Assembly: GCA_016708435.1 (NCBI GenBank)
Contig: JADJFV010000035.1
Location: 1 to 64,000, forward strand
Length of the DNA: 64,000 nucleotides
Origin: Leptospiraceae bacterium
GTDB lineage: Bacteria; Spirochaetota; Leptospiria; Leptospirales; Leptospiraceae
Direction of reading: 5' to 3'
This document shows, one piece after another, positions 1 to 64,000 of this stretch (within the stretch, counting starts at the first letter, position 1; the number at the start of each line of letters is the position of its first letter). The notes below the pieces were generated by a model. That model saw nothing but the letters and a program-made list of their open reading frames with translations. It did not search any database and was not told where the DNA came from. The position numbers and the translations under genes were made by a program.

Positions 1-1295
1 CTAGCTGCGACTTTGACATTTGTAAATTGTCAGGAGAAAAGGTTGACGATAAACTCCTCTATTCGCGGCGCAGCACTTGCCTCTAGAGGAAGTGGAACAG
101 TGGCAACGGAAGTGACAGGAACAGCAGCAATCCCATACAATCGGTGGAACGATTACGGGACCCGCTGGCAACGGGCTTGGTATTGCAAAACAACGCAGGT
201 AACAATTTATCAGTAGCAAGTGGTGCGACTAGCTTCAAGACGAAGCTCAGCGATAGCAACAGGAACAGCCTATGCAGTAACCGTGAAAACACAACCAACT
301 GATTAACCTGCACGGTTTCAAGTGGAACAGGGACGGCAACCGCGAATGTGACAACTCCGGCATTACCTGCGTTGCAGTAACTCATACAATCGGTGGAACG
401 ATCACCGACCTTACAGCAACGGGCTTGGTATTGCAAAACAACGCAGGTAACGATTTAACAGTAGCAAGTGGTGCGACTAGCTTCACATTTGAGCACAAAG
501 GATAGCAACAGGAACAGCCTATGCTGTAACGCAGAAACCCAACCAACTGGTTTGACCTGCTCGGTGGCTGGGCAGCATTAGAACCGCAACCGTGAATGTG
601 ACAACTGTAACTTTAGCATGTAGCGTTCCAATAACTCGCAATTGGGGGTCTTTACTGACAATAATAATGGAACTATTCAAATTTGGCAGTCACTGCTGGA
701 ACTTGGGTGGACAAACAAACCTACACGGCACAGACTCTGACTTGATGAAATGTAGCCATGGACAAGCTTGGAAATCATCCACGAACACACGCTCAGGAAC
801 TGGCATTGCAACAGCTTACGGAGCAACTGGAGTTCAATACTGTAATATAGCTGACCAATCGTGCAATGATGCAGTAACTGGTCTCCTAAATGGGACTGGC
901 ACAAGTGGGGCGTATACAGCTTGTAATGGTTTAAACGCAGGTGCAGGGACTAATGGTAAGACCAACTGGCGTGTTCCTACTAAAAATGAATTAAAATTAC
1001 ACTGAATGCAACACTACAAACAAGAAATGCCAAATGATGATCTAACTTAGGAGGAGCTCCAAGTCCTTCCATTAATACTTTATTTCCCTGGGAATACAGT
1101 TGCCAATTTTTATTGGAGTTCTACCCAGAGATCTGCAGGCGATGCGTGGACAGTCGAATTCATCGCTGGTATCTCGTCTGAGAGCTGCAGAGTGGCACCC
1201 ATTCTGGTGCGCTGTGTCTCCGGACCGTAGTTTGACATTTGAGCGTTTTGAATGAGGATTATTTCGTATTTGCCCAAGGGCGTGGTTAATCCACG
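1..1295 (+). pseudogene. Decayed repeat-containing surface lipoprotein gene with C-terminal DUF1566 (Lcl C-terminal) domain; 5' end lies outside the window
   Basis: Translating across frames gives repeated TIGGTITDLTATGLVLQNNAGNDLTVASGATSFTF units. The C-terminal part (592..1005 ORF and ~1100-1290) gives WRVPTKNELKL and YWSSTQRSAGDAWTVEF...VRCVSG, which are typical DUF1566 motifs. Several stops and frameshifts mean no single ORF covers it. Confidence 0.5.
120..615. repeat. Two tandem direct repeat units (~248 bp period) inside the decayed surface-protein gene
   Basis: atacaatcggtggaacgat...ggcttggtattgcaaaacaacgcaggtaac...agtagcaagtggtgcgactagcttca recurs at ~136 and ~384 with high identity. 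The repeats are coding (protein repeats), not CRISPR-like. Confidence 0.7.
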
Positions 1296-1399
1296 TCCTG
1301 GGGCAACACACAGAATTTTCTTTTTCTAGATTTCCTTGACTCCCAAAACTCTAACCCAATAGTGTAACTATGAAACCGTTTCCTGATAGGAATTAAAAT

Positions 1400-2890
1400 C
1401 CTCTGAAAACTCATAGAGGGAAATTATCTATACATAGACAAAACACAAAAAGGTATATCAGATGATCAAAAACTTGCCTGAGCTTAGTATTCTATCTCGC
1501 CTGGCAGATTTGGAAAAGAATCTTACCTTACACTGAAGAAATTTCTCGAAACAAAAGAACTCTTCCAGGGACTTGGTTTTTCAATTCGAATACAAATGAA
1601 AGACATTCAGTCATACGACTCGATTTTAGTAAACAGAAAACAAATGAACTATGAGGTTTAAAAAAAGGATTTATTAATAATCAATTGATTATATTGCGGA
1701 AGCGCATTCTCATTCATTTAAGCAAGAAGGAATACTTTGAACAGATTTGGAAGAACTGATCATGAAACATAGGAGTGACAGAAAAAGTTGTTATCCTAAT
1801 TGACGAATACGACAAACCCGGTCAACGATCATCTAGAAGATATAGAGATTGCCTCAAACGCGCGAGGTGATGAAAGGGTTTTTACTGTTTAAAAGGGTAA
1901 GATGAGTATATCCGATTTCCCTTTGCCACGAGCGAGTAAGTTTTCGAAGGTGGGCGTGTTTAGCAATTTGAATCACCTCAATTGATAATAACTCGATGAT
2001 GCACTATTTCTGACCTAACGTGGGTAGTGCAAAGGTAAGAATCGATAATTATTTTTCAAATTATACTTGTTCTGAAATCAACGAAAGTAAAACTGGAGTT
2101 GAAACTCTAAATACAATTCGCGCTTGGTATAACGGTTATCGTCTCTCCGAAGGGATCTCAGTTTACAATCCCTTTTCCACTCTACTAGTGATTTAAAAGA
2201 AAAGTTTGAACACCATTGGTTTGAGACAGGCACACCTTGAGTTTCTTTTGTTAAATTAATTTTTAAAATAACTAGACATCATAGAAATTCCAATTAAAAA
2301 TAGATGCCTTAAACTTTTCAAGTGAAGTGGATGACCTAAGTCTAACGCCTCTTGTTCAAACAGGGGTATTTGAAAATCAAGGATTATAGTGCAGAGAAAA
2401 CTTTTTACATTAGATTTTCCGAATTATGAAGTGAAGAATGCTTTCTGACAGCTCTACTCGCAAGCTGGAAAGCAAGGATTTTTCTGATTCTATACTTTAT
2501 GAAATTTTAAATGCATTGGCAGTCGATGATCCAGAAGCCTCGCATTTCCTATTGTAGGAAAATATTTGTTTAAGATATGAATATGACTTCATGTAATCGC
2601 AAGAGAAATACTACCAAACTCTATTCTGTCTTACATTCACCTTGTTGGGATTTAAGATACGAACGGAAGTGAAAACAAATCTTGGTCGAGTAGATGCAGT
2701 AGTCGAAAGCAATTCCATTTATATTTTTGAATTCAAACTAAGCGGCACAAAGAAGAAGCCCTTGCCCAAATCAAAACAAGAAATATTACGAAAAATATTT
2801 AAACAAAGGTAAAGATATTTATCTTGTGGGAGTTGAGTTCAAAGATCGAAATATTGGGGAATATATTCTTGAGAAATTTGAGAGTGTGTA
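1400..2890 (+). pseudogene. Pseudogene copy of AAA-ATPase-like/PD-(D/E)XK (DUF1703, PDDEXK_9-type) gene
   Basis: Three-frame translation matches the intact 512-aa protein at 58348..59886 segment by segment. Examples are IIYT.TKHK vs NYYYVDKTKV, VILIDEYDKP, FSKVGVFSNLNHL vs FSKINLFSGLNNL, IRAWYNGYRLSEGISVYNPF vs LKLWYNGYNFLGDKVYNPF, and KKYYEKYLNKGKDIYLVGVEFKDRNIGEYILEKFESV vs KKYYEKFLAVDSKDIYLIGIEFSRDSRNIVNYEYEIL. The match is interrupted by multiple stops and frameshifts. Confidence 0.6.
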
Positions 2891-3293
2891 AAAGTTTCAC
2901 TGACTTTTCTCTGTCCCTGTTTGCAAAAGCTTGCGCAGTGTTTGCCGAGGCTTCTGTCTAAGTTTAAAAACGTGGCGTTAAAGTTTAGCTAAACAATCTT
3001 TAAAGTTTAACGGCGCGTCGGTAAACTTTGACGATAGATTTTGACTGTTTACCGTTGGATTTTCAAACAGTCAAAATCGATTTCCAAACAGTCACTTGCG
3101 AGATTTACTCTGCAAATCTAGTGTATGGTTGGCTATGGCTCATCGGATAACTGAAAATATCGTATCTTTTTCCATTCAATTTATTGTGAAGCTTGACAAA
3201 GTCAGACTAGAATTATCTATTGAATTAGATAAAGAAGGAAATCGTTAGATATTTAACTATCTAATAATAAGAAGCACTTAAAAGGAGTTTTTT

Positions 3294-3607
3294 ATGGCAT
3301 TGGCAGAAATTACAGATTCAACTTATAAGCAAGAAACCGGTTCCGGTTTTAGTATTGGTAGATTGTTGGGCAGAATGGTGTGGTCCTTGTAGAATGGTCG
3401 GACCTGTTCTAGAAGAATTATCTAAAGAATACGGAGCTAAAGTTTCCATCAAAAAATTAAACGTAGATGATAACCAAAAGACAGCGCAAGACCTAGGAAT
3501 TCAGTCTATTCCAACTTTTGTTATACAAAGACGGAGCATTGGTTGATAAAGCAATCGGAGCATTGCCAAAGAACCAAATCAAAAACTTTATCGAAAGGCA
3601 TCAGTAG
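3294..3607 (+). CDS. trxA: Thioredoxin; reading frame broken twice
   Basis: Motif reads MALAEITDSTYKQETGSG-(shift)-LVLVDCWAEWCGPCRMVGPVLEELSKEYGAKVSIKKLNVDDNQKTAQDLGIQSIPTF-(shift)-LYKDGALVDKAIGALPKNQIKNFIERHQ*. The WCGPC active site is present, with AAGGAG RBS 7 nt upstream. The first shift is in a T-run (ggtttt). Confidence 0.75.
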
Positions 3608-3610
3608 AAA

Positions 3611-4742
3611 GTGAAACGAAGTCTTCCTTTCACAGAAGAGCACACAACAGTTTCAGAGAAACTACTCGCAAATTCTTTGAGACTGAAGTGAAGCCATTCC
3701 ACGAAGAATGGGAAAAAGTAGGAATCGTTCCAAGGGAGATTTATGTAAGGCAGGCGAGGCAGGTTTACCCTGTCCTGATGTCGCGGAAGAATATGGCGGT
3801 AGTGGAGCAGACTTTTTATACAACCTCATTATCATTGAAGAGTCTTCTCGTGCAGGGAACAGCGGCTTCTTTGTTTCTCTTCACAATGATATTATCGCGC
3901 CGTATATCTCAGAATACGCGAACGAAGAGCAAAAGAAAAGATGGCTTCCCGGATGTGTGTCTGGCGAAAAGATTCTAGCGATTGCTATGACAGAGCCAGG
4001 AACAGGATCTGACTTAAAAGCAATTCGAACCACCGCAATTGAAAAAGACGATCACTTCCTTCTAAATGGCTCCAAGACTTTTATCAGCAACGGACAACTC
4101 GCAGATTACGTGATAGTAGCCGCAAAGACAAGCGATGACGCGATGAGTCTTTTAATGGTAGAGCGTGGTATGCCTGGATTTGAAAGAGGCAGACGACTCG
4201 AAAAGATAGGATTAAAAGCCCAAGATACATCTGAGTTGCACTTTGTAGATGTAAAAGTTCCCAAAGAAAATCTAATCGGGAAAAAAGGGCAGGGCTTTCG
4301 TTACCTAATGACTAAACTTGCTAAGGAAAGACTTGTGCTTGCAGTTGGCGCAACAGAGGCAACAGCAGCAGTGCATGAGATTACACTTCGTTATCTCAAA
4401 GAGCGCGAAGCATTTGGTAAAAAGATTGGTAGTTTCCAACACATTCGTTTTAAAATGGCAGAGATGAAAACAGAACTTGAAGTCTGTCGTTCTTTTTGTG
4501 ACCAAGCGGTTAATGCTATTATGGCGGGTGAGCTTACTACAAGCGAAGCTTCTATGGCTAAATGGTATTCTACTGAAATGCAAAAGCGACATACAGACGA
4601 TTGCCTCCAATTCTTCGGTGGCTACGGATATATGATGGAATATCCAATCGCCCGTGCTTACCTAGATGCAAGAGTCCAAACTATCTACGCCGGCACAACA
4701 GAAATCATGAAAGAAATTATCGCTCGTAGCATCGGGCTTTAG
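3611..4742 (+). CDS. Acyl-CoA dehydrogenase (~377 aa) with two frame breaks in the first ~50 codons
   Basis: N-terminus reads GTG..LPFTEEH | FRETTRKFFETEVKPFHEEWEKVGIVPREIYV | KAGEAGLPCPDVAEEYGG... across three frames. The remaining 344 aa (3708..4742) are intact with typical ACAD motifs (TEPGTGSD, YAGTTEI). The breaks sit at short A-runs. Confidence 0.75.
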
Positions 4743-4759
4743 TCCACCTAAATCCAAAC

Positions 4760-4940
4760 TCAGGGTCTACCTGTTAGAAGTAGGTAAAATTAAGTGTTGT
4801 AATAATATGAATTATAAATCCTAATCTTGTCCATCTTGTTAATCATGTCTAGAAGAGTTTTTAGACAGGATTAACAAGATTCACAGGATTTTGTAATTTG
4901 TTGGTAAAACTTTACCTACTCAACAAAGGTAGACCCCCAA
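4760..4940. repeat. ~180-bp nested inverted-repeat element (MITE-like or structured RNA) in the ACAD/DAHPS intergenic region
   Basis: gggtctacctgttagaagtaggtaaaat at the left pairs with ttttacctactcaacaaaggtagaccc at the right. Inner arms aatcctaatcttgtccatcttgttaatc / gattaacaagattcacaggatt also pair. Confidence 0.5.
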
Positions 4941-5020
4941 ACTCATCTTCTGAAAGGTGAGTTACTAGTATTTCTTGACTTTTACTCGTTCGATAGGACT
5001 TTGTATTTCGAGGGTAAAAA

Positions 5021-6160
5021 ATGGATATTGTAGAATTAGAAAAGGGATTTTCCGAGACAGAAGAAAAGATAAAGAAATTAGCCGCAGAGTGTGGCAATGA
5101 TGTAGAAATTATTCGTGGTGGTGGAGTAAGCGATACCATTCATTTCATTGGAGACACAAGAAAAATCTCTGAAAAATCAGGTTACGTAAAGGAACTAGCA
5201 GGTGTTAGCCGCATCTGGAATGTATCGGCACCTTATAAAAATATTGCTAGAGTAGCCGCTGGAAAAGCAGGCGAAGTCGTTCATAGACCAGATAGAATTG
5301 TAGAAGTAAAAGGTCCTGATGGTTTCGTTCGTAAAATTGGAAACGGCAAACATGTATTTATCGTAGGACCTGATTCTCCTCAAACGCTGGAACAAACTCT
5401 TACTATTGCAAAACAAGCCAAAGCTCTCGGTGAAAAATATGGAATCTTAGATAGAATGATTATTCGTGGTGGCGCCTTCAAACCAAGAACAAGACCAACT
5501 GATTGGCGTGGACTTGGATGGGAAGGAATCAAAATGCTTGACCGAGTCAGAGAAGAGACCGGCTTACCATACGTAACCGAAGTTATGGATCATACCATGG
5601 CAGAAGAAGTTGCAAAACATGCAGACATGATTCAAATCGGAACTCGAAACGCTCAAGACTTTGAATTACTCGAAGCTGTGGGTAAGACGATGAAACCTGT
5701 AATTCTAAAACGTGGTTTTGGTAACGAAGCAGAAGAATGGTTCTCAGCAGCAGAATACATTGCCAATCAGGGGAATCTCAATATTATCCTCTGCGAGCGC
5801 GGTGTTAAGACGCTATTCATCAAAGAAGGTTACTGCCGTAATACTCCTGACTTTAACGTTATCACACACGCTAAGAAAAAAACAATACTGCCTACTATTT
5901 TTGATCCATCTCATGTTGCGGGGGATGATAAGATTGTAATGCAAAATCTACTTGGTTGTCTTCCATTCAAAGCAGACGGCTCTATCACTGAAACTTTACA
6001 CGAAGAATCTTTCCGTAAAGAACAAATGTGTGATGCAGCGCAAGCTCTTGTAATGAGCGTATACGAAAAAGCAATTCAAGCAATCTTAGCTTACGAACAA
6101 AACATCAATCCGTTCATAGCTGAAATGGATGCATATTTTAGTAAAAGGTCTAAAGCTTGA
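5021..6160 (+). CDS. 3-deoxy-7-phosphoheptulonate (DAHP) synthase, type I-beta, with N-terminal ferredoxin-like regulatory domain
   Basis: RGGAFKPRTRP..GLGWEG, IQIGTRNAQDF, KPVILKRGF, EYIANQGNLNIILCERG and DPSH are collinear with Thermotoga-type DAHPS. The Cys of the GPCS metal site is replaced by Asp (GPDS). Confidence 0.8.
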   Translation: MDIVELEKGFSETEEKIKKLAAECGNDVEIIRGGGVSDTIHFIGDTRKISEKSGYVKELAGVSRIWNVSAPYKNIARVAAGKAGEVVHRPDRIVEVKGPDGFVRKIGNGKHVFIVGPDSPQTLEQTLTIAKQAKALGEKYGILDRMIIRGGAFKPRTRPTDWRGLGWEGIKMLDRVREETGLPYVTEVMDHTMAEEVAKHADMIQIGTRNAQDFELLEAVGKTMKPVILKRGFGNEAEEWFSAAEYIANQGNLNIILCERGVKTLFIKEGYCRNTPDFNVITHAKKKTILPTIFDPSHVAGDDKIVMQNLLGCLPFKADGSITETLHEESFRKEQMCDAAQALVMSVYEKAIQAILAYEQNINPFIAEMDAYFSKRSKA

Positions 6161-6768
6161 GATATCTCATTCTATTCCCGGTCGCTTCTTTTATCCTAAT
6201 AGGGACAATAGGAATTAGCCTCTGGGCTCTCTACAAGGATGAATCTTTAATTGAAAGATTCATCCTTCATCCGTATGGGATGATTCGCAAAAAAGAATAC
6301 TATCGTATTTTCTCTCATGCGTTCATCCATGCGGATATGTGGCATTTGCTTTTTAATATGTTTTCTTTTTATTCGTTTGCCTTTGTCTTAGAAAGCTATC
6401 TTGGTTCTTCCAAATTCTTTCTAGTCTATTTTGGCTCTATAGTGGCGAGCGTGTATACCTGTATTCTTAAAAATAAAACGAATCCTGTGTATCGCAGTCT
6501 CGGTGCGTCAGGCGGCGTATCGGGTGTAATTTTTAGTTTTATTCTATTTCAACCAATGGCTAAGATCGGTATCATGTTTATTCCAATTGGAGTTCCTGCC
6601 TTTGTGTTTGGATTTCTATATCTCGCATACTCTTATTATTCCGCAGAAAATCAATACGACAACATCAACCACGAAGCTCATTTTTATGGAGCAGTAGCCG
6701 GTATGGTGATTACAGCTATCTTAATGCCAGATGTTATAAGTCATTTTATTCAATCGATTAGTTTATAA
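6157..6768 (+). CDS. Rhomboid-family intramembrane serine protease
   Basis: Multi-TM protein with GASGGVSGV (GxSG catalytic Ser) and downstream HEAHFYGAVAG (catalytic His). TTG start overlaps the DAHPS stop. Confidence 0.7.
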   Translation: MRYLILFPVASFILIGTIGISLWALYKDESLIERFILHPYGMIRKKEYYRIFSHAFIHADMWHLLFNMFSFYSFAFVLESYLGSSKFFLVYFGSIVASVYTCILKNKTNPVYRSLGASGGVSGVIFSFILFQPMAKIGIMFIPIGVPAFVFGFLYLAYSYYSAENQYDNINHEAHFYGAVAGMVITAILMPDVISHFIQSISL

Positions 6769-6814
6769 AGAGTAAAGAATACGGTCGGTGTAAGGTTTGT
6801 TTATTGCACAAAAA

Positions 6815-6890
6815 ATGGAGACGCCGGGGGTTGCACCCTGGTCTATTGCACAGAAGTAAAACTGCTACGTGTTTAACTTGAAAGTAGAAA
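6815..6890 (-). repeat. Degenerate tandem duplicate of the 3'-terminal ~75 nt of ssrA
   Basis: atggagacgccgggggttgcaccctggtctattgcacagaagtaaaactgctacgtgtttaacttg aligns base-for-base with atggagacgccgggggtcgaacccgggtcctattgcacataagtaaagcctctacatgtttagtttg (the true 3' end), and directly abuts it. Confidence 0.6.
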
Positions 6891-6891
6891 A

Positions 6892-7238
6892 TGGAGACGC
6901 CGGGGGTCGAACCCGGGTCCTATTGCACATAAGTAAAGCCTCTACATGTTTAGTTTGTAAATAAATCTCGAAGTGCCTTGACCTACAAACAGGTGATTCA
7001 CTCCTATCCAACTTTGGTTCTGCACAAATCCAAGTCGGAGAACGACTTGTGCAACTTTCCGTTTAGAGTCGATACGCTGCCCACCGGAAAGTTAGAGCAG
7101 TTTCTCGTAGCGGCTTAGATTAAGCTGCTAAAGCTAATTCGTTGTTAGCGTTTGTTTTTTGAGAGTTTTTAAAGGCGGCCTCTCACCTCTACATGCCACA
7201 GTACCCAGGTCTACAACAGTCGAAACCAAATCGTCCCC
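6892..7238 (-). ncRNA. ssrA: tmRNA (transfer-messenger RNA)
   Basis: Minus-strand transcript starts GGGGACGAUUUGGUUUCGAC.... It ends with a T-arm CCGGGUUCGACCCCCGG and acceptor strand CGUCUCC + A (CCA not encoded) that pairs with the 5' GGGGACG. This gives the G3:U wobble that is the alanine identity element. The internal tag ORF GCT AAC AAC GAA TTA GCT TTA GCA GCT TAA encodes ANNELALAA*. Confidence 0.9.
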
Positions 7239-7341
7239 ATTTACTTGTGAAGTTTAGACTGTAAATTATCTTCCTTTGTGCGGTAAAGAAATATTTTTTT
7301 AGTAATTTGAGTTACTTTGAAGAAATTTTATTGTGTCGGTC

Positions 7342-7755
7342 TTATTTGCGCAAGTAAACAACCAAGCCTAAGACTCCTGCGGCACCGGTGCAAAAAGCAG
7401 GCAGAGGGAAAAAGTAAAGTCCGCTCACAATAGCAACTGCAATTAATCCAAGACTATGTAGAAGTAACATTCTACGATTGCTTGTATCTGTATTCTCAGA
7501 AGAGGAAAAGGAAATAAAACTGAGTCCTGTAACAAAAAGATAAACAATCACACAAATATTATTCCCAAGAAAAATATCGAAATAACTTTTACCTTTACCA
7601 ATAGGCATGGAGACTAACGTTTCCTTCATAATGTTCGTAGTATTCATCACTTCAACTTCTTCTTTTGGAATCGGCATAAACGTTCCAAACGTATGTCCAA
7701 TGCAGGTAAATAGAACCAAGCCCGCCGCAATTCGTAAGAGTAATTTTTTGTTCAT
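7342..7755 (-). CDS. Hypothetical small integral membrane protein
   Basis: 137-aa ORF with 3-4 hydrophobic helices. No recognisable motifs. Confidence 0.45.
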   Translation of the reverse strand: MNKKLLLRIAAGLVLFTCIGHTFGTFMPIPKEEVEVMNTTNIMKETLVSMPIGKGKSYFDIFLGNNICVIVYLFVTGLSFISFSSSENTDTSNRRMLLLHSLGLIAVAIVSGLYFFPLPAFCTGAAGVLGLVVYLRK

Positions 7756-7933
7756 GGGATCAAAGTCTCGTTTTATTTAATAATGTCAAACAACATTATT
7801 AAAAAAGAAGTGTTTGATTTTTACGAGAGGAAGAAGATAGAATGAAAAAAATTTTAAAAGGAGTAGAGACACGCTTACGCTGTTTGAAACTTGTCTCTAC
7901 GTTTAACAAAAAACACAATTTCGCGATATCACT

Positions 7934-7963
7934 TGTAGGTTATGCATATATGCATAACCTACA
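7934..7963. promoter_or_regulatory. 30-bp perfect palindrome tgtaggttatgcatatatgcataacctaca (terminator or operator)
   Basis: Exact reverse-complement symmetry. It lies 16 nt downstream of the stop of the 7979..9682 minus-strand gene. Confidence 0.4.
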
Positions 7964-7978
7964 GTGGATAATAATCAA

Positions 7979-9682
7979 TTATCGATTCATCTCATAAGTA
8001 TCCACAAGAGCCATGATATGGTCTTTGTAGATATGATCGAATCTTTCTTGATTTAAAACAGGTTTACGCAAAATCTTCATAGCATAGTCTTGTTGTTCTT
8101 TTGTGCTAGTAGGTTTTGAATACAACTGTGTCGCATAACGGGAGAAATCACGAACCATGAAGTCAAAGATTTGATCGATTAAAGCTTCTTCTTCGTTAGT
8201 GAGTTTTGCTTGCTCGAGCACCAACTGACCGTAAGCCACAAGAGTAAACATTTCTCCAAGAGTGAGCATAAAGTCGATGTCTACTTTTTGCGCTTTGTCT
8301 GGAGCTGCTTTGTCGAGTAGTTCTTTGAAGACTGCGATTTGTTCTTTGAAGATAGTGAGGTTCGGGAGATTATAGCTGTTATACGCAATGTTATAATCAT
8401 GGAAAACAACCTTATCGAAACCTTTTGTAGTAGCACCTTGATTGAAAAGGAAGGTATCATCTGTTAAAGTATGAACTCTTGGAATGACAGGAAGAGACGC
8501 ATCTGGCTTGAAGAAATAATTTTGCATAAAGCGCATAATCAGGATCATGTTCACATGCACAGTTCCTTCAAGTCTTGGAAGCATTTGGATATCACGAATT
8601 GCCAATTCAAAATAAGCATCTTTGTTTAAACCCTTAGCAGCAATGATATTCCAAAGAGCAGTTACTACTTCTTCACCTTGCATGGTGACTTTCATTTTTT
8701 CCATTGGGTTAAATAGGAGATAACGTCTGTCAGTCGCAGAAGCTGTTCTCATATAATCAGTTGCACGGAAAGAAAACATTCTCATAGCAGCAAGACGAGT
8801 ATAGCTTTCCATGAAAAGTTGTTTGATATGAGCAAAGTCAGTTACGTATTGATTGAATAGTCTTCTATGTGCGGCGTGGTTGATAGACTCATAAAATGCG
8901 TGAGTCGCAATACCAACAGATCCCCAACCTAAATTGAATTTACAAAATGCGATAGTTGCAAGAGATGCATCCCAGGCTTCACGACCAATAGATATAATAT
9001 CATCTTTCGTAATTGGATAATCGTGTAACTCATACTCGGCTACATAGTTTTGGGAGGTAACGATGTTTGGTTTCAATTCATATTTTGGATGTTGTGAATT
9101 TACACCGAAGAACACAAATTCGCCGCTATCTTTTACTTTACCAAAAGTAGAAACGATAGCCGCTTTGTTTCCGTTACCGATGTAGAATTTGTCTCCACTT
9201 GCTTTATATGTTCCATCACCGTTGGGGATAAGCATCATATCACTACCGATTAAATCAGCACCGTGCTCTTTTTCAGATAAACCAAAAGCAAAGATTTCGC
9301 CTTCTTCTAAAAGTTTTGCGGCTTTGTTTTTAATGCCTTCATTTTTAGAAAGCCAAATCGGACCAAGACCAAGCATAGAAACTTGCCATGTATACCAATA
9401 ACACAAACCGTAAAAACCTAGAATTTCATTGAACGCCATAATACGATTGGAGTCCCAACGAGAATCATTCGCACCATATCCTTTCGGAGTCATGAGAATG
9501 GAAAATGCTTTTTCTTTTTTCACAAACTCTAAAAAGTCTGCATACCAAACTTTTTTGTGGTCATCATCTAGAACTTTGAGTTTGCCTTTAGTCTCAAAAA
9601 ACTCAATTGTCTTTAACATTAGGTTTCTAGACTTTTCGTCTAGATGCTCATACTTTTCTTTCTTAGGGTTTAAGAGTTTCAT
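7979..9682 (-). CDS. Large acyl-CoA dehydrogenase family protein (567 aa)
   Basis: Central and C-terminal ACAD-like regions (GYGANDSRWD, FGLSEKEHGAD, GNGNKA, WGSVGIATHAFYESINHAAHRR) plus an extended C-terminal helical domain, as in long-form ACADs. Confidence 0.65.
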   Translation of the reverse strand: MKLLNPKKEKYEHLDEKSRNLMLKTIEFFETKGKLKVLDDDHKKVWYADFLEFVKKEKAFSILMTPKGYGANDSRWDSNRIMAFNEILGFYGLCYWYTWQVSMLGLGPIWLSKNEGIKNKAAKLLEEGEIFAFGLSEKEHGADLIGSDMMLIPNGDGTYKASGDKFYIGNGNKAAIVSTFGKVKDSGEFVFFGVNSQHPKYELKPNIVTSQNYVAEYELHDYPITKDDIISIGREAWDASLATIAFCKFNLGWGSVGIATHAFYESINHAAHRRLFNQYVTDFAHIKQLFMESYTRLAAMRMFSFRATDYMRTASATDRRYLLFNPMEKMKVTMQGEEVVTALWNIIAAKGLNKDAYFELAIRDIQMLPRLEGTVHVNMILIMRFMQNYFFKPDASLPVIPRVHTLTDDTFLFNQGATTKGFDKVVFHDYNIAYNSYNLPNLTIFKEQIAVFKELLDKAAPDKAQKVDIDFMLTLGEMFTLVAYGQLVLEQAKLTNEEEALIDQIFDFMVRDFSRYATQLYSKPTSTKEQQDYAMKILRKPVLNQERFDHIYKDHIMALVDTYEMNR

Positions 9683-10190
9683 TTTGTTTCCTTGGAATTT
9701 TAATTAATAATAAACGTTGTTAGTTGACTTTTGTCATGGTGAGCTTGTCGAATCCATGCTTTTATAGACAGCGCACTTCGACTGGCTCAGTGTGACAATG
9801 CAATCATTTACATTTTTACAAAGTCTTCGTATTTCTTTTTTCTTAATTTGACTTTTTTATAGTTTTAGTATTACGTCTAGACAAAAAAACTTTTTTGGAT
9901 TTGATTTGTTTGGGGGTTCCCGTCGGCTTTATACTTAGTGAACGCATGTATGCGTCACCTACAGGAATTACACGCCGGTCGGGCTCTCGCTCTCGTCCAT
10001 TTTTTGCAGACTCACTTCTTGACTGCGAAGACTTTCTTGCATAAGCAAAAAATGGACGCCGCTTCCATCCCTAACCCGAGGCTTCTGTGTTTTAAGGGTA
10101 ATTGGTATTATCCCCTTTTTTATGATTTTGATCTTTGAAAGTTATTTAGACTCTGTCTTATTGGGTAGGTCTAGTTAAAATTTTTCTATG

Positions 10191-10982
10191 TTAAATACTT
10201 TCCCTTATTTTAGGATTCATTAGAATATTTTTCAATTCATCTTTAGATAATACTTTCTTACGTCTGTGAATCATTGCATGACAATTCGGACAAATTGGAA
10301 TTAAATCTTCTACAGGATTTACAATGTAATTTTCTTTTACTTCTGACAATGGCTTTATATGATGAACATGTATAAAATCTTTTCCTATTTCTCCGTATAC
10401 TTCTTCAAAATCAAAATTGCACACTGAACATTTATGTCCATAATACTCTATACAAATTTTCCTTGCTTCTGGATTTCTTTCATATTTATTTACTAGAACC
10501 TTTGTAATACTTCCTTCATAAATTATTTTATCATCTATTAACTCGTTAGGAAAAATAGCGGATACATTTGATAATTCGCTCCAATATTCTTCTACTTTCT
10601 TCGCTACATCTTCTGGGATAGTAGTCGCAGCTTGAATTGTCCAATGAAAATCTAATCGACTTAAATACTCCAATCTCAAAATATCATTTTCATTTACATC
10701 TAAAATACAATCAAAGTTTATATCTATATAAAGACCTTTTTTGTTTTCCTCTGCCCAATGTTCATCTTCAAATACATCTGATAATGCAAAGCCTGAAGCA
10801 ACAATACCTTTTGGTTCTTTCGCTAATCTTATTAAAAAAACTCTATCTCCTTTTTTAATTTTCTTTAGCTGACCGCAACTCCATCTTCCTTTACAAAATC
10901 CATTTTTAGAAATTTCTAGAATACTTTCTTGTATATCCCAATCAAACCTTTTCGGATTCCACGCTAATAAATATGTATTCAT
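10191..10982 (-). CDS. EVE/PUA-like domain fused to HNH endonuclease; candidate modification-dependent (type IV) restriction enzyme
   Basis: N-terminus YLLAWNPKRFDW...GRW...IKKGDRVFLIRLAKEPKGIVASGFALSD resembles EVE domains (YWL.K.EP..F.W...GDLVFFYHS....IVGI). C-terminus HVHHIKPLSE...LIPICPNCHAMIHRR is a canonical HNH motif. Start taken at MNTYLLAWNP (10982). Confidence 0.65.
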   Translation of the reverse strand: MNTYLLAWNPKRFDWDIQESILEISKNGFCKGRWSCGQLKKIKKGDRVFLIRLAKEPKGIVASGFALSDVFEDEHWAEENKKGLYIDINFDCILDVNENDILRLEYLSRLDFHWTIQAATTIPEDVAKKVEEYWSELSNVSAIFPNELIDDKIIYEGSITKVLVNKYERNPEARKICIEYYGHKCSVCNFDFEEVYGEIGKDFIHVHHIKPLSEVKENYIVNPVEDLIPICPNCHAMIHRRKKVLSKDELKNILMNPKIRESI

Positions 10983-11108
10983 TAATTTCAAACTGAATCT
11001 TTTCGCACTAAAAGTCAAGGGATTAAAACTTGACCGAATAATTCGCACTATCAAATCCTTGCCAACACACACTCGATAAGATAAATTTAAAGCAAATATA
11101 CACCAAGT

Positions 11109-11207
11109 AGCAGTTCATGTTGCAGTCCACGTTGCAGTTCAACTATACTCCTGAAATTTTAAGACTAAAGATGAACTGCAAGATGAACCGCAACAAGGAC
11201 TGCAATT
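11109..11207. repeat. ~100-bp palindromic dispersed repeat element (copy 1)
   Basis: gcagttcatgttgcagtccacgttgcagttcaac...gatgaactgcaagatgaaccgcaacaaggactgcaa, with arms built from GTTGCAGTYCA units. A second copy in opposite orientation is at 63461..63562. Confidence 0.6.
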
Positions 11208-11306
11208 TGATATATCCGATATACGAAAGAAGATATAGTATACCCCCTACCGTATAAGGCTTGACAAAGAAAAGATTCTTTTTAAGTTAGGCAATAGGAG
11301 ATTTGA

Positions 11307-11543
11307 ATGAAATATCTATCGTTCTTAGACAAAATAACGTATACAAACCTTATCATTGGAGCAGTTTTGATGGGACTCGCACCTTTTGTTCCAATGCCTC
11401 ATTCGATTGAGAAAATTTTACTCTTAGTCAAAGGTGAGCTTACAAAACCAATTGATATCTTTGATTTACTTTTTCATTTGAGTCCTCTCTTTATCATTGG
11501 TTTAAAGTTTTATTATTCTAAGAACAAAGTGGAAGTAAAATAA
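11307..11543 (+). CDS. Hypothetical small membrane protein
   Basis: 78-aa ORF with two hydrophobic segments, immediately upstream of and probably co-transcribed with the desaturase-family gene. Confidence 0.35.
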   Translation: MKYLSFLDKITYTNLIIGAVLMGLAPFVPMPHSIEKILLLVKGELTKPIDIFDLLFHLSPLFIIGLKFYYSKNKVEVK

Positions 11544-11544
11544 A

Positions 11545-12351
11545 ATGGAAACTTGGATACTACAAAAAGAAGTTTATTTTAGACTCGGAATTTTCTTTGG
11601 ATTATTTTTACTCTTTGCCCTCTGGGAAGTTATATTTCCAGATCACAAGTCTCCGTATTCTAAGACGACTAGATGGAGTTCGAATCTGGGTCTTGTCTTA
11701 TTAAACAATTTAATCGTTCGAGTTTTATTTCCTGTAACCGCCATCGGCTTAGCAGAGTTTGCCGCTACTAGACAGTTTGGATTTTTAAGACTTCTAAACC
11801 CGGGAGACTGGATATATATTCTTGTTGGTTTAGTATTTTTAGATTTTGTAATCTATCTTCAACATGTTTTGTTTCACGCCATTCCTGTTTTGTGGAAGCT
11901 TCACCAAATGCACCATGCTGATTTGGAGTTAGATGTTACCAGTGGAACTCGGTTTCATCCGATTGAAATTATTATTTCTATGTTGATTAAATGGTCTGCC
12001 ATTTTACTTTCAGGAGTTTCTCCATTTACTGTTCTTCTATTTGAAGTGATTCTAAATGGAATGGCTATGTTTAATCACAGTAATATTTTTATTCCTGCTG
12101 CGCTCGATAGAGTTTTACGGTATATAGTGATTACCCCTTCACTTCATAGAATTCATCATTCCGTCTTGGTTTCTGAATACAATATGAATTATGGATTTAA
12201 TCTTTCCATTTGGGATAGACTTCTTGGAACTTTAAGAAATGAGGCTAAGGGAAGTTTAACGCTCGGGCTTCCTGTTTTTAGAGATTCAAAGTATTTGAGA
12301 CTTGACTGGATGCTACGAATTCCATTTTTAAAACCAACAGAAAAGAGTTAA
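11545..12351 (+). CDS. Fatty acid hydroxylase / sterol desaturase family membrane protein
   Basis: Histidine boxes HQMHHAD, HRIHHS and HVLFH within a 4-TM protein. Confidence 0.8.
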   Translation: METWILQKEVYFRLGIFFGLFLLFALWEVIFPDHKSPYSKTTRWSSNLGLVLLNNLIVRVLFPVTAIGLAEFAATRQFGFLRLLNPGDWIYILVGLVFLDFVIYLQHVLFHAIPVLWKLHQMHHADLELDVTSGTRFHPIEIIISMLIKWSAILLSGVSPFTVLLFEVILNGMAMFNHSNIFIPAALDRVLRYIVITPSLHRIHHSVLVSEYNMNYGFNLSIWDRLLGTLRNEAKGSLTLGLPVFRDSKYLRLDWMLRIPFLKPTEKS

Positions 12352-12355
12352 TGTT

Positions 12356-13039
12356 TTATAAGTTAAGTGCTGCTTTTGCTTTTGCACTATAATCGACTGT
12401 CATAGTTTCAAATTTTGCAGAGAAAGCTATGCACATGATACAGAAGTTAATCATGTTTTCGTAATAAGGATGAAAGGTTAAGTTTAAATATCCTTCGCTG
12501 TGAATTTTTCGAATGTTTACAAATCCTTTTCCGCGACCATTGATGGCTTCTGACTCGGTTATCGCCAAATTGATATTAGTCAGAGTAATCTTGTATAGTT
12601 GTTCCACTTGAGGATTCCATTTTTTTAAAAGCCGACCGGCGGATAACAAATGAGAAAAAATTTCGTTCTTCAATACTGAATTCACAGGATCAAATAGATC
12701 GTTAGATTCAAATTTTTTGTAGCAACTCGCAAGTATACTCAAATTGCCTTGAATTTTTTTTAACTGTTGTCTATATAATTCTAAAAATCTAAGAATGCTT
12801 AAAAATGTAGAAGGTCTTCTATCAAATTTTAATTTTTTTATTTTTCCAGTCGGAGTGCTAAACGTCTCTAAGTCTTGTGGCTTAATTTCAAATGGATCGT
12901 TTACAAAAAATTTCTCTAAGAATTCATTCATCGCAATTTCATATTTTTGCGGTATTGGACATTCCAATTTCAGAATACGACTATCCGGTGCATCCTTGTT
13001 CACGTCTAGTAGGTGTTTGAAAATTTCGTCGAATTCCAT
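12356..13039 (-). CDS. Hypothetical protein
   Basis: 227-aa ORF with no recognisable motif. Convergent with the desaturase gene. Confidence 0.45.
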   Translation of the reverse strand: MEFDEIFKHLLDVNKDAPDSRILKLECPIPQKYEIAMNEFLEKFFVNDPFEIKPQDLETFSTPTGKIKKLKFDRRPSTFLSILRFLELYRQQLKKIQGNLSILASCYKKFESNDLFDPVNSVLKNEIFSHLLSAGRLLKKWNPQVEQLYKITLTNINLAITESEAINGRGKGFVNIRKIHSEGYLNLTFHPYYENMINFCIMCIAFSAKFETMTVDYSAKAKAALNL

Positions 13040-13144
13040 AAAGTAAACGCATTCTATATTGTTTTAAGATCGTGTCATTCACTTTTAGATTTTATTGTCT
13101 GAGAGAGTTTATTTTTTTGACTTAAAACAATATGCAATTTGCAA

Positions 13145-15529
13145 CTACAATATACGAGTTGGTAGTATTTTAATGATTTCGGTCAGTAAATCTCTTTTGC
13201 TCATAGGTTTTCGAATGAATCCGTTGCAGTATTTTTTAATTTCTTCTTCTGCGTCTTTCATCACATAAGCAGTGAGTGCTATAATTGGAATGTCTTTTAA
13301 GTTTTCCTCTTCTTTGATCATTCGACTTGCATCTAGTCCATCTAAAATTGGCATTCGAATATCCATTAGTATGATATCTGGCTTTAAATCACGAGCAAGT
13401 TCAAATGCTCTTTTTCCGTCCGAAGCTTCAAAGAATTCAATTTCATATTCGCTTAAAAAATCTTTTACCAGATTACGGTTGTAATCCACATCATCTGCAA
13501 TTAGAAGAGAAAATTTTGGCAATCCTAAACTAGCATTATTTATATCTTCTTCTTTTAAATTTTCATTCATTATCTGAATGTCCGGCAAATGAAGAGTAAA
13601 CGTTGTGCCAACTCCCACTTTACTTTGCAAATCAATCTTTCCTTTCATCATCTCAGCTAATTTACACGAAATAGTAAGTCCTAGTCCTGTTCCTCCGAAC
13701 TTGCTTATATTCTGATCTAATTGTTGGTAGAAAGCCTCAAAAATTTTTTCTTGTTCCGCGTCCGTTATTCCAATTCCAGTGTCTTCTATAGCTATCATCA
13801 AATCCATCTTGTTGGGATTATTGCGATTAAACACAGAATTCACTTTTACAGTTACAGATCCCGACTCTGTAAACTTAATTGCATTTCCGATAAGATTGGA
13901 AAGAATTTGTCTAAGACGAAGTTCATCTACCAAAATTATTTTTGGAAAATTTCCGGAGATTACAAATATTAATTCAACATTCTTTTCAGTGGATTTTAAG
14001 TTAAAAATTTCTTGTAACTCACTCAAAACACTATGCATCAATACAGGAGAATTTTTGATCTCCATCTTCCCTGCTTCAATTTTTGATAAATCTAAAATAT
14101 CATTGATGAGGTTTAATAGGTTTTTGCCGCTGCTCATGATTCCATCTAGATATCTCCGTGCTTTTCCCTCTTTGATTTCATTCTTCAATAGCTCAGAAAA
14201 TCCAAGGATTGCATTCATCGGGGTTCTTATTTCATGTGTCATATCAGCGAGAAATTCACTCTTTGCTAATGTTGCAATCTCAGCGTGCTCTTTTGCTTTT
14301 ATCAATTCATTCTCGAATTCTTTTGTGCGGGTAATGTCTGTTATTACACCTACTATGTATTTGTCTCCAGCCTCATCTACGTAAAGACGTTTTCGAGTGA
14401 GAATAGTTTTTCTTTGATGAAAGGAATCTGTGAACGACTCTTCATTTACAACATCTTCTTCGTCAATGAGGACTTTATTATCATTGAACCAAAAAATTTC
14501 AGCCTCTTCTTTTGGAAAGAAATCATAATCTGATTTGCCCAGCAATTCTTCCCGTTTGAATCCGACGAAGCTACAAAATGCATCATTTAATAAAATCCAA
14601 TTATGTAGTATATCTTTCACAAAGACGGGACTAGCGATTGCATTGATGATGCTATCTAAAAAATTTCTAACTCCTAAAAGTCTTTGTTCATAGTATTTTT
14701 TTTCACTAATGTCTTTGCTATTAGAAGAATAACCGATTGGCTCGCCCTGGTCGTTTGTTATGAGTGAAACTGTCAGAAGTGTTTGAATATTACTTCCATC
14801 TTTTTTTCTTTGTATCAATTCTCCCGACCAACCACCTTTGTTTAGGATTGAATCAATAATCTCAGGCGTTTGGATTGTATCACGAGAATTGAAAATGTCT
14901 ACATTAAGTCCTATTAATTCGGGCTCTTCATATCCGTAAAGCGCATAAGCAGAAGTATTCGCATAACGCACTATTCCCTGCATGTCTGCAAATACAACTG
15001 CTTCCCAATTGTTTTTGAGAATATGCTTATAGATTTTTAATTCTTCTTCTCGATTTTTTCGCTCTGTAATGTCTTGGGTTAATCCAAGGAATCTTATCGG
15101 CTTATTGTTATTATACTCTATGCTGCCTTCACTCAATACATATTTAATTTTTTCATCGGGCATGATGAGTCTATATTCAATGGAAAAAATTCTTTTTAAT
15201 TTTATGGCTTCTCTCAATTTCTTGCGCACTCCAGTCAAATCATCTTTGTGCACAAAACTTAGATATGCCCCTACGCTAGAAGAAAACTCATTTTCATTTC
15301 TTTCTAGAATTTGATAAATTTCAGAAGACCATTCAATTTTTTTGGAAGCGACATCTAGATTGAAAGTAGCAATCTTACCAATTTTAAGAGCATGAGAAAG
15401 AAGATATTCTTTTTGTGCAAATTTATTATTAATCTCTGCTTCACAGTCAATGAGAGTTTGCATTAAGACTTCAGTGTCTTTCTCGCCTTTAGCAAGCTTT
15501 GCAATTTTTTGAAAAAGTTCTTTCGTCAT
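13145..15529 (-). CDS. Hybrid sensor histidine kinase (multi-PAS, HisKA, HATPase_c, C-terminal REC)
   Basis: HisKA H-box LADMTHEIRTPMNAILGFSELL, N/G boxes (LIGNAIKFT, GGTGLGLTIS), and C-terminal receiver LLIADDVDYNR...DIILMDIRMP. Confidence 0.85.
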   Translation of the reverse strand: MTKELFQKIAKLAKGEKDTEVLMQTLIDCEAEINNKFAQKEYLLSHALKIGKIATFNLDVASKKIEWSSEIYQILERNENEFSSSVGAYLSFVHKDDLTGVRKKLREAIKLKRIFSIEYRLIMPDEKIKYVLSEGSIEYNNNKPIRFLGLTQDITERKNREEELKIYKHILKNNWEAVVFADMQGIVRYANTSAYALYGYEEPELIGLNVDIFNSRDTIQTPEIIDSILNKGGWSGELIQRKKDGSNIQTLLTVSLITNDQGEPIGYSSNSKDISEKKYYEQRLLGVRNFLDSIINAIASPVFVKDILHNWILLNDAFCSFVGFKREELLGKSDYDFFPKEEAEIFWFNDNKVLIDEEDVVNEESFTDSFHQRKTILTRKRLYVDEAGDKYIVGVITDITRTKEFENELIKAKEHAEIATLAKSEFLADMTHEIRTPMNAILGFSELLKNEIKEGKARRYLDGIMSSGKNLLNLINDILDLSKIEAGKMEIKNSPVLMHSVLSELQEIFNLKSTEKNVELIFVISGNFPKIILVDELRLRQILSNLIGNAIKFTESGSVTVKVNSVFNRNNPNKMDLMIAIEDTGIGITDAEQEKIFEAFYQQLDQNISKFGGTGLGLTISCKLAEMMKGKIDLQSKVGVGTTFTLHLPDIQIMNENLKEEDINNASLGLPKFSLLIADDVDYNRNLVKDFLSEYEIEFFEASDGKRAFELARDLKPDIILMDIRMPILDGLDASRMIKEEENLKDIPIIALTAYVMKDAEEEIKKYCNGFIRKPMSKRDLLTEIIKILPTRIL

Positions 15530-15537
15530 GGATTTAA

Positions 15538-15903
15538 TTATTTGTTGATTAGAATATCTTTTGGAATAGAAATTAATCGCTTCTTATACGATTTTTTATA
15601 AGATTTTTTAAACTTTGAATGACAGGCTTTGCAGGATGAAAGATATTTTCCTGAGCTAAGTGCATCGGAAGTTATCTTTTCCCAAACCTCTTTGTCTTCT
15701 GGAATTGCAAAGCTCGGCATTGCCTCTAGCATTTTCTTCAAAGGTTCTTTATCGCCTTTCTTGAATTTTTTCTCTGCCAATTCCACATGATCTTCCATAA
15801 AGTCATGCATTTTCATCTCCACAAATTCTCCTTCTTGGGAGAATAGCCACCCCGCCGAAAGGCAGGTTATCGTAAAACTAATACTTAAATAGAATCTTCT
15901 CAT
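15538..15903 (-). CDS. Class II cytochrome c-like protein (single C-terminal CxxCH)
   Basis: Signal peptide, ~120 aa helical protein with a CKACH heme-binding motif near the C-terminus, as in cytochrome c'/c556. Confidence 0.45.
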   Translation of the reverse strand: MRRFYLSISFTITCLSAGWLFSQEGEFVEMKMHDFMEDHVELAEKKFKKGDKEPLKKMLEAMPSFAIPEDKEVWEKITSDALSSGKYLSSCKACHSKFKKSYKKSYKKRLISIPKDILINK

Positions 15904-15982
15904 AAGGCGAGTTTAACACAGTATTTATTTTTTAAAACGTTTTTTTATTGCTAGAATAAATTAGGCGAAAACTAATAAATCT

Positions 15983-16918
15983 ATGCCTGCATTAAAGTCA
16001 GTTCGAAAGAAAATTAACAAAGTTTTGAGAAATAATGAAATAGCACTCGCCATAGCAGGTGGAGGATGCAAAGCACTTTATGGTTTAGGAGTTGGATATA
16101 AACTTAGAAGTTGGGGGTTAAAGATAAAAGAAATTTCCGGCGTGAGCGCTGGCTCTGCCATAGGGCTCATGATTTTGTCGGGTAGAGAGGAAGCGGGAAT
16201 CGAATACTTTGAACAACTACTCAAACGAAACAAAAGTAATTTTTGGCCTCATCACCTTCTCATGGGCAAACGACCATTTCCCCACGAGAATATGTATCGA
16301 CGAACATTACGTTATGCGATAGACTTCGAGAAAATAGGAAAGAGTAGGGTGAAGATTTTTATCTTAGCTGTAAAAGCATTTCCCCGAAAAGGAAACTTGC
16401 ATAATTATTGGAAGAAATTGCTTCTCATTCCAAAGACCATGAGAGCAGTTCTACTAGACGATAAAGACAAAGAGAAAGGACTCCCCTGTCACAGAGTAGA
16501 CAATATTGTAAAGGAATGGAATCTAAAAGAAGTAATCTTTACAAATAAAGACTTTCAGTATCCCGCTATTACCGAGCAGATAATCATGAATTCCTCCTCT
16601 ATTCCACCGGTGCTTAGTTTTCAGAGAATCAATGAAGAATATTACTTAGACGGAGGGCTAACAAACAATTTGCTCCTTGAATCTTTTTCTAATACGAGAA
16701 AAAAGATTGGAATCTATTATGAAGATACAACACTATATGGGAAGTCAGAAGAAGTAATGAAAAATACATATTTCATAAAGCCAGATGGGAAGTTGCCCAT
16801 TCATACGTTTGATTATACAAATGCAATAGGTGCTCGAGAAGCCTATGAACTCGGGAAAAAAGATGCGGAGGAACAAAAAGAAAAAATCTTTTCTTTTTTG
16901 AATTCTAAATATGAGTAA
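15983..16918 (+). CDS. Patatin-like phospholipase
   Basis: Oxyanion GGGCKALYGLG and GVSAGS (GxSxG) motifs. Confidence 0.75.
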   Translation: MPALKSVRKKINKVLRNNEIALAIAGGGCKALYGLGVGYKLRSWGLKIKEISGVSAGSAIGLMILSGREEAGIEYFEQLLKRNKSNFWPHHLLMGKRPFPHENMYRRTLRYAIDFEKIGKSRVKIFILAVKAFPRKGNLHNYWKKLLLIPKTMRAVLLDDKDKEKGLPCHRVDNIVKEWNLKEVIFTNKDFQYPAITEQIIMNSSSIPPVLSFQRINEEYYLDGGLTNNLLLESFSNTRKKIGIYYEDTTLYGKSEEVMKNTYFIKPDGKLPIHTFDYTNAIGAREAYELGKKDAEEQKEKIFSFLNSKYE

Positions 16919-17594
16919 AATAATTTGCATCGGTGCACATCCAGATGATGTAGAGCTTTCTATGGGGGGTAGCGTTTTACGTCTATTAGACGCAGGACAT
17001 GAAGTTACCATTCTTGATATTTCTGATGGAGAGCCTACACCACATGGATCTGTTGAAATAAGAAAAGAAGAAAGAACTAAAGCAGCGGATTTGTTGGGGG
17101 TAAAAAGAATTACTCTCGACTTAAAAAATCGCTATATAGAAGAAACAGTGGAAAATCGAATCAAGCTGGCGGAAGTTTTTAGAGAAATAAGATCGGAATA
17201 TATTTTTACGCATTATGATTATGATGTGCATCCAGATCATATTGCGGTGAGTAAGCTTACCGATTCTGCACGTTTCTATTCCAAGCTTACAAAATCAGAC
17301 ATAAAAGGAGAACCTTTCTTTCCAGAGCGGGTAATCTACTATTTCCCCAATCATATTAAACTAAATCTAGAACCATCCTTTTGTGTTGATATTAGTCCCT
17401 ATATCGAAAGAAAGAGACAGGTGCTTGAATGTTATGAATCTCAGTTTATAAAGAAAGGGCAGGGGGCATTCATCCGTGAATCTCTTGAGGCAAATCGCTA
17501 TTTCGGATTACGCATTCACACAGAATACGCAGAGCCTTTTTTCATGCGTGACACTGTTGGTATTTTAGAAATTGGAAAATTGTTTTTGAAATAA
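16911..17594 (+). CDS. PIG-L/LmbE family N-acetylglucosaminyl deacetylase
   Basis: AHPDDVE motif at the N-terminus and His/Asp zinc site pattern of the LmbE family. Confidence 0.8.
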   Translation: MSKIICIGAHPDDVELSMGGSVLRLLDAGHEVTILDISDGEPTPHGSVEIRKEERTKAADLLGVKRITLDLKNRYIEETVENRIKLAEVFREIRSEYIFTHYDYDVHPDHIAVSKLTDSARFYSKLTKSDIKGEPFFPERVIYYFPNHIKLNLEPSFCVDISPYIERKRQVLECYESQFIKKGQGAFIRESLEANRYFGLRIHTEYAEPFFMRDTVGILEIGKLFLK

Positions 17595-17733
17595 GGCGTT
17601 GCGTAAAAGCATTGCCACGGAGGCACTGAGACACAGAGAGAATGAGGTTTTTCATCATTCTGCGTTACAAAAATTATGCTTTTACTCGATCCCTGAAGTA
17701 AAAAATTTCTGAATTCTTTCAGCGGTATTCAGC

Positions 17734-18501
17734 TTATTTTTCTTTTATTGCATCAACAAAAGAATCAAATTTCTTTTCTGGCATTAACTCATGTGTGATT
17801 AATTTCCCATTGTAGTAAATTCCCATTGTTCCAAAGGGGCTACTAATTTGTTGTGCTTCTTTCATCGTTTTTAGTTTTATTACTTCAGTAGGGAATTTCT
17901 TTTTCTTACAGACGGACGCCATTAATTGTATATATTCTTCCATGAACGGGCATTGATTGGAATAAATAAAAGTAAATCCTTTTTTGTTTGAACAAATTCC
18001 TTCTTTTGCGTTCTTCACAAACTTAGGATTATCCGCTTTCTGATTAAACTTAAGTGCAAGTAATTCAAAATAAGGAGGAGCGGAATCAATCAGTTCAAAT
18101 CCATGTTTCATATAAAACTTTTTATCAGTTAAGAACGGTTTCACCTTATTACCCGTCACCACAACAATTCCATCCATTTTTTTTGATTTTGAATCCTTTA
18201 TACATTCTTCTAATAATTGAGTCGAAAGACCTTTCCCTTTGAACTGACCGGAAACCCAAAGACAATTGATAACCATAAAGTTTTTGCCAACAATTGGCTT
18301 CCATACTTTTTCAATTGGTATGTATTCAATGAAGATCTTTCCTCTCTGGTCAAAACGTTTGAAAATCAGACCATCATTGAATCGATCTCTCATCCAATCT
18401 TTTTTTGAATTGGCTCTAGCTTGATTTTTTTTATCATTCCCAATAGCACAACAAATATGCTCTTCTTCTAAGTTCTGTTTATTTATAGTTATGATTTCCA
18501 T
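17734..18501 (-). CDS. GNAT family N-acetyltransferase with YoaP-like C-terminal domain
   Basis: GNAT core motifs (VSGQFKGKGLSTQLLEECI) in the N-terminal half and a YoaP-like C-terminal half. Confidence 0.6.
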   Translation of the reverse strand: MEIITINKQNLEEEHICCAIGNDKKNQARANSKKDWMRDRFNDGLIFKRFDQRGKIFIEYIPIEKVWKPIVGKNFMVINCLWVSGQFKGKGLSTQLLEECIKDSKSKKMDGIVVVTGNKVKPFLTDKKFYMKHGFELIDSAPPYFELLALKFNQKADNPKFVKNAKEGICSNKKGFTFIYSNQCPFMEEYIQLMASVCKKKKFPTEVIKLKTMKEAQQISSPFGTMGIYYNGKLITHELMPEKKFDSFVDAIKEK

Positions 18502-18708
18502 AAGTTGCCACCTCTTAGAGATTTTACTAATTTCATTCTTTCCCTTTCTAATAAAATGTCAATAAAATGTTTATTCATAGAAAGACGTAACTACTCAACA
18601 TAATGGATTGCCTCTGTGGCAAAACACACTGAGTAGTTACGGAAAGACAATGAATCTTTCGAATGTATTTTTTGAGTTGTCTGAATCATACAACGATAAA
18701 TTCTGATT

Positions 18709-19596
18709 ATGCGAAAGGAGATTATTATGAATAAAAAAATTGCATTTATTGGTGTGGGGATTATGGGACGCGGGCTTGTAAAAAACTTAAAGAAGACAGG
18801 CGCGACCTTACAGATATTTGCGCGTAATCCTTCTAAGATTCAAGAGTTGCAAGATGCGAATACTATCATTTATTCGGAAATTAAGGATGCAGTGCAAAAT
18901 GCTGATTTTATTATTCTCTGTCTGACTGAAGACCATATTGTAGAAAAATCATTTATGGAAGTAATGGCTGAACCAACACATGCCACTATTTTGGATTTTG
19001 GAACGAGTTCACCTGGGCTAACAGCGAAAATGCACAATGAATCTCTCAAGAGAGGTTTTCGTTTTGTAGACTCTCCTATGACTGGAAGTAAAATGGCTGC
19101 TGATAAGGGTGAAATTCTATTTATGGTTGGAGCAAGTCAAGAAGACTTTCAGGATTGCAATTTCATCTGGGAAGCCTGTGGTAAAAAAGTCATTCATTGT
19201 GGTGATGTTGGAAATGGGCAGCTAATGAAGATTACCCTTAATATGATGCAAGCTGGTCTTGCACAAGTTTATATGGAAGGTCTTATTCTTGGAAAAAAAC
19301 TCGGACTTGATTTGGGAATTCTTCATGAAATAATAACAAATTCCGCAGCGCGCTCTGGTATCTCAGATTTTAAAGTAAATTGTATTTTAAACAATGACTA
19401 TTCTACCAATTTTTCTCTCAAGAATATGAATAAGGATTTAAATCATTCTCTTAATATCGCAATGTCGCATAATGTGAGTTTGCCTTTAATTCATTCACTC
19501 AAGTCGATTTATGATTCTGGTATGTCGCAGAATCTAGGAGAAGAAGATTTTATTAGTCTATTTAAAGTAAATCAAAAGATGAATGGATTTGAATAG
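18709..19596 (+). CDS. NAD(P)-dependent 3-hydroxyisobutyrate dehydrogenase-family oxidoreductase
   Basis: Rossmann motif IAFIGVGIMG and conserved beta-hydroxyacid dehydrogenase core. Confidence 0.8.
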   Translation: MRKEIIMNKKIAFIGVGIMGRGLVKNLKKTGATLQIFARNPSKIQELQDANTIIYSEIKDAVQNADFIILCLTEDHIVEKSFMEVMAEPTHATILDFGTSSPGLTAKMHNESLKRGFRFVDSPMTGSKMAADKGEILFMVGASQEDFQDCNFIWEACGKKVIHCGDVGNGQLMKITLNMMQAGLAQVYMEGLILGKKLGLDLGILHEIITNSAARSGISDFKVNCILNNDYSTNFSLKNMNKDLNHSLNIAMSHNVSLPLIHSLKSIYDSGMSQNLGEEDFISLFKVNQKMNGFE

Positions 19597-20051
19597 TTAT
19601 TGATTGAATAACCATTTGTATAATAGTTTAGCAATTGTGTATTTTACAAATGGTTTGCACGCATAATCATCCATACCGATGGAGAGGCATTTCTCTTTAT
19701 CCCCTTTCATCGTTCCTGCGGTTAATGCGATGATAGGTGTTCGCTTTTCCTTTTCAAGCTTCCTAATCTCTATTGTTGCTTCGAGTCCATTCATTTCTGG
19801 CATTTGTATATCTAGTATAATTAGGTCAGGATTCTCTTTCTGAAATATATCAATGGCTTCTTTTCCATTCATTGCTTCAATCAATTTAGAATTTGGCAAT
19901 AGTTCTTGAATGATTGTCCTTACTAAAAATAAATTGATTGGATCATCATCAACAACTAGGATTTTGGAAATGTTAGTTGAGTCTGGAAAGAAACTATTAT
20001 AATTCTCATTCGTAGACGAATACTTTGCATCTTCTTGGATATTTTCGTATT
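19597..20051 (-). CDS. Receiver (REC) domain; apparently the C-terminal domain of the upstream histidine kinase, separated by a frame break
   Basis: Open frame reads IEYENIQEDAKYSS...KILVVDDDPINLFLVRTIIQELLPNSKLIEAMNGKEAI...DLIILDIQMPEMNG...KP. There is no ATG/GTG/TTG before the REC fold, and it starts 1 nt out of frame right at the HK stop. Confidence 0.7.
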
Positions 20052-29755: not shown

Positions 29756-32467
29756 TTATTTCAGTTCAATTCTTCTTTTTGCGGTTGTCTGCGCGTCTCT
29801 TTTCTTATCATCTCTTGTTTTTTTGATATTAAATCTTTTTACCATATTTTGAAATGCTTCTGCTTGGCTCGACAACTCAAGACTAGCCGCAGAACTTTCT
29901 TCCGCTGTTGCGGCTGCACTCATAGTCACCTGTGAAATCTGATTGACGCCAGCAGTGGTCTCTACAACGGAAGAAGATTGTTCGACAGATGCTGTTGCAA
30001 TGTCTTTTACAAGATCAGTAACTTCTACAACACCAGCTGTCATCTTATTCAATTCGTTTGCAGTTCTTCCCGCAATGTCCATACCAGAGCGAACTGTTTT
30101 AATTGAGCCTTCAATCATCTTAGTGGTTTCTTTCGCAGCATTGGCACTACGAGATGCGAGGTTACGGACTTCTTCTGCAACTACGTTAAATCCTTTTCCA
30201 TGTTGTCCTGCACGTGCTGCTTCTACAGCGGCGTTTAATGCGAGTATGTTTGTTTGGAATGCAATTGCATCAATTTCTTTGATAATCTTAGCAATGTTTT
30301 CAGAAGTTTCACTGATTTCTTCCATTGCTTTGAGCATCCCTTTCATTTCGTTATTGCTTGATACTGCTTGGTCTTTTACATTGAGAGCACGATAACTTGC
30401 ATTCTTCGCATTATTGGCATTATCCTTAGCTTTGAGTTCTATGAGAGAGAGAGTAGCAGTAATTTCTTCTATACTACTCGCTTGCTCATTTGATCCTTGT
30501 GAAAGAGATTGACTCGAATCAGCAACTTGTCTGGAGCTAACAAAGATTTGCTCCGATGCATCCATGATCTCTCCGATCAAGTCATTGAAAGATTCAATGA
30601 TAAGTTTTAAGGCTTCTTTGATTTCCGCAAAATCACCATTAAACTCTTTTTTTATTTCAACAGTTAAGTCGCCCGCCGACATAGAAGAAAGAACTCTAGA
30701 AATTTCTCCCACATATTCATTGAGTGTTCCGAGACTTGAGTTGAGCGCATTCTTAAGAATTGCATGGTCACCTTTATAGTCTCCGGTAACTTTGGATTTT
30801 AAATTTCCTTTAGACAACTCCACTAATACGTTAGTCGCTTCCTGAGTCGGAAGAATTAGAGCGTCTAACGTTTGATTAATTCCTTCGACTACTTTTCGGA
30901 AATCGCCTTTGTGCTTTGATGCATCTGCTCTTGTTGAAAGTTTACCTTCAATGCCTGCGCGGGAAAGCATATTAGCATCTGTCACTAAAAGTGTAAGTGC
31001 TTGAACGGTTTGCTCAAGTGATACATAAATTTTTTCATATTGCTCTTTAACCAATTTAGTATCTTGATCTGATTCTTCTGGTTTGATGGCAATACTTGTA
31101 TTTCCATTCTCCAATTTCCCTAATGCGTCAACTAATTTTGTAACTTCTTTGATTTGGTATTCTCCAATCTTTTTGGAAACTCCCATCGCATTTTTAATTT
31201 GGGTTTGATCCATTACAACTTCAAAGGCAGCAACAACTTCTCCCTTTTCGTTCTTGATAGGAACGGCAGAATAATTAATATCTAAGACTAAATTTCCAGG
31301 TCTTGCTACGTTATCTCGCGCAATATTTCGATTATCCCGCATTGTCAAATAACAGGCACAATTTTCCGTTTTACAGTCATTCGTCTTAAAATGATCAAAG
31401 CATTTTGTTCCGACGAGTTCCTTACCCGTGCGTCCATTTAATTTTGCACCGGCGGAATTCATATAAAGAACATTGTATTCCTTGTCAATAATCATTGCTG
31501 GAATTGGCATTTGATCTAGAAATCCAACTAATGAATCAATCGTCTTATTAACCCCTTCTAGAATACTCTTAAAATCACCAATATAAGAATCGATCTTGGC
31601 TCTTGTGCTTAGTCTTCCTTCTATAGCTGCTTTAGAAAGCATATTAGTTTCTGTAAGCATTGTCTGAAACATATTCATCAATCGATTCAAGGCTTCTGAT
31701 GTTTTGCCCATCTCATCATTATGAGTAACTTGTAATCTAGAAGAAAAATCGCCTTTTGATTCTAAACCAACAACAAAAATATTTATATCAGAAATAAATT
31801 GATCCATTCTTGAAGTAATGCGATTGATGCTCTTCGTGGTAAAAATCGTAACGAGTATGATGATGATTGTCGCAAGAATGGAAATGATAGAAAAGGCTAA
31901 AAATATTTTCTTTACACTTGCATCTGTCTTTGCGCCTTCTGAAGTAATAATATCTTTTTGGTAATCACTGAAACTTGCTACTGCTTTTGAAAGATCATGC
32001 TGTCTTGGTCTTAGTTCTGATAGAAGTAATTTCTTTGCCTCTTCTTTTTTGCCACTATCGAATAAATCTAAATACTGATTTAAAGTCTCTACATATGCAC
32101 TTCTCGTCTTCATTACATCGGCTAATAATTCTTTTCCTCTTTCGCGTCTAACTACAGTCTTTAAATATTCAATGATCCTTGGATTCTTTTCGTCTCTGAT
32201 ATTAATAATAATATCTCTTTCCTTCTGAATTTCTTTTATATCTTCCAGTAAAAGTATACTTCTAGTGGAACGGGCTGTCTGATTAATATTATTATTCATT
32301 TCATGCAAAGTTAGAATCTTTGGAATTCTATCATTGACAATATCATTGACCGAATGCTGAATTTCGTTTAATCCAAATAAATTATATATTGCTGTTCCCA
32401 AGAATAAGAAAAGCACTCCTATAAAACTAAAAATAAGCTTAGATTTAATTGATAATTTTTGAAACAT
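29756..32467 (-). CDS. Methyl-accepting chemotaxis protein with poly-HAMP array and an embedded Cys-rich PAS domain (903 aa)
   Basis: TM1, ~150-aa periplasmic helical domain, TM2, then repeated HAMP-like units (A..G.LSTRA......GDF...VEGVN.T.D). A PAS fold carries a CFDHFKTNDCKTENCAC cluster (nt ~31352-31402). C-terminal MCP signalling domain includes methylation-region repeats and the highly conserved [35 protein letters not shown]. Confidence 0.9.
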   Translation of the reverse strand: MFQKLSIKSKLIFSFIGVLFLFLGTAIYNLFGLNEIQHSVNDIVNDRIPKILTLHEMNNNINQTARSTRSILLLEDIKEIQKERDIIINIRDEKNPRIIEYLKTVVRRERGKELLADVMKTRSAYVETLNQYLDLFDSGKKEEAKKLLLSELRPRQHDLSKAVASFSDYQKDIITSEGAKTDASVKKIFLAFSIISILATIIIILVTIFTTKSINRITSRMDQFISDINIFVVGLESKGDFSSRLQVTHNDEMGKTSEALNRLMNMFQTMLTETNMLSKAAIEGRLSTRAKIDSYIGDFKSILEGVNKTIDSLVGFLDQMPIPAMIIDKEYNVLYMNSAGAKLNGRTGKELVGTKCFDHFKTNDCKTENCACYLTMRDNRNIARDNVARPGNLVLDINYSAVPIKNEKGEVVAAFEVVMDQTQIKNAMGVSKKIGEYQIKEVTKLVDALGKLENGNTSIAIKPEESDQDTKLVKEQYEKIYVSLEQTVQALTLLVTDANMLSRAGIEGKLSTRADASKHKGDFRKVVEGINQTLDALILPTQEATNVLVELSKGNLKSKVTGDYKGDHAILKNALNSSLGTLNEYVGEISRVLSSMSAGDLTVEIKKEFNGDFAEIKEALKLIIESFNDLIGEIMDASEQIFVSSRQVADSSQSLSQGSNEQASSIEEITATLSLIELKAKDNANNAKNASYRALNVKDQAVSSNNEMKGMLKAMEEISETSENIAKIIKEIDAIAFQTNILALNAAVEAARAGQHGKGFNVVAEEVRNLASRSANAAKETTKMIEGSIKTVRSGMDIAGRTANELNKMTAGVVEVTDLVKDIATASVEQSSSVVETTAGVNQISQVTMSAAATAEESSAASLELSSQAEAFQNMVKRFNIKKTRDDKKRDAQTTAKRRIELK

Positions 32468-32530
32468 TTTTAAACTCCTTAGAGGATAAATTAACTTATC
32501 CTCTACAACTTTTTTATATTCCCGTTTTCA

Positions 32531-35500
32531 TTATTTGAGGTTAATCTTTCTTTTCCCCGTTGTTAGCGGTGCTTCTTTCTTTTTTTCCTCTTTTCCCCTT
32601 TTGATATTGAAACGTTTTACCATATTTTGAAATGCTTCTGCTTGGCTCGACAACTCAAGACTAGCCGCAGAACTTTCTTCTGCTGTTGCGGCTGCACTCA
32701 TAGTCACCTGCGAAATCTGATTGATGCCAGAGGTCGTCTCTACAACAGAAGAAGATTGCTCCATAGATGCCGCTGCAATGTCTTTCACCAGGTCTGTCAC
32801 TTCTACAACACCTGCAGTCATCTTGTTTAATTCGCCTGCAGTTCTTCCCGCAATGTCCATACCAGAACGAACAGTTTTAATTGAACCTTCAATCATCTTA
32901 GTAGTTTCTTTTGCAGCATTGGCACTACGAGATGCGAGGTTACGGACTTCTTCTGCAACTACATTAAAACCTTTTCCATGTTGTCCTGCACGTGCTGCTT
33001 CTACAGCGGCGTTTAATGCGAGTATGTTTGTTTGGAATGCAATTGCATCAATTTCTTTGATAATCTTAGCAATGTTTTCGGATGTTTCGCTAATTTCTTC
33101 CATTGCTTTGAGCATCCCTTTCATTTCGTTATTGCTTGATACTGCTTGGTCTTTTACATTGAGAGCGCGATCACTAGCATTCTTCGCATTATTGGCATTA
33201 TCCTTAGCTTTGAGTTCTATGACAGCAAGAGTAGCAGTTATTTCTTCTACACTGCTTGCTTGTTCGTTAGAGCCTTGTGAGAGAGATTGGCTGGAGTCGG
33301 CAACTTGCCTAGAGCTAATAAAGATTTGCTCCGATGCATCGATGATTTCCCCGATCAAATCATTGAACGATTCAATGATAAGCTTTAAAGCTTCTTTGAT
33401 TTCCGCAAAATCACCATTAAACGCTTTCTTAATCTCGATAGTTAAGTCGCCCGAAGACATGGAAGACAAGACTCTGGAAATTTCTCCCACATATTCATTT
33501 AAAGTTTCGAGACTGGAATTTAAAGCATTCTTGATGATGGCATGATCGCCTTTGTAATCACCGTTGACTCTTGCACTTAGATTTCCTTTGGCTAATTCCA
33601 ATAATACGTTGGAGGATTCCTGCATTGGACTGATTACAGCGTCTAATGTCTGATTAACCCCTTCGACTACTTTTCGGAAATCGCCTTTGTGTTTTGATGC
33701 ATCTGCTCTTGTTGAAAGCTTACCTTCAATAGCCGCGCGGGAAAGCATATTAGCATCGGCAACTAGTTCTTTCAGTGCATTTCGAATGGCAACGTTACTC
33801 TTTGCCATGATGTCTTTATCTGACATGACTTTTATTTCGACATCTAAATTTCCCTCCGCTAAACTTTGAACAACGGCGGCATCATGTTGGGTATTTGCAA
33901 TCATACTTTGGATATTCTTGAATAGGGAGTCTCCTTGTGATCTCATTTCAATTCTGACTTCTGTATTTCCAATAGATAGAGAAGAGGCTACATTGGTAAG
34001 CAGACTTTCAGAGTCAATGAGTAGGTTTAAGTTATTCTTAATAGTATTAAAATCTCCATTATAACTCTCTGTAATTTTGGGAGGAATAATTCCTTTAGAG
34101 ATTTTGTCTACATAATCAGCGGCAACGTTTAAAGGTGTAATAACTGCGTCTAATGTAGCGTTAACCCCTTCGACAATTTTACGGAAGTCTCCTTTGTGTT
34201 TGGTTGCATCGGCACGCGTAGCTAATTGACCTTTGACAGCAGCATCTGCCAATTTTCCAGCATCACTAATCAACGCTTTTAGGTTCAGTCGGACTTGATC
34301 AATTATTTCATTGATGAAAGCTTTTTTGCCAGGTAGCTTATCAATATTTGCCTCAAAATTTCCTTCTCCAAATTCTTTAAAAATTCCCATTGCTCTTTTT
34401 TTAACGCTAATATGGTCAAATACCATTTTATTGATACCAGTAACCATTTCTTGGTATGCACCTTGGAATTTTGAAACGTCAATTTTTACATCAATGTCTC
34501 CCAGTTCATGCTGTTTGGACATATCATTCATGGATTCAATAATACCCAAAAGGGAGCCAATGCAAGTGTTGAGATTATTTTTGATAGTGTTAAAATCTCC
34601 GTTGTAGGTATCGGTGATTTTGGAAGGGATATTTCCTTTGGATATTTTATCTACATAATCTGCGGCAACATTTAAAGGTCCAATCACAGCGTCTAATGTC
34701 TTATTAACCCCTTCTACAACCTTTCTAAAGTCACCGGGATAACGAGAAATATCTGCACGAGTAGAAAGTTTTCCCTGAATGGCAGATTCTGTAAGTAACA
34801 TAGTATCTTTTTTCATATTCTCTAGCATTGCTAACAAACTACTGAGTGAGTTAGCGACCTCTGCTACTTCATCCTTGGAGGTTGAATCTACTTTAATAGA
34901 AAATTCTCCTTCTTTTTCCACTTTGCGAATAGCAAGGAGTAGAGCGGCTAACGGTTTCGTAATAGAATTTGAAGTCATGTAACTGAAGAAGATAGAAAAA
35001 AGAATAGCGATAGACGATATAACTAGCACATAGGAACTCGCTTTTTGAGAATCATTGAGTGACTCTTGATTGGCAGTAGTAGACAGCTCTGTTTCATATA
35101 CGATTAAATCTTTTACCGCTTTCAAATATTGCTGCTGAGTAACTGAGAATTGAGGTAAAGTATCTTTTGCTCCTTTGTAGTCGCCTACTTCTAATTGCGA
35201 AATGTATTTGTCCTGATAGGGAATGAATTTTGTTCTTGCATCGGCTAATTCCTGTATGCCAAATCTTTCCTTTTCCGTATTTGCATTTTCACGGAGAAAC
35301 TGAATATCTTGCACATTGCCTGAACGGTTTTGCAGAATTCTATCTTTTGCAAGCAATACTTCTTCTCTCGATTCTTTTAGTGTTGCGCTGAGTAGGTAAA
35401 TTGTATTTTCATTGACGCGGTCAATAATATTATTGCTTCGGACAACTTTAGGTGAATACACTTTGGTAATTTTCTCCAAACTTCCTCCCAAATGACTCAT

Positions 35501-35596
35501 CAAATAGAACACAATAGTGCTTAGTATGACGAGGAAAAATATAACTAATCCATATCCCAGCCTAAGCTTCGTTGAAATTTTTAAATCCTCTAACAT
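32531..35596 (-). CDS. Methyl-accepting chemotaxis protein with very long poly-HAMP array (1021 aa)
   Basis: TM1, periplasmic helical domain, TM2, then ~500 aa of alternating HAMP units (e.g. [37 protein letters not shown], a textbook P...I..G.....GD...I...LN HAMP). The C-terminal ~330 aa are nearly identical to the upstream paralog. Confidence 0.9.
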
Positions 35597-36411
35597 TTTG
35601 AAATCCTCTTGTTTGCTAATTTTTATATATATGTAGAAAATTAAAATATCAGATTATAAATGAAAGAAAATAAATAAATTATTCTGAATTCGTGATATTT
35701 ATCATAGTTCTTGCCTTGCAAAGTTGGATTTTTAAAGATTACTTGAGATGAACACATATGAACACGGATAAAAGATAAGATAGTCTTATGCAAAAAAATG
35801 GGAATGAGGAAAAGCGCACAGAGTTTTTTTTTCGGGCTTACTGGTAAATTTTACGCAATAGAGCTTTTTTAAAAATAGAATAATCTTTGTTTTGATACTG
35901 GCTAATAAGTTCATACGTATAATTTCCTTGCTTCACTCATCTCACCCCAATTTTATATAAGTTGCGGTATATGCCTGCTTTGTCCTGAGGCTGTGTAAAA
36001 AGAAGATTTTCCCACGCAAAGCCGCGAAGGCGCAAAGAATAGAGTTATGCCTTGTAGTAAAAATGTCCTTTCCTTCGCTCAGGACAGGCTGGCTCAGGAT
36101 GATGAGGCTAATGCTGTTTAAACGCTTTGTATAAGATAACGTTTTATCAAACATAGGGTAGCGATAGGTTCAAAGCTATACTCAATATAGGTTCCCTATG
36201 CCCCCTGAACCCATATTTAAGGTATAAGGGAACCCATTCCTACCCTATGTTATGTGCATCGTCTTCTTATAGGATGGTAAAAGGAAACTACTTAGGTATG
36301 GGGAGTTAAGCTATTGGAAGAAGAAAACTTGAATAATTTGGCATCGGCTACTTTCTTTTTCCCTTGTCGGCAAACGGGAAAGTAGAATTCTAGTTTAGAA
36401 GGAGTTTTGCA

Positions 36412-36969
36412 ATGAAAAATCTTTTAGATGCGATTAACTCATTTATTCAAGTAAAAGAAAAAACAAAAAAAGCAATTCAATCTAAAACCGCATTTATTAG
36501 CATCTCCAAAAAAGAAATCTTATTAAGTCATGGGCAAATAGCCGATAACCTCTACTTTATTCGCAAGGGTTTGTTTCGGGGATTCTCTATGCACAAACGA
36601 AAAGATGTTACGAATTGGTTTGCGAAAGAAAATGAATTTGTAACTTCTATGTATTCTTTTGTGTCTCGAAATCCTTCTCTCGAAACTATTGAAGCCTTAG
36701 AAGATTCAGAGCTTGATTTTATTTCTTACAAAGATCTAAATGAACTGTATTCCACGTATGCAGAATTAAATATGCTCGGTCGAATCTTTATTGAAAAATA
36801 CTATGTTGAGTTAGAGGAAAGAGCCAACTCGTTTCAGTTTCAATCGGCTAAAGCTCGTTATGCGCACTTCCTAGAAAAGAATTCAACCTTGTTTCGTCGG
36901 GTTAAGTTGGGTCATATCGCATCCTATCTCGGAATCACAAAAGAAACTTTGAGTCGAATCCGAACTTGA
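36412..36969 (+). CDS. Crp/Fnr-family transcriptional regulator
   Basis: cNMP-binding fold (GQIADNLYFIRKGLFRGF) and C-terminal HTH (HIASYLGITKETLSRIR). Confidence 0.8.
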   Translation: MKNLLDAINSFIQVKEKTKKAIQSKTAFISISKKEILLSHGQIADNLYFIRKGLFRGFSMHKRKDVTNWFAKENEFVTSMYSFVSRNPSLETIEALEDSELDFISYKDLNELYSTYAELNMLGRIFIEKYYVELEERANSFQFQSAKARYAHFLEKNSTLFRRVKLGHIASYLGITKETLSRIRT

Positions 36970-37088
36970 CCTTTTGACTCCACTTACGGGGCTAACGAGT
37001 ATTTACTGTTCTATCCTGTTTACTTTCTATTTAAACATTTAACATCAGAAGAGAAAATAGTTTGCTAAATTGGATTTTGTAAATAATT

Positions 37089-37400
37089 CTAAGCTTGAAT
37101 CAAACCTAATTCTTGAACACTTTGAATTGATTTCAGCTCTTTAGCAAAATGCTTTCTAGATTCTTCTAAGTCAAAATAGTTTTGAAGATTGAGCCAAAAC
37201 TCAGGCTCGATACTAAAAAATTTACCTAGCTTTAAAGCTGTCTCTGCGGTTACTGATCGTTCACCGCGAATGATCTGCCAGAGTCTTGTTTGCGAAAGTC
37301 CGGTTTCCTTTGCTAATTTATAAACAGAGATGCTCATTGGAATTAAAAATTCTTCTTTTAGCACATCACCGGGATGAATGTTTTTTATTTTCTTATTCAT
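37089..37400 (-). CDS. higA: HigA-family antitoxin (XRE-type HTH)
   Basis: IHPGDVLKEEFL...SISVYKLAKETGLSQTRLWQIIRGERSVTAETALKLGKFF is the typical HigA HTH. Confidence 0.8.
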   Translation of the reverse strand: MNKKIKNIHPGDVLKEEFLIPMSISVYKLAKETGLSQTRLWQIIRGERSVTAETALKLGKFFSIEPEFWLNLQNYFDLEESRKHFAKELKSIQSVQELGLIQA

Positions 37401-37414
37401 AGTATAATTCCTAT

Positions 37415-37702
37415 TTAATGATAATCTACAATTTCTACATCACTTGCATTTCCATCAGTCCAGATAAAGCAAATTCGATACTTTTCGTTGATTCGAATGC
37501 TCCACTGACCTTTTCTATTCCCTGATAATTGCTCCAAGCGGTTACTAGGAGGAATCCGCAAAGAGTCAATACTAGGTGCAGACGCAATCATACGTAACTT
37601 TCTTCGTGCTACTTCAAACAAATTAGGTGATAGTTTTATTCTCTTTGAAAATTCTCCTTCCCAGATCATCTCGGTTTCTTTGTCTGCGAAGTTTACTATC
37701 AT
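37415..37702 (-). CDS. higB: HigB-family toxin (RelE/ParE superfamily plasmid-maintenance killer)
   Basis: 95-aa protein, upstream of and 14 nt from higA. The motif RKGQWSIRINEKYRICFIW...DVEIVDYH is characteristic of HigB. Confidence 0.8.
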   Translation of the reverse strand: MIVNFADKETEMIWEGEFSKRIKLSPNLFEVARRKLRMIASAPSIDSLRIPPSNRLEQLSGNRKGQWSIRINEKYRICFIWTDGNASDVEIVDYH

Positions 37703-38123
37703 ATAATGATAGTAAACTAAATTGATTTATTTTGTCAATGAAATTTTTATTACCACGAAGGATTTCTCTTTGTTCGACCGAGCGTGGAAGTCACCGAATT
37801 ACTTACACGTAAATCCATTGCGAAGGTTGATTACTTGACATTCCAAGGCGATTTTAAGGATTATAGATTTGTGAAAGAGAAAATAATTTGGGTTTGGCGT
37901 TTTATATTTCTCGCGTCGGTAATTTTATGGTTAAAATCCAACGTGCTTACAGTTGAAGTTTTTCTTCTCATTCTTTCGTTTTCTAATATTTCTGAGCCTT
38001 TTTTACATCTCTAGTCTCTTATGCGTTTCAAATTTATTCATTTTACCGGGTATTCATAAGTAGCCGCATTAACACTTTACCTTTATATCAGTTCTCTTTT
38101 TTGGTATAGTTTTATTAGTTAAT

Positions 38124-39212
38124 CTAAAAATTTACAACGGCACCCAGTCGTAAAGATTTTAATTCGTTTAATATTGGGTCACGATAAATGATATAACTTG
38201 ATAGCATTTCAGAGAGTGCAAGTTGGGGTCTAGAAATTCCTGATGCATTGGCAAATCGAAAGAAAGCAGGAGGCTGATAATTTTCATAGTAAACATATAA
38301 CCTATCATAATCAAGTGTAACTGAAATAGAAAGATTTTCAAAGATTGGATACTGGTAATCCATGAGTATCCGCACTCCATAAATATTTGGCTTTTTATCT
38401 CCGTAAAGATAATTTGTAACTAGCAAATCGCTGGATACATTGCCGGTGAAAATATCAATGGGAAATCGAATTGCTCCTACCTGTTCGATTTTTCCAGAAC
38501 TAGAAATAAGTCCAAGGCTTCTAGGACGAAAGGAAACTTCACCGGTAATTTTTCCTTTCTCGAATATTTTCGTTATGCTAAAACCGGCAAATAAATTCGA
38601 AGTCCTGTAATTACTTTCTGCATGAACTACTCCTAAAAATCCTGGCGCGTAAAGAGTAACGTTTTTCTCATACTCTGACTGAAAATCTCTCTTCATTATT
38701 AAACCGCTGACAATAATGGATGAAAATTTATTTCCAACGGATAATCTGCTATTTGCGTTACTAGTCTTAGCCAAAATATTTCCTTGTCCTTGAAAAAAAC
38801 CAACTGCGGGATAATTGAAATTAGACTGCAATTGGGAAGCATTGAATCCATTTAGTCCGAGAGTCTCAAGTCCTGCTAAAAAGACAAAATTACTTTTAGT
38901 GTAAAAGAATTTAAATTCCATTGGATTTAAAAACGCAGGAAAATATTTCTGTGAATACGATCTATTAATCGCTCCAAAACCTAAACCATCGCTTCCACCT
39001 GCTGCTAAGTCATCTTTATAATAACGCTTTTCAAATTCCGGCCGATAGTCAGAAACTGAAATTCCTGTTTTGATTTCAACTCTGGATTCTGCATGGATTA
39101 AAGTAGGAGTTGTAAATAATAGAATTAGGGTCAAAGAATAAATTATTCTTGGCAATGATTTAAATAATCCTAATCGGTTCTTAGATTCAAATTCTTGGAA
39201 ATAAAATTGCAT
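38124..39212 (-). CDS. Hypothetical outer-membrane beta-barrel protein
   Basis: Signal peptide, alternating amphipathic beta-strand pattern, C-terminal ...LGAVVNF with terminal Phe typical of OMPs. Confidence 0.45.
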   Translation of the reverse strand: MQFYFQEFESKNRLGLFKSLPRIIYSLTLILLFTTPTLIHAESRVEIKTGISVSDYRPEFEKRYYKDDLAAGGSDGLGFGAINRSYSQKYFPAFLNPMEFKFFYTKSNFVFLAGLETLGLNGFNASQLQSNFNYPAVGFFQGQGNILAKTSNANSRLSVGNKFSSIIVSGLIMKRDFQSEYEKNVTLYAPGFLGVVHAESNYRTSNLFAGFSITKIFEKGKITGEVSFRPRSLGLISSSGKIEQVGAIRFPIDIFTGNVSSDLLVTNYLYGDKKPNIYGVRILMDYQYPIFENLSISVTLDYDRLYVYYENYQPPAFFRFANASGISRPQLALSEMLSSYIIYRDPILNELKSLRLGAVVNF

Positions 39213-39548
39213 TCACTTATACCCACTAAATCCAGAAGCGCAGCCAAAAAAGTAGGAATTATAATTTGCCGTTAGCCCCGCGCTTTGAAATGTCTCAGTC
39301 ACAGACTTTGCATTTACAAATTTTTCAGTATACTTCCATAACATTTCGTAAGCAGTTGGATCACCTTGAAAAAGTTTCCCTAGAATGGGAATAATATTTC
39401 CAAGATAAAATCCATAGAAGAATTTTAGAATAAAACTTTCTGGTTTAGAAACTTCGACAAAGGAAAATTTACCACCTGGCTTTAAAATACGGTTTGTTTC
39501 TATGGCGAGGGTTTTTAATTGTTCGGGGTTATAGATATTATCCGTCAT
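39213..39548 (-). CDS. C-terminal half of a UbiE/MenG-type class I SAM methyltransferase (N-terminal SAM-binding half absent)
   Basis: RILKPGGKFSFVEVSKP...YGFYLGNIIPILGKL...GYK is collinear with the E. coli UbiE C-terminus. The ATG overlaps the mazF stop (ATGA). Confidence 0.6.
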   Translation of the reverse strand: MTDNIYNPEQLKTLAIETNRILKPGGKFSFVEVSKPESFILKFFYGFYLGNIIPILGKLFQGDPTAYEMLWKYTEKFVNAKSVTETFQSAGLTANYNSYFFGCASGFSGYK

Positions 39549-39886
39549 TTAATACCTACAACTAATTTGATTCCCCTTTCAACATTTGCCATTAGCTTCG
39601 GATTTAATTTTCCGACGCGTTCAGTGAATCTCTCTCTATCTAAAGTAACAATTTGTGAAACATTTACAACGGAATCTTTTGAAAGATTTGATTCTTTCTT
39701 GTTTAAAAGAACATTGCCTGGAGCTTCGGCAAGAATAAGATTAGAGGAAATAGCAGCAACAATGATTGTGCTAATATTACTTTCATTAAATGCGTCGTCT
39801 TGAATAATTAATACAGGTCTTTTAAATCCTGGTTCACTTCCAAATGGAATACCTAAATCAACCCACCAAATCTCACCACGTGTCAT
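39545..39886 (-). CDS. mazF: MazF/PemK-family toxin (mRNA interferase)
   Basis: MTRGEIWWVDLG...GSEPGFKRPVLIIQDD..N.....IIVAAIS matches the PemK/MazF fold signature. Confidence 0.8.
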   Translation of the reverse strand: MTRGEIWWVDLGIPFGSEPGFKRPVLIIQDDAFNESNISTIIVAAISSNLILAEAPGNVLLNKKESNLSKDSVVNVSQIVTLDRERFTERVGKLNPKLMANVERGIKLVVGIK

Positions 39887-40121
39887 TTTTTAAACTCTTG
39901 CGAAGTGCCTGAACGGATACTTTATCAATACTTGTTTTAGATTTTGGTAAATTCTTGCTGTATATTTTGTTCAATTTTTCTGTTACAGAATTTTTACTGT
40001 GTGTCTGAATAAATTCTTCGAGTGCCCGAGCAAACAACTGGCTTCTGGGAATACCCATTTTCTTTGCTGTTTTTTCTGCTGTCTTAAATAAATCATCAGG
40101 AATCGAAATAGCTGTTTTCAT
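39873..40121 (-). CDS. Ribbon-helix-helix (CopG/MazE-like) antitoxin
   Basis: 82 aa. The N-terminus KTAISIPDDLFKTAEKTAKKMGIPRSQLFARALEEFI is RHH-like. It overlaps the mazF start. Confidence 0.6.
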   Translation of the reverse strand: MKTAISIPDDLFKTAEKTAKKMGIPRSQLFARALEEFIQTHSKNSVTEKLNKIYSKNLPKSKTSIDKVSVQALRKSLKNDTW

Positions 40122-40183
40122 AGGAAAAGTATAACTTGGGTAATACCCAAGTCAACTAATAAAATTATTTAAAAACTATGCTA

Positions 40184-40483
40184 TTACAGCTTTTTAAAAT
40201 AAGGAATTTGCATTTCTGGTTGAGACTTGTATTTTTTGTTATGCAAATAAATGACTAATGTGCGGGCAAGTAAAAGCGGAATGAATAACAGGAGTGCAAT
40301 TAAAAAAGTAGAAAGTAAAACATAATACTGCCCATTCATCATTTTTGCCTGCCAGATATTGATTGCCTTCGCGGGACCTGACTGGGTTATACCAATATAA
40401 GCCGCTCCTATGAAAATTAGAATTGCAAATAATCCAAATCTTCCATTTAATTTTTCTATAAAATCTCGTTTTTCTTTGTTCAT
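40184..40483 (-). CDS. Hypothetical 2-TM membrane protein
   Basis: Start set at MNKEKRD. The upstream in-frame extension is produced by the GC-rich repeat and is unlikely to be coding. Confidence 0.4.
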   Translation of the reverse strand: MNKEKRDFIEKLNGRFGLFAILIFIGAAYIGITQSGPAKAINIWQAKMMNGQYYVLLSTFLIALLLFIPLLLARTLVIYLHNKKYKSQPEMQIPYFKKL

Positions 40484-40505
40484 TTCAGTCACCTCGAACT
40501 GTTTC

Positions 40506-40542
40506 CACCCTGCGCTAGGTCGCGCCCAACGCCTTCGCATGT
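40506..40542. repeat. Short GC-rich repeat (copy A) 8 nt downstream of a stop codon
   Basis: ccaccctgcgctaggtcgcgcccaacgccttcgcatg. Compare ccacccttcgctccaagtattcgcgaccagcgccttcgcatg at 42281..42322. Confidence 0.5.
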
Positions 40543-40549
40543 GAGAGGT

Positions 40550-41452
40550 CTATCTCCCTTTTTCTATTAAAATATTTTCTAGCGCCTTGTCAATATTAGA
40601 AAATTGAAATTGAAATCCCGCTTTCAGTAATCTTTCTGGAATGACCCAGCGGCTTTTTAAGATTAGCTCCGTTTCTGTTCTTATCATGATTGCCCCAATT
40701 TCTAGAAGAAATTTAGGAGATGGTAAACCAAATTTTACATTCATTGCCTTTCTTAGTGATTGCATTAAAGTGGCATTGGAAACTGGATTGGGAGATGAAC
40801 AGTTGTAAGCCCCTGTCATATTTTTATTGGATTGTAAGAAGCGGATAATAGTAAATAAATCCTCAATATGAATCCAACTGAACATTTGATTTCCATCGCC
40901 TTGTTTGCCGCCTAAACCAAAGCGAACTAGATTTTTAAAGGGTGTCATGACTCCCCCCTCTTTTCCTAAAACGATTGCCATGCGTAAAGCAACTTGTCTA
41001 GTCTTTGGTAATTGAAAATCAAAAAATGTTTTTTCCCATTGAGTTGCTACACCAACTGAAAATCCACTTCCTATTTCTCCACCGCTTTCTGTCATTGGTC
41101 GATCTTGCGCATGACGGTAAATGGTTGCCGTGCTAGAATTGATCCAAAGTTCGGGAGGATTCTTACATTTCAAAATCGCTTCTCCGAGTATTCTGGTAGT
41201 TTCTGTTCTTGATTTCAAAATTTCTTCTTTATTTTTTTTGTTATAACGACAATCGACGGATTTTCCTGCGAGGTTAATTAGCATTTCTGAATTGTCAAGG
41301 GCATCAACGATGGAAGAAATATCATCCCACTGGATACTATCATTTTGCCTCGAAATAATTTTTACTTCGTAACCCAATTCACTAAACTTTGTCTTTAGGT
41401 ATTTTCCCACAAAACCAGTCCCACCGGCTAATACTATTTTTTTATAATTCAT
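40550..41452 (-). CDS. TIGR01777 (YfcH-like) NAD-dependent epimerase/dehydratase family protein
   Basis: VLAGGTGFVGKYL Rossmann motif plus the C-terminal DUF1731-like region. Confidence 0.8.
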   Translation of the reverse strand: MNYKKIVLAGGTGFVGKYLKTKFSELGYEVKIISRQNDSIQWDDISSIVDALDNSEMLINLAGKSVDCRYNKKNKEEILKSRTETTRILGEAILKCKNPPELWINSSTATIYRHAQDRPMTESGGEIGSGFSVGVATQWEKTFFDFQLPKTRQVALRMAIVLGKEGGVMTPFKNLVRFGLGGKQGDGNQMFSWIHIEDLFTIIRFLQSNKNMTGAYNCSSPNPVSNATLMQSLRKAMNVKFGLPSPKFLLEIGAIMIRTETELILKSRWVIPERLLKAGFQFQFSNIDKALENILIEKGR

Positions 41453-41637
41453 AGTTCCTCATGTAATGTAAGGCTCGTAATTTGCATGAGCTTAATGTAT
41501 TCCAGTAAAATATTAATTTTTTGTCATCAACTATGTAATTCTTTGAATAAAATTTCAAATAGACCGCACAAGATTTAATTCATTAACCCAATGTAATTAG
41601 GTTCTATCATTTTTTTTTGATTGACGGTTGCATTCGT

Positions 41638-41661
41638 AGGGGTTGAATATATTCAACCCCT
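41638..41661. promoter_or_regulatory. 24-bp perfect palindrome aggggttgaatatattcaacccct abutting the start codon of the Uma2 gene
   Basis: Exact dyad symmetry ending 3 nt before the ATG at 41665, in a divergent promoter region. Confidence 0.4.
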
Positions 41662-41664
41662 GCT

Positions 41665-42192
41665 ATGAATACAACGACTGATACAATCCAAGACTTTGAT
41701 CTAACTGAAATCATTCAGGGAGAAAAGAGAATGGCACCTAGTCCTTTTGGGTATCACCAAAGAATTGTAGCAAATATTTTTAAATATATGAGCAGGTATG
41801 TGGAAGAGAATGGTTTAGGAGAAGTATTTCTTTCTCCGCTAGACGTAATTTTAGAAGAAGGAAAGTTTCGTCTACAACCGGATTTGATTTATTTGAAAAA
41901 AGAAAATCTTCATCTACTCCGTGAATGGATTTACGGAACTCCTGATCTAGTCATCGAAGTAGTTTCCAAAGGAACGCTCACAAGAGACAGTGTCGAGAAA
42001 AAAGAAATCTACGAAACCTTCGGCGTCAAAGAATTCTGGCTAGTGTTTCCTGAAATAGAATCGATTGAAGTCTTTACTCTCATTGACGGCAAATACAAAT
42101 TACACGCTTCGACTGATTATACTCCTGATTCTATTGAGTCAAAGTTGATAGAAGGTATGGATATTTTACCTGAGAAGATTTTTGTGAAGTAG
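41665..42192 (+). CDS. Uma2-family (DUF820) restriction-endonuclease-like protein
   Basis: YHQRIVANIF...PDLIYL...PDLVIEVVS...D...K...Y...GVKEFW pattern of the PD-(D/E)XK Uma2 family. Confidence 0.7.
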   Translation: MNTTTDTIQDFDLTEIIQGEKRMAPSPFGYHQRIVANIFKYMSRYVEENGLGEVFLSPLDVILEEGKFRLQPDLIYLKKENLHLLREWIYGTPDLVIEVVSKGTLTRDSVEKKEIYETFGVKEFWLVFPEIESIEVFTLIDGKYKLHASTDYTPDSIESKLIEGMDILPEKIFVK

Positions 42193-42198
42193 AGACGT

Positions 42199-42228
42199 CG
42201 TAGAGACGTAGCGCGCTACGTCTCTACG
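42199..42228. terminator. 30-bp perfect GC-rich palindrome cgtagagacgtagcgcgctacgtctctacg between convergent genes
   Basis: Exact dyad. It is preceded by a direct repeat gtagagacgt x2 and starts 7 nt after the Uma2 stop. No T-tract. Confidence 0.45.
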
Positions 42229-42280
42229 ATTACGGCGGTAAATCTCCTAATCTTTTATCTGTGGTCCATCTGTGTCCATT

Positions 42281-42322
42281 CCACCCTTCGCTCCAAGTAT
42301 TCGCGACCAGCGCCTTCGCATG
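42281..42322. repeat. Short GC-rich repeat (copy B) 8 nt downstream of a stop codon
   Basis: See copy A at 40506..40542. Same orientation and same 8-nt spacing from the stop of a minus-strand gene. Confidence 0.5.
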
Positions 42323-42329
42323 GTATTCT

Positions 42330-43460
42330 TCAAATATTCTTCAACACCTTCCCATACAACGCAAGCATAATATCATTTAACCGCTCATGACCCAATATTT
42401 TAAGAGTAGAATAAATCGTAGAAATCAACACATTCGAATCTCCTGGTGTAGCGGCAATTCCACGGACAATATTACCGTTAACCTCAAGGCTTGGTTCGAC
42501 GAAGACTGCGTGAGAAAATATTCTTCCAAACTCGCCACGCTCTCGACCGGAGGAAAAAATCATATTAGAGGAAATCTGACTTGTTAGGGAAAGCAGTGGA
42601 TCGTTGTTAATAGATTCCAAAATTTCTTTACGTGAGATTTCTTTTTCGAGTTCTATTCTAAAGCGGGTAATATGCATATACGGAGAATTAACTGTCATTG
42701 CACTCGATGTCACCGCATAAGATTGATTAACCGTTGTATAGAGTTCATTTAAAAGTCTTGCATGATGCGTCCCGTGTGTTCCTTCTGGAAATTGAAAGAG
42801 TGGTCCTGTTACATGTGGATCATTCTTTGCCATGTCTGCATCGCGGCGGATAATCACAAAGTCTATATTAGAAATTTCTACTGGAATAGAGTTGAATACT
42901 CTTATTATTGCGGATAATGTATGTGTATTGCAAGTGCTTACGTGAAAGAAAGTATCCTTTGTATTTTCCAGGATTTCGGTATTATCAGGAAATAATAGCT
43001 GTTTGCCAAACGTATGCTCACTTCCCTGCGCGATAAATGCTTTTGTGTTTGGATAATTTTCTTTTGTATATTCGCCTATTCTTTTTTCTGCAACACCAGA
43101 TGGAGAGCAATCTAGAACGATTTCACAGGAATTGCGAATTTCTTCTGCATTGCATACGTATCTTAACGCAAACCATTTCGAAGCCTCATTCGAGCTATTC
43201 ATATCTGATTCTACCATCAGAGCGCCTAGTTTGCAAAGGTGCTCCAAGTGATAGATGTTTTCTGCATTTATTTTATATGGCTCAATTGCGATTTTTATTT
43301 TGGGTAGTAATTTCTTTAGCGAAAGAAAAAGTCCAGCGAGAGGCCAGCCAATCACTCCAACTCCGCGGATATAAATAATTTTGTCTTTCATTCCAGTCAT
43401 CTTGCGAAATACTTGCACTGTGGCAATTTGAAATAAAATAGCGTTGTCGCTCTTTGTCAC
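42330..43460 (-). CDS. Type II (archaeal-like) glyceraldehyde-3-phosphate dehydrogenase-like NAD(P) oxidoreductase
   Basis: Rossmann IYIRGVGVIGWPLA, VLDCSPSGVAEK and HVSTCNTH (cf. archaeal GAPDH VVDCTPEGVGAK / VVSCNTTG). The true start is probably at MKDKII (43391). Confidence 0.5.
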   Translation of the reverse strand: MTKSDNAILFQIATVQVFRKMTGMKDKIIYIRGVGVIGWPLAGLFLSLKKLLPKIKIAIEPYKINAENIYHLEHLCKLGALMVESDMNSSNEASKWFALRYVCNAEEIRNSCEIVLDCSPSGVAEKRIGEYTKENYPNTKAFIAQGSEHTFGKQLLFPDNTEILENTKDTFFHVSTCNTHTLSAIIRVFNSIPVEISNIDFVIIRRDADMAKNDPHVTGPLFQFPEGTHGTHHARLLNELYTTVNQSYAVTSSAMTVNSPYMHITRFRIELEKEISRKEILESINNDPLLSLTSQISSNMIFSSGRERGEFGRIFSHAVFVEPSLEVNGNIVRGIAATPGDSNVLISTIYSTLKILGHERLNDIMLALYGKVLKNI

Positions 43461-43551
43461 CCCCTAAATTTTCTGTAGGGGGTCTCAAGTAATAGAGATT
43501 CCCGATAGAAAATTTCGGGAATGACGCAGCAAATATTAATAAAGGAACCGT

Positions 43552-45684
43552 ATGAAACTAAAGAAACTCTTGATTATCCTCTCCGTGATTGCACTCATTG
43601 TGCTTGCAAGGTATTATGGCTTGCAAGAATATTTATCTTTTGAATCTTTGAAGAGTAATAAAGAACTGTTAAATAGCTATTATGCGCAAAATGAAATTCT
43701 ATTCATTTCTGGCTATATCTTGCTTTATATAATTTCTGTTGCGGTTGCATTGCCTGGAGCTACGATATTAACCATTGGTAGTGGTGCTTTGTTTGGTCTC
43801 GTGAAGGGGGTAATCCTTGTTTCCTTCGCTAGCACTATTGGTGCTACTCTCAGTTTTTTAATTTCTAGATATTTATTTCGAGATACTCTACGAGAAAAAT
43901 TTTCTGATAAATTAACTGCTATAGATAAAGGTGTGAGCCAAGATGGTGCTTTTTATCTTTTTACTCTTCGGATGATTCCTATTTTCCCTTTCTTTTTAAT
44001 TAATGTCCTCATGGGACTAACTGATATATCGGTCGTCATATTCTTCTTTGTCAGTCAAGTCGGAATGCTTTTGGGAACTATCGTTTATGTAAATGCCGGC
44101 ACGCAGCTAGCAAGCATTAGCTCCTTAAAAGACATTCTTTCTCCAAATCTACTTTTTTCATTTGTTGCCCTTGGCATTCTTCCTTTATTTGGTAAATCCA
44201 TCATTGCCTATATAAAGAATCAAAAGATATATAAAAATTACAAAAAGCCAAAGTCATTTGATTACAATTTAATTGTAATTGGAGCAGGTGCCGCTGGACT
44301 TGTTACTTCTTATATTGCGGCTACCGTTAAAGCTAAAGTTGCGTTAGTCGAAAAACATAAGATGGGAGGAGACTGTTTAAATTATGGATGTGTTCCATCT
44401 AAAGCACTCATTGCAGTTGCTAAAAAAATTCACACAGAGAAAAGAATTGCAGAGTATGGAATTAAATCTGCAAAGATTGAATTTGATTTTGCTACCGTAA
44501 TGAAAAGAGTTGCCGGTGTAGTTAAAAAAATTGAACCAAATGACTCTGTGGAACGTTATACGAAATTAGGCGTAGAATGTTTTTCGGGAGATGCAAAGAT
44601 TGTTAGCCCTTATGTTGTTTCTATAAATGGTAAAGAATATAGCACAAAATCAATCGTAATCGCATCGGGTGCGGAGCCTTATATTCCAAATATTCCAGGA
44701 CTAAATGAAATAAAATATCTCACCTCCGAGACACTCTGGGATTTAAAAAAACTACCGAAGAAACTTCTTATCCTGGGAGGAGGACCGATTGGCTGTGAAT
44801 TATCACAAGCATTTTCTAGACTAGGTTCAGACGTAGCGTTAGTTGAAATGGGAGAGCGAATCATGCCAAAAGAAGATTTAGATGTTTCTGCCTTCATGAA
44901 AGAAACCCTAGAAAAAGAAGGGCTTAAAATTTTAACATCACATAAAGCCATAGAGTTTAAAAAAGGAAAAGTGAATTCTGTTATATGTGAGGCTAATGGC
45001 AACAAGGTAGAAATCAAATTTGATGAAGTAATTCTTGCAATTGGAAGAAAAGCCAGAACAAAAGGGTTTGGAATCGAAGAATTAGGAATTCGTTTGAATC
45101 CGAATGGAACGATTGAGACGGATGAATTTTTGCGAACCAATTTTCCAAATATATTTGTTTGCGGAGACGCGGCAGGACCTTATCAATTTACACATACCGC
45201 ATCTCATCAAGCATGGTATGCCTCGGTCAATGCACTTTTTGGATTTGCTAAAAAGTTTAAAGCGGATTACAGCGTTATACCTTGGACAACGTTCACGGAC
45301 CCAGAAGTTGCTCATGTAGGCTTAACGGAAGCCGAAGCAAAAGAAAAGAATATTGAAATAGAATTGAGTCAATATGATATTGGAGAACTCGACCGAGCTA
45401 TTGCCGATGGTGAGGCAAATGGATTCATAAAAGTCCTGACCAAAATAGGAACCGATAAAATATTGGGAGTAACTATAGTATCCGCACATGCAGGAGACTT
45501 GCTTGCGGAGTATGTTCTCGCTATGAAACATGGACTTGGTCTAAATAAAATATTAGGAACAATTCATACATATCCAACGATGTCAGAAGCAAATAAGTTC
45601 GTTGCGGGTAATTGGAAGAAGGCGAATAAGCCAGAGAAATTGCTTTCGTATGTGGAAAAATTTCATAGATGGCGACGCGGATAA
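43552..45684 (+). CDS. Fusion of DedA/TVP38 membrane domain with pyridine nucleotide-disulfide oxidoreductase (dihydrolipoamide dehydrogenase/mercuric reductase-like flavoprotein)
   Basis: N-terminal ~230-aa polytopic DedA-like domain. Then FAD motif VIGAGAAG, redox-active CLNYGC, NAD motif GGGPIGCE, and C-terminal dimerisation domain with HTYPTMSE. Confidence 0.8.
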   Translation: MKLKKLLIILSVIALIVLARYYGLQEYLSFESLKSNKELLNSYYAQNEILFISGYILLYIISVAVALPGATILTIGSGALFGLVKGVILVSFASTIGATLSFLISRYLFRDTLREKFSDKLTAIDKGVSQDGAFYLFTLRMIPIFPFFLINVLMGLTDISVVIFFFVSQVGMLLGTIVYVNAGTQLASISSLKDILSPNLLFSFVALGILPLFGKSIIAYIKNQKIYKNYKKPKSFDYNLIVIGAGAAGLVTSYIAATVKAKVALVEKHKMGGDCLNYGCVPSKALIAVAKKIHTEKRIAEYGIKSAKIEFDFATVMKRVAGVVKKIEPNDSVERYTKLGVECFSGDAKIVSPYVVSINGKEYSTKSIVIASGAEPYIPNIPGLNEIKYLTSETLWDLKKLPKKLLILGGGPIGCELSQAFSRLGSDVALVEMGERIMPKEDLDVSAFMKETLEKEGLKILTSHKAIEFKKGKVNSVICEANGNKVEIKFDEVILAIGRKARTKGFGIEELGIRLNPNGTIETDEFLRTNFPNIFVCGDAAGPYQFTHTASHQAWYASVNALFGFAKKFKADYSVIPWTTFTDPEVAHVGLTEAEAKEKNIEIELSQYDIGELDRAIADGEANGFIKVLTKIGTDKILGVTIVSAHAGDLLAEYVLAMKHGLGLNKILGTIHTYPTMSEANKFVAGNWKKANKPEKLLSYVEKFHRWRRG

Positions 45685-45787
45685 TTAAATTATTTTTCTT
45701 TTATCGAATTATAGCTAGAAAAAAAATCGAATTGAAATAAAAAGTGCTTTTCTCATCTAGGCAATTATTGGAAAAGTATACTATTCT

Positions 45788-47440
45788 ATGTTCCAGCTTG
45801 ACTTAGTCAATAAACTGAAAATAAACAACGTTACCGGGAGGCCTGTAATATTATGCGTAGACGATGAGTTGATTATTCTATCCTCTCTCAGTCAACAATT
45901 GATGCGCAAATATGGACAGGAATTTTCTATTCAAGCGGTGGATAATGCAGAGCAAGCATTGGATATTGTCCTAAAGTGCAATGAGGATAATACTGATATA
46001 CCTGTAATAATATGCGATCGTCTAATGCCTCTTATGAGTGGAGATGAATTACTAATTCAGATTCATAAGACTAATCCTGATACTAGAAAAATATTACTTA
46101 CGGGTCAAGCTTCTACTACGAGTATTAGTAATGCTATTAATAATGCTAACCTTTATAGATATATTTCTAAGCCATGGAGCAACGAAGAGCTATTATCCTC
46201 TGTCGACGAGGCTCTCGGTGCCTTTTACAATGACCGATTCTTAGAAGAAAAAGCATTAGAGCTAGAAAAAAGTCTTCTATTTGAAGAAATCAAATACAAG
46301 AATCTAGTCGAACATATGTCCGGTGCAATTTATATAATGACTGCTGATTTAAGTAGACAATTTCTATTTCACAGTCCGCAGATTTCCAAGATAACTCATT
46401 ATTCAAATGATGAGTTTACGTATGAATTGTGGCTAAGTCGGATTTACCCCGAAGATAGAAATAGGGTTTTAGGTAAGTTTGAATCTGTTACGTTTAATTC
46501 TAAAAGTTTTTTGATAGAATATCGTTTTTTTCGAAAAGACAATGAAATGATTTGGTTAGAGGAAGATATTACCTCAATTTATAAAGATAGACAACCATTC
46601 CTATTTCAGGGAATTCGAAATGATATAACAAATCGTAAACGTGCTGAAGTTAAGTTAAAGTTATATGCTGAAGAAATTGAAAAAGTAAATCAAAAACTTC
46701 TAAAAGCATTCGACCAGGCAGAGCAGGCAAATAAATCAAAATCCGAGTTTTTAGCAAATATTACTCATGAATTTAACACACCGTTGAATTCGATTTTAGG
46801 ATATTGTCAATTACTCGAGATGGAGCAGATTGGTAAATTAAATGAAAAGCAAAGCAAGTTTGTTTCTTATATTTACGAAAGCGGCAACCACTTGTTAGCC
46901 CTCGTTAACACCATTCTAGATTTTTCAAAGATAGATGCTGGCAGAGTGTTAATAGATAAAACTAACTTCGATCTCAATGCATTAGTGAAAGAAGTCATCA
47001 ATTCACAAGAAGCATTAGCAAGCCAAAAAAATATTACAATAGAATTAGATGTCGATAGCAGCAGAGACTATTTTATATTTGCCGATAGAACGAGAATAAA
47101 GCAAGTTTTGATCAATCTAAGTAGCAACGCGATCAAGTTTACTCAAAATGGTCGTAGTATTGGTTTTAAATTATATCAAGATGCGGATAACACCATATTG
47201 AAGTGCTGGGACGCTGGTATAGGTATTCCTAAATCTGAAGTTGTCCGAGTCTTTGAACCGTTTGAACAAATTCGAAATGAGTTTACTGCCAAGACGAAGG
47301 GAACCGGGCTCGGTCTTTCTATTGTGAAAAGCATTTTAGATTTACATGGTTTTTCGATTCAGTTGGAAAGCGAAGAGTTGAAGGGAAGCACATTCACGAT
47401 CACAATAGGGCAAACACCTATTTTGCTCTCGAAGACTTAA
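45788..47440 (+). CDS. Hybrid response regulator / PAS histidine kinase (REC-PAS-HisKA-HATPase_c)
   Basis: N-terminal REC (ILCVDDE...CDRLMPLMSG), PAS, H-box ITHEFNTPLNSILGY, G-box GTGLGLSIV. Confidence 0.85.
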   Translation: MFQLDLVNKLKINNVTGRPVILCVDDELIILSSLSQQLMRKYGQEFSIQAVDNAEQALDIVLKCNEDNTDIPVIICDRLMPLMSGDELLIQIHKTNPDTRKILLTGQASTTSISNAINNANLYRYISKPWSNEELLSSVDEALGAFYNDRFLEEKALELEKSLLFEEIKYKNLVEHMSGAIYIMTADLSRQFLFHSPQISKITHYSNDEFTYELWLSRIYPEDRNRVLGKFESVTFNSKSFLIEYRFFRKDNEMIWLEEDITSIYKDRQPFLFQGIRNDITNRKRAEVKLKLYAEEIEKVNQKLLKAFDQAEQANKSKSEFLANITHEFNTPLNSILGYCQLLEMEQIGKLNEKQSKFVSYIYESGNHLLALVNTILDFSKIDAGRVLIDKTNFDLNALVKEVINSQEALASQKNITIELDVDSSRDYFIFADRTRIKQVLINLSSNAIKFTQNGRSIGFKLYQDADNTILKCWDAGIGIPKSEVVRVFEPFEQIRNEFTAKTKGTGLGLSIVKSILDLHGFSIQLESEELKGSTFTITIGQTPILLSKT

Positions 47441-48981
47441 AATAGACTTTCTTCTTTTCCTTCTAGTTTTGCAATATACTCTAAATACTCAGTCATCCTA
47501 AATTTTTTCTTTGTTGAGTCAGAAGACATATAGCGTAAATTTCCGTGAACATTTCTTTCGGGAAACCACGGTCTATCAAATAGTCCAAAACACCAGAGGA
47601 TGCCTGTATAAGAATTTGGATTTCTTCCATCATACGCATACTTGTTATTAAACTCTTCTAGTGTATCAAATGCTTCTTGGTAAGTCTTAGACCATTCAAT
47701 GACTTTTTTTCCCCAGAGCATTCGCATATAATTGTGCATTCTACCCGTGATAATTAATTCTTTTTGTGCAGCATTCCAGAGCGGATCATGGGTATTTGCT
47801 GCTTCAAACTCTTTTCTTGTATAAAGATAATCACGCTTATCCGTTGCATGTTTGACTAGGATTTTTTGAATCCAATCAGGTAGTATTCTAAGGTCTTTAT
47901 TGAATTCTTTTTTAGGCCAGAAGAGTAGGTAGCCTATATCTCTCCATGTTAGAAGTTCATCAAAATAGGAGTTTAGACTTTTATTCTTGCCGTAGAAAGT
48001 ATCTTTGTCTCCTTTCGCGTCAATATTTAGTTTATCAGGTGCCCATGTTTCTTTTTCGTCTGCACTTAGGCAGTGGGCAATAATTGTCTCAACGCTGATA
48101 TGTCCGAAATGTAAATAGGGAGACATCGCGCTAGCGGGTGTTAGTTTGGGGGAATGCGGATTCGATCTATTATCCCCGTAAAGTTTCAAATTATTCTTAA
48201 TAAAGTAATTTAATTTTTCTAATGCTATTTTAGATCCGCCAATCATATCGGGAACAGGTTTTATAGAATTCGAAAAACTTATCTTAGAAAGAAATTTATC
48301 TATGTCTTTCTTTTCTATTTTAAATTCTTTGAATGGTGCTTTGGAAATCTTTTCTACTTGAATCAAGTCTTTCTTTGAAATCTTTTCCTTTGCTCTATGA
48401 ACATAGGCTTCTGCGAAGAGTCGGTGAATTCTAGGACGAAGGACGCGGGCGGCAGAGGCATGTTCTCCGTAAAGAGAAATTGGAATGATGCTGTTTGAGT
48501 CTACTACGATAAGCTTGCAGTCTACTTTCTTGGATAATTTATCAATTTGTTCCGGGATGATAAATGCGGGAAAATCATCTGTAACCACAACACACGCTTT
48601 ATCGGAGATTTTTCGTAAAATTCCTTTTGCCGGATTATCAGGAGTTTCCACAAAGCTCCAGTAATTTATGCCAAGCTTTTCTGCGGTCTGGCGGTTATCG
48701 CACATTCCTTCTAATATGAATTTATGAAGTCTCTCTGAATTCCATTTGTAATCAGCTCTCAGTCCTTCGTAGACTACTAACTCTTTGCCTAATTTTTTTC
48801 CTAGAAATATTGCATAATCGAGAGCGTGGTTGGATTCAAATCTTCGATAGGCTTGCATCCAATATAAAACATAAGTTCTATTTTCTAAGATTGGCTTTTG
48901 GTTTGTATCACGGACTCGGACTTTATTATACTCAGAGAAATTCATAACCCATTGGAATAAAATGGGGCTAGAATACAACAC
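47437..48981 (-). CDS. phr: Class II CPD photolyase (cryptochrome/photolyase family)
   Basis: YVLYWMQAYRRFESNHAL, SPYLHFGHIS, THDPLWNAAQKELIITGRMHNYMRMLWGKKVIEW and YDGRNPNSYTGILWCFGLFDRPW are collinear with Methanosarcina-type class II photolyase. Confidence 0.85.
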   Translation of the reverse strand: MLYSSPILFQWVMNFSEYNKVRVRDTNQKPILENRTYVLYWMQAYRRFESNHALDYAIFLGKKLGKELVVYEGLRADYKWNSERLHKFILEGMCDNRQTAEKLGINYWSFVETPDNPAKGILRKISDKACVVVTDDFPAFIIPEQIDKLSKKVDCKLIVVDSNSIIPISLYGEHASAARVLRPRIHRLFAEAYVHRAKEKISKKDLIQVEKISKAPFKEFKIEKKDIDKFLSKISFSNSIKPVPDMIGGSKIALEKLNYFIKNNLKLYGDNRSNPHSPKLTPASAMSPYLHFGHISVETIIAHCLSADEKETWAPDKLNIDAKGDKDTFYGKNKSLNSYFDELLTWRDIGYLLFWPKKEFNKDLRILPDWIQKILVKHATDKRDYLYTRKEFEAANTHDPLWNAAQKELIITGRMHNYMRMLWGKKVIEWSKTYQEAFDTLEEFNNKYAYDGRNPNSYTGILWCFGLFDRPWFPERNVHGNLRYMSSDSTKKKFRMTEYLEYIAKLEGKEESLF

Positions 48982-49012
48982 TAAATCGGAAAGTTAAAAT
49001 TCTATTCTGGGA

Positions 49013-50215
49013 CTAATTACTCTTAGCTGCATTTACAAAATACATGTCGATTTCGCCTTTATTCTTGGCTGCGACCTTGCCTCTGTATTCACAAATAAAA
49101 TTATCTTTAATCAATTCATAGGTGTATCCTGAAATATTCACTCTGCCCGGAAAGCCAGAAGATTCCATTCGACTGGCAACGTTTACCGAATCTCCCCAGA
49201 CATCATAGCAGAATTTCTTAGTTCCTACAACTCCTGCGACGAGTGGACCGGAGTGAACTCCAATCCGAATTTCCCATGGTGGAATTCCTTGTTGGGAATT
49301 GATTGTATTTACGATGTTCATGTAGTCTGCTAGTTCAAGTCCCGCCTTAATGATATTAACCGCATGATTTGGGTCTTTCTCTGGAATACCGGCTACGCAC
49401 ATGTATGCGTCACCAATTGTTTTAATCTTTTCAATCTTATAGATTTGCATGATAGAATCGAAATAACAAAAAAACTGGTCTAGTTGATGAATCAATTCTT
49501 CTGTTGTAAATTTCTCCGATAATTTGGTGAATCCTTTAAAGTCCGTAAATAGAATACTCGCACTTTCATAAAATACCGGCTTTGCTTTGCCGGTCTCCCT
49601 TAATTCCTTTGCTACTCGCTTTGGTAAAATATTTAACAACACTTCTTCTGTTTCTTTTTTACTCAGATCTAAAGATTTGTTTAATTTCTTTAATTCAATT
49701 TGAGCATTCACGAGTTCATTGTATTGCTTGAGAGAATTTTCGTAGGTAGAAAGAAGCATATTTAAAATATGTAAACGGTCTGCTACTATCTCAAAGTTTT
49801 TCCCCGCATAATTTATATTAATCGGAGTAACATCTTCATTGGTTGCAATTGGATTATTTAGAAGAGTCTCCACTCGATACATTAAGTATTTTTTGTCATA
49901 GGGCTTGGTGACGTAACCATCTGCACCGCATTCGATGCCTGTAATAATATCTTCCGGTCTAGAAAGAGAAGAGCAGATAACAACGGGTATGTCCTTTAAG
50001 GCATCGTTATTTTTAATTTTTCGACAGAGTTCAAATCCATTCATGTCTGGCATCTCAACGTCTGTTATGATGAGAGAAGGTTTTTCTCTTTCGACTAACG
50101 CATAGGCTTCTGCTCCATTCTTTCCCCAAAACACAGTATAGCCTTCGTCTACTAAGATACGCCTGAGCATTACACCTTGCACGGAACTATCTTCTGCAAA
50201 AACAATTGTGTGCAT
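49013..50215 (-). CDS. Response-regulator receiver fused to class III adenylate/guanylate cyclase
   Basis: REC (IVFAEDS...IITDVEMPDMNG...KP), coiled-coil linker, and cyclase homology domain (ILFTDFKGFT...KTIGDAYMCVAG...VWGDSVNVASRMES). Confidence 0.85.
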   Translation of the reverse strand: MHTIVFAEDSSVQGVMLRRILVDEGYTVFWGKNGAEAYALVEREKPSLIITDVEMPDMNGFELCRKIKNNDALKDIPVVICSSLSRPEDIITGIECGADGYVTKPYDKKYLMYRVETLLNNPIATNEDVTPININYAGKNFEIVADRLHILNMLLSTYENSLKQYNELVNAQIELKKLNKSLDLSKKETEEVLLNILPKRVAKELRETGKAKPVFYESASILFTDFKGFTKLSEKFTTEELIHQLDQFFCYFDSIMQIYKIEKIKTIGDAYMCVAGIPEKDPNHAVNIIKAGLELADYMNIVNTINSQQGIPPWEIRIGVHSGPLVAGVVGTKKFCYDVWGDSVNVASRMESSGFPGRVNISGYTYELIKDNFICEYRGKVAAKNKGEIDMYFVNAAKSN

Positions 50216-50217
50216 CT

Positions 50218-51261
50218 CTAAATCAATCCTAGTATATGCGATGCTATTTTATCAACTGGAAGTTGAATATCTAATGCGCCAATTTCTTTTGCGACTTTCG
50301 GCATTCCATAGACTACACAAGTTGATTCTGCTTCCCCGATTGTTTTTCCACCTAAGTGTTTAATGGTGAGTATCCCCGTTGCTCCATCATCTCCCATGCC
50401 TGTTAGGATTACTGCGAGAGTTTTATCTCCGGCGTATTTGGCGAGAGATTTGAATAACACATTGACTGAGGGACAATGACCATTAAACGGTGCTTCATTG
50501 GATACTTGTAATTTGCCGTCAGATCCTATCACCATATGTTTTAAGTTCTGCGGAAAATACACAGTGCCCGCAACAGGAGTTTCTCCTTCGTGCATGATTT
50601 TTACTTTCAGTTTTGTATTTTGTCCAAGCCAGGAAACCATACTCTCAATGAATCCATCACTTATATGTTGGACGCAAAGTATGGGAAGAGGGAACTCTCT
50701 AGGTAGTCCACCGAGCACTTGTTGTATTGCATTTGGTCCACCTGTTGATGCACCGATACCGAGGAATTTTATTACTTGTTTTTGAGAGCTAGTGATTGTA
50801 GGAAAGCTTCCTGTATCAACTCCAGGATGTTTCTTAGTTTTTTTATAAACGGGGATACTCTTGATTACGCGTATTTTTGAAACGAGTCTATCGCGAATCA
50901 TATCATAGTCCTTTTCTGTTCCGCCTAATGGTTTAGGAAATACATCGAGTGCTCCAGCTTCGAGTAATTGAAATACATTCGTTTCGTTTTCTCCCTGAAG
51001 CGCCGCACTTACAACAAGAATCGGTTTGGGGTTAGTCTCCATTAGCTGCTTTGTAAATTCTAGTCCATCCATGACTGGCATCATGAGATCAGTGCAGATC
51101 ACGTCTGGATTTAAAAAGCGAACCTGGTCTAATCCTTCGCTTCCATTCTTTGCAGTTCCGATTACCAATACTTCGGAACTCTTATCTAAAATTCTTTTTA
51201 ATATGTTCAAGACGATAGGCGAATCATCGATGAGCAATACTTTGATTTTATTTTCTATCAT
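50218..51261 (-). CDS. cheB: CheB methylesterase/response regulator (second copy)
   Basis: REC plus GASTGGPNAIQQVL methylesterase domain. Confidence 0.9.
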   Translation of the reverse strand: MIENKIKVLLIDDSPIVLNILKRILDKSSEVLVIGTAKNGSEGLDQVRFLNPDVICTDLMMPVMDGLEFTKQLMETNPKPILVVSAALQGENETNVFQLLEAGALDVFPKPLGGTEKDYDMIRDRLVSKIRVIKSIPVYKKTKKHPGVDTGSFPTITSSQKQVIKFLGIGASTGGPNAIQQVLGGLPREFPLPILCVQHISDGFIESMVSWLGQNTKLKVKIMHEGETPVAGTVYFPQNLKHMVIGSDGKLQVSNEAPFNGHCPSVNVLFKSLAKYAGDKTLAVILTGMGDDGATGILTIKHLGGKTIGEAESTCVVYGMPKVAKEIGALDIQLPVDKIASHILGLI

Positions 51262-53717
51262 CTAAGCCTCTTTATGATTTGTAACAAATCTTTTCTATCA
51301 AATTTTGTTTTTACTAAATACGCGTCAGCACCTGCATCCATTCCCTGTTTTATGTTCTCTTCTGAGCCTAGGGAAGTAAGCATGATGACGGGAGTGTTTT
51401 GTAATTTTGCTGAGTCCTTTATTTTTTTCGTAAATTCTAATCCATTCATCTTAGGCATTTCCATATCTGTGATTACTATGCTAAATTTCTCTGTGTTTAA
51501 TTTGGACCAACCGTCTTCTCCGTCGATTCCAATTTCTACATCGAATCCTTCTGTCTCTAGAATCCTCTTTATTTGCACACGGGTTGTAAGAGAATCATCA
51601 ACTACTAGAATTTTAAAATTAGATTCTTCTTGGTTCTTGTCTTCAACCATTATAGAAATATTGGTTTTAGTAATCGTCTTTACTAATTCTTTAGGGTGGA
51701 GGATAATGCATATTTCCCCCGAATCAAGAATCGTAGCACCGGATACATTTCTAACTTTTTTTAATATACCTTCGAATGATTTAATAATGACTTCATTTTT
51801 TTCGATTACCGAATCTACTACTAGTGCAAGTTTAATTCCATCTGATTGTATGAACAAACAAGGAGTAGGCGCTGTTATTTTCTTTGCTGTGATTTGAGCA
51901 ATCTCTAAATAATTTGCAAGCTGAACTAGATGCACTGGTTGTTTTTCTATAACGACTGTGCTTTGTCCTTCTAAAATGAAAATATCTTTCGGGTAAATGG
52001 TTTTACTGAGTATTACATTATCCGCCGGAAATCCAAACTTTTGATTTCCCACTGAAATGATTAATACATGAGTGGTAGAAAATTTAATCGGGAGCTTGAT
52101 TCTAAATGTTGTTCCTACGCCTAATTCGGATTCGGTGTCAATGTCTCCTTTGAATTTTTCTACAAAGCTTTTTACTACATCCATTCCTACACCACGACCG
52201 GAGAGGTTGGAAACATTGCTTTGAGTAGAGAATCCATGTTGGAAGATGATGGAGTAAATTTTTTTATGATCCATTTGACTCAATTCATCTTGATTGTATA
52301 AACCTTTTTCTATTGCCTTGCTCTTGATTTTTTCTATGTCGAGTCCTTTTCCATCATCTTTGATTTCTATTAATACAGTATCACTTTGACTTTTTCCAAA
52401 TAGAGTGATAGTGGCTAATTCAGGTTTGCCTGATTTGGTTCTAGCTTCTTTTTCTTCTATTCCATGGTCTACAGCGTTTCGGATAATATGCATCAAAGGA
52501 TCTTTTAATTCTTCTAGAATTTGTTTGTCAACGGTTGTCTCTCCACCTTCGATAATGAGTTGCACATTTTTTCCAGTCTCTCTGCTTAAATCTCGAACAG
52601 TTCTATGAAACAAGCTGAACACAGTTGAAACTGATAGCATTCGTAGGTTGTAGATTCGTCTCTCTATTTTCATGGAAGTGAGGCTAAGACGTGTTGTATC
52701 ATTACTTAGATTTTTTTTGAGTCGATTGATATTCTCTTCTAAGTTTTCGAGCTTACTTGTTTCTTTGGTGTTTAATTCTTGTAGCTGTGTGAGAAAAAAT
52801 TTATGCTTAGGACTCAGATCAGTTTGCTTTGCGAAATTGCTTAATAGATTTCTAGTTTCCTGAACTGTGCGTAAAAGCTCTTCGTAAGAATAATATGCAT
52901 CACCCACTTCTTTGACTCGATTTAAAATTCTATTCTTGGTTACAATCAGTTCACCCGTTTGCACCATGAGAGCATCTAACTTGGATGGATCCACGCGCAT
53001 CGTATCCGTTTTCTTTTGCTCTATAGAATTTGATTTATTCTTTTCAGTATCCCCTTCTTTTTTAGAGGGAGTATCTACAACGGATGCTTTTTTGCTTTCA
53101 ATGATTTTATCAATCTGATCTTTTATCTCAGGCTTGGGAGGATTAGGTGTAGCCGTTAGTTCTTTTGGTGGTGGTTCTGGAATAACAGTATTATCCGCAA
53201 CAGGATTGGGCTTGGGTTCTACTTTTACTTCTTGCTTTGGAACTTCTGGCTTTACTTCTTCGGGTTCTTTTTTTTCTACTGTGATGATACTTGCTTTATT
53301 TTCAGAGGATTTTGTTTTATTGGAGATGTCATTCTTACTTTCAATTAATTTATCTAAAACAGAAATAACATCTACATCGGAGCTTTCGCCTGTAACCGCT
53401 TCATTGACTAGTTTCTTGATTGCGTCAATGCCTTCATAGTAAATGTCTATTTGCTTAGGGGTAATTTGGAATTCGCCGCGACTTGCTTTTCCTAAAACTT
53501 CTTCGAAAATATGAGCAATCGATTCTATATCAGAAAGACCGAGCATACGGCTAGCACCTTTCATGCTATGAGCCTCTCTGAATATTAAATGCAGAATATC
53601 ATAGTCATGAGGGTTTTTTTCTAAGGTCAATAGGCATTTTTCGATTACTTGCATATGCTCTTCACTTTCTATCTGGAAGAGATCTCTTAGTTCTTGGTCT
53701 TCGATCATAATGCCCAC
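51258..53717 (-). CDS. cheA: CheA histidine kinase with C-terminal receiver (CheA-CheY fusion)
   Basis: HPt (HSMKGASRMLGL), Pro/Lys/Glu-rich linker replacing P2, P3 (RVDPSKLDALMVQTGELIV), HATPase (HGIEE, GRGVGMD), CheW-like P5, and REC (ILVVDDS...VITDMEMPKMNG). Confidence 0.9.
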   Translation of the reverse strand: MGIMIEDQELRDLFQIESEEHMQVIEKCLLTLEKNPHDYDILHLIFREAHSMKGASRMLGLSDIESIAHIFEEVLGKASRGEFQITPKQIDIYYEGIDAIKKLVNEAVTGESSDVDVISVLDKLIESKNDISNKTKSSENKASIITVEKKEPEEVKPEVPKQEVKVEPKPNPVADNTVIPEPPPKELTATPNPPKPEIKDQIDKIIESKKASVVDTPSKKEGDTEKNKSNSIEQKKTDTMRVDPSKLDALMVQTGELIVTKNRILNRVKEVGDAYYSYEELLRTVQETRNLLSNFAKQTDLSPKHKFFLTQLQELNTKETSKLENLEENINRLKKNLSNDTTRLSLTSMKIERRIYNLRMLSVSTVFSLFHRTVRDLSRETGKNVQLIIEGGETTVDKQILEELKDPLMHIIRNAVDHGIEEKEARTKSGKPELATITLFGKSQSDTVLIEIKDDGKGLDIEKIKSKAIEKGLYNQDELSQMDHKKIYSIIFQHGFSTQSNVSNLSGRGVGMDVVKSFVEKFKGDIDTESELGVGTTFRIKLPIKFSTTHVLIISVGNQKFGFPADNVILSKTIYPKDIFILEGQSTVVIEKQPVHLVQLANYLEIAQITAKKITAPTPCLFIQSDGIKLALVVDSVIEKNEVIIKSFEGILKKVRNVSGATILDSGEICIILHPKELVKTITKTNISIMVEDKNQEESNFKILVVDDSLTTRVQIKRILETEGFDVEIGIDGEDGWSKLNTEKFSIVITDMEMPKMNGLEFTKKIKDSAKLQNTPVIMLTSLGSEENIKQGMDAGADAYLVKTKFDRKDLLQIIKRLR

Positions 53718-53729
53718 GCAAAATACCTG

Positions 53730-55715
53730 TTAGCCTTGCTTATGACCTTCGACTAGGTCTCTTAGTTTGCGGGTTGCATCGCCAATTTGGTTGACGCCGA
53801 CTTTTGTTTGTGCAATGCCACTGGCAGATTCTTGTGAGCCTCGATTGATTGAATTCATCGCGCTTACAATTTCGTTCATGGAAATAGATTGTTGTCGAAT
53901 GTTGATAGAAATTTTCTCAATGCTATCAAATACTCCGGCAACGGAATGATTAATTCCAGAAAGAGAATCTAATACTTTAGATCCTAGTCTTGAGCTATCA
54001 TCTGCTCGTTTCACTCCTTCTTCTGTTGCCATGACAGTAGAGTCTGTTGCTTTTTTGATTTCCGAAATGATTTCTTGAATCTTTAGGGCTGACTTCTTGC
54101 TTTCATCGGCGAGCTTTCTGATTTCAACGGCTACTACCTCGAAGCCTTTCCCGTTCTCACCAGCTCTCGCCGCTTCTACTGCTGCATTGAGTGCGAGCAT
54201 ATTGGTTTCGTTTGCTAATTCACTGACTAATCCGATTATATTGCTGATCTGACTATTTTTTTCGGAGAGTCGTAAGATTTGTTCCGCAATGCCGGAAACT
54301 CGTATTTTTAAAGTGTCAATGGACTGAATCATTTCTAGAACCGAATTATGCCCGTTAACCGCCATATCCTGTGCATCTTTTGCTTTCATTGTGACACTCT
54401 GTGATTCTTCGGCAGAGAGGCGAGAAGAGTTACCAATATTACTAATCGTAGTAGTTGTTTGGTTGACTGAGGCAGACTGCATGTTAGCCGTTCTTTCATG
54501 GTTGTCAATGACAGAGCTAATTTCTCGAATGGAAGTAGATAGAATATTTACAGATTCTTGAATAGGCTTACTTAAAATTCTAGATAGGAAATAACTTGCT
54601 ATCGCCATGATTGAAAGAACAATCAGAGTTATAAAAAACATTTGGTTTTGAAAGCTAGAGAGAGCAGCAAGTGTTTCGTCATAATCTAAGTCTATGAGCA
54701 GGGCATATTTTACACCGAGTAGTTCTATTGGTGCATAGGCGGTAAATGTTTTCCCACCTGCAATGCCTGTTGTTACGACTATTCCTGATTCGCCGCTAAG
54801 TGCCTTTTTTGCTTGCTCGGTTTCAAATTTCTTTTTTAAGATGCTTGATTCTTTTGCATTGTCTTCGAATTCACTTCTGAGTAAAAAATCAGGACCTACT
54901 AAGAAGGATGTTTCTTTTCTGTTCTTCACAATTGGTTTTCTAATTTTGTTACTGATTTCGTCTAACGGTAGTTGGAATACTAAAATGCCTTCTAATTTTC
55001 CGTCTATAAAAATTCCACTTCCTATAAATTAATTCACCTGGTTATTCGATGCCGCATAAGGCTCGTAATCCACAAGTTGAGCTTGCTGTCCTCCGTCGGG
55101 TGAGTTGATAACCTTTCGATAAAGCTTTCCTAAATTAGAGTCTCTATAAGGTCCGACAGAGAGGCTTGTCATATAATCTTCCTCTTTGGCAACGGTGAAT
55201 AGAATATTTCCAGTCCTTGCATCGATTAAGAATGCATCATAGTAATTTCTTTCTTTGATGATGGAAGAAAAAAAACTAAGTGCTTGTCCGTGCGCTTTGC
55301 TGTATTCAGAATTATCCGCTTCTAAAAGATTTTGTTTGCTTCCGGGTGGATTTGGATTTCCGGAGATGTAGAGTGATTTATAAATATCTTTTGCTCGTTC
55401 AAATCCTCCCATTCTTTCTACTGCTGTTCTCATTTCTAGAAAGCGCTTTGTAGCTGCTACACTTTTTCGAAATATGAATACATCTTTGATTTTATATTCA
55501 AAGTATTCCATGAATTCATTCTTTTTGGATTCGCGGATAATTTCAATTTGCTGATTAGCACCGGAGTAGATGATAGATCTACCAATTACATTTCCAGGAA
55601 TCGCTATAGAAAGAGCGACGACTAGGGTAGAAATAATTGTAAATAGAATAAGTCTCCAAGTGAAATCGAGCCGATGAACGAATGAAATAAGCATATTTTT
55701 CTCCTTAATAACCAA
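53730..55715 (-). CDS. Methyl-accepting chemotaxis protein with periplasmic Cache-like domain, interrupted by one in-frame TAA (55029-55031)
   Basis: 55029..55715 carries TM1 and the first half of the Cache domain. The same frame continues through a single TAA into [26 protein letters not shown]..., then TM2 and the MCP signalling domain ([33 protein letters not shown]). Confidence 0.75.
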
Positions 55716-56739
55716 TACTTTCTTCTACATAAAGTTTTTCATAAGCGAATATTTTTTCTGTGTCAATGAGACCGACACTAAATGAATCATAAAAACAAAG
55801 TCCTTTCATGAGATTTTCCCCAACGGTATTCTTATCCGTGGGGTTACTCAGGATTTGCTCTTTGGAAAGATAAATTACATCAATGAGTTGGTCTACAATC
55901 AAACCAATCATCATTTCGTCAAAGCGAATCACTACAATTTTTTTGTTTTCAATCGATGTGCTTTGTTCTGATTTCAGTAAATAGAGTAAATCAATTAGAA
56001 CTAGCATGTCACCACGTAAATTTACACAACCAGAAATATGGGCGGGCACACAGGGAATTCTAGTAATGCCTTCGCCGTGTGCGAATTCTAGAATGTATTT
56101 TAATTCGATCGCAAGGTATTCATCTTTTAATCGAAACACAACAACAGATAATAAATTAGAATACTCTTTGATATTTGTAGACTGCGAATAATTATTCTTA
56201 CGGCTAATGAGTATTTGCTTGTCTTTTTCGGTTATACCGCTGAATAGCTTTGCGAGGTGAATATCTGAAAATGGTTTAATCCTTTTCGGATCAGACGGAG
56301 GTATATCTAGATTAGTCAATGCTTCTAGATTGATGATTTGTGTGATACCAAATTGAGTTTGAATCACTCCGTCTGTGATTTTGTCTGCAATGATTTCATT
56401 TGAGATGGTTTGTTTTTCATGGGTAAAGTGAATTACATTGTGAACATCATTGATGTGAATACCAAATTTTTTTTTGTCCTGGGTGATAACTAGAATTCTA
56501 TCATTTACAGAATATCTTTTTGTTTTCATACCCTGTCTGAGATTGAGATCAATGATTGGGACAAATTCTCCCCGAAAGTTAAAATACCCGACTACAAAGA
56601 AAGAATTAGACTCGATACGAGTAAGTTCTGGAAGCCAGATGAGCTCAACTACATGAGAGGATTGAATCGCATAGACATTGGACTGAACAGAAAAAACTAA
56701 GAAACTCTCTTGCATAGGTGTATTAACTTTTATAACCAT
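55705..56739 (-). CDS. Tandem CheW-CheW coupling protein
   Basis: Two CheW-like domains (VFSVQSNVYAIQSSHVVELIWL...; VVVFRLKDEYLAIELKYILEF...). Confidence 0.8.
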   Translation of the reverse strand: MVIKVNTPMQESFLVFSVQSNVYAIQSSHVVELIWLPELTRIESNSFFVVGYFNFRGEFVPIIDLNLRQGMKTKRYSVNDRILVITQDKKKFGIHINDVHNVIHFTHEKQTISNEIIADKITDGVIQTQFGITQIINLEALTNLDIPPSDPKRIKPFSDIHLAKLFSGITEKDKQILISRKNNYSQSTNIKEYSNLLSVVVFRLKDEYLAIELKYILEFAHGEGITRIPCVPAHISGCVNLRGDMLVLIDLLYLLKSEQSTSIENKKIVVIRFDEMMIGLIVDQLIDVIYLSKEQILSNPTDKNTVGENLMKGLCFYDSFSVGLIDTEKIFAYEKLYVEESIGY

Positions 56740-58052
56740 ATACCAGATTCTTCGCTAAAAAAAGATTCCAAACTTTCAATATGATATCCTTTGTTTTTAT
56801 AAATCTGCTTTAAGTGTTCATTGTGCTGCAAACAAAACAATCCTGCTTTTCTAACTTTCAGCGATTCAGAAGTATTGTGTAATAGGCTATAAAGACTACA
56901 CAATGTCAAGTAAGATTCTAAAAAAAGAGGATTTAAATAAATAACTTTTTTATAAAGTTCAATCGCTCCATTCCAATTTCCAGAAGCTTCTTTGAGTTGA
57001 CCTTTCAAGAACCAGGCTTCGTGATTGGAAGGATTTGTTTGCAATAACTCTTCAACTAAGTATTCTGCTTCTAATACTTTTCCTGCGTCGGCGAATTCTC
57101 TTGCCTTTGCGAGAGAATCCCTTTCCCAGTTCCTTGATTCTGCAAGAGGGCGTATCGAATTCAGTGGGGAAGGAGTCTGGTTTTTTTCTCTTGCGGGTAA
57201 TACTGTTTTGGCGATAGAGGGCAAAATCGAATCTGCTTTAGGAAGTATTTTTTTATACACCATCGATTTCTGGTATTGAATTGCTTCGAACGATTTGGGA
57301 ATTAAGTGAGCGGCTTCTGAATGTCCTATTAGTAAATAGGCATTATCCACTAAAGCTTTTTCAAATTTTTCTAAAATGATTTTTTTAGAAGGATCATCGA
57401 AATAAATGAAAACATTTCTACAGAGAATCAAATCAAATTCTTTGAAGTAGTTTGAGGTAAATAGATTGCTCTCTATAAATTGAACATGGTTTCGAATAGA
57501 ATCATTGATTCGATAGATATTCTTTTTTTGTGTGAAGTATTTTTTGATTCTGTCTTCTGGAACTCCTCTAAAGGACCAATCCAGATATTCACCAAGGATA
57601 GCCTGCTTAATAGAGTCTCCATTTACATCTGTGGCTAATATGGATATACTCCAATCAGCGGTAAATGGAAGTAATTCGGAAAGTAGAATTGCAATCGAGT
57701 AGGGCTCTTCTCCCGTAGAGCAGCCTGCACTCCAGATACGAATTCTTTTCGAAGCTCTCTTTTGTTCTATGATATGAGGGAGAATGTTCTTTTCTAAAAT
57801 TTCAATCTGACCGGCGTCGCGCAAAAAGTAAGTCTCGGAAATATTGAGAGACTTGATTAGTATCTTCCATTCTTCATTCGAACTAACAGAGTTTTCTCGT
57901 AAAATATCTAAATACATTTCCTCTGATAATTTTTTAAAGAGAGATGATTTTTTTTTGAGAGTATCCAGGTAGAAGTCTACTTTGTCTTCTCCAATATGAA
58001 TTCCTAGCTTTGCTAAGATCGCTTTAGAAATTTCAAGAGAGAAATGATTCAT
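56730..58052 (-). CDS. cheR: CheR methyltransferase with C-terminal TPR repeats
   Basis: CheR SAM-MTase core (RIWSAGCSTGEEPYSIAILL, LCRNVFIYFD) followed by TPR-like repeats. Confidence 0.85.
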   Translation of the reverse strand: MNHFSLEISKAILAKLGIHIGEDKVDFYLDTLKKKSSLFKKLSEEMYLDILRENSVSSNEEWKILIKSLNISETYFLRDAGQIEILEKNILPHIIEQKRASKRIRIWSAGCSTGEEPYSIAILLSELLPFTADWSISILATDVNGDSIKQAILGEYLDWSFRGVPEDRIKKYFTQKKNIYRINDSIRNHVQFIESNLFTSNYFKEFDLILCRNVFIYFDDPSKKIILEKFEKALVDNAYLLIGHSEAAHLIPKSFEAIQYQKSMVYKKILPKADSILPSIAKTVLPAREKNQTPSPLNSIRPLAESRNWERDSLAKAREFADAGKVLEAEYLVEELLQTNPSNHEAWFLKGQLKEASGNWNGAIELYKKVIYLNPLFLESYLTLCSLYSLLHNTSESLKVRKAGLFCLQHNEHLKQIYKNKGYHIESLESFFSEESGIWL

Positions 58053-58347
58053 ATATGCTTGTAATCAATGCAATTTTCGGGCTAACCTCTTTCGAAAATT
58101 TATAACTACTCCTAGTGGATTAACGTTACTCATAAAAATTATCAACTGATTGCCACCGATGAAAAAACGATAAAAAAAATGAATGCAACGTTACAGCGGA
58201 TGTTTAAAAGCCTTCGTATCTTTTATCGGTGCCCTCGGTGGTAATCTTTTATAATTACATGTGGCTGGCTAGATGTATATAGATGAATCCATTTTTTGAC
58301 AATGATTTTGCACATTTTGACTAAAAAAAGAACAAGTATGGATCTAC

Positions 58348-59886
58348 TTACAAAATTTCATATTCGTAATTTACTATATTACGACTGTCTCTTGAGAACT
58401 CTATTCCTATTAGGTAAATATCTTTGGAATCAACCGCTAAAAACTTTTCGTAGTATTTTTTTTCTTTGATCTGTGCAAGGGCGGAGCCAGTTTCGGTGAG
58501 TTCAATTACTTTGAATTCTAATACATATACTTTTTTTTCGAAGAACACGGTCATATCTACTTGACCATGGTTCGTTACATCCTCTGTGCGAACATCTAAA
58601 CCAAGGGCTGCAAAATAACAGTAGAAGATAGATGCATAATAACCTTCATAATTCGCAATAGTATTTTTCCGATACCAGTCATGTGGAATAGAGGCAAAGA
58701 ACGAATAGAAGATATCTTTTATTTTATTTAGGTTGGAATCTTTTAGAAGTAAGTATAACTCTGATGTGTTTTTATTGACTCTATTATTTTTGGATAGAGA
58801 GGAAAGAATAACGCTTGTTAGACTCATCTTAACTTCTTGATTTGGGTATTTTAAAATATAATAGATCTTTGCTCCGAAATTTATTTTTTCCGAAATAGTC
58901 AAATATCCCGTTTGGAACAATAACACTTCTAGTTCAATACTATCCACATCAAACGCTCCCATCTCTTCGTGGGTAACTTGGATATGCTCTATGTTTATTG
59001 TGTTGTAGTTGTTCTCGTGAATTAAATCTAATAGAAAAGAGGGATTTCCCGTTTCAAACCAGAAATTTTTAAATTCTTTGCAATCCAGATAAAGCAGAAT
59101 ATCGAACGGATTATATACTTTATCCCCTAAGAAATTATATCCATTGTACCAAAGTTTTAAATCTTCCCGATTCACATTTACAAGTTTGTCTTCGAAAACA
59201 GATAAATCATTTTCGGTATAACCGCAGATTGTCGCATAACGTTCGTCAATTGTAATATCTTGTAAATTATTCAGTCCGCTAAAAAGATTGATCTTAGAAA
59301 ATTTGGATACGCCTGTAATAAAAACAAACTTTATATGCGCATCAGCACTCTTCATTACAGAATAAAGATTTCGTAAACCATCCCGCATCTCTCTTGCAAT
59401 GTCTTTGTTTGTGATATTATCTAAAATGGGTTTGTCGTATTCATCTATTAGGATCACAACTTTTTCGGAATACTTTTGATTTAACGCTTGAATGAGTTCC
59501 TCAAAAATCCCTGAAATGGAAAGATTTTCCCCTTTGTCAATACTATGTTTTTTGTAATTTGCATAGATAAGTTCCCGAATTTTCTGTTCTAACTCCTGTG
59601 AGTTTTTTAAGACTCCACCCCCAAAGTCAATTCGTATCACTGGATGTTTTTTTTCCCAAATCCAGTTATTTTCAAGGTAGAGTCCTTTGAAGAGTTTTTC
59701 ATTTCCTTCAAATGCTTCTTTTAATGTATCTAGAAATAGGCTCTTTCCAAAACGCCTAGGGCGGGAAAGAAAATAGTATTTTCCATTGTCTACCAATTCA
59801 TGTAATACTTTCGTCTTATCAACATAGTAGTAGTTATTCGAAATAATCTCTGAAAAAGTCTGAATGCCAATGGGAAGTTTCTTCAC
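58348..59886 (-). CDS. AAA-ATPase-like / PD-(D/E)XK nuclease (DUF1703, PDDEXK_9) family protein
   Basis: Walker-A-like RPRRFGKS, VILIDEYDKP, and C-terminal nuclease-like region. This is the intact paralog of the pseudogene at 1400..2890. Confidence 0.7.
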   Translation of the reverse strand: MKKLPIGIQTFSEIISNNYYYVDKTKVLHELVDNGKYYFLSRPRRFGKSLFLDTLKEAFEGNEKLFKGLYLENNWIWEKKHPVIRIDFGGGVLKNSQELEQKIRELIYANYKKHSIDKGENLSISGIFEELIQALNQKYSEKVVILIDEYDKPILDNITNKDIAREMRDGLRNLYSVMKSADAHIKFVFITGVSKFSKINLFSGLNNLQDITIDERYATICGYTENDLSVFEDKLVNVNREDLKLWYNGYNFLGDKVYNPFDILLYLDCKEFKNFWFETGNPSFLLDLIHENNYNTINIEHIQVTHEEMGAFDVDSIELEVLLFQTGYLTISEKINFGAKIYYILKYPNQEVKMSLTSVILSSLSKNNRVNKNTSELYLLLKDSNLNKIKDIFYSFFASIPHDWYRKNTIANYEGYYASIFYCYFAALGLDVRTEDVTNHGQVDMTVFFEKKVYVLEFKVIELTETGSALAQIKEKKYYEKFLAVDSKDIYLIGIEFSRDSRNIVNYEYEIL

Positions 59887-60141
59887 AACTCAAGATTCTC
59901 CTTAAATAGGTCGTATGTCAAGTTAGAAAAACTTCTTAGGGATCGTCTCAGAAAGAAGCATCGCTTTTGCTCGCATTTAAAGAGTCAATCCGCTTGAAGT
60001 GATTTCCTAAAGTTACACCTTTAGCAATGATTAAACCTCTAATTCTCTTGACATGCCTTCCACTCTCTAAAGAATAAATCCTTGAGGCTCTGAGAGCCTA
60101 TTTTATTTTAGAAATACTATTTATTTTAAGGAGAAACAATA

Positions 60142-61308
60142 GTGCAAAGCAAAACTAAACTCTACGTATTGATGGCAGTCTGTATCTTAATTGGCACTGT
60201 TATATCACCTATCGTTTTTTTTGGTAAAAAAGATACGGGTCCAATGTTTTTAGAAGCCGAAACTGGAACGCCAGTGAAGGATACTCCTGCGAAGGCGCAG
60301 GCGATTGCATTGGAAAATGCGTTTCAAGATGTATTCGATACAGTATCGCAGAGTGTCGTTTCCATTTCGACAGAAAAGACAGTAAAAATAAAAAATCATC
60401 CGCAGGCAAACGATCCATTCTTCGATCATTTCTTTGGGGGCAATGCTCCAAGACAAGGCGGACAAGAACTCAAACAAAAACAGAGAGGACTTGGCTCTGG
60501 AATTATCCTCAATGAAGAAGGATACATTCTTACAAATGAACATGTTGTAGGCGACATGGACAGACTGACTGTTAAACTCAAAAATAAAAAAACCTACGAA
60601 GCCAAACTTATTGGCTCTGACAAAACTATCGACTTAGCACTTCTAAAAATCAAAGCATCACCTGGAGATTTAAAACCGGTTGCGCTTGGCGATTCTTCTA
60701 AAGTGAGAGTAGGCAATTGGGCAATTGCGATTGGTGCTCCTCATGGACTAGAGCATTCTTTTACAGTTGGTGTGGTGAGTGCGATTGCGAGAGGTGGAAT
60801 TGATGCTTCCGGTCTTGGTTATATTCAAACAGATGCGGCAATCAATCATGGAAATAGTGGGGGACCTCTTCTTAATATTCATGGTGAGGTAATTGGGATT
60901 AACCGCATGATTGTTTCTCCGAGTGGTGGCTCTATTGGAATTGGATTAACGATTCCTATCAATGATGCAAAGCGAGTCTTCGAAGAATTAAAGACAAACG
61001 GAAAAGTAAAACATGCCTGGTTAGGAGTTGGTCTTGAAACTCTTTCAGAAGAAGATATAAAAGAATTAAAACTAACTGAATCGAAAGGAGCAATCGTTCG
61101 TGAGGTTAAGAAGGATTCACCGGCAGACCAAGCAGGGATTAAGATCCAAGATGTAATTGTTCGCGTCGGAGAAAAAGATGTAGAAACAAGAGAAGATGTA
61201 ATTGAAGCAGTGCTTGGAACTAGAGTTGGTAGAAAAGTAGATGTGAAGTTGATTCGAAAAGGATCTCCTTTGAAGCTAACTATCACAACTGCAGAGAGAC
61301 CTTTCTAA
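60142..61308 (+). CDS. htrA: HtrA/DegP-family periplasmic serine protease (trypsin domain plus PDZ)
   Basis: Catalytic triad context TNEHVV, DLALLKI, GNSGGPLLN, and a C-terminal PDZ. Confidence 0.9.
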   Translation: MQSKTKLYVLMAVCILIGTVISPIVFFGKKDTGPMFLEAETGTPVKDTPAKAQAIALENAFQDVFDTVSQSVVSISTEKTVKIKNHPQANDPFFDHFFGGNAPRQGGQELKQKQRGLGSGIILNEEGYILTNEHVVGDMDRLTVKLKNKKTYEAKLIGSDKTIDLALLKIKASPGDLKPVALGDSSKVRVGNWAIAIGAPHGLEHSFTVGVVSAIARGGIDASGLGYIQTDAAINHGNSGGPLLNIHGEVIGINRMIVSPSGGSIGIGLTIPINDAKRVFEELKTNGKVKHAWLGVGLETLSEEDIKELKLTESKGAIVREVKKDSPADQAGIKIQDVIVRVGEKDVETREDVIEAVLGTRVGRKVDVKLIRKGSPLKLTITTAERPF

Positions 61309-61323
61309 TAGAGCGGCTAATTC

Positions 61324-62316
61324 TTGGTAAACGATAGAATACTCAATCCAGAAGATAAAAGCAGTGATGATTTATCTTTACGTCCTGATAATCTAACAGA
61401 TTTCATTGGTCAAAAGGATATTCTCGAAAACTTGCGCGTATTCATCGAAGCCGCCAAGAAAAGAGAAGCTTCTTTAGATCATGTATTGTTATCGGGACCT
61501 CCCGGACTCGGCAAAACAACATTAGCCGGTATCGTAGCAAAAGAAATTGGCTCTAATCTAACTGTAACATCAGCGCAAGTCATTTCCAAAGGAGCTGACC
61601 TAGCTCGGTTTCTTACAATGCTAAACGAAAAAGACATTCTATTCATTGATGAAATTCACAGTCTCAATCGAAATCTAGAAGAAATTCTTTATCCTGCAAT
61701 GGAAGACTACAAAATTGATCTAGTAGTAGGAGAAGGAATTACAGCGCAAACTGTGCAGATACCTCTAAAAAAATTTACACTTGTAGGAGCGACTACAAGA
61801 AGTGGAATGATTAGTGAGCCACTCAAGAATCGTTTTGGAATTCAATTTCGTTTAGAGTATTATTCGGATGAAGAGATGGCGCGTATCGTTTCTCGCTCAG
61901 CCAAGATTTTAAATATCCAGATTGATTCAAATGCTGCACTTGAGATTGGTAAGCGCAGTAGGAAAACTCCTCGGATTGCAAATCATTTACTCAAAAGAAT
62001 TCGTGATTTCGCAGAAGTGCAGAATAACGGGCGTATTACGCTAGAAGTCTGTAAAAGCTCTCTACAAAAATTAGGAATTGATCATCTAGGTCTGGACAAT
62101 ATGGATAGACAAATTCTAACTTGTATGATAGAAAGATACAAAGGCGGACCTGTTGGATTAAAAGCGATAGCCGTCATAGTAGGAGAAGAAGAAAGAACGA
62201 TTGAAGATTCCTATGAATCTTATCTCGTTCGTATTGGGCTAATACTGCGAACCCCCGCAGGTAGAATGGCAAGTGAGTTAGCCTATCAACATATGGGCTT
62301 GGAAGGAAAGAAAAAG
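61324..62316 (+). CDS. ruvB: Holliday junction branch-migration helicase RuvB (no stop codon; reads through into the next gene)
   Basis: [14 protein letters not shown] Walker A, DEIH Walker B, sensor/arginine finger regions and the winged-helix C-terminus. The frame continues without a stop into MNKEIF... at 62317. Confidence 0.9.
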
Positions 62317-63243
62317 ATGAACAAAGAAATCTTTTCTTTTGATTTAAACTCACTCGATGAGGATGAACGGCGTTTGCTGCTATCAGCAAGCCTTGTATTT
62401 TTCATGCTCTCTTTTTCTATTGCCCATTTATTTACAAAGAATATGCTCTGGCGTCTTCTCGGAACAGATAGTAATATTGTGGATATGAAGAAAGGCGGAG
62501 AGAATCAAAAAGTCTACGAAGTTCTACTCGAACAAGAATTTACAAACAAAACTAAAAAAGATGAAATCAAAGCTCTCTCGAATGAAGACTCCGCTGGATC
62601 AGGTGGGCTTACCGAAAAAGAAGGATTTCACACAAACTCTCCATTCTACGAATTTATCTATGGAGGAATGCCTAGCTCATCTCCTCAAATGACGCAAAAG
62701 GATTCTGAATCTAAAAAGACAGAAGACGAAATCTATGAAGTGGGAATCTTTCAAAACGATCCGATGATGAAAGTAACTCCACAAAAAACATCTGTATCCA
62801 ATCCGAACACAGGACAGGAAACCAAAATCCCTTTCAACTATCGTTTCCAAAAAGACTTTGAGTTTAGATGGGACGGTTCGAGTCAACTCTCTATTCCCCG
62901 CAAGAAAATGGCTGGTTATGAATACTTCAAGCATATGATAAAACAAATAGAAGAAGGATTTGCAGCACCGGGCGGAGGCAATATCGCCTATCGTGACCAG
63001 GCTGGATTTTTTATTCGAGAAGGAATTAGTCCGGGGGAAACAAAGGTTAGCTTCATGCTAAATGATGCAGGACAAGTAATCGATGTAAAGCAAGTCACTT
63101 CGCAGGGACAAGAAATTGTAGACCGCGCTTGCATGGATTCCCTCCGCGGACAAAACTTCGGTCCTGTTCCAGCAGAGGTAAAAGAACAGGGAATGATCTT
63201 TGGGATTAACTTCGTTTTCCCCGGTCATATCAGATACCGGTAA
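62317..63243 (+). CDS. Membrane-anchored protein with TonB C-terminal-like domain
   Basis: N-terminal TM helix [20 protein letters not shown]. The C-terminal ~80 aa ([45 protein letters not shown]) resemble the TonB_C fold. ATG lies in frame with ruvB. Confidence 0.6.
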
Positions 63244-63358
63244 ACACCTATTTTGCGCTACAATATATAGTTTGATTTAAAGATTATCACCGATGATCAC
63301 GGATGGAAGAATGTCCGGTCACTGAGTGCGTGTTTACTACGAAGATTAAGTTCGCAAT

Positions 63359-63387
63359 AAAGTCGCGTATCGAACGTGACTTTTTAC
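63359..63387 (+). terminator. Rho-independent terminator candidate after the tonB-like gene
   Basis: aagtcgcg-tatcgaa-cgtgactt hairpin followed by ttttt. Confidence 0.5.
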
Positions 63388-63460
63388 TAAAAAGCTATTA
63401 CCCCTGCCACCCTGATCTTTTAGTTACTTATCCCCTTTGTTTTACCACGCTTATCCCCTC

Positions 63461-63562
63461 GTTGCAGTTCATGTTGCGGTTCAAGTTGCAGTTTATCTTT
63501 AGTCATGGAATTTTGAGAGTATAGTTGAACTGATACATGAACTGCAAGATGGACTGCAACAT
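63461..63562. repeat. ~100-bp palindromic dispersed repeat element (copy 2, inverted relative to copy 1)
   Basis: gttgcagttcatgttgcggttcaagttgcagtttatctttagtcatggaattttgagagtatagttgaactgatacatgaactgcaagatggactgcaac. Its reverse complement aligns along the length of 11109..11207. Confidence 0.6.
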
Positions 63563-64000
63563 GGTGTTACCTAACCCCAGATTCTGCTGTTCTTGTGGAA
63601 TATTCAGAAGTATCCCCTTCCCTAATTCGCTTCGCAGGGCAGGGGGCTTTTTATATGCATGGGTTGAACTGACGCCCATGTGAAGAGTATTGCGCCCCGT
63701 TGGGGCTTCGTTAATTTGCACATCTTTTTAGTTTTCTGACCTATATAGAGTAGGAGCCAAACTACTTTGTATATTTGTTCAACCAATAAAAGTAAACCCG
63801 CTTATATTCCAGCCTTCGAAAGATGGAGTCTATACAAATCTATTTGGATGAATCACTGGGAAGAGTTTCGGAGAATTTATAACACAAGATTCTTGTCGAA
63901 GTATGGAGAACTTTCGGACGGGAAAATAGAAGAGGTGGAAAAGCTTTTAGGTTGCGGGAATTTTCAGAATGGGTTTCAGAGATATTCTTGTGAAGAATGC

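Follow-up and report, generated by a model that had tools for sequence, protein, structure and literature searches.

The window analysed here, a stretch of 64,000 nt from a Leptospiraceae bacterium, carries two chemoreceptor genes in tandem, mcpB (32531-35596, 1021 aa) and mcpA (29756-32467, 903 aa). Both open reading frames lie on the minus strand, as do all features given below, and an independent check of their coordinates and lengths agreed exactly with the initial annotation. The two genes stand at the head of a che operon with the order mcpB-mcpA-cheW-cheA-cheB. Directly downstream of mcpA, Pfam recognizes a CheW protein, Hpt and HATPase/CheW domains that belong to a split CheA, and CheB. 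Such a genomic association with cheW, cheA and cheB is in keeping with methyl-accepting chemotaxis proteins (MCPs). The 63-nt spacer between mcpB and mcpA (32468-32530) contains a 10-bp palindromic hairpin at 32480-32505, and a promoter and terminator scan of the window gave counts at or below those of shuffled sequence. In the window cheA is interrupted by a homopolymer-associated frameshift (around 28,520-28,570), and the gene is intact in a syntenic locus of a sister species (L010). Because of this frameshift, the window strain may lack full function of the operon; alternatively, the assembly may be in error.

Receptor architecture and HAMP chains

Both receptors possess an N-terminal periplasmic four-helix-bundle sensor (Pfam 4HB_MCP_1), a hydrophobic TM2 and a membrane-proximal HAMP, and both carry an MCP signalling domain (PF00015, E=2.5e-44 each; 151.6 bits vs a cut-off of 34.6). 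The Pfam domains of mcpB are 4HB_MCP_1, HAMP, five HAMP_2, HAMP_N3 and MCPsignal. The protein aligns collinearly with residues 230-524 of E. coli Tsr (E=8e-45), and its AlphaFold2 (AF2) model shows the long antiparallel helices of the MCP hairpin at aa 730-870 and 874-993. The proposal that HAMP-like units are inserted ahead of the signalling domain was upheld by an HMM scan of the inserts, where HAMP_2 (PF18947) was found in five stretches of mcpB (E=2.2e-101), together with HAMP_N3, and in three stretches of mcpA (E=1.4e-36).

The HAMP array of mcpB occupies aa 208-750 (33347-34975) and was delimited by AF2 connectors and per-unit Pfam scans, with a canonical first unit (H1) followed by H2-H12. 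Eight to ten units had been claimed initially; the AF2 model raises this number to 12 helix-connector-helix units at aa 230-729, with connectors every ~45 aa (aa 230-242, 275-288, 320-334, 365-379, 411-424, 456-469, 501-515, 542-556, 581-595, 625-638, 670-683 and 715-729). This count is taken from AF2 secondary structure; an HMM of the HAMP unit, built by iteration, came to recognize a single unit type, whose matches in a third paralog, mcpC, are 91 aa apart, and the intervening units are matched by Pfam in their second helix only. Ten of the 12 mcpB units have Pfam or PDB support (HAMP, HAMP_2, HAMP_N3, McpB_HAMP_2). No Pfam match above threshold was obtained for H8 and H9 or for mcpA aa 428-497, and the assignment of H8, H9 and mcpA aa 438-497 as HAMPs is based on periodicity and on an AF2 model with a pLDDT of ~50-60 there. 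Internal nucleotide repeats of mcpB and mcpA are few and at most 80-88% identical, the best one reaching 79.5% over 161 nt. The description of the two receptors as giant has to be dropped, as the homology search returned thousands of poly-HAMP MCPs, many of them of 1,300-1,770 aa.

Chemoreceptor poly-HAMP or multi-HAMP arrays were reportedly described in 2010 by Dunin-Horkawicz and Lupas and by Airola et al. The Pfam families HAMP_2 and HAMP_N3 were built on Aer2. With such arrays mcpB and mcpA share the linkerless concatenation of HAMPs upstream of the MCP signalling domain, strong HAMP_2 and HAMP_N3 matches and changes of length in whole di-HAMP steps; a ~91-aa di-HAMP module in which a divergent and a canonical-like unit alternate may be a further common trait. 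The several HAMPs that follow each other head to tail in mcpB make it a multi-HAMP array. The arrays of Coles et al. 2026 occur in soluble receptors and often consist of nearly identical repeats (PMC13446029), whereas mcpB and mcpA are membrane receptors with a 4HB sensor and heterogeneous units. They fit the term multi-HAMP better than poly-HAMP in the sense of Coles et al. 2026.

The idea that HAMP number is modular holds as an evolutionary pattern. mcpB has 12 units here and 10 in both the sister species and a more distant relative, a difference of one di-HAMP, and its homologues differ in length by -181, -90, +92 and +181 aa. Alignment with orthologs places the extra, species-specific di-HAMP segment (H4-H5, similar to Aer2 HAMP2/3) at 34217-34561, where 345 nt stand in place of 75 nt in the sister-species ortholog. 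Window mcpB aa 348-437 are missing from the homologues P0003 and P0004, and the segment is present in a conspecific strain (L014) at 99.4%. No close donor of H4-H5 was found in the compared loci; the neighbouring mcpC is not its best match, which comes from a Bacteroidales MAG (72.6% nt, 60% aa). Variation of HAMP arrays in di-HAMP steps has already been described (PMC13446029). Steps of this size would preserve the sign of the signal.

In mcpA, Pfam detects 4HB_MCP_1/TarH, HAMP, PAS_9/PAS_4 (aa 317-423), three HAMP_2 and MCPsignal. As predicted at the outset, this receptor has fewer HAMPs and a PAS: the sensor is followed by two HAMPs, a PAS with a cysteine motif, a probable HAMP suggested by the model (aa 438-497), three HAMPs and the signalling domain, which makes five recognized HAMPs and a probable one. 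The PAS domain (aa 316-427; 31187-31522) is modelled by AF2 with a pLDDT of 86 and has PAS-fold matches. It holds the motif K-C356-x8-C365-x4-C370-x-C372 (31352-31402). Relatives of this PAS were gathered by exhaustive search of representative sequences. Three of the cysteines are conserved at 95-97% (258 domains), with D at C+2 in about half. Among the best 150 relatives there are 115 MCPs but no sigma54 activator. A PDB sequence search with the domain gave only an insignificant match to PYP (best E=0.2), and a fold search returned generic PAS domains, with no Cys-cluster homologue among the matches. A search of genome contigs with the mcpA sensor half found no orthologs; its matches, in MAGs of Bacteroidota, Ignavibacteria and Spirochaetales, were all distant (<=41% identity).

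Aer2 of Pseudomonas aeruginosa and Vibrio is a soluble HAMP-PAS-HAMP aerotaxis transducer whose PAS binds haem. mcpA has the same HAMP-PAS-HAMP-MCP order, and segments of mcpB match Aer2 structures, aa 355-453 corresponding to HAMP2-3 (PDB 3LNR, E=1.8e-16) and aa 613-700 to 3VOL. Unlike Aer2, mcpB and mcpA are transmembrane proteins, and the PAS of mcpA carries the C-x8-C-x4-C-x-C motif. Assignment to the Aer2 equivalog was rejected, the scores for NCBIfam NF041847 being 257.7 and 333.7 bits vs a cut-off of 1200. Another point of comparison is OrpR of Desulfovibrio vulgaris, with a [4Fe-4S] redox-sensing PAS that involves C52, D/E54, C61 and C65 (PMC8359166). In the mcpA PAS, too, three cysteines are conserved and the first is followed two residues later by an acidic one (C356, D358, C365, C370), a likeness judged by motif only. 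It differs from OrpR in its spacing (C-x8-C-x4-C vs C-x8-C-x3-C), in the frequent fourth cysteine of mcpA-type PAS domains and in their hosts, which are MCPs and not sigma54 activators. Nothing specific about Fe-S PAS chemoreceptors was found in the literature searched. Through its PAS, mcpA would sense a redox or metal cue in the cytoplasm and integrate it with the ligand bound in the periplasm.

The output cassette and comparison with syntenic loci

The two receptors have a common output cassette, which comprises the last three HAMPs and the signalling domain and corresponds to aa 611-1021 of mcpB (32531-33765) and aa 494-903 of mcpA (29756-30987). By blastn, mcpA nt 1481-2712 and mcpB nt 1832-3066 are 87.3% identical over 1,235 nt (E=0), far above chance, and protein identity is 90%. 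The reported likeness of the 3' halves was thus real, but the ~95% identity put forward with it was an overestimate, the value being 90.6% across 29760-30480, the range quoted earlier. The 5' boundary of the cassette is sharp (mcpA aa ~494, mcpB aa ~611). The N-terminal parts do differ, as had been stated, with protein identities of 19% in the 4HB sensor and 25% for everything up to the boundary. No further cassette copies were found in the 64-kb window. Inside, the cassette is a mosaic, with 96-100% identity at mcpA aa ~681-775 and 841-870 and lower values at aa 537-575 (68-80%) and 801-836 (83-85%). Identity between the mcpA and mcpB copies (A/B) reaches 96-100% in no more than some 300 nt around the hairpin tip, and third-position A/B identity along the cassette ranges from 0.43 to 0.93.

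We compared the locus with syntenic loci of the sister species (L009-L012, ~91-93% nt identity), of the conspecific strain L014 (98-99%) and of a more distant relative (L013). The mcpB protein of a conspecific strain (P0001) differs from that of the window at 4 residues. The main conversion tract surrounds the hairpin tip in mcpA (aa 676-780; 30128-30442), where A/B identity is 96-100% and sites supporting orthology are almost absent; identity, informative-site and dS analyses place its counterpart at mcpB aa 793-897 (32906-33220). Gene conversion had been offered as one reading of the 3' likeness, and the synonymous sites speak for it. In mcpA aa 676-780 the window paralogs have a dS of 0.148 and those of L010 one of 0.098, vs 0.265 and 0.356 between orthologs, whereas in aa 529-675 paralogs differ by 1.0-1.2 vs 0.28-0.61 for orthologs. 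Hence there are tracts where paralogs of one genome are closer to each other at synonymous sites than orthologs are. Four-taxon informative sites (93 orthology, 22 concerted, 8 cross) are segregated along the gene: those of the orthology class lie almost entirely at mcpA aa 479-675 and 883-902, and aa 676-880 contain only 2 of them together with 14 of the 22 concerted ones (Fisher p=9e-11). Run-length permutation tests gave p~1e-4 for the A-B pair of L010 and p=0.007 for that of the window.

The topology supported by the sites changes from one part of the alignment to another, and lineages have tracts of their own, specific to L010, to L014 or to the window. In mcpA aa 781-840 paralog dS is 0.17 in L010 and 0.60 in the window, and A/B identity at aa 801-860 is 99-100% in L010 and 83-85% in the window. 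The longest identical A/B run measures 552 nt in the conspecific L014 vs 110 nt in the window, and the differences between these two strains are concentrated in the cassettes. One patch of window mcpA (aa 761-813; 30029-30187) has mcpC-type bases and is not present in L014; eight of the nine differences private to window mcpA match mcpC of the sister species. Another patch, in mcpB (aa 933-956; 32729-32800), where window-vs-L014 mismatches cluster, has 14 sites private with respect to all other A and B copies, including the B copy of L014, and its donor was not found among the compared sequences. A literature search on gene conversion among MCPs found nothing specific.

The adjacent cheW (29254-29745, identified by Pfam) is a chimera of two cheW copies. 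In the alignment with the long-form loci L009 and L014, its first ~120 nt are cheW1-like and the remainder is cheW2-like, with a mosaic junction. The chimera appears to be the footprint of the loss of an mcpC-cheW cassette, and from the compared sequences the locus seems to gain or lose this cassette via recombination between cheW copies.

Origin of the shared cassette

We consider it highly probable that mcpB and mcpA are tandem paralogs of old origin, which differ in sensor and HAMP chain and whose common output cassette has been re-homogenised by recurrent, patchy gene conversion. The parts of this reading that were directly observed are the arrangement of the domains, the mosaic nature of the cassette, the di-HAMP indels, the chimeric cheW and, from the comparison of loci, the dS and topology results. 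Each receptor sets its own periplasmic four-helix-bundle sensor and its own HAMP relay chain on a common ~410-aa cassette, mcpA in an Aer2-like layout of two HAMPs, the cysteine-motif PAS and three to four further HAMPs. The kinase-control hairpin, which forms the cassette with the last three HAMPs, would dock onto CheW and CheA, the products of the adjacent genes. After an ancient divergence, short tracts of the cassettes, chiefly around the hairpin tip, would time and again have been made alike by non-reciprocal homologous recombination, with the third paralog mcpC as a putative occasional donor and with tracts that vary between sister species and even between strains. The repeats formed by the cassette and cheW may also mediate unequal recombination, by which whole mcp-cheW units would be added or removed. 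The HAMP chains change length by whole di-HAMP modules. Homogenisation would allow the two receptors to go on working with a single CheA/CheW array.

Assemblers are well known to err at tandem repeats that are nearly identical, and reads of one paralog or strain threaded through the other copy could have given 3' halves that are chimeric or collapsed. Where the window and L014 differ, they do so exactly in the repeated cassettes, and the homopolymer-associated frameshift in cheA hints at imperfect sequence. We nevertheless judge an artefact of this kind unlikely. Four JGI assemblies of the sister species, independent of one another, agree on the tandem order, the sharp boundary and the tracts of that species, differing at 0-8 positions in 6.3 kb, and the overall pattern is also present in an ENA assembly of the window's species. 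The tandem arrangement and the mosaic recur in six independent assemblies. Furthermore, the old divergence (dS ~1) of aa 529-675 inside the repeat argues against collapse, and the cheW junction is not the clean switch of a misjoined path. The concern about mis-assembly is thus largely answered for the locus as a whole. All the compared sequences are metagenome or unknown-source assemblies. An assembler that switched path from one near-identical paralog or strain to another could have produced the window-private patches at 30029-30187 and 32729-32800, and the 552-nt identical tract of L014 could be a partial repeat collapse.

The initial annotation had also proposed a recent duplication. In this reading one whole receptor gene would have been duplicated, and fast replacement or divergence of the 5' sensor half would have left the 3' identity as a remnant. 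The tandem arrangement, the same orientation and the sharp identity boundary are what a duplication plus sensor swap would leave. We regard this as very improbable because the sister species already has the two paralogs with an identical boundary, the A/B split in aa 494-675 is older than the split from that species, and some tracts post-date the separation of the species and that of the strains, which a single duplication cannot yield. The background paralog dS of 1.0-1.2 outside the tracts is, in addition, several times that between species. Weakest of all, and barely credible, is very strong purifying selection on the signalling domain without recombination: it would suit the MCP hairpin tip, whose degree of conservation few other parts of chemoreceptors equal, the 90-100% protein identity in the cassette and a dN that is very low everywhere (0.004-0.085), but protein-level selection leaves synonymous differences, while at aa 676-780 paralog dS (0.10-0.15) is below ortholog dS (0.27-0.36) and 7-10 times below that of the equally constrained aa 529-675, tracts differ by lineage (aa 801-860, L010 vs the window) and site topology switches along the gene.

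Receptor families with a common signalling module

The tar-tap pair of E. coli consists of tandem chemoreceptor paralogs whose sensors differ and whose signalling domains are nearly the same. Multi-copy paralogs of the same kind are Tlp2/3/4 of Campylobacter jejuni (PMC9769880). The present locus resembles them in that different ligand-binding modules sit on a common kinase-control module for one CheA/CheW array, and in paralogs that arise via domain duplication. It differs from tar-tap and Tlp2/3/4 in the homogenisation at synonymous sites, the lineage- and strain-specific tracts, the apparent third donor and the likely gain and loss of cassettes through cheW. In the literature searched, no report was found of such homogenisation coupled to cheW-mediated turnover of receptor cassettes in MCPs.

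The locus is a well-documented example of known phenomena and not a new kind of system. More speculatively, and with rather low confidence, the cassette and the cheW copies may serve as a recombination scaffold, in which the sensor modules of mcpA, mcpB and mcpC, each with a HAMP chain of its own, are plugged into one che operon or taken out of it under selection and the docking surfaces are re-homogenised. Strain-level variation of the receptor repertoire and of the HAMP chains would then not be a passive by-product of tandem repeats, and mcpA would carry a Cys-motif (possibly Fe-S) PAS of a large, apparently uncharacterised family dedicated to chemoreceptors.

As a practical warning, such loci in metagenome assemblies need validation at the read level. 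The Cys-motif PAS could be a starting point towards a redox- or metal-sensing input of chemoreceptors that may be widespread, and the natural 8-, 10-, 12-, 14- and 16-HAMP variants of one receptor type may be useful for the study of signal passage through long chains. Conversions are visible here at three time depths: some distinguish the species, some vary inside one species and some are restricted to a single strain. The locus offers a clean natural example of how chemoreceptors with diversifying sensors can all continue to work with a common signalling array.

The receptor locus and its surroundings

An ORF check returned both receptor genes with exactly the coordinates and lengths initially annotated: mcpB (32531-35596, minus strand) encodes a protein of 1021 aa (B) and mcpA (29756-32467, minus strand), which lies 3' of mcpB after a 63-nt spacer, encodes one of 903 aa (A). 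Downstream of mcpA and on the same strand are cheW (29254-29745), a cheA split into a 243-aa Hpt ORF (28514-29245) and a 386-aa ORF with HATPase and CheW domains (27364-28524), and cheB (26295-27374); a 415-aa HATPase protein is also encoded downstream on the minus strand. A cNMP-binding regulator (36412-36969) adjoins mcpB upstream, in divergent orientation. The GC content is ~36%.

Syntenic loci of four kinds were obtained from the closest relatives' proteins by exact-protein look-up. L010, L011 and L012 belong to a sister species (~91-93% nucleotide identity) and carry a B ortholog of 931 aa, an A ortholog of 916 aa, cheW, cheA and cheB, while L009, from the same sister species as L010, has an additional unit of cheW and mcpC, a third MCP paralog of 1453 aa. 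L014 is a conspecific strain (98-99% nucleotide identity) whose B differs at 4 residues and A at 3. The more distant relative L013 contains a B ortholog, cheW and then an mcpC-like gene, A being absent.

Relative to the sister species, in which cheA is intact (625 aa) except in L012, where it is split at another site, the window cheA has a single extra base by an A-run near 28,520-28,570, the cause of its split into two overlapping ORFs; the frameshift may mark a pseudogene or come from a sequencing error in the homopolymer. The mcpB-mcpA spacer holds a perfect 10-bp palindromic hairpin (TAGAGGATAA...TTATCCTCTA, 32480-32505); in the sister species this sequence is read as codons 1-13 of a longer mcpA. 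Also, a stretch of ~2.2 kb (36978-39202), with an HTH (HigA-like) gene (37089-37400) and a 362-aa ORF without Pfam match (38124-39212), is missing from the corresponding site of the sister species and appears to be a strain-variable islet; HigB-like and PemK toxins are annotated nearby in L014. Downstream of the che genes is a bacterial MVP-like protein of 830 aa (22088-24580), with a hit to the shoulder domain of Major Vault Protein (PF11978, E=6e-24) and further hits to a Vault repeat and to SPFH/Band 7; the sister species keeps it at the equivalent position. A second chemosensory cluster (49013-58052) encodes a CheR-like protein (56730-58052), a double-CheW protein (55705-56739), a short MCP of 399 aa (53730-54929), a CheA-REC hybrid (51258-53717), CheB (50218-51261) and a REC-adenylate/guanylate cyclase (49013-50215), which suggests a Che-type pathway with cyclic-nucleotide output. 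Elsewhere, the RuvB ORF (61324-63243) has 639 aa vs 328-348 aa in homologues, its extra ~300 C-terminal residues ending with a weak TonB_C match (E=5e-5); its stop codon may have been lost, it may be fused to the next gene, or the sequence may contain an error. Among named proteins, those most similar to this RuvB are from Leptospiraceae MAGs (72-76%) and Leptospira species (61-71%), which places the host in an uncultured Leptospiraceae lineage. A tmRNA gene (6892-7238) has the tag peptide ANNELALAA.

Paralog conversion in the output cassette

The output half common to A and B, here called the cassette, comprises the last three HAMPs and the signalling domain. By blastn, A nt 1481-2712 and B nt 1832-3066 (29756-30987 vs 32531-33765) are 87.3% identical over 1,235 nt, and 90.6% identical in the sub-range 29760-30480, below the ~95% that the initial annotation had estimated by eye. 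The similarity starts sharply at A aa ~494 / B aa ~611, where the third-from-last HAMP begins; protein identity is 90% downstream of this boundary vs 25% upstream, and the 4HB sensors are 19% identical, so the N-terminal parts do differ as described. No further cassette copies were found in a search across the window. Third-codon-position identity along the gene is patchy, as in a mosaic: it is high at A aa 676-780 (0.83-0.93) and around aa 841-870 (0.93), intermediate around aa 631-660 and 811-840 (0.53-0.60), and low around aa 541-570 (0.43-0.47).

A recent duplication had been proposed as one origin of this similarity, but over the last 425 codons orthologs (A 94.0%, B 90.7% nucleotide identity) are closer than A and B of one genome (86.3% for the window, 87.0% for L010), so the A/B duplication is older than the species split. 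The other proposed origin, gene conversion, agrees with a topology that switches along the alignment. Four-taxon informative sites comprised 93 for orthology, 22 for within-genome grouping and 8 for cross grouping. The orthology sites are located at aa 479-675 and 883-902, and at aa 676-880, a region picked post hoc and with a very large effect, there were 2 orthology vs 14 within-genome sites (Fisher p=9e-11). At A aa 681-775 the window paralogs are 96-100% identical and orthologs 89-95%, and at aa 801-860 the L010 paralogs reach 99-100% vs 83-85% in the window, the L010 B gene resembling an A gene. When the order of variable sites was permuted, the longest run of A/B identity had p~1e-4 in L010 and p=0.007 in the window.

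Synonymous divergence (dS, Nei-Gojobori) points in the same direction: paralog dS is 1.0-1.2 at A aa 529-675, where orthologs have 0.28-0.61, and at aa 676-780 it is 0.148 in the window and 0.098 in L010, below the ortholog values of 0.265-0.356. Cross-genome paralog dS is 0.33 at aa 676-780, which means that A and B had been homogenised in this region before the species split and were so again after it. dN is low all along the cassette; purifying selection accounts for the identity at the protein level but could not have produced the pattern at synonymous sites. Four independent assemblies reproduce the sister-species tracts, differing at 0-8 positions over 6.3 kb.

Between the window and the conspecific L014, B and A have 0-1 differences per 150 nt, except for two clusters within the cassettes, and cheW. 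In L014, A equals B for 552 nt without mismatch (A aa 694-877), the longest window run being 110 nt. In a patch of window A (aa 761-813, 30029-30187), 8 of the 9 private differences are the base found in the sister-species mcpC, and a 14-site patch in window B (B aa 933-956, 32729-32800) had no match among the sequences compared. The two window patches and the L014 tract occur in one assembly each and could be assembler path switches. Taken together as conversion tracts, they indicate that conversion appears to be ongoing, with at least three genes taking part.

The locus exists in a long form, mcpB-mcpA-cheW1-mcpC-cheW2-cheA (L009 and L014), and a short form, mcpB-mcpA-cheW-cheA (window and L010-L012). 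The additional cheW-mcpC cassette (L009 15583-21323, L014 15852-18310), whose mcpC has more than 20 HAMPs, is thus polymorphic in both the window species and the sister species, either by shared polymorphism or by recurrent deletion. The short-form cheW is chimeric, its first ~120 nt being cheW1-like and the remainder cheW2-like, with the switch within the most conserved ~70 nt and a few bases interleaved. Such a chimera is the trace left by unequal homologous recombination of direct repeats (each an MCP cassette plus cheW), and the window cheW (29254-29745) marks the junction of the deletion.

HAMP chains and a Cys-motif PAS

A and B are genuine MCPs, of the multi-HAMP or poly-HAMP kind, both with an N-terminal 4HB_MCP_1 periplasmic sensor, TM2, a canonical HAMP and a C-terminal MCP signalling domain (PF00015, E=2.5e-44), which is collinear with E. 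coli Tsr residues 230-524 and presumably of the Tsr length class in the classes of Alexander and Zhulin. They were called giant, but their sizes are unexceptional: more than 7,000 relatives of B were found at E<1e-20, many of 1,300-1,770 aa. HAMP HMMs do recognise the inserted repeats of B, with HAMP_2 (E=2.2e-101, five stretches) and HAMP_N3 (E=1.7e-23) matches from HAMP1 to the signalling domain. The B chain was divided into single units (H1-H12, N- to C-terminal) and every unit was scanned separately: H1 is a canonical HAMP, H3, H7, H11 and H12 match HAMP_2 in full, H5 is HAMP_N3, H4 has a weak McpB_HAMP_2 match, in H2, H6 and H10 the match is confined to the second helix, and H8 and H9 had no above-threshold recognition in this Pfam scan. 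Also, B aa 355-453 match the solved Aer2 HAMP2-3 (3LNR, E=1.8e-16) and aa 613-700 match Aer2 3VOL. The full-length AlphaFold2 model of B (12-sequence alignment, mean pLDDT 67) has 12 non-helical connectors ~45 residues apart at aa 230-729, each flanked by helices that continue into the next unit, so that the modelled B has 12 HAMPs instead of the ~8-10 counted before. Pfam and the per-unit scans give A fewer units plus a PAS, as anticipated: H1 and H2 (aa 211-315), the PAS (aa 316-427), a helix-loop-helix of ~60 aa (aa 438-497) that aligns with B H9 and is without Pfam recognition, and the same final three HAMPs as B.

HAMP number is indeed modular, the sister-species B being one di-HAMP (a pair of adjacent units) shorter. 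Window 34217-34561 (345 nt), encoding the end of H3, H4, H5 and the start of H6, stands where the sister species has 75 nt, a net gain of 90 aa homologous to Aer2 HAMP2-3. As B of the distant L013 is likewise short, the 12-HAMP state is probably derived. A donor for H4-H5 was sought and not found, the best match being a Bacteroidales MAG with 60% aa identity. Large gaps among aligned B-type homologues (-181, -90, +92 and +181 aa) correspond to 8, 10, 12, 14 and 16 units, and one unit type of mcpC repeats at a 91-aa period, in agreement with descriptions of poly-HAMP arrays as repeated di-HAMP modules expanding through intragenic amplification (PMC13446029).

The PAS of A (31187-31522, minus strand) contains the motif K-C356-x8-C365-x4-C370-x-C372 (31352-31402), with D358. 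At E<=1e-3 its family comprises 4,683 representative clusters, and MCPs account for 115 of the 150 best-scoring proteins; A-type PAS domains are mostly in MCPs, often in tandem, with up to 30 copies per protein. The motif is conserved in the family, its three leading cysteines at 95-97% (258 domains). The model has a confident PAS fold (pLDDT 86), with the motif in the loop preceding the helix that starts at residue 72 (numbering of the modelled fragment); none of the solved homologues has the motif. The closest described analogue found is the [4Fe-4S] PAS of OrpR (C52, D/E54, C61, C65; PMC8359166), to which we liken it as a hypothesis only, the spacing being C-x8-C-x3-C plus D/E in OrpR and C-x8-C-x4-C plus D358 in A. 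Such a Cys-motif PAS seems uncharacterised in chemoreceptors.

One output module for several inputs

A and B combine unrelated sensors and different relay chains with one output module, whose presumed docking partners, cheW and cheA, are encoded alongside, and short conversion tracts around the hairpin tip re-homogenise this module. In chemoreceptors generally, the tip touches CheA and CheW and makes trimers of dimers; if their tips are uniform, A, B and C would be able to share a single array, and the HAMP chains and the PAS would set the relay of each input. In the HAMP literature adjacent HAMPs take opposite states, so the output sign would survive the gain or loss of HAMP pairs. Conversion may be either selected for or merely tolerated because its target is conserved.

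Among known systems, Aer2 is similar to A in domain order; however, A is membrane-bound, has a PAS of another type and scores 258 bits with the Aer2 equivalog model, far below its cut-off of 1200. The joining of differing sensors to a shared signalling module, as in A and B, is familiar, for example, from E. coli tar-tap and C. jejuni Tlp2-4 (PMC9769880). A literature search for gene conversion in MCP output modules found none, a limited search that is no proof of novelty. That tandem paralogs undergo gene conversion is textbook knowledge, and the A/B locus constitutes a tidy example of it over several timescales.

Follow-up and report, generated by a model that had tools for sequence, protein, structure and literature searches.

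A conserved Leptospiraceae chemosensory module with a predicted adenylate cyclase response regulator as its probable output

The Wsp chemosensory system of Pseudomonas is encoded by the genes for WspA-F plus WspR, and the Pil-Chp chemosensory system of P. aeruginosa controls cAMP through CyaB. Wsp belongs to the "alternative cellular function" (ACF) systems, and its kinase WspE phosphorylates the REC-GGDEF protein WspR (PMC8846402). ACF clusters are marked by fusions of CheR to TPR domains, and for one such CheR-TPR cluster a REC-mononucleotidyl cyclase regulator has been catalogued, namely D8FCI6 of the delta proteobacterium NaphS2 (Munoz-Martinez et al., 2012; PMC3447774). The architecture of a REC-cyclase in a Che cluster was already listed in a genomic survey in 2012; a literature search found no experimental study of it. 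A further related enzyme is LprA, a photoactivated adenylate cyclase of Leptospira kobayashii, whose cAMP rapidly changes the swimming mode (PMC9043183).

The window analyzed here is a stretch of 64,000 nucleotides from a Leptospiraceae bacterium (contig JADJFV010000035.1). An original prediction, made from these letters, described a minus-strand Che-like cluster whose order is CheR-TPR, CheW-CheW, Cache-MCP, CheA-REC, CheB and REC-class III cyclase, followed by a class II photolyase. Pfam and NCBIfam bore out this gene order, the strand, and the coordinates. The features of the module are as follows.

58053..58347, minus strand: intergenic stretch of 295 nt upstream of cheR-TPR, probable promoter region (the sole long non-coding gap adjoining the module)
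56730..58052, minus strand: CheR methyltransferase with C-terminal TPR, 440 aa (PF01739, 194.8 bits at aa 73-261; TPR families at aa 305-391)
55705..56739, minus strand: coupling protein with two CheW domains, 344 aa (PF01584, 155 bits, two stretches)
55029..55694, minus strand: N-terminal fragment of the MCP, with TM1 and the first part of a dCache-like periplasmic sensor, up to a premature stop (translation)
55029..55031, minus strand: TAA stop in the MCP frame, at codon 222 of 654 (a Ser codon elsewhere: TCA on five conspecific contigs and TCT in three other species)
53730..55028, minus strand: rest of the MCP frame, with the second sensor part, TM2, and a signaling domain of about 280 aa (continuing the frame of the N-terminal fragment)
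51258..53717, minus strand: hybrid kinase CheA-REC (Hpt, dimerization, HATPase_c, CheW, and C-terminal REC; Pfam)
50218..51261, minus strand: CheB methylesterase with N-terminal REC (PF01339, 191.9 bits, and PF00072)
49013..50215, minus strand: predicted response regulator-adenylate cyclase, with REC at 1-120, a helical linker with cyclase-transducer motif at 147-208, and a class IIIa catalytic domain at 214-397 (Pfam, structure matches, residues, and AF2)

From CheR to the cyclase the intergenic spacings are -10, -11, +12, -4, and +2 nt, and the genes are thus tightly packed. CheB also exceeds the cut-off of NF001965 (314.6 against 293). Reading of the CheA-REC sequence revealed a P1 motif, HSMKG, with His50, and the receiver motifs DD, D751, and K. 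The promoter of the module probably lies within 58053..58347, where a consensus promoter scan gave a site count not above that of shuffled sequence.

The stretch from CheR-TPR to REC-cyclase is best read, with a probability of roughly 75%, as a self-contained ACF chemosensory module with Wsp-like parts and cAMP as its output, the class being assigned from gene content and not from class-specific CheA, CheB, or CheR models. Its MCP corresponds to WspA, its two CheW domains to WspB and WspD, CheR-TPR to WspC, CheA-REC to WspE, and CheB to WspF. In both systems the last gene encodes a receiver joined to a synthase of a nucleotide second messenger, and a single-domain CheY is absent. In Wsp an enzyme is phosphorylated on its receiver by the kinase (PMC8846402), and the module would follow the same logic. 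Unlike Wsp, which is proteobacterial, has a 4HB sensor, and ends in a GGDEF domain (c-di-GMP), the spirochaete module has a dCache-like sensor, a class IIIa adenylate cyclase as its predicted output domain (cAMP), a different gene order, and both CheW domains fused in one protein. The NaphS2 cluster is similar in its domain combination, a CheR-TPR chemosensory cluster with a REC plus class III cyclase regulator; however, it is a single survey-table entry from a different phylum, and the catalytic residues, conservation, and function were not analyzed there. Pil-Chp likewise alters cellular cAMP, but it is a system of the type IV pilus class and its control is indirect, since CyaB is without a receiver and is encoded outside the cluster. 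LprA shares the class III catalytic domain and the bacterial family, and L. kobayashii also has the Che-cyclase module; LprA, however, is regulated by light instead of phosphorylation and lies outside Che clusters.

The cyclase matched Guanylate_cyc (PF00211) with 177.9 bits, and its best sequence matches among solved structures were class IIIa enzymes (AC8, AC5, AC9, and the Rv1625c type). All six catalytic residues (D225, K265, D269, D338, N345, and R349) are present and invariant across 66 homologues, as are the residues of a complete receiver (E8, D9, D52, S/T82, and K104). The AF2 model (pLDDT 86.7) runs from REC through a 50-residue helix and a short helix to the catalytic domain, and the top Foldseek match was the soluble domain of bacterial Cya (5o5l/5o5k; target-normalized TM-score 0.88-0.91). 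The catalytic residues and the phospho-acceptor Asp are retained and the six genes are syntenic elsewhere, so that neither of the refuting findings named with the original prediction (loss of catalytic residues, lack of synteny) was seen. The proposal that a nucleotide cyclase, in place of a flagellar CheY, serves this chemosensory pathway as its dedicated response regulator has held.

This synteny extends across species and genera of the Leptospiraceae, and CheR to REC-cyclase is a conserved module in the family. The full module was found in nine loci of other species (L007, L009, L011, L012, L013, L016, L085, L087, and L091), including cultured L. kobayashii (L085; AP025028), and five partial copies (L008, L010, L014, L015, and L017) are ended by contig ends. 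In every between-species comparison the cyclase was the most conserved module gene; identity to L009 is 77% for the cyclase, 41% for CheR, and 48% for the sensor half of the MCP. Comparison with the conspecific locus L003 gave 48 synonymous and 25 non-synonymous codon changes, 18 of the latter in CheR-TPR, whose linker (aa 269-300) holds 16 of that gene's 18 amino-acid differences. The dominance of synonymous changes indicates purifying selection on the module within the species. REC-cyclase homologues in other phyla (about 40% identity) either have an ordinary histidine kinase as neighbor or stand by themselves, which makes the Che wiring a lineage-specific recruitment of a response regulator of general type.

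An alternative given somewhat less than even odds is that the module was recently inactivated or is decaying here, a nonsense mutation having removed the dedicated receptor so that no signal reaches the cyclase. The MCP reading frame (53730-55715) is split by the in-frame TAA into ORFs 55029-55715 and 53730-54929, with the stop taking the place of Ser222 in the sensor domain, and as written in the assembly the module is without an intact dedicated receptor. This premature stop went unnoticed in the original prediction of a "Cache-MCP". The identity as an MCP stands (120.8 bits for MCPsignal, PF00015, in the repaired protein), the single intact ORF does not, and the Cache assignment is weak, since dCache_1 reaches 28.3 bits, under its cut-off of 45; it is clearer in the orthologues of L. 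kobayashii and L087. No HAMP domain was detected in the signaling part, 53730..55028. An independent disruption occurs in a related MAG, GCA_016711485.1, whose CheW-CheW orthologue is split by a DDE_5 transposase, and because of these two interruptions some lineages may be losing the module or may not require it. Several observations speak against decay. The other module genes are intact and 99-100% identical to their conspecific copies (96% for CheR-TPR), the codon changes are, as described above, mostly synonymous, and the intact allele is present in five conspecific contigs, of which four have an intact 654-aa gene call starting at the ATG corresponding to 55694. Moreover, a single surplus A within an A-run accounts for each of two anomalous ORFs found elsewhere in the window, the CheA of the first Che cluster and a RuvB/TonB fusion. 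Errors may thus be present in the assembly consensus, and the MCP stop could be among them.

For the ACF module with cAMP output, we infer the route of the phosphoryl group, the activating effect of phosphorylation, adaptation, and the downstream targets as follows. The transmembrane MCP with its dCache-like periplasmic sensor would assemble with the double-CheW protein and CheA-REC, and ligand occupancy would set the rate of CheA autophosphorylation on His50. Asp52 of the REC-cyclase would receive the phosphoryl group, as would CheB and probably, as a sink, the receiver of CheA itself. From the phosphorylated cyclase receiver the signal would travel along the 50-residue helix and the cyclase-transducer motif and reach the homodimeric class IIIa domains, switching on the conversion of ATP to cAMP. 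Methylation of the receptor by CheR-TPR and demethylation by CheB would let the cAMP output adapt over time. Effectors with cNMP or GAF domains may then respond to the cAMP; the module itself has no linked cAMP effector, and a cNMP-binding protein is encoded 12 kb away. In L. kobayashii, cAMP switches the swimming mode within about 1 s (PMC9043183).

It is improbable that the REC-cyclase is instead a phosphate sink or side branch of a module that chiefly controls motility via a single-domain CheY encoded elsewhere. Leptospiraceae are motile and have further Che proteins, another Che cluster occupies 25-36 kb of the window, and in other bacteria cross-talk between Che pathways is documented (PMC6391922). 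However, none of the loci examined encodes a single-domain CheY in the module, and the gene order always ends with the cyclase, which in close relatives follows cheB at a distance of 2-12 nt. The rank of the cyclase as the most conserved module protein, with invariant catalytic residues, would be unexpected for a mere sink, and CheA has its own receiver as a potential one.

In class III cyclases the substrate-specifying positions hold Lys/Asp in adenylate cyclases and Glu and Cys/Ser in guanylate cyclases. Because the pair here is Lys265/Asp338, invariant in the 66 homologues, the proposed output of cAMP/cGMP can be narrowed, as a prediction from residues, to cAMP; the cGMP part is dropped. 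PF00211 spans both kinds of cyclase and the good structural matches include several guanylate cyclases, but given this pair, cGMP or another nucleotide as product is very unlikely.

The next genes downstream belong to a different conserved block.

47437..48981, minus strand: class II CPD photolyase, adjoining the module, apparently not a member (structure matches; TIGR00591, 325.5 bits)
45788..47440, plus strand: REC-PAS-HisKA-HATPase kinase, convergent with the photolyase and part of its conserved neighborhood, outside the Che module (Pfam; same neighbor in GCA_016711485.1)

The distance of 31 bp given for the photolyase holds from a GTG start and becomes 67 nt from the ATG chosen by gene callers on conspecific contigs. 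The gap contains no terminator-like hairpin (its fold is not significant, z = -1.05), so that read-through transcription is possible in this species. Only the conspecific contigs (L001-L006) have the photolyase next to the cyclase; in the 14 loci from other species no photolyase lies within 2-10 kb downstream. In GCA_016711485.1 the photolyase and the module share a contig, with about 700 kb between them, and the photolyase is flanked, as in the window, by REC-PAS kinase and VTT/Pyr_redox (oxidoreductase) genes; a rearrangement brought this block beside the module in the present species. Photolyase orthologues are spread across the whole genus Leptospira; L. interrogans and L. biflexa are among the carriers, and neither of these two contributes a protein to the 120 closest cyclase homologues. 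The suggestion that a photolyase/cryptochrome-family gene in the operon feeds light signals into the Che-cyclase pathway or is the mark of a light-related regulon was thus abandoned as extremely improbable, same strand and short hairpin-free gap notwithstanding, given the conspecific-only adjacency, the separate conserved neighborhood, the Leptospira-wide orthologues, and the repair residues described below.

By its sequence the photolyase appears to be an ordinary class II CPD repair enzyme, unrelated to the module. It has six matches to solved structures at E <= 0.001, every one of them a deoxyribodipyrimidine photolyase that we take to be a class II enzyme; 8oet, 2xry, and 3umv are among them (E 1e-56 to 6e-50). 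The Methanosarcina mazei class II CPD photolyase (2xry/8oet) is matched over the full length (E 1e-56), and its Trp triad, Asn near FAD, and active-site Trp are conserved (W402, W423, W430, N445, and W463). Unlike the M. mazei enzyme, the window protein scores under the TIGR00591 cut-off (325.5 vs. 550 bits) and carries an insertion of about 30 residues at roughly aa 305-336.

Seven co-directional minus-strand genes were found at positions 47437-58052 of the window, which derives from an uncultured member of the Leptospiraceae and is AT-rich with a GC content of ~36%. They were assigned with Pfam and NCBIfam, the cyclase domain by its match to PF00211:

56730-58052, minus strand: CheR with TPR
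55705-56739, minus strand: protein with two CheW domains
53730-55715, minus strand: MCP, interrupted
51258-53717, minus strand: CheA (Hpt, dimerisation, HATPase, and CheW domains) with a C-terminal receiver
50218-51261, minus strand: CheB
49013-50215, minus strand: receiver with a class III cyclase domain (PF00211, 177.9 bits)
47437-48981, minus strand: photolyase

The first six genes form the module considered here. From CheR to the cyclase, neighboring genes overlap or are spaced by at most 12 nt, and a 295-nt gap lies upstream of cheR. The gene list of the original prediction agrees with the Pfam and NCBIfam matches, except that the receptor, listed there as Cache-MCP, is broken in this assembly by an in-frame stop codon. 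The core set of MCP, CheW, and CheA is clustered with the adaptation enzymes CheR and CheB. The cluster also contains a hybrid CheA, a CheR-TPR fusion, and a multidomain response regulator; a single-domain CheY is absent from it, as judged by Pfam. The same genes are found on six metagenome contigs with 99.2-99.6% nucleotide identity to the window, which are considered conspecific, and the nearest named homologues of the window genes all belong to Leptospiraceae or Leptospira. Consensus scans for promoters and terminators across 47-60.5 kb returned sites no more numerous than in shuffled sequence. Upstream of cheR lies a gene (58348-59886, minus strand) whose 512-aa product has AAA-ATPase_like and PD-(D/E)XK (PDDEXK_9) domains. 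This gene occupies that position only in the conspecific contigs and lies outside the module in other species.

The most informative member of the module is the receiver-cyclase. Its receiver (PF00072, 88 bits) has E8, D9, S82, K104, and, as phospho-acceptor, D52. In the catalytic domain, D225 and D269 are the metal-binding residues, N345 and R349 the transition-state residues, and K265/D338 the pair that specifies the substrate. None of these varies among 66 homologues, except that position 82 is either S or T. The catalytic set is complete, and therefore the possibility raised with the original prediction, that catalytic residues might be missing, does not hold. In class III cyclases a K/D pair is the mark of adenylate rather than guanylate enzymes. 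From its residues, the protein is thus predicted to use ATP and not GTP, which supports cAMP as the product and narrows the earlier proposal of a cyclase as the pathway output to this one nucleotide. Among solved structures, the protein best matches class IIIa enzymes, namely mammalian AC8, AC5, and AC9 and Rv1625c-type bacterial cyclases. In an AlphaFold2 model (pLDDT 86.7), the receiver (residues 1-120) is followed by a hairpin, then by a helix of 50 residues (147-196) and a short one (199-208), and finally by the catalytic domain. The short helix carries the cyclase-transducer motif LLNILPKRVAKEL, which aligns with the matching segments of AC5, AC8, and AC9; both alignment and model therefore place a helical cyclase-transducer element ahead of the catalytic domain. 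The top Foldseek match is the soluble domain of bacterial Cya (5o5l/5o5k), with a target-normalised TM-score of 0.88-0.91.

To examine conservation of gene order, loci from other species were searched with the window's proteins (tblastn). Six loci (L007, L009, L011, L012, L013, and L016) have the complete order (CheR, CheW-CheW, MCP, CheA-REC, CheB, REC-cyclase). Three more genomes carry the full module: the complete one of cultured Leptospira kobayashii (cyclase LPTSP3_g20690), one of 6.4 Mb (L087), and the metagenome-assembled genome (MAG) GCA_016711485.1 (L091). Five further copies (L008, L010, L014, L015, and L017) are truncated by contig ends. The six genes thus keep their order in other species, and the concern that they might not be syntenic elsewhere can be set aside for the module. 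Whichever species is compared, conservation is highest for the cyclase and usually lowest for CheR and the MCP sensor half; identities to L009, for example, are 77% for the cyclase, 48% for the MCP sensor half, and 41% for CheR. Homologues of the receiver-cyclase with ~40% identity occur in Pirellulales, Bacteroidia, and Rhodocyclaceae, where they lie outside Che clusters and are solitary or downstream of ordinary histidine kinases. Therefore, Leptospiraceae have wired a general type of response regulator into a Che module. A locus from Ca. Desulfacyla euxinica (L018) was not counted as a distant Che-cyclase cluster, as its match covers the receiver and linker only (aa 4-172) and lacks the cyclase domain.

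Two variations were noted among these copies. In GCA_016711485.1 the CheW-CheW gene (L091, 2109-4482) is split into pieces of 197 and 136 aa by an inserted DDE_5 transposase and a small opposite-strand ORF; here the module has been disrupted a second time, independently. Four other species carry another gene with an MCP signaling domain (41-42% identity to the module MCP) ~1.2 kb downstream of the receiver-cyclase (L008, 3877-4512; L011, 12410-13063; L012, 12428-13063; L014, 9088-9723), which may provide the module with an additional receptor in these lineages.

Genomes commonly hold chemosensory pathways with non-flagellar outputs, few of which have been worked out. To our knowledge, Wsp, with its c-di-GMP output, is the best-understood chemosensory pathway that directly drives a second-messenger synthase. 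Wsp is an ACF system (for 'alternative cellular function'); its hybrid kinase, WspE, phosphorylates the receiver of WspR, a diguanylate cyclase (PMC8846402). ACF clusters typically contain CheR-TPR fusions and multidomain regulators (PMC3447774), and the module is assigned to this class on the basis of its gene content and that survey. The gene set of the module parallels that of Wsp; however, the Wsp output is a REC-GGDEF protein (WspR), whereas the output domain of the module is PF00211 (Guanylate_cyc) without a GGDEF domain according to Pfam. By this analogy, the module most likely works as a Wsp-like pathway with cAMP as its output. A ligand at the dCache-like sensor would set CheA activity, and CheA would phosphorylate Asp52 of the cyclase (His50 of CheA and Asp52 of the regulator being read from the sequence). 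A helical linker would relay phosphorylation to the dimeric catalytic domains, which would then make cAMP. Adaptation would be carried out by CheR-TPR and CheB, and the receiver of CheA itself may serve as a phosphate sink.

Several observations bear on where such cAMP might act. A 185-aa protein encoded ~12 kb from the receiver-cyclase (36412-36969, plus strand) contains a cyclic-nucleotide-binding domain, with no DNA-binding domain detected, and is a possible cAMP receptor. L. interrogans has a diguanylate cyclase which is activated by cAMP (PMC8846402). In L. kobayashii, cAMP made by the photoactivated cyclase LprA switches the swimming mode in ~1 s (PMC9043183). It could be that the module provides a second, CheY-independent route to chemically guided behavior in Leptospiraceae, in which pulses of cAMP from an adapting receptor array act directly on the switching of the endoflagellar motor and bias it, as LprA-derived cAMP does in L. 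kobayashii. This proposal is unlikely as it stands (roughly one chance in seven by our estimate). If true, chemical and light inputs would be integrated by cAMP acting as a fast messenger for motility. L. kobayashii is open to transposon mutagenesis and complementation and has a swimming phenotype that depends on cAMP (PMC9043183); since the module is present in this species, a direct link from the receptor array to cAMP synthesis can be tested there.

The combination of a CheR-TPR cluster with a receiver-cyclase is already on record. A REC-CHD 'mononucleotidyl cyclase' regulator was listed in a CheR-TPR cluster of the delta proteobacterium NaphS2, and such domains were noted among ACF regulators (Munoz-Martinez et al., 2012; PMC3447774). 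A direct link from an adapting chemoreceptor array to cAMP synthesis has so far been listed in genome surveys. Within the literature searched, no experimental work on a Che pathway that directly drives an adenylate cyclase and no description of this Leptospiraceae module were found. What is added here is its family-wide conservation in Leptospiraceae and its presence in a genetically tractable species. The re-examination was otherwise mostly corrective, as it removed the photolyase link and found the interruption in the receptor gene.

The photolyase matched six solved structures (E-values of 1e-56 to 6e-50), all of them photolyases and all of which we take to be class II enzymes. Models for DASH, class I, and plant-cryptochrome proteins gave only 22-38 bits. 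Residues W402, W423, W430, N445, and W463 align with the Methanosarcina mazei Trp triad, the Asn near the FAD, and the active-site Trp. The M. mazei counterparts are W360, W381, and W388 (triad), N403 (near FAD N5), and W421 (active site), and their spacing was checked on the alignment. The TIGR00591 score (325.5 bits against a cut-off of 550.05) comes from a match in two stretches with an insertion of ~30 residues, which shows divergence plus an insertion and not membership of another family. The class II identity first proposed is thus upheld by structure matches and conserved residues.

The same prediction also raised a light input or a light-related regulon for the module, and this link is not supported because the photolyase lies 3' of the cyclase only in the conspecific contigs. 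At 14 of 14 loci from other species it is absent downstream of the cyclase, within the 2-10 kb available. GCA_016711485.1 is particularly telling. Its cyclase and photolyase are 88% and 82% identical to those of the window, and they are located on one contig at 1.57-1.60 Mb (module) and 0.86-0.88 Mb (photolyase). In both genomes the photolyase is followed by genes for a REC-PAS kinase and VTT/Pyr_redox proteins. As the photolyase keeps its own neighbors away from the module, the layout in the window is a junction of two separately conserved blocks. In this MAG, Cas3, Cas5d, Csd1, and Cas7 genes, which we take to be a type I-C CRISPR-Cas set, lie directly upstream of the photolyase (L092, 1437-7542), and defense-like genes (NTP_transf_2, AAA_15/AAA_21) lie downstream of the cyclase (L091). 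Variable regions on both sides of the junction fit a rearrangement. Photolyase orthologues were found throughout the genus Leptospira, with L. interrogans and L. biflexa among the species that have one, as expected for a housekeeping repair gene. The gap between the cyclase and photolyase genes showed no significant fold (z = -1.05) and no evident terminator, and for the latter reason read-through into the photolyase is possible in the window species. The position of the photolyase beside the cyclase is a species-specific accident of gene order.

In the window, the MCP is not a single ORF, and an intact dedicated receptor is therefore not encoded there. An in-frame TAA at 55029-55031 stops it at codon 222 of 654, within the periplasmic sensor, and the frame then resumes through to the normal C-terminus. 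In five conspecific contigs codon 222 is TCA (Ser), and four of these five have an intact 654-aa gene call; the difference is a T in the window against a G at plus-strand position 55030. In three other species the codon is TCT, and the MCP genes of other species are intact. Translational recoding of the TAA was rejected, as no supporting signal was found and Ser is simply encoded in close relatives. Across the seven genes, 48 synonymous and 25 non-synonymous codon differences separate the window from conspecific contig L003, and therefore the locus has been under purifying selection. S222* is the sole disruptive change. The stop may be genuine or it may be a base-call error; JGI metagenome contigs, scanned for a 29-mer spanning it with any base at the variable position, gave no matches. 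CheR-TPR accounts for 18 of the 25 non-synonymous differences, and 16 of the 18 fall in its linker (aa 269-300; window 57150-57250), while the remaining module is near-identical. This stretch may be locally hypervariable or recombined. The MCP gave no HAMP match, and ~137 and ~142 residues flank its hairpin tip, or roughly 20 heptads per arm; this is an estimate from counting residues and is left out of the evidence.

A single extra A in an A-run accounts for each of two further ORF anomalies in the window. The first is in a separate Che-like cluster (25055-35596, minus strand), which contains CheW, CheB, two large 4HB MCPs (both have multiple HAMP domains, and one has PAS as well), and a CheA split over 27364-29245 into an Hpt-only ORF (28514-29245) and a HATPase and CheW ORF (27364-28524). 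If the A6 run at ~28571-28576 is shortened by one A, the two parts join into one 626-aa CheA; the split is a +1 frameshift in a homopolymer, which may be genuine or an error of the consensus. An exact look-up of this cluster's CheW, made for conspecific contigs in which the frameshift could be checked, found no record. The second is a 639-aa ORF (61324-63243, plus strand) in which RuvB domains occupy aa 19-324 and precede a predicted membrane segment and a weak match to TonB_C. Were the A5 run at 62310-62314 one A shorter, RuvB would terminate at a TGA that overlaps the start codon (ATG) of the following gene, and the ORF is probably a second extra-A artefact that joins two genes. The extra A in both runs hints at consensus errors in the assembly.

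Among ORFs of at least 150 aa in the 25055-35596 cluster, neither CheR nor CheY was seen, and its last gene encodes a 415-aa protein with HATPase_c as the only match. Farther along, an 830-aa protein (22088-24580, minus strand) matches MVP_shoulder (84.7 bits), Vault_3, and, weakly, Band_7. By the first two, which are domains of the eukaryotic major vault protein, it is classed as a bacterial MVP-like protein.
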